Source of the DNA: Antedon mediterranea
Taxonomy: Eukaryota > Animalia > Echinodermata
Assembly: GCF_964355755.1 (NCBI RefSeq)
Contig: NC_092671.1
Location: 24,564,070 to 24,628,069, forward strand
Reading direction: 5' to 3'
Length of the DNA: 64,000 bases
The notes beneath the pieces were generated by a model. It was not told the origin of the DNA and ran no database searches. It was given only the letters and a program-made list of their open reading frames with translations. Made by a program: the position numbers and the translations under genes. This document shows, one piece after another, positions 1-64,000 of this stretch. Every line of letters starts with the position of its first letter. Position 1 is the first letter of the stretch.

Positions 1-510
1 TACTTGTCTATACGACGCCTGAGAGAATAGACACTTGTGGAACAGAGATTGGAATGTTCCATTTATCGCAGATCAAAACAGTTGTATAAATGTATATTAA
101 ATCTATCAAAATAGTATTTTATAAAGAAAATCGGCATGTCTTCAACATTATGATGATGTACTCGAGCTGTTCAACCGGTTTTCAGCTTTTAAAAATAGTT
201 ATTGTAGGAGGAGATAGGAAAATGTGAAGCATCCTCCTATTATTGTGTGCGGGTATTTTTCCATGGACATTCATTAGACAGTGTATACCACAATTGGAAA
301 GCACCCCTATTTGGGGCAAATCGTTGAACCTAAATTCGTTTTAATCGTCAATAACTAATTACCTAACTAAATTTAATTAGTAAACAGGGTTACATCAGGT
401 GGTTAAAATTAGTACCGAAAGTATTAACCAACTTTATATACCATCGAGCAAAAATTCTAGAAATAAACCGAGATTTATCGAATTTTGCCCTTACGTAAAT
501 TTATATATAG
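1..510 (-). mobile_element. Non-autonomous Helitron-like repeat (family A), copy 1
   Basis: Reverse complement aligns by eye with 20462-20944 and partly with 41590-41930. The element 5' end reads TCTATATATAAATTTACGTAAGGGC (Helitron-like TC start); the 3' end has a small TGTCTAT...ATAGACA stem before CAAG/T. Confidence 0.55.
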
Positions 511-1064
511 AAGAGAAAAACAATGCACAGTTCCCTACTGTACTGTAAGTAGCTCCCGTCTAAAGTTCTCTCGTAGACGTTTCCAAGCAGGTGTATCCTT
601 TGTGATCCAAAAATTTAAAAAAAGTAAACAATGTGTCTTTTCAAAGCTGAACAGTTATATTTTATTGATCTATTTTTTTTTTTTTCAAAACGACTAAATA
701 ACAGGAATGCCCCACTAATTAAATGTGTTTGTGAATATTCAGTGTGACGTACAGGACATATTAGCCCTATAACCAAGACAAATCCCTTTTTTTATGCAAG
801 GACATATTGTTTCATGTTGGATATGACTTTGATTATAAAAACAAATTAATTATGCTAATTAATCATGAATTTTTACTGTACGTCACAAATTAAGGTGATT
901 TAAAAAAAATTCAATTATTTTTTATTATTATTATTATTATTATTCGTCATAGTAACAAATTAAATCTAGTTATGAATTGTTTTTACGCAGTGAACCAAAG
1001 TTTTATTCCTTTGAGAATAATGATGAATTTTCACATTAACAAGATCATTGTATTTTCTTTCTAG

Positions 1065-4000
1065 AAATGGATTTTTGTCATTCATCTGCTCTGTACTTTT
1101 TTTGCTATGTACTGTAAAGGTAACTATGTTAATTTTTATGCAAAATATAAAATGATTTTGAAATTATAATAAGGGGCTAAAAATAAAATTGGTATTGGGA
1201 TGAATTGAAAATGTGTAAAATAGTTTAAAAGTCCAGTTGCCGTTTACACACAGAAACAGGATTATTCTATGGTAAATTAAATGATTCTGAATTATTTTCT
1301 GAACACAACCATTAGAAAATAATAATGGTAAAACGATGAATCAGGAAGAAGATAGTAAATCCTTACTGAGAAATGATATACAGTACTGTTAAAATATCAA
1401 AACTTTCATAGTAAACATATTCTTTTAAAGGGCATGGTAAACAGTACTCTATTGACATATAGATACAGTTTACTGTACAGTATGACATGTCCTTTATACA
1501 GTGTAGTTAGTAGTAGTTGATCTGGTGCATTTGGAAATCTGTAAACAGACCATGAATTCTTTCCTATATCAAGAGGTGTACTGTATCTGTTTTAAAGTTA
1601 CCAGTGTTTTGAACTAACAGCTGGTGTAAGCATACTGTAGTGTATGGAAATCATTCTATGCTTTGATACAAATCGCTGTTTGATTGTATTGTTTTAGGTC
1701 ATTCGATTGTGCCACTCAGGAAAAGTTTTGTGTCACCAAGTTGTAATATTTACTTGTGCTGCCCTAGAATGTATTATTATGTAAGTACTGAATATGCTAT
1801 TTATTAAAATATAAAATTAAATAAAACAAAAAAGAGATTAAGAATTATATAATATTTGTTATGATTTTAAAAGTAATCCTGTGCTTATAGTTGTAGAATG
1901 AGTGAGTCAATGTTGCTTCATAGAAGTTTAATGTGGTCTCTCTATGCCTGGTTCTGATGGTAGTAAAAAGAACTTATTTAAACTTAGATCTAGTGTATCT
2001 TATGCCTTGTGGGCACTTTGAGAAAAACAAGTACTGTGCATCCTTCAAGATGAGTAGTGGGTTGTTGTGGATTGATTGTCAATGTCAGCAACCGTATACG
2101 TCTGACACGGACACGCCAGTGACTTATTTTAAAAGCGTCTATCATGCTAGTCAATATCTATCAATCTATTTATGTGTGGTTAATCTCTTTTTTATTATTA
2201 CCATTCCTTATAGACTATTAACAGGCAATTTATTGAATTTACTAAAATGAAAAATAATTAAGGGAAAAGTTGTAGTATAAAGTGATTTTATTTTTGTTGA
2301 CAGCACTGTTCACTGGGTGTATATTCATTATGCTCAACTGGAATTTGCTGCTCAGATTTTGAAATTGACTCAGCTAGTTGTTGTTTGTCACTTCTACCTT
2401 TCACGGTCATTACGCTTACTTAAAAGAGAAGAGCTTAACTTAAGGTTAGTTTGTTAATGTTTTTTTAATGTGGTTTTACTAAATATCAAAATATTAAATG
2501 TTAGCACAGTGTTCTCTGTATACTGGTTAAACTGGTATTATTATCATACAATTAGACAGTGATGTACATAATTATAGTACTTACTTACTGTTAATGAATA
2601 ATGAAATTAATACTTTTCAAAACTCTTGCCTACAGTAAGTGAAAAGGTTTAAAAATGTAAAATGATATAGAATGACAAGGTAAAACAATTGTTTTATTTT
2701 GAATGTTATCTTAATATTATTATTATTTTTGCTTATGGGACTACTTTATTTGTCCTTCAAATTGTTTTGGAATTGTTTTTGGCCAGTCACCAAGTCAGGA
2801 AGAGGAAGTACAGGACGATACTTAATTATCATTGCTAAATGAGCAAAACACTAGCCCAATTTTCCCAACTAACCTTCTATTGACAAGTCCAATTGTATTT
2901 TGTTTTTATGATATAATATTTTGTATAATATAATATAGTATCTTTTGTACACCTTTATTGAAAAAAATATAAATCATACATTTTTTTTATACAAATTTAT
3001 ATTGAAATTTGCATTTGCAGTACTGTTATAAATTTTCCTACTAATCTAAATTCACACAACAATTAACAATTTAAAGTTTTTAATGTAATCACAATTAGAT
3101 TAAAAAAATGTTCTTAATGGCTAAAAATCATGTGTTCAGTTCCAACAAAAAATACATCTTGTATTCCTCTTATGTACCTACTGTCTAAAAAAAATATTTC
3201 AACTATTTTATACTTATAAAATAACAGAAAACAAAGAAATAACATCTTATAATACAATAAATTAAAATGCCAGAAAAAGGACAGACTTGATAGAATTACT
3301 TTCTTGTAGCTTTTAATTGTTTGTGTTTTTTTCTCATAGGTTGCTGATACCATTATGTTTGATATTTCAATCATATTTTATCATCGTTACTGTATTTGGA
3401 ATAGTAGAAGCTAAACCAACAAAAACAGAGTGTAATGGTATGTACATGTAGGCCTACTTTGTGTTTTATAACATTACTTTTAACTGAGCATTCATTTCTC
3501 CCATTTGAATGATGTATCAGCTTCTGTCTATTACTCTAGGGGTTATAGGCCTAAATGCATGGCGAGAAATCTACATACATTGTCTCGAATGAAAACGTAC
3601 CGTAAAACCTTGAAAGAAGCCTGTCATGGGCGGCTTCTTTATTTAATACTCTTGGGTGGGCTTCTTTTGCAGACCAAAGAGGTGGAAAAGTTCTTTTCGA
3701 AAGAAGCCCTTTTGAGGTTTTACGTTAGAATTTGCATTGTCAACATTTTACACACGCTGTGGTTACGTGATAACAGATAAGGTGATTCCCAAAGAAGATA
3801 GGAGAGAAAAGATTATTTTACTGTATTTAGCAGTTTTGATGAATCATTGTGTTTGAGTTGTTTGATAAAGGAAAATTTAGACAGATGAAAATTGTAATGG
3901 TTCATTGTAATCTGTGCTACGGTATGTAATTATAAATTGACCGCAGGTATAATCCCACCCCCAACTTTATGATCACCTTTAAGCATCCCCGAGCAAAGTC

Positions 4001-7000
4001 CCAGTTTATAATTTAACATTTAGACAGAGGAGGGCCTAGCTTTCTAAAAGCCTAGACTGAGGTTGCGCAGTAGTTTGTGTCTCATGCAACACATGGAATT
4101 GTTTTACAGAGCTCGAGCGTCGGACCAGGAGAACCTCTTGATCAAGTTCAAGTAGGACGCTAGGTCTAGGTCACATTATGAAGAAATATTGACTTAATAT
4201 AAACATAACAAAATCTAACCCAACTCAAAGATGACACAATTACAATGCTCTTGAGAAGTTTATGTATTTAGGTATTAAAAGAAATTCTAAACCAACCAAG
4301 GGTCACATCAGAATATATCTTTAGATAGCCTATTTGCATTGTAGCCAAAAGAAGGATCGTCATTTTCGTTTCATACTCTGGGAAATAGTTATATAACCCC
4401 ACTTCCCAAATTTGGGCAAATTTCACCTACAAAAGTACAAGGGGGTGGAATTGTACCCGAGGAACTACGGTAGTAGGAAATTTGTACAGATTATTCCACC
4501 CAGGCCCGTAGCCAAGGGTTTTTTTCTGGTCCGGGCAAACGTCCTTTACAGCAAACCCCCATCCCCAACATGCCCAATACCCTCACCTCATCTCTGAAAA
4601 TCCTCCAAATACGTGCCCCACAGTGGCGGTTCCGCACAGAGCACTCTCATCTAATATACGGCAACAAAATGTTATCGTTTTTTAAATAGTCCATGTGTGT
4701 GAGGAGGATGAAAAAAGTACGATCGTTTTGCTCATTGGTAGCATGCTAGTCCGAGTGTCTTTTCCGGCCAATTAGAGGTGCCATTTATCATGAATCTTAT
4801 GTGCGAGACTACCATTTTATTTAACAAAATTCGCTTCGTCACTGTACGTTTTGATATCTTCTCGGTATAGCCTGGTTTCACTTAATATAATATATGAACT
4901 CTCCTGTTGCCTCTATTTTTGTTTTTTAGTCTCCACACTCACAAACTTGAAAAGTACCTGTGAGGGGATACAGATTATATTTTTTAATAATGTAGATCAT
5001 ATGGAAGTGAAGAATACATATGGGAAATGACTTAAGAAAATCCAATTGAATGTCACTAAAACTATATTGCATAATTGTATAATTGTATTTTATTGTATTA
5101 AAATCAGAATTTAAAATTTGTGTAATCACCTGATATAAACATTTACTTTGCAGATTAATGTGTCATCGTCAGTCTTAGGAATAATACCATGTCCGCATTC
5201 ACAATGTTAATACTTTACTATGAAACATACTTATTAATTCACTATTTATGATGGTTAATATTAGTTATATCAATTACTTTAACAGCTGAAAAAGATTTTA
5301 AGTGATCAATCTTCAAGTTTGATTTGTGCTAACTTCCGTAGTTAATCTTTGATAATGAAACACTATTGTTGTTAATTGAGACCTTGAGAATTACTGTCCA
5401 TACTACTTTTGTAAACATACTGTAAAGTACCTGTAACTGGTACAAACTTACGCCTACAGTAAATATTAGAATCGGATATAAATTTCATTATTGGACACCA
5501 GAACTTTTGATACATTTTCTGTATTATTTATTTATAAATTATTTAAAATATAGTTGGTCTAATTTAGTAAGTCTATGTTATATTATAATATATTGTTGAA
5601 GCCTTTGTACTTATATACCATGTGGTTATTAATATAACACCATTCCCACTTTTAATTGCAATGTTTTTTTGAACATTTTGGTCATTTTCTGCCATCTTTA
5701 CATTTCACATTTTGAGGTCGCAGAGATGTCAGTAGGGAGCCAATGATGAACCAATCATGGGGCATTTTCTGTTAATAACAGGCAACCATGGCCCCGTTTC
5801 TGCTGCCAAAAATATACCGTATATATACGGTATATTTTATATATGGTATATTTTTTGGCAGCAGAAACGGGTCTCATAAAAAATGCTACTCTCAAATTTC
5901 AGGTCAAAGGTCATTTTCAAGGTTATACCTGGAAGATGTTCATTGAGTATAAAAATAACTGGAAATAGGAATATTTTAAATGTTTACACAGAGGGGTTAT
6001 GGGTTGGGGAGTAATGGGATGTCAAGATCATCATACATATAATACTTGACCTATTTTCACGACAAAAATCGAAATGCTGACAGGTGGACAACATAAACAT
6101 TTAAATTAACAACATACTGGGTGAAAGTCTATTATAAAACTCTGTACAGTACTTTTGGATTGGCCAGATCTGATGGTGTAGATGATTTTCAGTGAATAAA
6201 ATAACTATCCTATATTTTGACCTTGTTTGACGTTTTGACCACTATAAACTGACCTTAAAACCCAAAATTGAAGATCATCTTCATCTGATGGCATTCACCC
6301 CTATTGTTTTTGTCACCCCACAAAGTATGCATTCAATATGATTGCCTGCTATTAACAAAAAATGCCCCCAAACTTTTTATAGAGGACTTTAGTGTATTTG
6401 GCCTTTCTACTCAAATTTTTTATTTGCATGTTATTAATATTTGTAACTTCAGATCCGTATTGGTTAATGCTGTCAGGAGTAGAGCTAGTTCTTGTGCAAA
6501 TCTTCCTTGTAGCTGGAGTTTATATAACAATGAAGTTGAATGAAGTGACAACTCTTGAGAGTGCAAGACGAGCTCAGAAAAGAGATTTATGGTGGTAAGT
6601 AGCTACTACTAATAAGTGGATACAAACACAATGTAGAAATAAAAAGAGAGAAGTAGTGAAAAATGAACACTGTATGAAAATACCATTATAATTTGTTATT
6701 AAATTACATGTTAACTAATAGTGTTTACTTTTCTTTTTAAAGCATAATCATTGTATTTGAATTGTCAACAATTGCTACTGTCATCTTTGATAGCTGTATG
6801 AAGGCAGGTGAGGAAGATAACTATAATGTATTATTGCATTGCAAATTATGGTTGTATTTATTGGATGGTGAGAATATTTACTGCTCTATTGAATGAGGCA
6901 GAGCTGAATTTAAATCAAGCATTGAATGGAATATTCTCAACAAATACAAAACATTCATTATTTTTTTTAATTCACATACCTTGTTTTATAACACACCTAC

Positions 7001-9248
7001 TGTATTTTTCTAAAAATAAACCTTGGCTGTCTGGAAAACGAGTTCGCTCTTATGGATACACCCAGCACAACATTTGTTAGTGTTATACATTATTTTGATA
7101 TGGTGGATGGAATAAATTGATACTGAATTGGTATTATGCAAAAATGTTATGTTTATTTCAGGTTTTGGAAATCAAGATCAAGATAATTCTTGCAGTGGTA
7201 TTTTTGTAAGTAATCAATTTAATTATGGCACAGCATTTAAATAACACTATTAATTTATTAATAGATTGCGATATCTATGTTATTCTTTAAAGATGTATTG
7301 TCTCCCAAAAACATGAAAAATGAAGATTAATTAAATCAGACTTTGAATAGGTTATTTTGTAGTTTTAATAAAGTTAATCACTTCCATAGGAAAAAAAACG
7401 GGAAAAAATAATGTTTTCACTTATAAAATAACATGATAAATGGTTAAATTCAACCAAAAATCCATTGGCTGGCAGCCAATTTGACCATTTTTTGCTTTAA
7501 ATTCTAGTTTTTTCAGGTAAATACATTTTTTTTTAATCCAATTTTTGGTTGAAGTCAATAACTATTATGTGACATTAACATGGCATATTCAAAAAAAAAA
7601 ATTGAAAAAAATTATTTTCCAGGGGGACAATATATCTTTAACTAGTAATGCCGTACAATGATCATAAACAAAAATATAGTTATTAGGGCCATAAAGAAAG
7701 GACATTTGCTTGTATTGTGTTAAATCGACTTATTTCCAAAATAAAAATAATATTCTTGAATATATTTTAATCAATTAACAGGCACAGAATTAATGCTAAT
7801 CGCCCGGTGATATACTGAAAATTAATTAATTTAGAAACGATAAAGATGAGAAAATTTATGAGAAGGAGAAAAATCCCCTTGCTTGATATGCAGATGTATT
7901 AGACCACTGGGCTTTCATAGTATCGTTCAAGTTCAATTGGAAGTGACAACCTGATGTACTATATATTATAATATAGATTTTGTATTTTTTAACATGTTTA
8001 TGTCAATATTTTAGAATCATAACCAAGTCTCATACAGTGTTGTCTACCTACTTCTAATGGTAAGTTATAGTTACAATATACAGTACTACCATTATAACAT
8101 TTTCTATGTATTCTATGCATGCTTCAGCTGGTCTTAATTATATTCTATATTCTACTACAGTACAGTGCCTGGTAGACCCCACTTAACTCCAATAGAGAAA
8201 ATGATGTGTAGATACCTATAGATCTATATTCTACTACAGTACAGTCCCTGGTAGACCCCAATTAACTCCAATAGAGAAAATGATGTGTAGATACCTATAG
8301 ATAAAATCATACAGTGCATAATACTGGCTGTGTGTTTGGGAGTACAGTAATCAATTATGTCAATAGAATGATGACATGATTTATGTTGAAATTTTATCAG
8401 TATTTCTTTGCTTGGAGTTAAATGAATTATCTGTGGACATAATTCCATGATATCCTGTAGACAGATTTATCTGCTAATGAATTCTATTTTTTTTCCTCCT
8501 TTTTTGTTGAGACATTAATGTAATGTTTTAAACAACAACACTACATATAACTCTATAAGTATAGGCATTGAACCAATCTTAAACAATCAAAATATACTGT
8601 ATACATGGAATTTCTGTGTTACCAACCAATTTTCTTTATCTAATTTGTTTATTGAAAATGATTGTACTAGACTTTCAAGCTGGTGATTCCAATAATAGCA
8701 TTACTGGTAGTATTTCACCCAGTACAGAGGGTCATTGATGCTGAAGGTGCTCTCCTATTTCCAGAAGATGGGGTGAGTATTATAATTTACAGTGAGTATA
8801 GAGTACCTTATAGTAACATGTGTCTTGTAAGTTGCCTAGGCTCTGAATCTGCTTGTGATGAAAAGTCTCCTCTTTTGATCCAAAATTCCATAATGAGTTG
8901 CATCAGTCACTAAACTTATATAATTTGATATTAAAACTGTTTTTGTAAAAACTAAATCCTATAGTACTGTAGAAAATTTAAAGTTTAAAGTAAATTATTG
9001 TTGTAAGTATAGATATTTGAAATAATCTCTTTTTTTAGACTTTTGCATCAAGATTTAATTCAGCCAGAGGTATCTACCGCCCTCTGTATCAGCCTGATTT
9101 TCGAGGATTCAACTATGGTACTGTCAAGGAACCAGCAGCGATCGGTCCAAGAAGAACACAGACAATGCCTGCAATGCCAACAATACAAGAATCAGTAGAG
9201 GAACACAAGATACATACTTCACACTCTGCCATAGCTATTTCAGCTTAG
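1065..9248 (+). CDS. Uncharacterised multi-pass membrane protein (about 7 hydrophobic segments), spliced, 5' end unresolved
   Basis: GT-AG exons with consistent phases: 1065-1119, 1698-1780, 2304-2444, 3340-3437, 6453-6594, 6743-6807, 7162-7205, 8015-8059, 8671-8772, 9039-9248 (TAG). Open translation ...NGFLSFICSVLFLLCTVK-VIRLCH...HWVYIHYAQLEFAAQ...DPYWLMLSGVELVLVQIF...QKRDLWCIIIVFELS...FKLVIPIIALLVVFHP...AISA*. Confidence 0.8.
5793..5871. repeat. Near-perfect palindrome/hairpin in an intronic repeat
   Basis: CCCGTTTCTGCTGCCAAAAA...TTTTTGGCAGCAGAAACGGG arms around an internal AT-rich palindrome. Confidence 0.8.
7291..7637. mobile_element. Kolobok-like MITE
   Basis: TTAA|AGATGTATTGTC...GACAATATATCT|TTAA: terminal inverted repeats starting with purines, and a TTAA duplication. 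Similar ends occur near 44400 and 56240. Confidence 0.6.
8145..8302. repeat. Tandem duplication of a 79-bp unit
   Basis: CTATATTCTACTACAGTACAGT...GATACCTATAGAT starts at both 8145 and 8224, nearly identical. Confidence 0.9.
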
Positions 9249-12046
9249 GTAATAAATCATGTAAATATTTATGTTTTAGAGTGTACATATCATTATCATC
9301 AATTTATCATACAGTAAATCTTACGGGTGAATAGAAATAATAATGCTAATATTACTAGACTAACACATTCAGATACAATTAAAAAAAATGATAAACTACT
9401 TTAACCTTTTATAATCACTGTATGTGCGTGTAACTAAATTTCTGTAAACTGCTTTAAATTAAAGGTACTGTAGGCCTAACATGTATATAGTTGACACCTG
9501 ATTAACCACCCCAGAAATTATTCCTTGGTAGTTAATCCAGGGCCATGTGTTTTGTTGTCTGGATAGTATTTCAACTATATAATCCACAAGAAATATGTAC
9601 AGTATATGATTTTACTGATTAAATTGAAAATTGTATAATTTGTTGTAGGAAATGGACACACCTGTTTTGCAGTACTATATTGCAAAATTTACACTACTTT
9701 ATGTAGTTTTTTTTTGTGCTAAATCTATTACAATCTGATACAACAATCTCATTTGTTGAGATAAAATTGTCTTGTACTTATTCAACATCTCGGAAGTAAT
9801 TTTATATGTGCAATAATCTTCACATATTGCTGGTAACAGTGGGTTTTTTCTCTTTCAAATAGAAGAGATAGTGCTATTAAATAAATACAAAATAAAAGGG
9901 CTTGCAAAATCTAAAATGAAAATACATGCTTGATACATGCTTGATCGGATCATATTGTACAAAATATACCTGATTATAAATAGACAATCAGGATATTTAA
10001 TTTTACCATTCCATGAGAAAAGGAAACTAATTATTTTGGATATTTTGTTTGTTTGAAAGTGATATATTTAATTGTATGTAGTTAATTTATAATCTTGTGT
10101 AAATAGTGTAAATAACAGGAAAAGTGATAAAAGTGTAAATATTTTTTATAGAGAGTATCAAATATAAATATAATAAGAGTGCTATTTGATGTCAGGAAAA
10201 GAGGTCTATGTAGAGAGACATTTCATTTGTATTATAGATATAATAAATATTTTTAATATCAATATAATTTTAACTTGTATCAATAAAATAAGAATTTTGG
10301 TTTGGATTTATGTAGTATTTATACTTTAATTATTAGGAAAATTGTGATTTAATGATAAGCAATGATTGATTTTAAATCATTAATTTTTATTTAAAGCTTG
10401 AGTACAGGCATCACTTTTAGATTGTAAAATAAATTGTAAAAATCTTTCTAAACTGGAATTCTCTTTACATGATCAAATACAGAATTTTATTTATTATCAC
10501 CATACATGGGGACACTCCAGAAAAACAGTTTGGTGGATATATATTGGATAATTTATAATAAACTGTAGCATGAAAATAAAAATTAAATGCATCTTTTTAC
10601 AATATCTGTGTACAAAATAATAGATTTTATTGCATGAAATATCTAACTGATATTTTCAATTAAATCCTGTATTAAAAAACAAAATACCAAAATTGATGAG
10701 ACATCAGCATCTGGTCTGGTGATTGCTGAAACGAATCATTAGAAAGGTTATGAAATGAGTTATGAAATGAGCTAGTAATTGTATGTAGTTTGATATTTTA
10801 TGTAAAAAATGTGTTCCAAAAAAATTCTAGTAAATGTGTAAACATATGATAAAACAATTTTCAGAAAAATTAATTTCAAATATTGATATTACTGGCAAGT
10901 ACTATATTAATGTGCCTTGTTTTATACCATTATGTACTATTTTTAAAGGCAGCTTTTATTTTACAATAAGGTGCATAACATTCGCTAAGACAATATACAT
11001 CAAAGATATGAAAATGATCTACAATAAGGTGGTGTGTTGGTATAGGAATATTGAATTAAACATTCGCTATGATAATATACATTAACGATATAAACAACAT
11101 CCAAGGATGTTCATTCATCAGTTACTCGTTATGTAATGATTGTTGAAATCCAAATGTAAGTTTATTTAAACATTGTTATAGATGCAGCTTGAAGAGAAAG
11201 ATGTTAGCGTGCAATAGATTTTATTCAGCTAATTTCACCTTCAGCTTTTTCAAATTAGGATAATTAAGGGTACATTAAATTACAAATCATACAATATTGT
11301 TACATAATATTAAATGTGTAATTTACTATAAAGTAATTGTCAGATGAGTAATAGTAAACTAAACATCTATTTTATCTGCTATTATGGTGTACATTAATAC
11401 ATTTTAAAATGTTGATGTATCAATATGTTAAACTCACTTGTGGATCATTGCCTTTACAAAGAATTAAAACATTTTATAATTTTAAAACATTTGAATGTTT
11501 TGTTGTTAATAAACCTTAATGGGACTATTATGCAATGCTTTTGCTAATATAAGTGATTTTGTTTTACAATTCGTAGAATATGATTTCACTTGTTTTTCAA
11601 ATGCCATTAAAAAGACAGAAACAATGCTTTTATATAATTTTTATACAAATATTTTGTATAATGTAATTGTTTGTATATCTGATGGCAGCCGACATATTTT
11701 GAATTAGTAATTTGGTATGGGAAAACCTATCCGAATGAATCATTTTTTATCCATGGTATAGGGTATTGATGATTTGTTTTTCATTTTGTGAAATGTTGTT
11801 TTTAAAACAGAAGCTGCATTAATTATGAAACACGCTAAATGTACATATATTATGCTGCTTTTTATTGTGTAATCCATTTATTTCTAATAAAACTCATCGA
11901 AAAGGAAAGTGCATAAATAAAATATTAAAGTATTTATACTGCATTTCTTGTAAAATTGATTATTTGCATAATGACTACTGTAATAAGTCATTTTTAATTT
12001 GCTACAGGGCTGAATTGCTTCAAAAAAAAAAATTAATATTATCCTG

Positions 12047-12295
12047 GATTTATATAGCGCCTAATGTTGTGAAACCTAAAGCACTAAACATTATTACCCA
12101 TGTCATTTTTTGAAACATACACCCATAATGCAGCTAGTATTCAGCGCGAAGTTGTGTCTTGATCTAACCGTGTACCCATTTATACACCTGGGTGGAGAGA
12201 AGCAAACGTAAGTAAAGTATCTTGCCTAAGGATACAAGCAATGCAGCAGAGTTGGAAATCGAACCACGATCAGTAGTCCAACACGCTGTGCCACA
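12047..12295 (-). mobile_element. tRNA-derived SINE (degenerate)
   Basis: The minus strand has a B-box-like GGTTCGATTTCC, then CCTTAGGCAAGATACTTTAC...CACCCAGGTGTATAAATGGGTAC (typical of marine invertebrate SINE bodies) and a GCGCTATATAAAT tail. Confidence 0.6.
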
Positions 12296-13349
12296 CTTAC
12301 AGCCTTAATTCAATGTGCACGAACTTAATCTTTTTTATTAGTCGGTGTGCACTCATAACTGTTGCACCTCTGCATGTGAAGCATATTTATTTATTACCAT
12401 ATTTACTGAGGGTAGCCTATCCAGTTCCTAATAGAACTGATCATTCAGGGCCCTGGTCATTAAGCACAAGATTGACATATTGTGTTCCTGTCAGATAGAA
12501 GATAATTTTATTGATGTTTATAGCTGGTTGACATAAGTAAACTAAGTACAGTATAAACTAAAAAAAGCATAATGTTATATTTCACTTTTCTTTCCTGTCA
12601 AATCTGAAACACCTACAGTACTACAGAAATTAAAATGTACTTTGTACTTAAAAACACAGCAAAAATAGTTGTACATCCTCATCTGGCTTAATGAGCACCT
12701 AGTTGGTTTTACAAAATACAAGTATGGCTTGGTGTACAACCACTACCGCATTTCCTACACTGAACTAATGAAGAAATATACACATTGACAAAGACAGTGA
12801 ACTAAAGTCTTTGTTTCCAATAATTTTGGTCTTAGCCGCAAGAATTAAACTTGTGCTGTTGTGAGAATATCCTTGTTGGAGATTAATAATGTATTGATGT
12901 GCCATAAAGAGATTAATCCAGTAATTAATCATTAATAATCTAAGGTTTATCAAAAAATGGTAAAGTTGAAACCTGCCAAACTGTAATGGTGGAATAACGG
13001 CCCTGCAAAGTAAACACATTGATTTTATATACATATTCATCCTATTGACTGGCAAAATGTTGGAGCAAAAAACAGCCTATTGGTGTAAAACGTCATTGGC
13101 TGGCATTGTGGCTGCTTGCACCAATCCCCATATTTGTTTGTCTAGCACAAATTGTCACCATGGACCAGAGCAACAAATGATTTTATGATTAAACCATTTC
13201 AATTTTAATTAATTTGCAATTTTTTCCAATATATTTAACCAGCATTTGCTAAATTTAGCAACATCCATCACATGTATCTTTGTTGCTGCTCTAAATAAAC
13301 AACAGCGTATTATATTAAGTTAAAACATAGAAAAGTCTTAAGATAAAGT

Positions 13350-20419
<7,070 letters not shown>

Positions 20420-20461
20420 ATTTCTAATCTGTAAAAAAGGTTTAAATATGCAACTTATTAA

Positions 20462-20944
20462 TCTATATATAAATTTACGTAAGGGCAAAATTTGGTAAAT
20501 CGTGCATTATTTCTAGAATTTTTACTCGATGTTATATAAAGTTGGTTCATACTTTCGGTACTGATTTTAACCACCTGATGTAATCCTGTTTACTAATTAA
20601 ATTGAGTTAGATAATTAGTTATTGACAATTAAAACGAATTTAGGTTCAACGATTTGCCCCAAATAGGGGTGTTTTCCGATCGTGGTATACACTGTCTAAT
20701 GCATATCCATCTTGAAAAATACCCGCACACAATAATACGAGGATGTTTCGCATTTTCCTATCTCCTCCTAGGATAATTGTTTTTAATAGCTGAAAACCGG
20801 TTGAACAGCTCGAGTACAGCATCTTAATGTTGAAGATTTTCTTAAAAAAATCTTATTTTGATAGATTTAATATACGTTTATACAAAAGGATTGCTTGGCT
20901 ATTAATGGGACATTCCAATCTCTCCCCACATTTGGTATCACAAG
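20462..20944 (+). mobile_element. Non-autonomous Helitron-like repeat (family A), copy 2
   Basis: A|TCTATATATAAATTTACG start; collinear with the reverse complement of 1-510; lies just 5' of the first coding exon of COPS5. Confidence 0.6.
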
Positions 20945-22311
20945 TAGGTAAATTTATGTTGTTGTTATGTAAATTAAAAACCTTTGACATTAAATACATA
21001 AACCATTTTTGTCCCATTTGAAGCACAATTTTGTTTTTACTGTGATACTGTTTAAACACATAGTTTAATACTGACAGTTGCTTCTTAATAGTATTGATTA
21101 ATAATTACAAAAAATATAAAAGTCGTAGTGGTGTATCGTTACACGTACTTTACTATCTCAATCAACTATGACAGTGACAGTTTCAATAACGTATTAAATC
21201 GCTAATGTTTAGTGGTTTATTATTTATAAAACACAAAAACAAATATGTCATTACGGATAAGGAATATATTAAAAAAGGGTTCCTCTTTGCACCCACCCTC
21301 TTACCATCCCTCAACCCTAATGTTACATACAAAACACAAATTGGGTTTGTTTACTCAAGTACTTCCCAGGGTACTAATTTTAGTTGGCTACATAAATCAC
21401 CGTGTCTGTTTATTATGTACATTTAAAATTGCCACTTTTTTACACTGAAATTACAATGTATTTGAGAACCATCTGGTAATAATAATAAGCATTGACACAA
21501 CAATGCAATGAAATCATAGTAAAGTCAAAGTCTGAGCTGATGATAAAGGTCTTAAGCTTTGATTTAAAGGAGTTCAATGAAGTTATTTCCAAAGAAATGG
21601 AGCTGCAAAAGTAAATTATCGATTACCCACCCTATGACGATCGAAATATACAAAAAAAATGTCGCGCCAAAATGACGATTCGCCCGGACCATAAACATGG
21701 GTGCGTCATGGTCACCTAAAGGTCAGCACATTTTTTATGCACGGGTGCGTCATGGTATTCATAAGGTATGACGAATATCGGACAAATGACGCACTTCTGC
21801 CGGGAGTCATATAGTGTGTCATACAATTGACAAGTGCATAGGCCCAACTAACTCAAACTTGGTATAAGACTTCACAGTCACCATCAATGAACTCTGTAGC
21901 GCAGCGGGTGAATGTTTTTAAATTGGGTAAGCTTGAGGATGGTGTGAAAGTACAGTTTATAAGGGCGCTACTGCACTTTCGCACCAAAACTGGGCATGCC
22001 ATAAGGTTACTCGCCATAAGGTTACTCACCATCACCACCACGCAGTGGGTGAATGTTTTTAAATTAGGTAAGCTTAAGTGAAATAGCATAAATAGGCCTA
22101 GGCCTAGACTATATAGCCTCTAGGCCTATATGACTATGTCTATGCGGTGCTACTGCACGAATTTCCTACTACTGCACTAGGCTATCCCTCTAGACTAGTA
22201 GTAGTAGGTCTACCCTACTAGCTGACTGCTAGAGTATGCTCTAGACTAGAGAGTAGGCGACCATTTTGAGTAATTTTAAGGGGTGGGTACGAAACTGCAT
22301 TAGCGCCAGAG

Positions 22312-23132
22312 GGATTACGGTCGAAGCGGCCGCCAACTAAAGCGGCCGCTAGTTCAATAACGGTAATCTGTATGGAAGGCCGTGTGCGCTTTGATTGTCG
22401 TTGTTTTGTAATCTTTGATTGCCATTGTTTCGACAGGTTTTCTTTACCTCGGACGTAAATAACAATCTATATTATTATGTAATTTATTCTCTTTTTTTTA
22501 CAGATTGAATGTGATACGCGTACGTTCTTTTAAACGAAATGGCGAATCGATGATTACTTATTTTACTTATTATTGCAATACTGTATAAAATGCGATAGTT
22601 AAATGTAAATGAGATATAAATATTCGGCAATACCGTAGGCCTACGTAAATTATTATTGCAATACTGTATAAAAATTCGATAGTATGTAAATGAGATATAA
22701 AGATTCGGCAATACCGTACGTAAATTATTATTATTGCAATACTGTATAAGGATTCAATAGTATAAACGAGATATGAAGATTCTGCAATACCGTATACGTA
22801 AATTATTATTGCAATACTGTATAAAGGATTCAATAGTAGTATGTAAACGAGATATAAAGGGTCGGCAAAATATATTTCGATATATGTATTAGTTAATAGT
22901 AAATACAAATAAAATATACATTGATTTATCGGCAGGCAAACTTAATTATTATAGAAATATAAAGATTTGATAGTACATGAGTTGGCTTACATTTATTTAG
23001 CTGTAACTCAACTCGCCATAGGGCATGGCGTTGACAACGACAATCAAAGATTAAAGCGCACATGGCGTTCCATACAAATGACGATATTAAACTGGCGGCC
23101 GCTTTGGTTGGCGGCCGCTTCAACCATACTCC
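22312..23132. mobile_element. Non-autonomous DNA transposon with about 90-bp TIRs and an 8-bp TSD (Merlin- or hAT-like)
   Basis: TSD CGCCAGAG at 22304-22311 and 23133-23140. TIRs GGATTACGGTCGAAGCGGCCGCCAACTAAAGCGGCCGC... and ...GCGGCCGCTTTGGTTGGCGGCCGCTTCAACCATACTCC. Internal degenerate tandem array (ATTATTGCAATACTGTATAAA...) at about 22565-22870. Confidence 0.85.
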
Positions 23133-23307
23133 CGCCAGAGTAGGCTAGGTAGTAGAGGCCTACTAGGCTAGCCTAACTAAAGTAGTAAAGCTACTACTAG
23201 CGTAGCCTACTACGGCCTAACTAGGCCTAGACTAGGCCACTAGCTAACCTAGCCTAGCTAGGCTAGCCTAGCTAGTAGAGTAGGCTATGGCCTACCTCCT
23301 AGCCTAG

Positions 23308-23604
23308 TGTTGTGAACGGCGCCCGCTGGGTAAACAGACCACCCCTCCAACCGAACGAGGGCGTCGCCCCGGTAGCTTGATTTGCATACATGGGGTATGC
23401 AAATGTTAACTGGGGCCTCGACGCCGGCCGAACCGATCTATTCGAAGCAGGAACCAAGGAGAAACGGACACAACCGGAATTGACCAAGATATTTGGATTT
23501 ACTGCTTACGGATACTTGTGTGATTTAGGACAAGCGGGACTGTTAAGGTAAGCCTAGTAGCTTTCATTATCAGGCCATTCCAGCACCAACCTAAAATCAC
23601 AACA
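23308..23604 (+). repeat. 5' LTR
   Basis: 297 bp, TG...CA, 8-bp terminal inverted repeat, same sequence as 30812-31108. Confidence 0.97.
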
Positions 23605-23605
23605 T

Positions 23606-23619
23606 TGGCGCTGCGAGCA
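23606..23619 (+). other. Primer-binding site, probably for tRNA-Ser
   Basis: TGGCGCTGCGAGCA begins 1 nt after the LTR. Its complement TGCTCGCAGCG-CCA resembles the 3' end of animal tRNA-Ser; the tRNA identity is from memory and unverified. Confidence 0.75.
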
Positions 23620-24430
23620 AAAGCTCGGAAATCTTTTTTTTTGGTGGGGAGGCGGGTGCCTTGATTGCCAGCTGGCATTCTTAACGTGATCGGGTTGATT
23701 GCGAGGTATTTCGTCCTCTGCTGAAATTATTAACTTATTGTACTTACGGTGCATTTGTTAGTTTATTGAAGTTGGTATATTTATTGAAGGTATAACATAC
23801 CGGTAAAGTTAATCACGCAGTATTGTGGCATTTGGATACTTGCTGATTAGCGTATCGACGGGGTAGTCGATGCGTACCGGGAGTTGTATTTATTTTGCTA
23901 TAGTTGAAGGATTAGTGGGCAGTTTACTAGGCCGTATCACCTGGTGAGGTACTAGGCGTGGCCGTTGAACTGAGTGGCACCACTAATTTTTAGATTTGAT
24001 TGTTTTTTATTGATAACATCTTTTTCGTCCGTCAGTCAGGTTTTTCATCTTGAGAAATTATATTGGCTGTGCGTATTATTGTGTTAACCTCACAGTGGCA
24101 TTATCGCTCTCCTTTCTTTGCATCGGGGGAAGGTTTAGTGGTAAGTGTTGTTAAACTGTATTGACGTCTTTTTGAATAATCTAGTTGTTTCTCATTGCAG
24201 GTTTGCTGGTGAAATATTTTATTATATTTGCATCTCCAACAACCATTTTGCAATATTGTGTGTGTGTTACTGCATTGACGATATTTTATTCTACTGTTGG
24301 GCCTGTAATTTTTATTACGTCTGGCGGTATTTTAATTTGTATCGTACTCTTTGCTTAATAACATCTGCCATACACTGTAACTAGATTTAGGAGCATAACA
24401 ACCCAATAGAAGAGAGACGATTTTTAGACC

Positions 24431-26344
24431 ATGTCGTCTAATAAGGTTCTAGTTAACTTTTGCCCAGTGCAAGATCTTCATGGAGTCCCTAATGTAGGGA
24501 AGAAACGAGCAACTAGAATAATTAAATGGCGGGCTACCCATGGCAACATTACGCCCTCTAATATTAATCAGATACACGGAGTAGCTGGTACTGCCAGGTT
24601 GGTGGACTACCTGGATTTTCAGCCGAATCCGAGTTTAGGGGGAGGCGTAGGCCAGATGATTGATAATGTGTCACCTCTAGTGGAGAAGCAAAATAGAGCG
24701 GCCAGAAAGGGGTCGCAGGTCTCACAATCTGTAGGTATGGAAGGGGCATATCGGGGGAAAAATGACGGGGGCCATAGTGGTCGATACCACGTCCTCTCAT
24801 CGCCCCAGGCTACTCCTTTATTAGACGTACCAGGTACGTATTATACTACAGGACCTGCTAGTGATCCTCGTTATCTCGAAGGTGGGCTTGGGGCTTATAC
24901 GCCATCCACCTTCGCTGGGCGTTCTGACCAGGATAGGAGTAAGAATAGGTCAACACAACGTAGGAGCTACATCAAAAAGCCATCTCCGATAACCTTAGAC
25001 TCGTGTTTTAGCTCTAGGGAGGACGAGGAGGAAAGACTCCCCAGGAGACTATCTAAAACCGCTAGGTCTAAAACTAGGGCTCGCCGGCGATCTCCATCAG
25101 CCAGCGATAGTGACCTTAGTGGGGATGGTGCTGATACTGATAGTAGCAGGAGTAGAGAGTCGGATAGACAGTCGGATAGACATAGTGCAGGGGCTAGGAC
25201 AGCAGTGGAGTGTCTTAGGGCTATCCCGAGAGTCAGGCACTATGAAGGCCGGCAGGATTTTTTAGAACGTAGGAGGATGCGTAAAAAAGATATACCTAGG
25301 TCTCTAACGTTTAGGGGGAGGGGAGACAACTGGTCCTTTTTTAAGCGGCGGTTGGCTTCATTTATAGAGGAGCAGGAACTCACAAACCGTGAAAGTAAGG
25401 ACGTCCTTACTTGGTGTTTAGACGGGGCGGCGGCTGAGTTCTATGTGAATCTGATAGAAATGGACGCTGATTTGGGCTTTAGGCAGATCATTAAAGCTTT
25501 TAACCGACGTTTTAGTGAGGACGAGCTCCCCGCAGTCCTCCAAGCTAAATTAGAGACTGCTACGCAAAATGAGGGAGAGACTATAGAGGAATGGGGAGAT
25601 AGAGTGCTAACCTTGACTAGAAAGGCGTTTAAGGATTTGCCCAAGGAGTGGATCCAAGAGCAGGCCGTAGTTAGGTTTTGTATTGGGTGCAGGGATGCAG
25701 AAGTAGGTAGGCACGTCATGCACAAGCACTGTTCAACTATTCCCAGAGCCATTAGGGAGTTTGAAAAATATGATAGTTATAGGGGGCTATATAGTAAACG
25801 TAAGAGTAAGGTTAAGGATACCGTGAAACCTCATGTTAGGTCCACGGTCCGTACTTCTTTTGCACCCCCACTATCTTTTCAGCTACCTTCAGAAGACCAG
25901 GACGATACCGAGGGTGAAACTGGCGATGAGGTGTCCATTCAGCAGGTGCGAGGGAGGCCTATGAGGGGAAACCGTGTAACGTTTCAAAGGCCAGCACCAG
26001 CTTGGGTTCCTCCGGAACCCGCACCTACTGATGGCCAGAACCAGCAACGAACTGTGACGTCGGTGCCACCCACCAACAATACTCCTACTACAGAAGCCCG
26101 TTTGGCTACTGTGGAGGGTAATTTCCAGACGTTGAATACCAATCTGGGACGGGTGGAGAACACCGTGAACACGGAGATTGCCGCCATGCGGAATCAATTG
26201 GATCAGCTCATGCGTTTCCTGAGACCAGGCGAACTGGCTTGCTTTGAATGTAAGGAGGTGGGACACTTCCGCAGGGAGTGTCCGAGATTAGCGAGCCGTT
26301 TGCGTCAGGTTAGTGGCAATGAGCCAGATCCGTTAAACGAGTAA
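24431..26344 (+). CDS. gag: Gag (637 aa): N-terminal HhH domain, RS/acidic region, capsid-like domain, coiled coil, CCHC knuckle
   Basis: Open ORF. Capsid-like motifs WSFFKRRL, LDGAAAEFY, QNEGETIEEWGDRV. Zinc knuckle CFECKEVGHFRREC. N-terminus VNFCPVQDLHGVPNVGKKRATRIIKWRATHG resembles a ComEA-type HhH. Confidence 0.92.
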   Translation: MSSNKVLVNFCPVQDLHGVPNVGKKRATRIIKWRATHGNITPSNINQIHGVAGTARLVDYLDFQPNPSLGGGVGQMIDNVSPLVEKQNRAARKGSQVSQSVGMEGAYRGKNDGGHSGRYHVLSSPQATPLLDVPGTYYTTGPASDPRYLEGGLGAYTPSTFAGRSDQDRSKNRSTQRRSYIKKPSPITLDSCFSSREDEEERLPRRLSKTARSKTRARRRSPSASDSDLSGDGADTDSSRSRESDRQSDRHSAGARTAVECLRAIPRVRHYEGRQDFLERRRMRKKDIPRSLTFRGRGDNWSFFKRRLASFIEEQELTNRESKDVLTWCLDGAAAEFYVNLIEMDADLGFRQIIKAFNRRFSEDELPAVLQAKLETATQNEGETIEEWGDRVLTLTRKAFKDLPKEWIQEQAVVRFCIGCRDAEVGRHVMHKHCSTIPRAIREFEKYDSYRGLYSKRKSKVKDTVKPHVRSTVRTSFAPPLSFQLPSEDQDDTEGETGDEVSIQQVRGRPMRGNRVTFQRPAPAWVPPEPAPTDGQNQQRTVTSVPPTNNTPTTEARLATVEGNFQTLNTNLGRVENTVNTEIAAMRNQLDQLMRFLRPGELACFECKEVGHFRRECPRLASRLRQVSGNEPDPLNE

Positions 26345-26375
26345 GGGTTGGGTCAGAGGGCCGACGACCTAACCC
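26332..26375 (+). promoter_or_regulatory. Programmed -1 ribosomal frameshift signal (gag to pol)
   Basis: G_TTA_AAC slippery heptamer in the gag frame, one codon before the stop; 6-nt spacer; 10-bp stem GGGTTGGGTC/GACCTAACCC. The pol frame is -1 and open from 26323. Confidence 0.8.
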
Positions 26376-28878
26376 GGTTCCAGAAGCTGGCCAGAAAGAG
26401 GATGGTTCGTCGACTATCCCCAAGCTAGGCCCGATGGCCAAGCCTGTAGATACAGAGGGGGTAGCACCGGATCCTGTGACGATCATTGAGCCATCTGCAA
26501 TTAGCTCAGGGCTGATTGAATCATCTACACCGACAACAACCAAAACTGAAGAGACTCAAACCCGGATTGTTATCAATAGGGTAAAATCGTTGAATGCGTT
26601 GCATGCAACTGCTTTTGTCAATGGTACCAAAATTGACGCAGTCGTGGATACTGCAGCGGATTTTACCATACTATCCGATAAGGTTTATAAAAGTCTGGAT
26701 CCGGCACCACCTGTGGTGTCCACCCTGTCCTTTACTTTGGCGGGGAGGGGGACATCTATGCCAGGGTCGAAGGTGGGGCCGCTACAATTTACATTGGGAA
26801 CCAAAGAGTACCATGAATTCTTTTATGTTGCCCCCATCAATGACGATATGCTCTTGGGTGGTGATTTTCTTCATCCACAGGGAGCCGTTATCGATTGTGG
26901 AAATTTGCTTTTGGCAATTGGGGGCAGTACCATATCTCTAAGAGGGGATTCACCGGTGGAACCTAGGGTTGCCCAGGTAACGGTGGCTAAACGGAGAGTA
27001 ATTCCTCCTCACTCAGCCGCTCATGTTAAATGTAAACTTGTGACTAACAATGTATCTATGCCTGATTTCTTTATAGAGCCAGTTCCAACTACTGACGATG
27101 TGGCGATACCGGCAACTTTACATCTACGCACTGATGCGCCATGCATCTGTGTCATCAACACATCTGATCACTATCTTACTATGAAAAAGGGTAGACAGAT
27201 AGGTACGGCCAGGGAAGCTGAAGGGGTGAGTGTGTTCCAGACGGGGGTGACTCCGTCCGAGGATGCTTTGTCGAATCAAGCGGACGATGACGGTAACCAA
27301 CCCGAGGGGGTGCCGGCGCACCTAGTGGGCATGTTGGACTCTTCGAGATCTAATCTCTCAGGTGAAGAGGCTGACGCGCTCACTAAACTACTGGTTGATT
27401 ACCAGGATGTCTTCGCCGCTCATCAGTTCGACATTGGCACCTTTGGTGATATTGAACACAGCATCGACACTGGAGATGCCTCACCGATCAGGCAACGGCT
27501 CCGCCATACTCCTCTGCGCTTTGTGGGGGAGGAGGAAAAGGAGATAAAGAAGATGTTGGAGGCTGGTGTTATTCAACCATCTATGTCTGAATGGGCGTCA
27601 CCGCCTGTGTTGGTCCGGAAGCGCGATGGTTCTGTGCGCTTTTGCATTGACTATCGAGCTCTCAACAACATCACGACTAAAGATGCGTATCCATTACCTC
27701 TGATTCGTGATTGCCTTGACACACTGTCGGGGAATATCTGGTTTTCTAAACTGGACGCGATTTGGGGGTACTGGCAGATTAAGATGAAGGATGAAGACCG
27801 TAAGAAGACAGCGTTTATCACCAAGCATGGCCTGTATGAATTCGTGAAAATGCCATTTGGTCTTACCAATTGTCCTGCAACCTTCTCCCGTGCCATGGGT
27901 TTGGTGCTGCGGGGATTGGCGTGGGATACGGTATTGGCATTTCTCGATGATATTGTCGTGCTAGGTAAAACGTTTGAAGATCATCTCAGCAACCTCTCTC
28001 AGGTTCTGCAGCGATTTCGTGTTAACAACTTTAAACTTAAACCTAAAAAGTGTGTTTTCTTTCAGAAACAGGTTGAATTTTTAGGGCGAATCGTTGGGGA
28101 GGATACGGTGGCAGTGTCCGATTCGGATATAAAGGCTGTTCAAGACTGGCCGGCACCTACCCATCTGAGAGAAGTACAGCAGTTCTTGGGGTTGGCTAAT
28201 TACCATAGAGAGTTCATTGAGAACTTTGCTGGTTTAGCTGCACCTCTATATGAACTCACTAAAAAAGAGGTGAAGTTTCACTGGGATGAGGAACAACAAC
28301 AAGCGTTCACCGACCTGAAAGCTGCTCTCGTTCAACCTCCTCTACTCGCCTTGCCGAACGGGACTGATGAATTTATTCTGGATGTCGACGCTTCGGATCA
28401 AGCGCTAGGAGGCGAGCTGCTCCAGGTGCAGGAAGGTAAGGAGAAGGTAATTGCATACGCAAGTGCTCGTCTAACTCATGAACAACGGAACTATTGCACT
28501 ACACGCAAGGAGTTGCTAGCAATTGTGTTCATGACAAGGCATTTTAGGCACTACCTTCTAGGCAGACCTTTTAGAGTGCGGACTGATCACAATAGCCTGA
28601 CCTGGCTCCTCAACTTCAAGCAGCCACAGGGGCAACTCGCTCGGTGGATTGAGGAGTTGAGCCAGTACCACCTGTTGATTGAACACCGCCGAGGGCAACA
28701 CCATGGCAACGCCGATGCTCTGTCTCGCCGACCCGAAACTCATGACAGTAGCCACGAACGGCCTGCGCTTGAAGGGCTTCCCTGTGGGGGCTGTTCGTAC
28801 TGTCAACGAGCGGATGCGAGATGGTCAGCGTTCCAGGATGAAGTGGACGACGTTGTGCCCATCGCGCACGTACACTAG
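26338..28878 (+). CDS. pol: Pol part 1: aspartic protease, reverse transcriptase, RNase H
   Basis: PR VVDTAADFT...LLGGDFL; RT SEWASPPVLVRK, RFCIDYRALN, MPFGLTNCPATF, AFLDDIV; RNase H LDVDASD, YCTTRKELLA, RTDHNSL, NADALSR. Ends at an in-frame TAG (28876-28878). Confidence 0.95.
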   Translation, partial: RVRVGSEGRRPNPVPEAGQKEDGSSTIPKLGPMAKPVDTEGVAPDPVTIIEPSAISSGLIESSTPTTTKTEETQTRIVINRVKSLNALHATAFVNGTKIDAVVDTAADFTILSDKVYKSLDPAPPVVSTLSFTLAGRGTSMPGSKVGPLQFTLGTKEYHEFFYVAPINDDMLLGGDFLHPQGAVIDCGNLLLAIGGSTISLRGDSPVEPRVAQVTVAKRRVIPPHSAAHVKCKLVTNNVSMPDFFIEPVPTTDDVAIPATLHLRTDAPCICVINTSDHYLTMKKGRQIGTAREAEGVSVFQTGVTPSEDALSNQADDDGNQPEGVPAHLVGMLDSSRSNLSGEEADALTKLLVDYQDVFAAHQFDIGTFGDIEHSIDTGDASPIRQRLRHTPLRFVGEEEKEIKKMLEAGVIQPSMSEWASPPVLVRKRDGSVRFCIDYRALNNITTKDAYPLPLIRDCLDTLSGNIWFSKLDAIWGYWQIKMKDEDRKKTAFITKHGLYEFVKMPFGLTNCPATFSRAMGLVLRGLAWDTVLAFLDDIVVLGKTFEDHLSNLSQVLQRFRVNNFKLKPKKCVFFQKQVEFLGRIVGEDTVAVSDSDIKAVQDWPAPTHLREVQQFLGLANYHREFIENFAGLAAPLYELTKKEVKFHWDEEQQQAFTDLKAALVQPPLLALPNGTDEFILDVDASDQALGGELLQVQEGKEKVIAYASARLTHEQRNYCTTRKELLAIVFMTRHFRHYLLGRPFRVRTDHNSLTWLLNFKQPQGQLARWIEELSQYHLLIEHRRGQHHGNADALSRRPETHDSSHERPALEGLPCGGCSYCQRADARWSAFQDEVDDVVPIAHVH

Positions 28879-30579
28879 GTAGCCGTGGACCACCTGGAGG
28901 GTACTCTGCCAGGGGACGATGTTCCTTGGGACCCCGGTGGACAAGTAAGTATAGAGGTATCACGGACTGCTACTAACGGTACGATTCAGTTTTCTTTCCT
29001 ACAGGACGATGATGGTGGACGAGTGGCTGCAGTACAGCTACGGCCGAAGGGAGCCGAGTGTTGGGGTTACTCACTGGATGAGCTACGGCAACATCAAACG
29101 AGTGATCCTGACTTGGCACCTGTTCTGGACTGGTTGCAGAATGGGGAACCCTCCGAGAATCAGCTGTTTATCTCCAGCGCTGCCACCAAACACTACTGGC
29201 TGAACAGGCAACGCTTGCATCTCACGGAGGCAGGTATACTGTTCATCAACCAAGCAGAGGGTACCGGACGACTACTTGTGTTGCCCAAGGAGCTACACGC
29301 CGTAGCTTTTAGGTTACATCATGATTTGCCGTCGGCGGGTCATCAAGGGGTCGCCCAGACCAAGTTCCGATTGAAGGAGAAGTTTTTCTGGTACGGTATG
29401 GGCGGGGATATACAGAGGTATGTACAGACTTGCAACATTTGTAATAGAAGCAAGAAGGCTACTCGGCAAGGTCGACATCGGTTGACTGAATTCCAGGCCG
29501 GCGTTCCCATGGAACGCGTACATATCGATTTCCTTGGCCCGTTACCAAAAACTGAACAGGGGAATATTTACGTTCTTATGATGGTCGACCAATTCACAAA
29601 ATGGGTTGAGATCAGCCCGCTCCCGTCTCAGGTTGCGGAGGTAACCGCTAGAGCCCTAGTAAGGGACTTCTTCTCTAGATTCGGTGTACCTTTTCAGTTA
29701 CACTCAGACCAGGGGAGAAATTTTGAGAGTGAATTGTTTGCATCTTTATGTAGAGTTTTACAGATCCACAAGACCCGGACGACAAGCTACCGACCGTCGG
29801 CTAATGGTCAAGTAGAGCGATTTAATCGAACACTTATGGATGCTGTACGATGCTTCGTTGGGAAGAGACAACGAGACTGGGATGTCTATCTCCCGCAGAT
29901 TGCTGGTGCACTACGCGCCACGGTGAACCGCTCGACTGGTTTTACTCCAAACATGCTGATGCTGGGCCGAGAGGTTAATTTACCAGCTGATCTCATGTTC
30001 GGAGAATGCCGGTCCACTAATGAGCAGGAAGCCGCTATCTACGTTGCAGATTTGGTGAAAGCGACCCGTGATGCCCATGGCATCGCTAGGGATACGCTAA
30101 AGCAGACTCAGAAGAGAATGAAACGGGACTATGATCTTCGAGTGCTGGAACGTCCATACCAATGTGGGGACAAAGTCTACGTTCTTGACAACGCTACCCC
30201 TCGGGGGAAGTGCAAGAAATTGTGTCCCCCCTGGAAGGGGCCCGGTATTATTACTAACGTTATTAGTTCTTGTTTATTTCAGGTGCAGCTGAGAAATAAG
30301 ACGGTGGTGTTAAATCATGATAAGCTGAAGCCCTGTCGGGATCGACAACTTCCCAAATGGCTGGCTGATTTTCATTTACCCCCTCTCTCTTCACCTACAG
30401 ATCCGGATGCAGGACCGTTGTATTGTCTATGTCGCCAGCCCTGGGCCGGCTCATTTATGATACAATGTGACTATTGCGAGGTGTGGTACCATGGTGCATG
30501 TGTGAATATTGCACCATCTGAGGCTTTGGACATCGACTTATATCGATGTGCGGACTGCAAGTCCTCGGTTAATAATTAG
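28879..30579 (+). CDS. Pol part 2: integrase (HHCC, DDE, GPY/F) with a C-terminal PHD finger
   Basis: Same frame as pol part 1. HHDLPSAGHQG...CNIC; VHIDF, HSDQGRNFES, GQVERFNRTL; WKGPG; PHD LYCLCRQPWAGSFMIQCDYCEVWYHGACVNI...YRCADC at 30418-30558. Confidence 0.95.
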   Translation, partial: VAVDHLEGTLPGDDVPWDPGGQVSIEVSRTATNGTIQFSFLQDDDGGRVAAVQLRPKGAECWGYSLDELRQHQTSDPDLAPVLDWLQNGEPSENQLFISSAATKHYWLNRQRLHLTEAGILFINQAEGTGRLLVLPKELHAVAFRLHHDLPSAGHQGVAQTKFRLKEKFFWYGMGGDIQRYVQTCNICNRSKKATRQGRHRLTEFQAGVPMERVHIDFLGPLPKTEQGNIYVLMMVDQFTKWVEISPLPSQVAEVTARALVRDFFSRFGVPFQLHSDQGRNFESELFASLCRVLQIHKTRTTSYRPSANGQVERFNRTLMDAVRCFVGKRQRDWDVYLPQIAGALRATVNRSTGFTPNMLMLGREVNLPADLMFGECRSTNEQEAAIYVADLVKATRDAHGIARDTLKQTQKRMKRDYDLRVLERPYQCGDKVYVLDNATPRGKCKKLCPPWKGPGIITNVISSCLFQVQLRNKTVVLNHDKLKPCRDRQLPKWLADFHLPPLSSPTDPDAGPLYCLCRQPWAGSFMIQCDYCEVWYHGACVNIAPSEALDIDLYRCADCKSSVNN

Positions 30580-30797
30580 GTACTCGCGTTTATTCTCTCT
30601 TCCCTCTCAGACAGGGACCAGGTGCCGTTTGCTGACGGAAGCAGGGGACGGTGCTACCGGCATGTCCCACGGCCATTGACTGTCTGAAGAGATCGTTGGG
30701 AGCAGTCTACATAGCTACGGGTATCGGGTATTTTTTCACGTACGAAAATCACCTGGTTTACCCCCGAGGTGGACCCAGGACGGGGTGCCCGCTTTTC

Positions 30798-30811
30798 AAA
30801 CACGGGAGGAG
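30798..30811 (+). other. Polypurine tract
   Basis: AAACACGGGAGGAG immediately before the 3' LTR. Confidence 0.7.
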
Positions 30812-31108
30812 TGTTGTGAACGGCGCCCGCTGGGTAAACAGACCACCCCTCCAACCGAACGAGGGCGTCGCCCCGGTAGCTTGATTTGCATACATGGGGT
30901 ATGCAAATGTTAACTGGGGCCTCGACGCCGGCCGAACCGATCTATTCGAAGCAGGAACCAAGGAGAAACGGACACAACCGGAATTGACCAAGATATTTGG
31001 ATTTACTGCTTACGGATACTTGTGTGATTTAGGACAAGCGGGACTGTTAAGGTAAGCCTAGTAGCTTTCATTATCAGGCCATTCCAGCACCAACCTAAAA
31101 TCACAACA
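30812..31108 (+). repeat. 3' LTR
   Basis: Identical to the 5' LTR; followed by the TSD CTAG. Confidence 0.97.
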
Positions 31109-31479
31109 CTAGCCTAGTTGATGTAATTATCAAGAGGGGCTTATAGGCATAGCCTAGCCTCGACTCCGGACCCAGCACTGCTGAGCTCCGGAAACAAGTA
31201 AACAAGTAAGTAAGTAAGTAAGTAAGTCTAGGCCTAGGCCTAGGCCTAGTAGGCCTAGGCCTAGGCCTAGTAGTTAGAGCCCTAGTTAGTACTAGCCTAC
31301 GCCTAACTACTAATAATATTCCTAGGCCTAGGCCTAGTAGTAGGCCTATGTGGTTAGTTACTAAAATACAGTACCCGGTAAATTAGGTTTAATCAAACTG
31401 ATGTTTAGGCCCCCTAAGCTAGGCCGGCCTTATTAGTTAGTCGAGTAGTCTTATTATCCACAAACAAGAAGTAAGCTAG

Positions 31480-31580
31480 GCCCTGAGGCTAGTAGAGCGT
31501 CCTCTGTCTGTGCCGTTGTTTTGGTCGATGGTGGCGCTTTACTAGAGTCGTTTCAAATTGTATGGAAGGCCACCGTCGCC
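31480..31580 (-). promoter_or_regulatory. Candidate COPS5 promoter/TSS region
   Basis: CpG-containing patch with minus-strand TAAAGCGCCACCATCG (31541-31526), nearly the same as TAAAGCGCCATCTATCG at the CNOT2 5' end. It is followed in the transcription direction by CTAG/AGGCCT-rich DNA, as at CNOT2. Confidence 0.4.
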
Positions 31581-32324
31581 AAAAATATAAAGGATAAATG
31601 TTTTTTTCTGCCACTAAATTAAAATTTAGATCCCATTTCATCATAATATATTAACCATTAACGTTATAGAAGTCCAGGGTTGGAAGAGTCTATATGTAAA
31701 TTGAGTGACTACAGCGTAAAACTAACCGCGCACAATTTAACGGCGGTCAGTGGATTTTTTTTCCATCCCTACGTTCGTAGGCCTAAAATTGGGCCGAGTT
31801 TCCGTAGTAGTTAGGCCTACGGACGCTCCGAACTTTAAAATAACAGTGTTTAATTGCTTCTTTCTGCAAATTTCGATCATATTTTCTTTTCTGGAGTGTG
31901 GTTTATTTTAAGCAACACTGTTGTACAGTATAGTGGATAAATGAAAATGAATTTGGAAATTGTGGTTTTACTGACTTATTTAGCATTTATTTCATTTTTC
32001 AAAATGATACCATTCAACGTTTTGCTCAATATAGCAGCAGCTTCGCATTTTTTGTCTAACTTTTTTAAATTATTAATTTATAGACCTAATATTATTCTAG
32101 CAATTGTAATCAATTAATACAAATTGATTACAATTGCTAGAATAATATTACCTTACCGGAAATACCTTCGTCGGGGACTTCCTCTGACGTTTGCATTGAA
32201 CGCAAAAAAATGTTATCCTTAGTCGCGTGTGTTTTACCGGCGGAAAAAGTAGTAGTATAGGGATAAATACCGTGCTGATAGATATTAGTGTCATTTCTAC
32301 GGGGCGCCGTTCGGGACATTACTT

Positions 32325-32824
32325 ATTTTGTCGACATAATACAATTATGTGACACATAATTGAATTTTGTGTCAACAGAATTAATTCTATTTAGACAAAA
32401 TCCATTCTGTGTCGACAGAATTCATTCTGTGTCAACAAAATTACGTCTATGTAGACATAGTAAATTTTGTGTCGACAAAATTCATTTTGTGTCGACAAAA
32501 TTCATTTTGTCAACAAAAATTCATTTTGTCAACAAAAATTCATTTTGTCAACAAAAATTCATTTTGTCAACAAAAATTCATTTTGTCAACAAAAATTCAT
32601 TTTGTCAACAAAAATTTATTTTGTCAACAAAAATTCATTTTGTCAACAAAAATTCATTTTTTATAGACAAAATTCATTTTTTATAGACAAAATTCATTTT
32701 TTATAGACAAAACTAATTTTGTGTCGACAAAATTCATTTTTTATAGACAAAATTCATTTTTTATAGACAAAATTCATTTTTTATAGACAAAATTCATTTT
32801 TTATAGACAAAATTCATTTTGTGT
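32325..32824. repeat. Minisatellite of 20-23-bp units
   Basis: TGTCAACAAAAATTCATTTT and TATAGACAAAATTCATTTTT-type units in tandem; explains the repetitive ORFs at 32360-32706. Confidence 0.92.
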
Positions 32825-33950
32825 GCTAAGCCTACTCAAGCGTGAGACAGAACGTTTTAACATGCAAATTAAAAGGCGGAGCTTAAAAGTGAAAAAGGTC
32901 GTGACAGCGCGCGCGAATTTTTCATTTTTTTACATCTTTCAGCAGTGCAGTCGTACCGTATTGATAGCTGCATGCGTCTGTATTTTACTATAGTATTAAT
33001 AATCTATTTTATAATCGGATATAATCAGTAGTCATAATTTGACAATTGAGCACACATTTGATATCTACATCGTCATTAATAATGAATTATTCATATGCTA
33101 TTTCACAATATCGGAAAATAAAATTACCAGAACTTCAGAAGTACACATTTTACAATGATAATTTTATCTATTGAAATATTATTTATTAATCTTATAAAAT
33201 GAATATATTTTTTAATTAAGATAATATACAGTCAGTACCATAAAATATAGTTCGGATATCAAAAGTGAAAGAAAATTAGAGATCAAAACTTTAAATTATA
33301 CAGTTCATCATAATATAGGCCTAAATATAACTGTAGTACATCATATATTATTTCAAACAATATACCAAATTTAAGTTTCTACGACCAGTACTAACAGAAA
33401 TATGACGATGTCCTGGTATGTGGGTCAAGGGTCAGAATAATAGAAATTACCAAACACGCAATAAAAAAATAATAATAAGTAAGCGAATCTATGGTTGTTT
33501 CTGTTTTCTCTTGCAATAACAACTTCTTGTGATTTACCAATCATATGGGTCAGATAAACAAACAATTGAATTTCTATACAACCCTCAATAAAAACTTTAT
33601 TTACAAAAACGTTAAAATGCATTAATTTTATAGGCGTCGGTTTATGTGGATCGAATCTAGGATACATTTTTTAAGTATGCGATTACTCAACCCTATACAA
33701 TCTATTTATTCATTACATATGAAGATATGGCATAGGTCTAGGTTTCACTATTTTGCCTATCCTTGTTTTATTTGTTAACTTGTTGGTGACGACCAACAAG
33801 TTATTTTATATCTTGATACAAAATATGTTGTTTTTCACTGGAAGTGTGTCGCTCATTTGAAAATGTTGTATTAAAAATTATATTGATGACGTTATACTAT
33901 ATTATTAAGAGAAAACGTGTCCCGTCGATGTGGGTTAATCATTAACATTT

Positions 33951-36443
33951 TCACAATACTAAACAATTATTCTTCGTTTTGGTTGCTCGAAGCACAATGA
34001 TGTCAGTATTCGAATACCGGTTTCCTCGCTGGTTGACTAGAAAGTTATTATAACACCAGTCCGTGGCGTCTTGTATAATATCAGATCGATATTGCGCTGG
34101 TACGTAATTTACATGACCGACAAGTGTACGGATATAATCTGAAAGCAAAAGATTAAATCCTATAACAGTATTATGAATCATTTAATTTCTGTATGGCCAC
34201 ATTTTTTTGCAAACATACAATGTTAATTTATCCCATTTAGGCCCTACTAAAGTCACAAACAGTTTTTAGTGTGACGTATCTGATACTGTATTAGAATGAA
34301 AATTAATATTATTATGCAAAGAGGCAAATCCATTAATTTCGCGCTTGCATTGTCTATCCCGATAAAAACAAGGGTATTCTACTATTTCAGTATTTCAGTA
34401 TTTCAGGGTACTCACTTTCGAATCAGTGGCACACACCTTTCGGTGGTGCGTCCATACAAATATAAACAACAACATATAAAAGGTAAATGATGATAAAACT
34501 TACATAATTAACTTACATTGAAAAAAAAACAAAAACAAATGTACAGTAGTAATTTCACACTTGAGTAGATACTTAAAAACAATTGTATAACGAGCAAATC
34601 AATAAATCGATGCAATAGGTCAGTAGTAAATACACATTAGGGCCTACTTACAAAATGTCAGACAGAAAAAAAAAATACTTATACATAGTAAATAAAAAAA
34701 AACTAAAAAACAAAAAAAAACAAAAACAAAAAAAAACAGAATAAAGGTACAATAGGTGAACAGATAAATAATACATAATCATGATAAAATTACTACATAA
34801 ATCGAAATAAGCACAAATATATGTTTATATGTAATTGAAATTATGGATATAGCAAACAGCAAGTACAAGATTTTATTTGTTTAATGATTAGTTATTGGTA
34901 TATCTAACTGGTCTATCAATGTATAAACGAAATAAGCTAAAATGTCTGACTGAAAAAAAAAATAAAAAAAAAACTTATACATAGAGAATAAAACTAAAAA
35001 ACTAATTATCAATATCTACGCCGATAAAAACAGACAAGTTACTACCTCTTAACTGCTCTTTACTACTGATATAGATTTCACCACTGGGTCTGTGCAATTT
35101 CCCCTCGACCTCGTCAAAACCAACCGATTTCAATAAATGTATATTTTCTTCCAGTGTTAGTTGATTATACATCTTATGTTGGTAACCCTATCAATTTAAA
35201 AGTATATTTAAATGAGGATGTTATCAATAATGTTTACAATTTTAAAGAAAATTTCCGCAAAATTAATTATGAACAACTGCTTAATTAAAGTTATAAATAA
35301 TTGTGCATGCCTAAATAGTGTCTCGAATCACTGTAACTACCGTTTATCGACATTTTTTTTTGCTTAAGAAATTGTAAATAGGCCTAAAGTTATGGGAGAA
35401 TCGAATGACTGGGCGGGTCGATTCATCTTCTTAATTTACATGCCTATAGAAACAATACATTTTGTTCATCCAAAAGTATTCTGGAGTTTCAGTTTTGCAA
35501 AATGATACATGTTGTTATGTTAAATGTTATTATTTTGGTTATAATAGATAATTATTATTAGCCTATTAAATGTTACTCATATATAATATACTTTAAGGTG
35601 CTGTTTCCATTTTCCATGATTCTCCAAAAAATATGGAAGTTCATCTTTTCTGTGACCCAACAGTTGATGACGTGGACCACAAACTAAAAGAAAACATTTT
35701 CCAGTTTCGCTTAGACAGTCGTAGATATTTTGGAAAGCTTGTCTTCTTTCTTTTACCCAATGCAGTACATGCACAGATACGATCTTATTGAAAGAACCTT
35801 TCCAGCTAGGAAACTTATCAAGACAGTTTACAATGTCTGTAATTTGGTATGACACATTTTCACGTTGATATTTTTGTCGAGCAACTTCTATCATATGCTT
35901 TGATATATCATGACCTATAAAAGATACACATTTTCATGCAAGAGGTTTATTTAATTATTTAACAATAAATAAAATGTGGCCAACTTTGATTTCATTGACG
36001 GATTTCATTCATTTTCATTGACGTCGTAAGTTCCACAATCAATACATTATATATTTTTATATTTAAATTACTCTAAGGGTTTTAATACTGTCTTTTATAT
36101 GTCACTGTCATATGTCATATGTGACGGCGGAGAGCATTTTTACAGCAATTAAGTTTGCCTTTGTTTAATCCTGTAACACTAATAATAATAATAATATGAT
36201 TCTATTTAATGTTTTGTTGTTTAACTATAACCATTTAACTGTTTAAAATAGGAGGCTACTATACTCACCAGTTATTGAATGGGCAATGGCTCCCAACTCA
36301 TAGACAGTATCACCGGTTCCACAACCAACATCCAGAATGTTATCATTAGCATTAATTGCCAAATGACGTTGCAAGTAAAATTCGAATGCATTTTTTTGTA
36401 TATCTCTGGTTTTAGAATACAGAGCAGCTTCTTCTGAATTCAT
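33951..36443 (-). CDS. Class I SAM-dependent small-molecule methyltransferase (JHAMT/Tam-like), 4 coding exons
   Basis: Exons 36443-36269, 35914-35592, 35187-35046, 34138-33951, open and phase-consistent. Motif I ILDVGCGTG, post-I GHDISKHMI, and FNKIVSVHVLHWV. Confidence 0.88.
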
Positions 36444-37507
36444 TCTGGAAAGTATATATATATATATATATTATACTGTACAATAACAATACTCGATACA
36501 ATCAGGGTATAATTCGTTTGAAAAAGAGGAATTAGGCAGCCTCACAAAAAGTAAGGTATAGGCATGTCTAACTCAACAACCGGCGTCTTCTGGGGGCGTA
36601 TTATACGAATACTAATAGTAGTACTAAGCAGCTGCTAACTGATTGCAAAGCGAAGTTGAGGCCGGAGAATTTAATGATTCACGTCTAGACGTCGGTCTAC
36701 TGAATAATATGCAAATGGCCGAAAACAAAGGTGTCATTTAAAGTTGTTATTTAACCCTTCTTCAAACAATAGATATAGTTTTGTTAACCAATTAAAAAAT
36801 AGTTTAAAGAATGTTAAACGGCAACGTTTTCCTTCCGTCAGTATAATGCACACAATTAAAACGCTTCCCGGATTCACGAACCCCAGTAAACAACAACAAA
36901 TCATATACATTAGCCTAAGTATTTTCAGACGCATTTCTTAATAACCGGACCAAGAGTTTAGTGTGACAATAGAGTAGATACATTTTTAAACTAGAAGTGA
37001 GAGTGCATCCTCTGCCTACTGTAAAATTCTCCTACATAAGATTTCTGCGAATAGCACTATTTAAAAAATGGTATACACTGTGTCTGTTCGATACAAAATC
37101 CAAGCATGATTATAATTATGTAAAACTTACCTAAATTATAATATTAAACTGATGATGTAAATTTGGCAAAGTAGCAGTGCGTTTAATACTACTAGGCTAC
37201 TACTAGATTGTGACGTGCTTGATGTCGTCCGTGTTTTTTACTCGGGGTACCCGAGTCTAGTACTTACTCATTTTCTCCTTCTCTTCCTCCATCTGGACAC
37301 TATTGAGTAAAAAGTGCGATTTTTAAAGTACTACTCCTCCCTTATTCGTTATAGTATTGAGCTGGGATTTGGCATGAACATACTACAGGGACATGTCCTC
37401 AAAGCTATAGAGCCGGATTTTTAATTTTTTGTTAATTAATTTGTTTAATTAAGAAGCCACTATGTGTGACACACACCACAGCGTTATGTAGTTATATGGT
37501 TATATGC

Positions 37508-37580
37508 GGATTCTTGGCGTAGTGGTTATCACGTTTGCTTAACACGCAGAAGGTACCTGGTTCGAGCCCGGACGAAACCT
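37508..37580 (+). pseudogene. tRNA-Val(AAC)-like pseudogene, copy 1
   Basis: A box TGGCGTAGTGG; anticodon loop TT-AAC-AC; B box GGTTCGAGCCC; followed by a T-run. The acceptor stem is mismatched. Confidence 0.7.
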
Positions 37581-37793
37581 TTTTTTTTTTTAATTTATGG
37601 TGAAAAGTACTGTATACGCAATATGATAATTATACAGAGTATATCTTATTTTTATAATTTTTTAATATACTTAATTTGTGTAATCGGTAATTATCACTTT
37701 TACACATGTTTATTTTGCTTTGTGCTTATTACCATTTATTTGTAATTTAAATGGATTAAAAAACTTTCTGTAACCCACATTTTTAATGTAAGA

Positions 37794-37865
37794 GGTTTCG
37801 TAGTGTAGTGGTTGTCAAGTCTGCTTAACACGCAGAAGGTCCCGGTTCGAGCCCTGGCGAAACCT
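37794..37865 (+). pseudogene. tRNA-Val(AAC)-like pseudogene, copy 2
   Basis: Acceptor stem GGTTTCG/CGAAACC; anticodon stem TCTGC/GCAGA with AAC; B box GGTTCGAGCCC. D and T stems carry mismatches. Confidence 0.7.
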
Positions 37866-38205
37866 ATTTTCTTTACTTTTAACTGTATACGTCTGTATAC
37901 AGCTTCTTTCGCTGTACCCCGAGTATTGCACATTCGTGCTTGTTTTTAAACTACTTCAAATATTCTTGTCTTTTATGTTATGTATATGCACCATTAAAAG
38001 TCACAGTTAATTGATTTTACGTGACGTAATAATACACCAATGAACATCATTGTTATTATGAACACGAAACAATTTGATTAAAAATTCAATCCAAGTGCAC
38101 CTGACGAACCATATGCGGAATTCAGTGGTGAATATAATTTACATCCTAAAGAGAGTCAAACGTGACGCATTTTAAAGCATACTGTTAGTCAATCAAAATT
38201 AAACA

Positions 38206-39135
38206 ATGCAAACAAAAAAAATGAATAAAACTATCCCTGAAATTACTTCCCAAATCCAAATTAACAAATCAATATTACAAAGAGAACACACAGTTATGTT
38301 TCTCGGAATACATATAAATGAACATTTATGTTGGAAACCCCATATAAACTGCATCTCAAATAAAATCGCTAAATCCATTGGTATCATCTACAAGGTAAAA
38401 CCCGTCTTTCCTAAACATATTCTTTTAAATTTGTACAATGCGTTTAGCTTACCACACCTCTATTACTGCAATATAATATGGGGAAATGAATATCCAACAA
38501 ACTTAGAAAAAATACATAAATTACAAAAACGTATAGCTAGAATGATTACAAACTCACCGATGAGAACAGCCTCCAAACCACTATTACAAAGTTTAAAAAT
38601 GTTAAATATATACGATATAAATAAAATTCAAATTGCATGCTTTATGTTCAAATATCATCTCCAGGAACTTCCCATCCCTATAAACAACTTGATTGATTTA
38701 AACCCTAAAACTGATCGCTTAAAGACATTAAGAAACGCAAATAAGATATATATTCCACACAGTAGACTAGAAATTAATAAAAGATCAATTTTTATTGAAG
38801 GACCAACATACTGGAATAAACTCCAGTCTACCCTAGAACAAAATCACATGACCTCACTCCCTATGCTAAAGTACAATATTAAAAAGATGATATTTGAAAC
38901 ATATTGCTAGCTACTATTGCTACTGCAAAATTGGGGTTGTAAACATTTAGCTTATATCACTTTGTTGTGTTTGTGTTTTTTTTTTCTTTTTCTGTCTCAA
39001 AATGTCCTTTTTTGTTAATGTAATGCGTCCGTATAATATGTTTTATGTTTATGCTTAGGACTACAAAGACAAGCCACTTTGGCTTCTGTGTATCTTAACC
39101 CATACACTTTGTAAAATATTGAATATTGAATAAAT
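38206..39135 (+). mobile_element. 5'-truncated non-LTR retrotransposon (CR1/L2/Crack group): RT C-terminus and 3' UTR
   Basis: ORF 38206-38910 with FLGIHINEHLCWKPHI...LYNAFSLPHLYYCNIIWG...LQKRIARMI; downstream AAGCCACTTTGGCTT hairpin and AATAAA. Confidence 0.85.
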
Positions 39136-39612
39136 GTTGTTGTATTCCAGTAAAAAATGCATAAGATATACCTGACATTTACTTTGCACAGGCATGAAAC
39201 ACGTAATATAGTAAATTACCCTCTTCGGAAAAAAACAAAATCGGAAGGTTTTGTTCGATTTGCTTTACATTAAAACAATGTTACATCAGAAATGTAAACC
39301 TTTGTTTGTTGTCAGCTTCCACTGGTCATAAATCATTTGCAGATCATCCTTAAAATTTAAATGTTTGTGTGTTAATCAGGTTGGAATATCAGAGGATTTA
39401 TCATTCTTATTGAAAAAAATATCACCAGTGGATGTGCAGTAGGCCTATAGTCATTCCTCGGAACTACGGTCACTTACACCGTTTGAATTATTTTTATATT
39501 ATCTACATATGTATCATTAAATAACTTAAAATAAAACGTACTGATAATTGTCAATAAGCATACGAAGTATTATGTTAATATTATTTTCATCACAATATTT
39601 CAATTACCTTAT

Positions 39613-41446
39613 TCAATTAACATACGATGTGTTCTGTACATCCCAAATCTCTGTAAACAGTGTATTTCTGGTATCAAATACCAGTTTGCATAGAATGCTT
39701 GCATTCTGTGTAAGTTTATATTTTCTCTGTTTGAAACCCCTAAAGTGCAATTTTGTAACTTCCCCACTTGTACAATTACCAATGAGCTGCTGATTAAGGT
39801 TACGTAAGTGTGCAAGATCTTGTTGGAAATCACCTTCGTAATTGGCAATCCTTTTCCAAAGACTTTGGTTAAAATGGTCGTATAACATTACATCAACACT
39901 ATTCCATTCACGTACGTTACGATGTAACTCTTTGTTACCTTGTTGCTTATCTTTCCGTCGGTTTTGGGAGGCATACATTATGTCTTCGAATCTCCAACAG
40001 AACATTTTGCGTAAAATAAGTAGTGATTCGTCTAAATAATCTCCAATTAGTATAAAATCGAATTCTTCGTCAAGTTTTTCTAGTTTATCTTTTACAATTG
40101 TAATATTATCATGCCATGAATGCTCAAGACCAAGATCAAACATTTGATTATTTCGAGAATACTTCCACATAGCACTAGATCTTCCAAACTTATTTCTATA
40201 TAATTTAGGATTTTGCATGAATAATTCTAGGGCGGCTTCGGTATTATTTACACCTACAACTTTGTTGAATGTAAAATATTTAAATGCTGATACGAATTGA
40301 TCAACTGGATTTCGTAAAATGGTAACATATTTTGTTCGATTGTCCATGAAAGTTTCAAAGATAGTTCTGTTATAAAGAACGTGTACCGACGATATGTTGA
40401 ACTTGAAATCGTTAAACTCTCTTTTTATTTTTCCTCTCGGGGGTAAAAAGTATTCCTCTTCTAATACGTCAGATAATGAAGTGTAATAGAAGTGACCGTT
40501 TAGAGGTATTTTCTTGTTTAAAACGAATGATAAATTATTTAAAAATCCATAACGATTAAATATACTAGTTACTGTCGTACTTGCTGTCTTATGGGTTTTT
40601 ATAAAAGCGACGTTGTTTACTTTAGCTGAGGAACATTTGTTTGGTGAACTGGGCCCAGTGGTTTGACTAGTCGTTACTGTTCGAACTGTATCGTTGTCAA
40701 TAAATATTGTACTGTATCTGCAAATAAAAAAAATATATATTTTACTTAACATTTGAAAATTACTAAAGATATATAAAATCAATCAACTTTCTGTATTGGA
40801 CGAGATAGTGAACTACCACTTAGTAAATTCTATGGTACACTCAATTAATTTTAACTTACCGAAATATGGGCGTCTGAGAAAGGTTCAAAATGACACAAAC
40901 CAATATTGAAAGAATAATGGTACCAAGAAAAATAGTTGTTTTGGTCTGTTAAGAAAATTTGAATATAGAGTTATGAATGAATAGCGCTTCCGTGTTTAAA
41001 ATTAAATTAGGTATAATATGTTTTAATATATCAATTACTGATAGGCCTAGTTGTGCGTTGTTTTACTCTGTTGACATTATGTATGCGAAATAGAATCTTG
41101 TTACATTTACACAATATTTTTCTAGATTACATATTACATTTTCTATTTATGCATCAACAACTGATCTTTGAATATTATATGATATCAATAGTTAATATTT
41201 AATAGTTTACATAACATTATGATACAACTTAATCAAAATTTACTTTCATTTGTAGTTAGTTTATCCTGTCATTTAAACATAATCAATTAGTCTGACTTTA
41301 CTCATTCTTTGACATTTGGTGTAGTATGTATAGTAGGGCCTAGTCAGTAAACCTTCAATTATATTACAAATACAGCTCGTGTTACCATATTCCTATATAA
41401 TCATATATCATGTACAATGAACATTGTAAATCGTTACCTTTTGCAT
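39613..41446 (-). CDS. Galactose-3-O-sulfotransferase family protein (type II Golgi membrane)
   Basis: Exons 41446-41438 (MQK), 40945-40860 (TM anchor TTIFLGTIILSILVCVIL), 40717-39613. 5'-PAPS motif FIKTHKTASTT; YVTILRNPVDQFVSAF; NNQMFDLG; DESLLILRKMFCW; WNSVDVMLYDHFN. Confidence 0.9.
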
Positions 41447-41589
41447 GTCTGTTCACTTGTTTGGTGAGTCTATAAAATAACAACATCAAATGATTATTCG
41501 CACTAAAAATCACTGTACCATACTGAACAAACAATTAAATGAATCTTTTAACATTGATGGTAGACCATGTGTGTATGTGTATACATACA

Positions 41590-42117
41590 TTTACGTAAGG
41601 GCAAAATTCGGTAAAGTACTTTTAGAATTTTTACTCGATGGTATATAAAGTTGGTTCATACTTTCTGTACTGATTTTAACCACCTAATGTAACCCTGTTC
41701 ACAAATTTTTAGATAATTACTTATTGAATTTACGAATTTAGCTTCAACGATTTGCTCTTAATAGGGGTGTTTTCCTATCGTCGTATAGGCTTCACTGTGG
41801 ATTTCTATGCTGAAAATACCCGCATCGTAATACGAGGATGCTTCGCATTTACCTATCTCCTTCTACGATAATTGTTTTTATTAGCAAACCCGGTCAAACA
41901 GCTCGAGTACACCATCATAATGTTGAAAACAAACAACATTTCTTTAAAAAATACTAGTTTCTATGTCGGAAGTAATTACCAGGGTGCTAATTTTAGTAGG
42001 CTGCATAAATCAGTCGTTCATGTAAACGACTTATATATTATAGTCCTGCTGTACGTACATTTGAAATCGCCAGTTTTTTTTAACGCTGAAATTACTGTGT
42101 ATTCGAGAACCGTCTAG
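41590..42117 (+). mobile_element. Helitron-like family A partial copy 3, plus a second dispersed repeat ending CTAG/T
   Basis: TTTACGTAAGGGCAAAATT... is collinear with 20470-20830; 41980-42117 matches 21367-21477. Confidence 0.55.
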
Positions 42118-44939
42118 TATACAATATTAATAAAATAAATAAATACTTTTAATATAAATTTCCATTAAATTATTAGATTTTTATTTAAATACTAAATAGG
42201 TCGGTGTCAGGTGAGTTAAGTGAGAGTTGAAAAAATTATATCATTTGATCAAAAGTAAACATTTAGAATTGTCAACATTATTAATGGAAAGACTTTGAAC
42301 TGTTCGCTCAACCCACGGACAGTCTCTGAGCAACCCGTGTTGTTAAAAATATCTAATGTGAATATTGTAAGATGTAAAAGACAAAACAATATAAATGGTA
42401 GAGTATCATTTTATATTTTTGCTCAGAAAATTACATTTAGAACAAACTGGACAAAAGTTACTTTAAAGGATCTGCCCTGTAAATAAATTCAGTAATAATG
42501 AGTTGGCATATCAAAACTAAAGGCCTAGGCCTATATCTCCACTTGCCTAAGTATCCCACAATTAAGTAAAATTCTAACACGGTAAAAGGAGAGAAATACA
42601 TTATATGTATTGATAAATTAAAAATAAAAGGATGTTTGTGAACGAAACTCACCTGGAGGAAACGACCTGATCACGGATATACCAGTCTATATCAAGCCAC
42701 ACGTATTGAGTAGACTAATCTACCGGTGTGCGATGTTATTGAGTGTTTCCGTTCGTTTACAATTGGTACTGTACGCAATATTGTCCAGTCGTGGTTAAAC
42801 AAAATAAAAGATAAGATCATTCTACATCAACGAATTCCCCTGTTATCGCCGACTCGATATGTGGGTGTTAGGCGGACCGAAAGCTGGGTGTATCAGCCTA
42901 CCGCATTATGCTCTAATGCATCTTTACTTTACACTTTACTTGTTTTAATCATGACCTATACTACTACACACATGCAGACTATGTAACCGGCCTATGCGCG
43001 AATTATGTGTATTTTTTAATTATTTTGTTATGCGACTACTGCATTTATTTTAAGTTAATTAGTAAAAAATGTAGGCCTACAGTTTGTTGTTATTATTCTT
43101 GTCGGGAAAGTTACTATGATTCATATTTTTGTTATATTTAGTATTTTTTCATTCGTTTGAAATCGATTATACCGTAGTAACAAAAATAAATAAAAAGAGA
43201 ACTTTGGATTTTTTTTTAAACTCCATCTTAATGTTGTAGGCCTAAATGTGCCTTATCAACGTTTCTACTGTAATTAACAACAATATTATATTAAACACGT
43301 ATCATGTTGTTTCCTCATATTTGTTTTTGACCACACCTAGATTCATCCCATGTAATAGAGCAACATGAACTGGTGTTAGAGTCAATAGAAATTATATAAG
43401 TTATACAATATGGAAGTTAATTATTTTGATTTGTGTTAATTCCTGTTTCTTGTTTTTGGCGGTAGATACGTTAAGTAAACGATTATAAATAATATTAGCC
43501 ACAATGTTATTTTAGTATTATTTTTATTTATTCCATTTTATGATAGAGTGGGTATGCATAAAAAGAGAGCACATGAGAGACATGAGCTGTCAAAGACAAA
43601 TCGCCAAAGATCATCGAGTCACTCAAACTCCAGAAAAAAACAATAGGTCTACCAGGAAAAATAAAATTAAGATTACAAGAAAAGACTACCGCATATTTAA
43701 TATGAAAATCAAATTTGTAACAATAAATGTATGAAAATAAGAATTATTGTTGATTCTTCTTTCATTTCTTTCAGCCTACTTTTCTTGTACTTATTTTTAT
43801 TTATTTCTGTGATAAAGTACATAAAAAGGAGAGCACGGGACAGAAAAGAGCTGTCAAAGACAAAAACAAATAAGGTTTTTAATTTTGACAGTCAATAGGT
43901 TTTTCAACAGTATTCAATAAAAAAAAGCTTGTTTAACTTTGAAATAATTGTGTCCAGGTTTTGATACATTTTGACATCTGTTTTGTGTAAAGAGATACAG
44001 AAAGACGTCCCAACAAAATCTGAAATAGGACAAATGAAATATGTAGACAAGTACAATTGCTGTTTCGTTAAGAGAACTTTTTTAATATCCAAAACTTGTG
44101 GTGGAATGCAGGTATCCGTACTATTAAAGATATAACTCCAAAGGATCTTTCCACTCTTTCCCACAAAGTATGGAATTAAAATTTACTTTCTTTTGTATGG
44201 TGCAATTCTGCATTCTATCCCAATGAACTTGAAGGTAATTTTCAATGAAAACCAAGAAATACTTGATAAAGCTGATATTTATTGAAACTGTATTCAAAAT
44301 TAAACGAACATGTAATAAAGTGAATAACTTTAATATTACTTTGATATGGCCAATTTAAATTTAGAATATTTTGACCTTCATTTTTGTTTGTGTTTCAAGG
44401 GACAATACATCTTTAATTAAACTGATATTCCAAGCTGTTCATTATTAAAATATTCTTTAAGTTTTATTTTTAAGGTTGCATTATTTTGTATTGATTTAAG
44501 TGAATTAAACGTATAATCACACTATTGTAGCAAATGTCACAAACGACATCAATAAAGTAAATTTGAAATGGTCAAACATAGTAGGCAATTTTTATTTAAA
44601 AGACTCCATTTTGTTACTCCATAAGCTACACCTTCATGGCAAAGTTAAAGCTTTCCTATTTAAATACCTAAACGAAATTATTTTTATATACAAATGAAAG
44701 GTTGTTTAGGATCGGATTCTCATGTATACGACTTGTGTTCCTTTTGTTAAAATGAGAAAGACAATTATTTACTTCATATGTTTGTGTATTTAAACATGGG
44801 CCGTCCTTTATGGATGTTTGTTAAAATCCTTATTTGTTTAAAAATGTTGAAATGTTTAAAAACATTTATATTTTTTAAATTTACACGTGCGTAGCCTGTC
44901 ACATTTGACGTGCTCGTATAACGTAATTTCGAGTTGAAA

Positions 44940-45521
44940 ATTAAGTCAAGAAAACAGAAATCGGGCAAAAAGTGTGCGCAATAACATTTAACGCGCAGTG
45001 GCCGCGCAAAAATCTGCGCACTCATGGCAATTTTGTAAACGCTTAAAATTGCCTGAAACGTACTCTTATTTCATCGAAAATAAATTTTGAAAATTTTAAG
45101 CGCGCGTACGCATGCGTTACATGCGCTACGCACGTAATTGTATTGCCATATGATGATTTATGCCCTGAAATTTATGAGTACCAAATTTTATTTAATTGTG
45201 ATTCATGGTTGTTAAGATATGATTACAAACGTGATTTCGTTAAATCGTGCGTAGACCGCGTAATTTTTTATTGCGCACCGTGAAAACATAACCACATCGA
45301 TTCCTGGCCATAAGGAATATTCTGTGAAAAATTGACTTAGCTAGATTAAACTGATATCAAGATAAGGTCATAAAGCGATAAAACACATAGTGATACCGGA
45401 CCGACAGACAGACAGACAGACAGACCGACAGACAGACCGACAGACAGACCGACAGACAGACAGACAGACAGACCGACCGACCGACTTAGTGAACTATAGA
45501 GTCGCTTCCACGCGACTAAAA
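44940..45521 (+). mobile_element. DINE/HINE-like element with a (GACA/GACC)n microsatellite
   Basis: Microsatellite at about 45399-45485, then the terminal hairpin AGTCGC-TTCCAC-GCGACT and an A-run. The left boundary is approximate. Confidence 0.5.
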
Positions 45522-45557
45522 ACACATCGTATTTGAGATTTCTCATGATTAGATTGT

Positions 45558-46400
45558 GTGCAACATTTTAACGAAATCACTAACACTGGTGTCCCTCTGG
45601 TATGTGTTCTTTCTCCTGTTCTTTTCTCTCTGTACACAAATGACTTTAAAAATGAAAGTAATAATGTTAGTATAGTTAAGTATGCAGATGATTCTCTTGT
45701 TACGGGTATATTTCAGCATAACTGTGAAGATGAGTATAAAAATACACCTGAGTTGTTTGAGTCATGGTGTAAGAAAAATGTTCTTATATTAAACGACCAA
45801 AAGATAGAAACTGGAAAAGAACATAAATATTTAGGAACAACGGTAGATTGTGAATTAAATTAGAATGCAAATACTGTAAATATTGTTAAAAAGTATAATC
45901 AACGGCTGTATACCTTCTCAGAAAGCTGAACTCTTTCAAACAGTACAGTACAGTTTCTTTCCTTCCATTGATGCCAGTCGCATCCAAGAGGCAGTCTTCT
46001 CTAGCATCCAAATATTTATGCTGGGTCCGACTGTTGAAGGCTTGACTATGATCGCACTGAAGGAGTTTGCTTAATCATAATCCAAGAGTCACGATAGTAT
46101 GGTTTTCGGGCTTGTGCAAAGAGCATTCGTTTTGTTAATGAGTTATTTGGTTCTCGGCAGATACTGAATAATGATGTACTTTTTTTTGTTTCACCAGAGT
46201 GTTATTTTTGTGTTGTAACTTTCAATTGTGTTGTTTGGTACAATAGTCTGAGTGATGATACAGTACAAAGAAACTTGAGCGTACTATGAAAAATAGCAAA
46301 ATAATAGGAAGGATTGTCAATGTTATCGACGAAGTTTACAGGCGCAATGTTATTAGCCAATTTAAGAAAATAATGAATGATAAATATGTTGTTAATAAAT
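45558..46400 (+). pseudogene. Degenerate non-LTR RT fragment (Rex1/Babar-like)
   Basis: TGVPLVCVLSPVLFSLYTND...IVKYADDS...KYLGT; broken by stops and frameshifts. Confidence 0.7.
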
Positions 46401-46699
46401 CAGGTAGAATAGAATCGTCCTTTAATGTTCATTTGTCCACAACTCTATTCATATTTCCAACTCAACATTTCAAAGATAGTTGTTTTTTTATTTCTTCTGT
46501 AAATATAACTTATCTTATCTTAAATCAATTTTTTTTGTCTGCCACTATTTTTCTATTTATTTATATTTTTATTGTTACAGACAACGGCTCTTACTTACGT
46601 AGCAAGCGAATTACACAATGAAAAGCGAGACTTTTCATAATACCGTGTCTCCTGTGCACATGCAGCGCATATTATACAAAAAATATTTTCAGGAAAAAA

Positions 46700-46792
46700 A
46701 ACAGCGCCCCCAGCTAAAGCGCCATCTATCGCACAAACAAAACAGAAGGGGGAGCCATATTGAAGAATTGTGCGATTGGACTTTTTGAGTTG
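46700..46792 (+). promoter_or_regulatory. Candidate CNOT2 promoter and first non-coding exon
   Basis: GCGCCATCTATC (CTCF-like) and GCCATATTG (YY1-like) motifs, then donor TTG|GTAATT at 46793, then CTAG-rich intron DNA. Confidence 0.5.
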
Positions 46793-47544
46793 GTAATTTT
46801 AATTATTTATTTCTAACATAAAATTATTATGGCATTTTAGTACCTTGTTCTTAATACACTTAGCATTATAGATCAATATAATGCTATTCGCTTGTCTCTA
46901 TGCTAAAATTATTTTAGGCTAGGCCTAGGCTAGAGATTTGGTTTTGGTACACTGACTGTTTTGACAGAGAGAGCAAGTCAAAACCGAAATGGTTGGATGT
47001 ATGTGTCTAAATTAGACATTTAATAACCAGCAATATGTATGCCTAGCCTATCAAGTCATGCCTAGCTATCTCTGATTGAGATAGCTAAACTTGTATATAG
47101 CCTAGCTAGGCTACATTTATTTGCGATGATTAAAATGTTCATTTTCCATAATAATAAGTTATTATGAGGCTTAGCTAGGCCTAGCCTAGCTAGTATTAGT
47201 AGTAGGCCTAGACTAGCTATCCTAGGCATTCTTTACTCCATGCATGGGCCTAACATAGTACTAGGCCTAGACGATTTTCGTGCTATGGAAGCCATCTTGC
47301 GTGACAAGCCGAGCATAAAAACAAAATAACCGTGTTTTCAGACGGGATTTCTTAACGGAGGGTCGTATGAGAAAACAAAATTACTGTAAAATGTTCTTAA
47401 AAGATTGGCCGGCCCTACATAACTGTATGAATATGATTGAAACAAACATGGTTTGCAGCTCCCCCTGCCTTTTTAACTGCTCGGCCAACTCATCTTGACC
47501 AATCAAATACTCGTTTTGCTTACAAAAGCTTGGCATTAAATTAA

Positions 47545-48322
47545 CACCGTGGTTAGGATTCCGGCACCGGAATTCAACTGCCCACCGTTAAGGAATCTGA
47601 CACGCTACTGCGCATGCCCACCGCGAAGCAATTATAGCTTGCACTAGTGCCACAGACCGCGCACCACACCATCGAGAGTCGGTTACACACTGTAGCCTAG
47701 TTAGTCGTTGCGCGGGGGAGAGTGAGATGGATGAAACTTGGCCATACATGAATTAATAATTAAAATAGAGGAAGTATAAGTTCGGAACGGGAGAAAAACA
47801 CCAGGCCTGCTCAGTGTCATAACGCTTGCGTATTTCAAGAAATGTACGAAAGTGAATATAGCGTAGCGTTGCGACCCCGACTTTCCCGAACAGTTCTGTT
47901 TTTTTTTCCACATCCGCGCGGCAGCTAGGTTGCCGTCAACAAATCAACTTGTATACGAGAGGGCATGTTATTACAGCATAATGCGTTTTATGAAATCTTT
48001 TTATTTTGTACTTGAAAAATCATAAACTAGTCATGTAGGCCTAATTATAATTCATAATTATATGAAGTTTAATACATGAATGAAGCAACCACTTTTTTAA
48101 TTACGAAATAAATAGGCCCACTGGTCACATCTAGCTGGTAGGCCTACTACTAGTAGTATTAGTTAGTAGGCATCTGGGCTAGTTCGCCGTGGCGCAGCTA
48201 TTAAATGATCCCATCGCTGTTATTAGAGTCGCCGATTACTTCATTGTGGGCATGCACAATAGCGTGTCGGATTCCCTAAAGCTGGGCAGTTGAGTTCCGG
48301 TGCCGGAATCCTAACCACGGCG
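47545..48322. mobile_element. piggyBac-like MITE upstream of the CNOT2 coding region
   Basis: TTAA|CACCGTGGTTAGGATTCCGGCACCGGAATTCAACTGCCCA...TGGGCAGTTGAGTTCCGGTGCCGGAATCCTAACCACGGCG|TTAA, about 40-bp TIRs. Confidence 0.85.
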
Positions 48323-48504
48323 TTAAATTAAATAGGCATAGGCCCTGCAGTATCCTAAATTTATTATAATTTGCTTAAATTGTAATTTTGGACGTTTTTT
48401 ATAAATAATGTCACAAATTATTCTTTGTCTTAAATGTGAGTGTATGGTTAATTATGAAGCTAGCAATAGAAATTCTAATTCTACTATTATTTACAGATCA
48501 TCAG

Positions 48505-51500
48505 ATGGCGAATTTAATGGGCTATGGTGGCCAGTGAGTGCATTTTGATTTTTTTTTTCCACATAATCGGACATTACTATATTTGCTAAATGTATGATTT
48601 GATGGTTTTGTTATTTAACTTAAAGACACTGGGAATTACAGTAAGATACTCTCTCTACAGACCCACAGAAGTGTCTATTATTGTCCGATTAAGTTATTTA
48701 TTATTATTTTATTTCCCAGTACATTTCCAGCATTATGACCGGGTTAATTTTTCATCCAACACCCATACTCATAATAAACAACCAAATACTGAGTAACCCC
48801 ACTTTAATAGATTTAATCCAATCATTGTTACATGTACAGTACATCACAAAAATGAAGCACCTTAATCCTTTTTAATGCATGCATGATACAATGGTAAAAT
48901 GGCAGATACATGTCTATCACAAAAGGGGAGAAGGTTTTCAAACACATCCAGGGGGATCTGTAATTTTTATTTTCAAGATATGCTTTATTAGTAATAAACA
49001 AATTCTAATAGTAGTAGCAATTATTAAAATGCATAATAAAAAAAATACTTACAATACAGTACATTCAAGATAAAAACAATGCTGATAGCTGTATGCATAC
49101 TTACAGTGTTTCATTACAGCAGTACCTTTTAAATCTAATGTATTGCTCATTTTTTTTCTGAACAGATTTGGGTTATCCCAATTACCCAACGACAGGAAAG
49201 GACAGCCAGATTTAAATCAGCCTGGTAAACGCAACTTTTATGTTTACTTAGTGGTGGTCAATATATAGCCCACTCAATATTTCATTGACATGTGAAAAAT
49301 AATTTACTAGCCTACTAAATTATAGTGAAATCATAATACAAATGGATCTTAAAATCAGCAGTTTTGTCAATTTTCACATACTTTTTTTTTTTTTTTTTTT
49401 TTTTTCAGATTTTACATTGTTAGGGAAAAAGGGGAAGATGGGATTTTTTGGAGAAGGAGATAAGGAAATAAGTGATCCAACAAGTATATACTTTCCAGCA
49501 CACAGGTCGGAAAAAGATGTAAGTGTAAGACATGATTTATATGATCTATCAGCTGTTTCTTTTGATGATGTAGCCCACTGAGTTAGTTGATGGTGAACTG
49601 TATGCTATTTTTTACTATATAAAGCCTTGATTGCACTGGACTTAATTTGGCTATACCCACTTGTTTTTCTAAACTACTATCAGTAAATGTATCTCTCTCC
49701 AAAAAAGTTAGTTCTGATCGACTGCCATTGTAGTTAAAATACTGTAGGTTTAAATTAAATTGCCCAAACATTCTTTTATATAAATGTATTTAGAAAATGT
49801 ATTCAATCATAAAACAGAATACAATATCATAAAAAAAGAAGTTAAAGTATTAATATCAGGTGTGCTGTTAACCTTACCAATTAAAAAAACAAAATCAGTT
49901 TATTTAGCTACATTAAAATATTATATACAGTAGAACCTATGTTTTAGTTTTACATTCCCTGGCTTTTACGTAAGCTTAAAATGACCAATGATGTCATCAT
50001 TTTCTTACATTGAGGGCGCAATTTAACAACAACAAAGCCATGGCTGTGTGAGGAATTCTGATGTGTGAGACAAGCTACACACGTGCATTTCCCCTACAGC
50101 AGCGACTGTTTTTATTGATAGAAAATACAAGAACATTGATATTTCAATTTACACTTTATTTAAACATAGCACAGCCTTTATATACTGTACTTTTTTAGTT
50201 AGGCCTCACATCTTGCTAGCCTGGCCAGCTAGCTAGTGACCCACCTGCATGCTGTACAGTAAAGTAGGAAAACACGGCAGCCTTTTTAGCTATGATTTAA
50301 GATCAACCTGGATTTTATGAATCCCATGTTTTACGCACGCCTTTCGGTTCCGTACGTAAAATGAAGGTTCTACTGGTAAATTGCATACAAATTTTGTCTT
50401 GAGCTTGTGTCTATATATGTACTGCTGATACCTCCTTTTTTTGTAGAAAATTATGGGTTCGAATCTCAGTCATGATTAATATGGTTAATTAATTAATTTC
50501 AAATTTACAGGTATTATCATCACAATTTGGTGTTGGTGGATTTGGTCAGAGTAAGTGATTGTTTCTTTTACATTGAATATTTACAATATTAGTTTTTTGG
50601 ATATGTTGTTCAACAAATATCGTTCAAAAAATAGATATTGATAGAATATATCAGGCAATTTTTTTTCAAAATAAATGTTTTTGCTTGAAGTGGTTGTTGG
50701 AAAAGTAAAATATATGGAATAGATTGTATTTGTATTTATACAGACACAACTAAAGTGTCCCTTTATGCCGAACTGCCACAAAATAGCAGAAGCTGGATAT
50801 GCCCATTATTTAGCCATAACACTTACATAATTAATGATCTTTTTTTTGTTTGTTCATTGTTTTTAACCTATATTTTGAAAATAACTTAACTTTTGAACAT
50901 ACTGTATTGTCAATTACAAGTGAAGATTTGGGTGTTTAGGTTAATACTTTTTAATCCATCTTAGATATGCCAAGTCTGCCACGAGGAATGCCCACACCAC
51001 AACAATTTCCACCCAGAAGTTTATCAAGTCACCATGGTAATCTAGCAGGACATGTTACACCAACAAGTGCATCATTGACATCAGGAATGCAACCTATAAA
51101 CCCATCATCACCAAACAGGTTAACATTAATGTTTTTTCACTTAGATTAGCATAATGTGTCATTATAGCATGATGCTACAATACTGATCAGTTGAAATTCC
51201 TTGCATGTTTTGATCATTTAATATATTTACAAGCGTTGCTATCCTCGAGTGATGCATCATGTCACACATCACGCACGAACGTATCCACTAACCGTTACCG
51301 TTATCCAGATAAAAAAATTTAAAGGTACACACATTCTCGATCCATACATTAACTGACCTAATTTTATTTTGTTGGCCCGGAAGCGAACCCTGTGTAGCAT
51401 GTAAGCCTAGCTAATAGTACTTATAGGCCTAGACATCATACTCTATGCTAGCCTAGCAATTCGCAACACTGACAAAAATGATTCTCCATTACAAAAAAAC

Positions 51501-54500
51501 AAACATTTTTCCGCCTAGGCCTACAGTACCTATGAATAAAGATTTCCATAAACCACAACGTCGCCGGAATCGAGTAGCGAGGCCTAGCTAGAGATATTCC
51601 GTGACTGCCATCAGATAGACTTCCTGTTACTGTAGCTTGGAAGCCAAAATTAAATATTACACACTCTGTGTGACAATAGATTGTTTATTTTTGTTTACAA
51701 AAAAGTCTAGCGCTTTCAAAGTGAAAGAGCTTCACATCGACGAAATAATAATACAGTACTTTAATATGTGAATGACAGCCTTTTTCTCAGTGGTGGCGCC
51801 AGCGGGGGGGCTACGGGGGCTCTAGCCCCCTCGTCGGGGAGCCTAGCCCCCCCGTCGGGGAACACGGGTACTTTTTGTCGGGGAATATAATATACAGTAA
51901 AAAACGTTCGCGTTCACTTCATACAGCTTCAGCGCCTAGAAAACCACGACGTTCCATTGACCGTGAGAGTACGTCAGAGGGCTATTATGCACTTTTATGC
52001 ATTCATTATTGCCAGTGATCCCGCAGCGATCTAACTTACTACTAAACAATAGCTAGGTACGCACTTGTCTGGCGGTATCCCTTTGTACGAATCGTTCAAC
52101 GTTGGGTCGAGACCCGTGATATCAAGTTCCATCCAGGGACCAAAATGTGTAATGTAGTTATTTTCCAGGCGAAGTTTACCGACGGTTACCGAAGGGAACA
52201 CGGGTACTTTTTGTCGGGGAATATAATATACAGTAAAAAGCGTTCGCGTTCACTTCGTAGCTAGCTTCAGCGCCTAGAAAACCGCGACGTTTCATTGACC
52301 GTGAGAGTACGTCAGAGTGATATTATGCACTTTATATGCATTCATTATTGCCAGCGATCTAACTTACTACTAAACAATAGTTAGGTACGCACTTGTCTGG
52401 CGGTATCCCTTTGTACGAATCGTTCAACGTTGGGTCGAGACGCGTGATATCATGTTCCATCAGGGGACCAAAATGTGTACTGTATGTAGTTATTTTCCAG
52501 GCGAAGTTTACCGACGGTTACGTCGTGTACTGTGTCGACGTACGCTACACTACAGCAAAAACAAATTAAGTTAATTGTTCGTATGTTCACCAATTTTTTA
52601 ATTTATAAGTAACCTTCTGTACCGTGGGGCACCTAAAATAAATTTTTCATCAATTACTAAACAAAAAAAACGTGCCATTTTCGCTTAGCCAACATCTTAT
52701 TATTGCTAAGTTATTACATTTTCAATGTCCTGTATGTCATGAATTTCTCACCACTCGGAAGTCCAGATGGTACGCACGCATACACTTGGGAGGAATAAAC
52801 TTATTTTCCCAACTGAAAAAGGTCTACTTGCGTTTTTTAAGCCTCTATGCCTGATGTTTCCAAAGTGTAAAATGCAATTTTTTGAAGACCTGCAGCTCTA
52901 GTTTTAAACATTTTCTTAGCTCAGCCCCAACAATAAAGCTGGTCATATTTCGAAGTACAAGAAGTGCATTTTCCGGGACCTAACATCTCTATTTTTCAAA
53001 CATTTCTTAGCTCAGTCACAACCATGATAGGGACTTATATATTTTGTTTCATGTTTTGAAGTATAATAAGTCCAATTTCCGGGACCTCCACCTCTATTTT
53101 TCTAAATTTTCTTTGAACATTTATTTTTTAAATTGAAAAATATGGATTGAAACAGTCATCGCGCATCGTTTTTTTGCACGCAGTATTTTATTTATGCATT
53201 ATAAAAAATGAAAAAAATGGCTACCCTAAATCTGATTAAAATGACCTCAAATGACGCTAGAACGCGTTGCTTCCGGGGGCGAAGCCCCCTGGACCCCCAC
53301 CGGGGGCCCTTGGCGGCCCCCAGCCTAGTGATGCTTGCTTCGCTCGCATAGCCCCCTCGTCGGGGAATGTAGCCCCCGCGTCGGGAAGATCCTGGCGCCA
53401 CCCCTGCTTTTTCTCCGCGGGTGAAAAATTAACAGCATGAAATGCGTCCTTGGTTTGACACCGAGGAAATAATGAAATCAAAGCAAATCTCTAAACGTTA
53501 GCGTTCTGAATAGTGTATCCCGATTGACCAAGCTGAAACGAGTTATCGGATCGGCATTCTCACGACGCAGACTGCTATCGGTTTAGCTCCCGATTACAAC
53601 CCGCGAACCACACCTATGTCAGTTGTTATTTTAATTTCAAAGGAATAAATGTTTCTGAGCTCTTTATATAGCTCTGATATTTTTATGTAATCAAATAGAT
53701 TGTAATTGTTAGCTTACAAAAAATAGCCCCTAATAGCAACAAACAGTTTAAGCTGTCTAGGCAACTGTAAAAATATAAGCACATTAAACAACAAATTAAA
53801 CTTCTTCAACATATTTCTAGGTAACATAATTATTTAGTATTGAATACTTGCCTGATAAATTTTTTTGTTTATTAGACCATTTAATAAGTTTTTGAATTGA
53901 CATTTAAAGGAGTTGATCAATAAACCAATCAACTGAAAATTAATTTTGCTACATGCCCCTTGTCATAAAAGCAATCAGTAGTAAATGGTACAGTTCATAT
54001 TCAAAGTAAGATAAACAATAATAGACAAACTACAAGGCACAGAGCAGCAGAGGAATTCCCTGCTATAAACTTCACTGAATGTCCCTGGATAACTTCATGG
54101 TGGACTAATACCACAATCATTTCCCACCACCAAACTAGCTAGGCTGTACTCTGTGCATAATGGGCTAGTCTGGATTGACTTTAAAATTTCTCAATAACCA
54201 TTTAAAATTATTTTTTCAGAGGTATTTTATCAGTAGGTCATCGGGGTTTGAGTAGTCCAAGTAGAACGTCGCCAAGCTTAATAGCAATGCATCAGAAGCA
54301 GCAGCAACAACAACAGCAACAAAGAGCAATTGGAACGTATGTTATCATGCTCATACTTTTCAAGCTTTGAAGAAAATATATATTAATTAAGAGATACCAG
54401 TAATAGATACCGTAACTCCATATAGATTACAGAAATCAAACTGCATATACTTTTTTCACATGTATTTTAATTGCAATAGGATATCTGGGGGTTATCAAGA

Positions 54501-57500
54501 CAGGACGACGCCGACAAGTATGAATAGTTTTGGAATCTCACGGTTAATATTAGCGCAACAGAACAACCTTCACAACCTTAGCAATATTAACCATCAGACG
54601 TTATCAAACAGTTATAATAATGCAACAAAAACAGCACCTGATTGGTTACAATTCAACAGTAATACAAGGAGTAAAGATCAGGGTTCTAGGTTTCCCTTTG
54701 ACCATTGGTGTAAGTATAAATGTTAATGTTTGCTTGTAAGCATTTGTTTATGTATTCATGATCTATCTCATTATTTATATTTTTTGTATAGACAATATTC
54801 TCTCATAAAAAAAAATGAAAATATAATCTATAGAAAACCTTTGGGACAAATCTCCGCCTTGGTTACCTACCTTATCTATCTCAGATGTACCGCGAAACGT
54901 AGATTTGATAAAATTAGTTTCCACTATTATGATATTGTTCCATATTTCTATCGTTAGATTTTCAACTCGGTGCGCACTAATTTCCGGGTTCACCTTGCAA
55001 CTTCCTGTTTGTTTTAGTTGGCTGTTGGTGGCGATAGCCATTTTAGTTTTTTGTTTATTTTCGGACCATCGTGTGAAGGTGCAGTAGCAAAATAAAAATT
55101 AATTAATTGTAAGTTGATAAAGATTAAATTAAATATACGCCATAAAGCATCCGAGTATATTTTGGGGAATAGTATATAAAACTAGAGGGTACTCCGAGAG
55201 TACAAACCTCCGCCTACTGTAAAATTCCCTACATAATGTCCCCGGAAAATATATATTAAAAAAAATTTTTTTTTTTATTACTTCTAAATGTAAATAGGCT
55301 AACTGCACACTAAAAAGTTATGGATGAGAGTTGGGTGGAATGGTTATGTATCCAGCATCTCATAGTTGGGATCGCTGGTTCAAGTCCCGCTTTTTTTTTT
55401 TATTGTTTTTGTATTTCTTTTTTTTTTGTGAACCTTATCTTTGACCCTGACCCTTCAAAATTTAACCACAATTATATAATGAATCATTGTGGCTAAGTTT
55501 GGTGAGAATCGGATAAAAACTGTGGTCTCTAGGGAGTAAAATAGTTTTTTTTTTAGTTGTGACCTATGACCTTTTCCCCTCAAATTCGAACTCGTCCGAG
55601 CATTTGGGGCATAGATCATTGTGGCCAAATTTGGTGAGAATCGGATATAAACTGTGGACTCCAGGCTGTTCACAGATACACACACACACAAGCATACAGG
55701 GGTGAAAATATAACCTCCTTGGCGGAGGTAATTACATAGGAAGAACTGATGATACTACCTTTTGTTTGAAAGTGAGTAAAACCCCGATAGCTGAGTTATT
55801 GAGTAAGCTGGCAGGAATAACTGTGGGCTATCTGTTTAGGTCCCGCTAGGACCATGAGATACTACCCATGTTGCAACATCTTCCTTCTTGGTCCGAATTG
55901 AAACAATTTTGAGTAATTTTAAGCGGGTGGGTACGAAACTATCCATTATAGTTTTTTGTTTATACTTGTCACTTCCTGTTAGTGTTAGTTAACTTTAAAA
56001 TCATTTTTCTGAAAATATTGATTGTAACAACCAAAACGTTAGACTGTGATATCTCTGGTATGTATAAAAATGGTATCAAGATATTTTTGTCAGTATTTTA
56101 AATCTTAAATTATTAATTTAATATTATGTACCTTACCTAGGCCAGGCCTTAGGTTCAGTTTTTGTTTAAATCTCAATTATCTTTTTGGTCAAAGTGAATA
56201 ATTATTATGTGGCATATTCAACAATAATTTTTTTAGGGGACAATATATCTCTGAATATTGTTTGCTATGACAGTTAAAAAAATAATGTTTCTTTGCATTG
56301 CAGCAAGTGAATCATCACCTTCACTAGATTTGAGTGACTTTCCCGCACTAGCAAATAGAGGACGACAAAATGATCTGAGTGCCTTTCAGTTACCAAACCC
56401 AATGGCAGGAAGACCGCAGTATGGTAATGATAACTTAAGCTATATATACTGTGCTTCATTTTATTGTGACATACGATTGATTGCAAATAGCATGCATTAC
56501 TGGTAGGAAACATTACTTTGGCTAATCAGTTACAACTCTCTGACTTTTATAATCAAAAGTTACAGGTTTCTAAAAATTTAAGGTCTATACCATGCATGAT
56601 GAACGTTAGACAAAATAAATTGCACTTTTCGGAGGGCCTTAACTTTAAAACGACAAGAGGGTCAGTTGGGTGATTCTGACATGAAATCACCCACAAAGGA
56701 TTACAGTATTAATTACTATATTTATGCCTTTTCTCATATTTAAACATTATACAGTCCTTGTGTGATAATAAAAGGAAACATATAATTAGACACTAAAATT
56801 ACGAAAATCGGACTGGGCTAACTTGATTTAATCTTACTGAACAACTCAAAAGAGTGTTGACCTTTGAAAGTTTTTGGCTACAGGGCCTTTGTTTGCAATT
56901 TGATATATAACAAACTATACGTTTTCTGATTCCCCATAACCGTACAAGTATTTATATATATTAAATGACCCCTGCCCGGAGTTGCACAAAGTTTCAGAAG
57001 GTAAGCTCAAGCTAAATATGTTCAGAATTGATCAAAGATCCCAAAACCATTTCCAAACCTTTGTTCGATAAAGTTGATCACGGAACCTATTCGCTGGTCC
57101 TCTAGTAGTAGTCAATTTATTTTCACTTTACAATTAGTTCCCTTTTTTTTAGTGGAGTGTTATAATTTTTACTTTGAATATATTTTTGGTTATAAATAAA
57201 ACTTGCTGGAAATAAGAAGGTTTTTGACTGTGTATTCTATTTTGCTTCACTGATGTCCAAAACAGTTGTACTGTTACTGATATTGATGCAAAAGATATTT
57301 TAAACAGGAATTTTAAAGATGCTCTTTTTTTTTCTTCTTAACAGTTGGCATGGTAAATAAAACTGCAGAACCCACACCTGAGTTTCAGATTCAAAATGAA
57401 GATTTTCCTGCCTTGCCTGGTTCAAATAATAAACAAGGTAGAACATAATATTTAAGATATCAACATAGTATATTAGTGAAATGAAAATAATGTTGATTTT

Positions 57501-60238
57501 GCAAACTTGTAGTGTTTCTCCTAAATATTGTATAGTAAATATTGCAAATAATAAATGTTTATGAGTGCGGTGGTACAAATTAATTTTGAGAGTTAAAAGC
57601 TAAAATTTCCCGATGCAACAGCTAGAAGATTTTGTTTTCGTGCCAAAATAAGTACTATTGCGGTATGACCCATAATTGTCCAATCAAATTACATAATTTA
57701 TTTAGGTGTTTTATAGATTTTATAATAAGTTATTACCTTAAACCATTAACCATAAGTGATAATGTATAAATTATAACATTGGGAGAGATTTTATCAATGC
57801 ACACTTAAACTGCGGAGTTTAAGACTCACCATAGTGTTAACACCTGTGTTTTGTGGTGTGTGTCCCGTTTTTTTAAATGAGTATATGTTGGTGATAATAA
57901 AATTAAATTTGGTTTTTCTACATGCAACAATGCATGTTAAGTAGTATATTTGAATATTTCCAAATTGTAATTATTTGTTTTAAAGGTTCAGAACAGCAGA
58001 ATATTAACAGTATGGATAGTCCTAGATTTCCAGGTGAAAACCCAAAACAAAACTCTAACAATGTCAAAAAAGGTGTTCAAATACATCCAGATGGTAAGTT
58101 ATAAATACCTATAAACCCTGTGTTGTGTTTCTTTTAACATCCAGTACCACATAAATTAAATGTTATCAAATAGTAAAAATACTGCCCACTCAAGCATAAA
58201 AGTGCACCCTAATAATACCTACTAAAATTTGTTTTTCGGTAAGAATAATATTTATTTAAATCAAACTAATATATTTAAGCAATCTTACTAAATAGGTATA
58301 ATATTAATTGTATGTAAATCAAACACTATAGTGAGCAAGGCTACTGTAGTACCTAACCGGAAAATTGTAAACACAGGTATAGTACATCCAATTTTGATTT
58401 GAAACTGAATGAGTTACATATCGGGGTAGCAATTTTGTGTGTCATTTTGCGTAATAAAAATGCTGTAGCTGTATACATATACACTGTATTATTGTTCGAC
58501 ATGATGGCGAACACCGCTTAAAATGCTTGATTGAAATTATGATTTGATTAAACTAGAAACATGTGGTCCCAATTTGTCACTAACCATTGGTAAGCCAATA
58601 GTCCACTTAATGTTTGTCACTTAAATGTAGTAAAGTCTAAATGGTTCATATTGAATAAAATGTTATTATATAATCTATTTTATTGTGTCAGGCAAAATAA
58701 CCAACATTCCTGCTGGTATGGTGACCGATCCATTTGGTATGGTTGGATTGTTAACGTTTATCAGGGCTGCAGAAACAGACGCTAACCTTGTTCAACTTGC
58801 ACTGGGAAGTGATTTAACTACATTAGGTCTTAATCTTAACTCACCAGAGTAAGTATTTGTTCATGCAACTTTTATTAGAATAATAGTGTAGTATTTTGTT
58901 ATGTCATAGCATGGAGCTAGTATGCAAATAATGTTTTTCGAGTGGAACTCAATGCATCTTCTGGATTTTATCTAGAAAGCCTAGCTCTTCCTGTCTAGAT
59001 GTTGTTGGCTACTTATCAAAGGCCTAGAGTACTGTGAATGTGCTTAAAATGACTCTTGTTATTTTATGACTACATTATTACATTCCTAAAAATGTTTAAA
59101 ATACATTCACTTACATTGATGTATTATAATGTATATGTATTAAAATTATTTATTAAATAATTTTTTTTTATGATATTGAAAAGCAGAAATTTATATGGTA
59201 CGTTCCAGTCACCTTGGGCTGATGGTCCCTGTCGACCCCAAGACATTGACTTCCATGTTCCATCTGAGTATTTGACAAATCTTCATATTAAAGATAAGGT
59301 AGTTTTCTCAGTTACACAGTATCTATATAAACTCAATCCGCACCATATGAATAATAACAATGTCATATTGTCAATCATAGCCTTTTAATTTAATTTTAAT
59401 TTATCACGCATTTACAAAAATATTTTTGCTATTAGTACATATTAATTCCCTAAATTCAGTAAACTATATCATCAGGCTCACCACCCCAATATTTTAATAA
59501 TCAAATTTCTTTTTATTTACATTCTTCATTTTGTACATATGATCATTTTTATTATGTTGCATATTATGCATTACCGTAATTATGTTCATAGGGTTACCAA
59601 AAATGATAAAATTATTTAATAACATTTTGAGACTGCTCCCTCAAGATGTAAATAGAGCGCAATCTCTGGTAGCATACAAACTATTTTTTTGTTTGTTCTT
59701 ATCTATATTTGTTCTTTCTATATGGTATTGAAATAATTTGTTGTTACTTTCAGTTGGCACCAATCAAACTTAGTAGGTATGGAGAGGATCTTCTATTTTA
59801 CTTGTATTATACCCATGGTGGCGAGGTTCTTCAATTAGCAGCTGCAGCTGAATTGTAAGCAACTTTTTACAAATATTGCATTTGTAGAATATTTTTAAGT
59901 AGCATTTTCATCTTTAACCTTACTCATTTATTTAGCAAATTTAATCTTTTTGGAATTGGCACTTTATAAATGTTTGATTATTATTATGTCTTTGTCTTAG
60001 GTACAATCGGGACTGGAGGTATCATAAAGATGAACGAGTTTGGATTACTAGGGGACCTGGCATGGAACCATCCGTAAAAACAAACTCCTATGAAATGGGA
60101 ATGTACTACTATTTTGATTGTCATCGCTGGTGTAAGGTTCCTAAGGAATTTCACCTAGATTATGATAAGCTAGAAGAGCGTCCTCACTTGCCAGCATCCT
60201 TCCATCATAATGTTTCTACCAACCAGGTTGCTCACTAG
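48505..60238 (+). CDS. CNOT2: CCR4-NOT complex subunit 2
   Basis: 14 phase-consistent coding exons: 48505-48533, 49166-49224, 49409-49518, 50511-50550, 50965-51118, 54220-54336, 54480-54709, 56304-56423, 57345-57437, 57986-58093, 58692-58848, 59187-59298, 59754-59854, 60001-60238. Motifs HRSEKD, LDLSDFPAL, NEDFPALPG, FGMVGLLTFIRAAETD, LALGSDLTTLGLNLNSP, and NOT-box LLFYLYY...YNRDWRYHK. Confidence 0.95.
49928..50375. mobile_element. Tc1/mariner (pogo-like) MITE
   Basis: TA|CAGTAGAACC...GGTTCTACTG termini; the right TA is imperfect. Confidence 0.55.
51788..53406. mobile_element. Non-autonomous hAT transposon with an internal duplication of about 335 bp
   Basis: TIRs CAGTGGTGGCGCCAG and CTGGCGCCACCCCTG; 8-bp TSD CTTTTTCT (51780-51787 and 53407-53414); direct duplication about 51858-52190 and 52194-52521. 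Confidence 0.88.
55179..55731 (-). mobile_element. HINE/Helentron-like element containing a Pol III A/B-box unit
   Basis: Terminal hairpin GTACTC-CGA-GAGTAC; subterminal IRs ACCTCCGCC and GGCGGAGGT; (CA)n; TGACCTT motifs; tRNA-like segment 55332-55401 with GGTTCAAGTCC and a T-run. Confidence 0.6.
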
Positions 60239-63200
60239 CATTGTTCGTATGTCATTTTTATCCACAATTGATCAAAGTAATCTATATATTTATCTTATTT
60301 TTTGAAGGCAAAAGAGTCCCATTACATTTTTCTGTTTATCCTTTCTAGCTCACCATCCTCATTTTATTAAAACATTTGTATACATAGATTGTCCTCTCTT
60401 TCGATATTTTATTTTCGACACTAAACACAGAAACAAGAACTAGATCAAGTATTAACTTTAGCTGTACTTTGATTAGCCTGAAGTTTTTATATTGGTTTTA
60501 ATTACTCCAATACAGAGACAGAATGTTTACTCACATCACATTTTGTGATGCTATGTGATCTGATAATTAGTTTGTATTGGTATTACTGTAGAAGAATTAA
60601 GAAGATATTTCTGTTACTGATACTGTAATATAGTATTTAATTTATCAAAATCGAATTCAAGGCTACAAAACCTTCATTTACTTTACTCAAGAGTTCCAGT
60701 ATGTTTTGATTGTAGGTTATGAGAAACAAAATATTGGAGAGGACAATCGCTCTAAAGACCTTTGAGGTTAATTTTACCCTCTATATATATATATAAATAA
60801 AGAAACTCAATTTCAACTCTATTTATTGCTCAGGATTCTTATTCTTTAAAGACAAGCAATAAATGCAAATGTTTGCTAATGATTCTAAATTGTGGAAAGT
60901 GATGTCGTCAGATTTTTTTTCTCCCGATTTTTTTTTGTTTTTATTGTTAAAAGTTTGATAATATTGTATATAGAGCCTGTACAACTAGTTCTTATTAGAT
61001 GAACAGTATTTGTATCGAACTGTATATTTCATCATTTTCATTGTAAGTTTTCTTGTATCATGAAAAATTTTGAGTAAAGAAAAAATGGCTTCTTTAGCTG
61101 CATTTAAAAAAAGAAGGGAAGGCTTTGTTTTTGAGTGGGGTTGTTTGTCTGTCAACAAACACTTGTCTAAATCTAAAAAAGTTATTTAAAAAATATCAAG
61201 AATTTAATATTATACATATTTATGGAACACGCAATTTGGTAGTACCTGATGACAAGGTACAATATTTACAATTTAAAAAACACATTTTCGGTGCGATCAT
61301 AGTTATACACACATTTTGATCATATAAAGAAATGCTATTTGTACTAGAATTATCTATGATGCAATCAGAAAAGCATGTATACATGACTAAGTTAATATAT
61401 TACAAAATTTATATTGAAACTAGAACATCTTTTAAAGAATGTTATTGCCTACTTTGGCGTGTAATAAGTCGGGTATACAAAACTCAACCATACTTTATTT
61501 CCTTTTCAAAAAAACAAACCTAACTTTACTAAATACAGTATTGTTTATATGCTCTGAAATAAAGTACAAGTAGACCAGACTGGATTTTTGTTAAGAGAAA
61601 ATTTCCTTTGGTTGATTTATTAAGAAGCTATACAAGTAGAGAAGAAAGAAGCAAAGAAAAAAAAGAAAGTATTGCCTTGCTGCAAATTTGGTAAATTATC
61701 AGATACTGTTTGACGACAAAAAAAATTAAACATTTATTTGATTCCCATAGAATACTTGGACAGTAATTTATTTGTTGTTTGTTTTTTTTTCTCCATAAGT
61801 CTCTCTGGGTTGGATTGTAATTTTTTAATTATGTAAGCATATTTTGAGTAACTAGATGATAAAGGGTCTTTTTTTTTAACGAAGAGTTTATTCGGTTTGT
61901 GTGAAAAGAACAACTGTTAAAGTAACTTTTTACTATTTAAGTTTAATTTTTATTCAAATATTATTTTTTTTAAACAGTTTGTTTGCTATACAAATAGGCA
62001 CTATGTATACAAGTTATAACATACTGCATGCAACGAAATCCACGTTTTTTTAATCATTGTCCTAATGCAATTCGGTATGTATTTATACTTTTGTACTTGA
62101 CAAGGTCAGAGCAGTTTTTAACAAAGGTTGTGATATGATACTTTATTAACTTTAAATTGAGTTTTGTGTACCTGACATTTTGGCGGCTAGGGCAGTTTAC
62201 ATTTCGCTTCATTCAGTGTGATTATGATGATGCAATACAGGCTAAAAATAAAGACGAAAACAGTTTATTCATTGTAAATGTGTTTTGTTTCTATTGCATT
62301 CATGTGCAGCATAGTTTGTTTAAGCATAATGAACATTTATTTGAATAATCTTCTTCTAAATTCATAAGTGGTGACGTGTTATGTTATTTAAAAATGTTTG
62401 TCATCTCGCCTCACACCACCGGTTATATCTATATACTGTATAATATGTAAATTGCGCAAAGATTACCTTGCGCAATTTCAAATTACATATAGGGTTGTGC
62501 ACAATAGCGCAACGATTTTAAATCGTACACACAACATTTACATTTATTGTATAATATAAATTTATTTAATTTATTTTTTATTTATTTAATAATACAGTAT
62601 CAATATTCATCACTATCATGCCTACTTCGTCTAGGCTTATGTCATTTCCTCCAGTTATGAACTTAACTTATTTTTGTTAAAGAAAATGATATTCGCACCT
62701 TGAACGATCGTTTTTACATTATAACTGCGTATGTTTGCACAGTGGACTATACATTTTTACAGATTTGCATGTTTGAGCGTGAAATGTTTGCACAAATGTG
62801 GTTGTTAGTTAGCACATTTGAGGGCAAAATATTTGCACAAATGTGGTTAGTTAGTACATTTGAGGACAAAATGTTCGCACAAATGTGGTTCATTTTACGG
62901 CTCATTAGGGTATTTATTTGATACATGTTACCATAATACACTCAACGAAATAAACGCCACCCAGACACAGAGGGGGCATATACAAAATACAAATTCGTTT
63001 AACAAATATAATTCTTTTACTTTCATTTCTTATAAATGTAGGCCTATGCGTATCAGATTTATATGACCTTTGGTTATCAAGTACACTGAAAATACCTATT
63101 GCGCTGTTTTAAATATTCTGCGCAATTTGTATCAAGTATTTCATTTAATCTGCAGTTCATTTCCTTTAAAATAAAAGAACATATATAAAACTAGCAATTA

Positions 63201-63569
63201 CACTCGCACCAGGGCGGATTTCAAATTTAGTTTAAAATCTTCAGTAAAATTCTAATTAAAATTCGATAGCTTTCATATTTCCCGGACTCCCTATATAATA
63301 CTCACCAACCTCTACCCTCTTCAATCGGATGATTTAAAAAATCCATCCCAGTACAACTTTTGCTTCATAATGAGATAGGCCTACACAGCATGATAGGTCT
63401 GTGATGGTTTAAGTACTTTGCAAGTGTGTAAATGAATAGGTGTCATCATATTGTCAATGATAAAAATATATAATTTTGAAAAAAAACATTCTGAGGGGTT
63501 ATGGGTTGGAAGTGATGGCTCAACATAATTTGTACTTGAAACGTCTTAAACACATCACCTAGTCCGTAT

Positions 63570-64000
63570 CCGGATATTCACCCCCTGGACATTTACCCCC
63601 CGGAAAACCACCACCCGGACCACTACCCCCTTAGGACACCTACCCCTTTAGGACAACTACCCCCTTAGGACAACTACCCCCTGGACAACTACCCCCCGGA
63701 CAATTACCCCCCCCCCCCGGGTAATTACCCCGCGGACGACTACCTCTGACACAATACTCCCCGTAGGACAACTACTTCCTGGACAATACTCCGAGGGCAA
63801 ATAATCTTTTAGGACAACTACCTCCGTAGGACAACTAACCCCTGGACAACTACCCCGGACAATTACCCCCTGACAATTACCCCCGGAGAATTCTCCTCCC
63901 CCCTCCCCCCCCCCCGGGTAATTACCCCGCGGACAACTGCCTCTGACACAATACTCCCCGTAGGACAACTACCTCCTGGACCTGGACAATACTCCGAGGG
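63570..64000. repeat. C-rich short-unit array (GGACAACTACCCC), probably the end of a MITE running past the window
   Basis: Many degenerate copies of GGACAA(C/T)TACCCC plus a longer internal duplication. Confidence 0.75.

Follow-up and report, generated by a model that had tools for sequence, protein, structure and literature searches.

The window analyzed here, a 64-kb stretch of the genome of Antedon mediterranea, contains at positions 23308-31108 a full-length Gypsy element, 7.8 kb from LTR to LTR (Table 1). The hallmarks of Ty3/Gypsy elements are all present: paired LTRs of the form TG...CA, a target-site duplication, a primer-binding site (presumably for tRNA-Ser), a polypurine tract, and gag followed by protease, reverse transcriptase (RT), RNase H, and integrase. 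Pfam recognizes gag through Retrotrans_gag (E 3.5e-5) and zf-CCHC (E 6.2e-5), while HHH_3 and Ty3_capsid score under their cut-offs. The LTRs are identical and so indicate that the insertion is recent; they point to a young element. No chromodomain family is found among the Pfam hits at E<=0.01, and in the place where one might sit there is instead a PHD finger.

The uninterrupted pol expected of an autonomous Gypsy element is not found in this copy. It is defective, since an in-frame TAG splits RNase H from integrase, and to judge from its reading frames it would not produce integrase-PHD unless the stop were read through. The first-pass annotation of this DNA spoke of an integrase ORF; the frame in question is the 3' part of a pol gene split by the TAG.

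Table 1. The Gypsy element and the neighboring host exon, in window coordinates
Feature	Position	Strand	Remarks
COPS5 first coding exon (host)	20285..20428	-	E 5.5e-15; start codon at 20419
Target-site duplication, left copy, CTAG	23304..23307	+	Weaker evidence than such a match usually is, the flank being rich in CTAG
5' LTR, 297 nt, TG...CA, 8-bp inverted termini	23308..23604	+	Identical to 3' LTR
Primer-binding site	23606..23619	+	Similar sites follow the LTR in relatives L005, L008, L088, L096
gag: N-terminal helix-hairpin-helix, capsid-like region, CCHC knuckle	24428..26344	+	Pfam
pol part 1: protease, RT, RNase H	26323..28878	+	-1 frame; overlaps 3' end of gag
In-frame TAG between RNase H and integrase	28876..28878	+	Relatives open at the same point
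pol part 2: integrase and terminal PHD	28879..30579	+	H2C2 finger, D217-D277-E313 core, GPY/F region
Cys4-His-Cys3 PHD, H3K4me3-reader class	30418..30558	+	Cage positions Y515, W522, M527, W536
Splice-acceptor-like pyrimidine tract	30590..30610	+	Lies where the TatD-bearing third ORF of relatives starts; compared with post-PHD DNA of 13 relatives
Polypurine tract	30804..30811	+	Like tracts in relatives
3' LTR, 297 nt	30812..31108	+	Identical to 5' LTR
Target-site duplication, right copy, CTAG	31109..31112	+	

The finger at the tip of the integrase

The finger comprises residues 514-560 of its frame, which stops six residues further on. It matches the Pfam PHD family with 34.2 bits (E 2.6e-8), where the cut-off is 24, with the H2C2 and rve domains of integrase upstream in the same frame. 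A model of the finger based on 30 family members has a mean pLDDT of 84.7, and Foldseek finds with it 10 matches at E<=0.001, all of them PHD entries of KDM7A, BPTF, CFP1, PHF2, or PHF8; identity between the finger and these ten best structural matches is 48-55%. (A 359-residue model of integrase and PHD together was poor, pLDDT 50.8, and was set aside.) Translation, Pfam, a confident model, and Foldseek thus bear out the earlier claim that the integrase ends in a complete Cys4-His-Cys3 PHD.

The same annotation called the finger PHF8-type. As a single sequence searched against solved structures, it does match PHF8 best (1wep, E 1.3e-16, 63 bits), then PHF2, KDM7A, BPTF, CFP1, and DIDO, with 50 bits or less outside the KDM7 family. 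A donor within PHF8/KDM7 is not singled out by a search with the profile of the whole family, which puts six PHDs within 5 bits: PHF2 (76.7), CFP1 (74.8), DIDO (74.4), PHF8 (72.4), BPTF (72.3), and KDM7A (71.9). That makes the label too narrow, and judged by these scores "H3K4me3-reader class" is the one that fits.

How H3K4me3 is held is known for PHF2: the methylated lysine lies between Tyr14, Met20, and Trp29, Tyr7 caps it, and the N-terminus of H3 is seated at Ile45/Asp46 (PMC8166343). Aligned with the window finger, Tyr7, Tyr14, Met20, and Trp29 of PHF2 correspond to the four cage positions of Table 1, in that order, which upholds the claim that the cage is retained, and Ile45/Asp46 correspond to I552/D553. 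Indeed, the C4HC3 ligands, the cage, and the positions of the N-terminus pocket are all common to the window finger and those of PHF2/PHF8/KDM7A, CFP1, DIDO, and BPTF. There are departures. In its first loop the window finger lacks one residue relative to those of PHF2 and PHF8, and Glu22, which in PHF2 contacts arginine 2 of H3, is replaced by Q529, as it is by Gln in 71 of 98 family fingers. D531, kept in 79 of the 98, may be the equivalent of BPTF D27, in the acidic groove for H3 arginine 2.

Within the family, the cage is preserved in most of the 98 distinct fingers: W in 96, M in 93, Y or F in 93, and all three in 88, frequencies that are inflated, as the homologs came from queries containing the PHD and the fingers were preselected by a C4HC3 pattern. 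The fourth position of the cage varies (D in 47, W in 25, Y in 9, E in 6, H in 5). By its resemblance to solved fingers, the window finger very probably binds H3K4me2/3.

An alternative view is that the ligand is a different methylation state of H3K4, or else a non-histone protein whose N-terminus mimics that of H3. Such things exist: the fingers of PHF2, KDM7A, DIDO1, and TAF3 bind methylated H3-mimic peptides, VRK1 for example (PMC8166343). The fourth cage position, Asp or Glu in 53 of the 98 fingers, also leaves room for a different preference. But the window copy has the full aromatic set, and its top structural matches come without exception from proteins with an H3K4me3-binding PHD. Histone H3, moreover, is far more abundant than any H3 mimic. 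I regard a ligand of this other sort as improbable.

Inheritance of the finger and the variety of integrase tails

The PHD tip is a real and conserved feature of a large clade of Gypsy elements in marine invertebrates. When the C-terminal 167 residues served as query, the PHD was present in 27 of the 30 near-length hits, 25 of them also with rve; the named sources of PHD-integrase hits are Anneissia, Mercenaria, Mytilus, and Lytechinus. Among homologs with a named source, that of the crinoid Anneissia japonica is closest (68%). A single frame holds RT, RNase H, integrase, and PHD in 24 of 29 long homologs, and among the best 150 representatives at 50% identity the finger is complete in 44. All these fractions are biased upward by the presence of the PHD in the queries. 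Scans with integrase words returned PHD-bearing and PHD-less elements alike, and a collection of viral contigs gave five distant loci, with a PHD in none.

How often was the finger gained? In a careful tree of integrases, built with the PHD left out, 32 PHD rows (the window included) separate from 17 others with support of 100/100. This tree omitted L067 and L080 (long or degenerate), L012 and L023 (near-duplicates), L013 (whose contig stops ahead of the PHD), and most distant outgroups; a quick tree of 88 rows, also with the PHD left out, has the omitted rows and gives the same clade, here of 37 rows (SH-aLRT 99). L100, probably a host gene, was excluded from PHD counts. In a FastTree of 113 protein rows, 31 of 33 PHD rows form one group, in which there are three fingerless rows (P0048, P0050, and P0077), and the remaining two, P0081 and P0069, fall within the sister group. 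In the clade to which the window element belongs, then, the finger was gained a single time.

Since that gain it has been passed down together with the integrase, and purifying selection has acted on it. Mean identity across 21 loci is nearly as high for the finger (0.54) as for the integrase (0.64), while that of the linker is 0.23; PHD dN in the closest pairs amounts to 0.10-0.19, synonymous sites being saturated or nearly so; and the distances between PHDs covary with those between integrases (Mantel rho 0.35, p 0.006). The finger is thus neither absent nor degenerate in sister elements, as the first annotation had allowed it might be, but kept, with the cage intact in 88 of 98.

These data also dispose of the idea that the PHD is a functionless piece of host sequence captured by chance, or an artefact of assembly. 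The broken pol of the window copy might encourage such an idea, but it is too much to ask of chance that the finger should recur in most near-length and longer homologs and in so many of the best representatives, and be maintained there by purifying selection. Contigs from all four public runs cover the finger, and one of 1910 nt spans integrase to PHD. The family data refute the idea, and I give it next to no credence.

Elements of the sister group end differently. P0081 has a PHD (Pfam E 7e-6), and, given their place in the tree, P0081 and P0069 would represent a gain of the finger separate from that of the main clade. At the same position, another sister protein, P0145, has a zf-CW domain (E 6.5e-13), and the CW finger is another reader of H3K4 methylation. 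Other sisters have an acidic tail that ends in RxGR...P..L.D[YF]; a basic terminal motif of the RxGR type is present in 8 of the 8 sister loci shown. A strict pattern for the basic tail matches 29 of 56 long tails but none of the 46 PHD tails. This suggests that some generic function, in chromatin binding or nuclear entry, has been swapped between basic tail and finger.

That suggestion leads to a second account of the finger, in which it does bind H3K4me3 but serves for general docking on chromatin, with no measurable bias towards promoters. Docking might serve to stay in the nucleus, to gain access in dividing cells or those of the germline, or to keep the new copy where it can be expressed. 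The replacement of the sisters' basic RxGR-type tail by the finger speaks for it, and the conservation of the finger, its cage, and its single gain fit it as well as they fit promoter targeting. The insertion site offers evidence of another kind.

The insertion site and possible promoter targeting

The COPS5 start codon is 2889 nt from the element, which is on its upstream side. A splice acceptor precedes the first coding exon of that gene, which makes it likely that an untranslated exon, and with it the COPS5 promoter, is closer to the element than the start codon is. Given two or three start codons, chance would put a site no more than 2.9 kb upstream of one of them 10-15% of the time. The CpG count of the empty site is reached by 15%, 4.2%, and 5.5% of host positions when counted over 1, 2, and 4 kb, respectively. 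High-copy repeats flank the element on both sides (their contig depth exceeds that of the element several- to tens-fold), and the CpG richness of the site may therefore come from the repeats. All told, the single site agrees weakly with promoter targeting and would arise by chance in roughly 5-15% of cases. Selection after insertion should disfavor insertions at promoters.

No stretch of the window is richer in CTAG/TAGGC than the empty site, whose level is attained by 0.8% of positions when counted over 1 kb; second in richness is a stretch immediately upstream of CNOT2's first coding exons. The target might therefore be set by DNA sequence, low in complexity and rich in CTAG/TAGGC, acting through the core of the integrase, with the PHD in a secondary role; the duplicated target, CTAG, is in keeping with this. 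But the five other LTR-edge flanks among those listed from the four public runs are different from one another, and none contains such a tract, which is evidence against a fixed target sequence. A fixed CTAG target I judge unlikely, and targeting through DNA sequence in general very improbable.

No LTR pair flanked by host DNA was found in contigs of relatives; the readable long ones were circularized or tandem. The 5' junction of the window copy is uncovered in runs X1 and X6 and very nearly so in X5 and X9, which would fit a recent insertion that is not shared, though a gap in cover proves nothing. Contig depth in X1 (LTR about 1590, interior 330-1000, junction contigs 33-65) hints at tens of LTRs, depth being no copy number.

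I propose that the window contains a young, defective Gypsy element of a family whose integrase-tip PHD likely reads methylation of H3K4 and likely tethers the integrase to promoter-type chromatin, a reading to which I give a probability of about 0.55. The terminal PHD would bind histone H3 methylated at lysine 4, and the bound finger would tether the integration complex to open, promoter-type chromatin. If the finger does bind, then the odds lean somewhat towards the binding being used to bias insertion. There is a precedent of sorts: when the PHD of ING2 was fused to the integrase-binding domain of LEDGF, HIV-1 integration was redirected towards transcription start sites (TSSs), as related in a review (PMC8149907).

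The same precedent counts against general docking, since an engineered tether with an H3K4me3-binding PHD did move integration towards TSSs (PMC8149907), and so does the one site seen, which is promoter-proximal. On the other side, that site sits in repeats, as docking without preference would allow. General docking is in my estimation unlikely, but well worth keeping in mind.

Promoter targeting through the finger would have the element work much as chromoviruses do. These (MAGGY, for example) have the same Gypsy order, with a histone reader following GPY/F, and the reader has been proposed to tether the integrase (PMC6673714; bioRxiv 10.1101/2021.11.30.470311). The window element is distinguished from them by its domain content, with a PHD of the H3K4me3 class and without a chromodomain. 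Its predicted target is active chromatin and theirs is heterochromatin, and targeting, demonstrated in chromoviruses, is here a prediction. By analogy, it would work as a chromovirus does, but with another reader in place, and by its domain content it is no chromovirus itself. The integrase-encoded readers for which targeting has been shown, the chromodomains, point to silent chromatin, and the MBD has been proposed to do likewise. A natural and widespread integrase reader of the H3K4me3 class would be the opposite strategy, met so far mainly in host tethers or engineered fusions.

The combination of Gypsy element and PHD is not new, and the novelty allowed for by the first-pass annotation was overstated. 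In Chlamydomonas reinhardtii, Gypsy-7a_cRei, like the window element a Gypsy LTR element whose polyprotein includes a PHD, is found in intergenic DNA 2.6 times above chance, and its authors raise the possibility of targeted insertion (bioRxiv 10.1101/2022.06.16.496473). The PHD of this green algal element is listed between RNase H and integrase, whereas that of the window element is C-terminal. Grau-Bove et al., in a survey of 172 genomes, catalogue fusions between PHDs and retrotransposons across eukaryotes, with the PHD co-occurring with RT and integrase domains, and describe PYGO-like, H3K4me-reading PHDs in cnidarian retrotransposons (bioRxiv 10.1101/2021.11.30.470311). The window finger differs from the cnidarian fusions: PYGO is absent among the best 60 of 85 matches of the family profile to solved structures and among all 38 single-sequence matches. 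PHDs have been called widespread in retrotransposons (PMC6673714), and Chlamys PLEs carry them (PMC8557442). In Ginger1-9_HM, a PHD follows a Gypsy-like integrase with GPY/F, in company with a Ulp1 protease (PMC2836005). Ginger1 elements thus share with the window element such an integrase with C-terminal add-ons, but they have terminal inverted repeats and neither RT nor LTRs, whereas the window element has LTRs, RT, and RNase H.

Neither the PHD clade nor its third ORF, discussed below, was found in the literature covered by my search, outside of which lay Repbase and most subscription journals. Word searches turned up no PHD in surveys of mollusc and polychaete LTR elements and nothing on the PHD clade in the searchable text of bioRxiv 10.64898/2026.05.21.726589, PMC4255032, PMC10799480, or PMC5890265; the main text of the last has neither the word PHD nor the word chromodomain. 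The supplements of Grau-Bove et al. may list the clade. Promoter targeting, if true, would bear on how promoters acquire LTRs and on the mutation load at housekeeping genes in these invertebrates. Family members are found in chromosome-level genomes of bivalves and echinoderms, and PHD-bearing elements and PHD-less sisters occur in the same datasets, making a clean comparison possible.

A TatD protein in the third ORF of relatives

Most relatives of the window element possess a third ORF (ORF3) of 600-1100 aa directly 3' of the PHD, in several cases with an acceptor-like tract ahead of it. The first reading missed this ORF, which is absent from the window. Thirteen of 16 third ORFs match Pfam TatD_DNase at E 3e-21 or better; of the three that do not, L006 has its TatD split into pieces, while L004 and L011 reach the end of the contig. 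The motifs DxHxH, GExGLD, HxF, and ETDxP are kept in 11 aligned TatD domains and in 83-89 of 92 database hits, about a dozen of which are bacterial or cellular TatDs. Long TatD proteins homologous to these come from 12 named genera, among them bivalves, echinoderms, and a hemichordate. The Acanthaster model P0243 is the only named TatD protein joined directly to integrase and PHD.

TatD lies downstream in 26 of the 27 PHD rows that can be assessed (one by a partial hit), and the window is the exception; 9 more of the 36 rows end too early to judge. PHD-less sisters have TatD in five cases and lack it in four, with 30 on contigs that permit no judgment. The presence of TatD in some of these sisters implies that it is likely older than the PHD, so that TatD was likely acquired first and the finger later.

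The window integrase falls inside the lineage defined here by a TatD ORF3, and yet neither ORF3 profile matches anywhere in the window, where about 230 nt separate the stop of pol from the polypurine tract. Because the acceptor-like tract is kept and profile search finds no remnant of ORF3, the window copy is probably a deletion derivative that lost the ORF. Given both that loss and an integrase-PHD that requires read-through, the copy was probably mobilized by the proteins of another copy, or else broken very soon after it inserted. One contig of run X9 departs from the window sequence after 30641, for 98 letters, and would fit a longer form bearing ORF3.

Bdelloid Juno and Vesta LTR elements have enzymatic ORF3s, a DEDDy exonuclease and a GDSL esterase (PMC5408684). 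The relatives of the window element resemble them in having a nuclease gene in the position of env, likely expressed from a spliced message, and differ in that the fold is that of TatD and the partner a PHD-tipped integrase; the window copy has no ORF3 at all. The text of PMC5408684 contains zero mentions of TatD. Titles and the starts of abstracts gave nothing related for TatD paired with retrotransposon, Gypsy, LTR, or transposable element, and this third ORF is a separate cargo that appears to be undescribed.

The TatD of ORF3 resembles TATDN2 in its Cys-Asp-Pro motif and in the long extension of its N-terminus, and TATDN2 is an RNase that acts on the RNA of R-loops (PMC10711561). Descent from TATDN2 is unproven: identity with mammalian TATDN2 is 31% over 210 residues, solved bacterial YcfH outscores human TATDN3, and a quick tree keeps TATDN2 apart from the ORF3 group.

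The finger and the third ORF can be combined in a broader proposal, which is conceivable, though I would sooner bet against it: that these elements are an old, undescribed lineage of marine-invertebrate Gypsy, a mirror image of the chromoviruses, that uses readers of H3K4 methylation to reach promoters and a TatD to clear hybrids or to hide. Its integrases would have taken up such readers repeatedly (in the PHD clade, in the second PHD, and in the CW finger). The TatD in the position of env would be catalytically intact and, with its Cys-Asp-Pro motif and long, disordered N-terminus, like TATDN2 in kind; it would clear RNA:DNA hybrids at targets or hide replication intermediates from sensing by the host. 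In public databases, third-ORF TatD proteins are annotated as the products of ordinary host or even bacterial TatD genes.

A third ORF with a TatD domain

Relatives of the Gypsy element possess a third ORF, 600 to 1100 aa in length, that lies 3' of the PHD. A helical conserved region occupies its N-terminal part, and its C-terminal part is a TatD nuclease domain, in which the metal-ligand motifs are retained (13 of the 16 third ORFs tested match Pfam TatD). This ORF is found at DNA loci L002, L005, L008, L014, L090-L092, and L094-L098, and in protein P0243, an Acanthaster gene model that unites rve, PHD, and TatD. Because the TatD ORF is present in five PHD-less sisters as well, it is likely older than the PHD in these elements.

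Loci L086-L098 are animal-type LTR elements that lie inside genome bins of bacteria with the labels Sedimenticola and SUP05. The TatD ORFs of these loci carry the bacterial annotation 'TatD family hydrolase'. The place of the elements in these bins is likely due to host contamination.

Termini of integrase and gag

Sister element P0145 has a CW zinc finger at its integrase C-terminus, and sisters P0081 and P0069 have a PHD there, placed separately from the PHD clade. The integrase of the PHD-less sisters L017-L022, L024, and L027 has an acidic tail, terminated by a basic motif (RxGR-like...P..L.[DE][YF]). The helix-hairpin-helix at the start of gag is seen likewise in relatives.

Surroundings of the element

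Features in the window and an example third ORF
Feature	Position	Strand	Remark
COPS5	15127-20428	-	
Inverted-repeat segment 1	22311-23133		adjoins CTAG/TAGGC tract and COPS5 5' end
gag helix-hairpin-helix	24428-24560		HHH_3, E 1.4e-4, below cut-off
tRNA-Val(AAC)	37508-37580		
tRNA-Val(AAC)	37793-37866		
235-codon open frame	38203-38910	+	zero matches in Pfam search
Galactose-3-O-sulfotransferase gene	39613-40782	-	
Inverted-repeat segment 2	about 47520-48330		adjoins CTAG/TAGGC tract and CNOT2 5' end
CNOT2	about 48500-60235	+	last exon E 2e-38
Third ORF, example	L005:6627-9347		

COPS5, CNOT2, and the galactose-3-O-sulfotransferase gene belong to the host. Targeting of tRNA genes by the Gypsy element is not suggested, since the tRNA-Val(AAC) pair is too distant, about 6.4 kb away. 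The two segments bounded by inverted repeats, the first of them high-copy and the second with a repeat pair identified by eye, are possibly MITE-like elements that favour promoters or form them.
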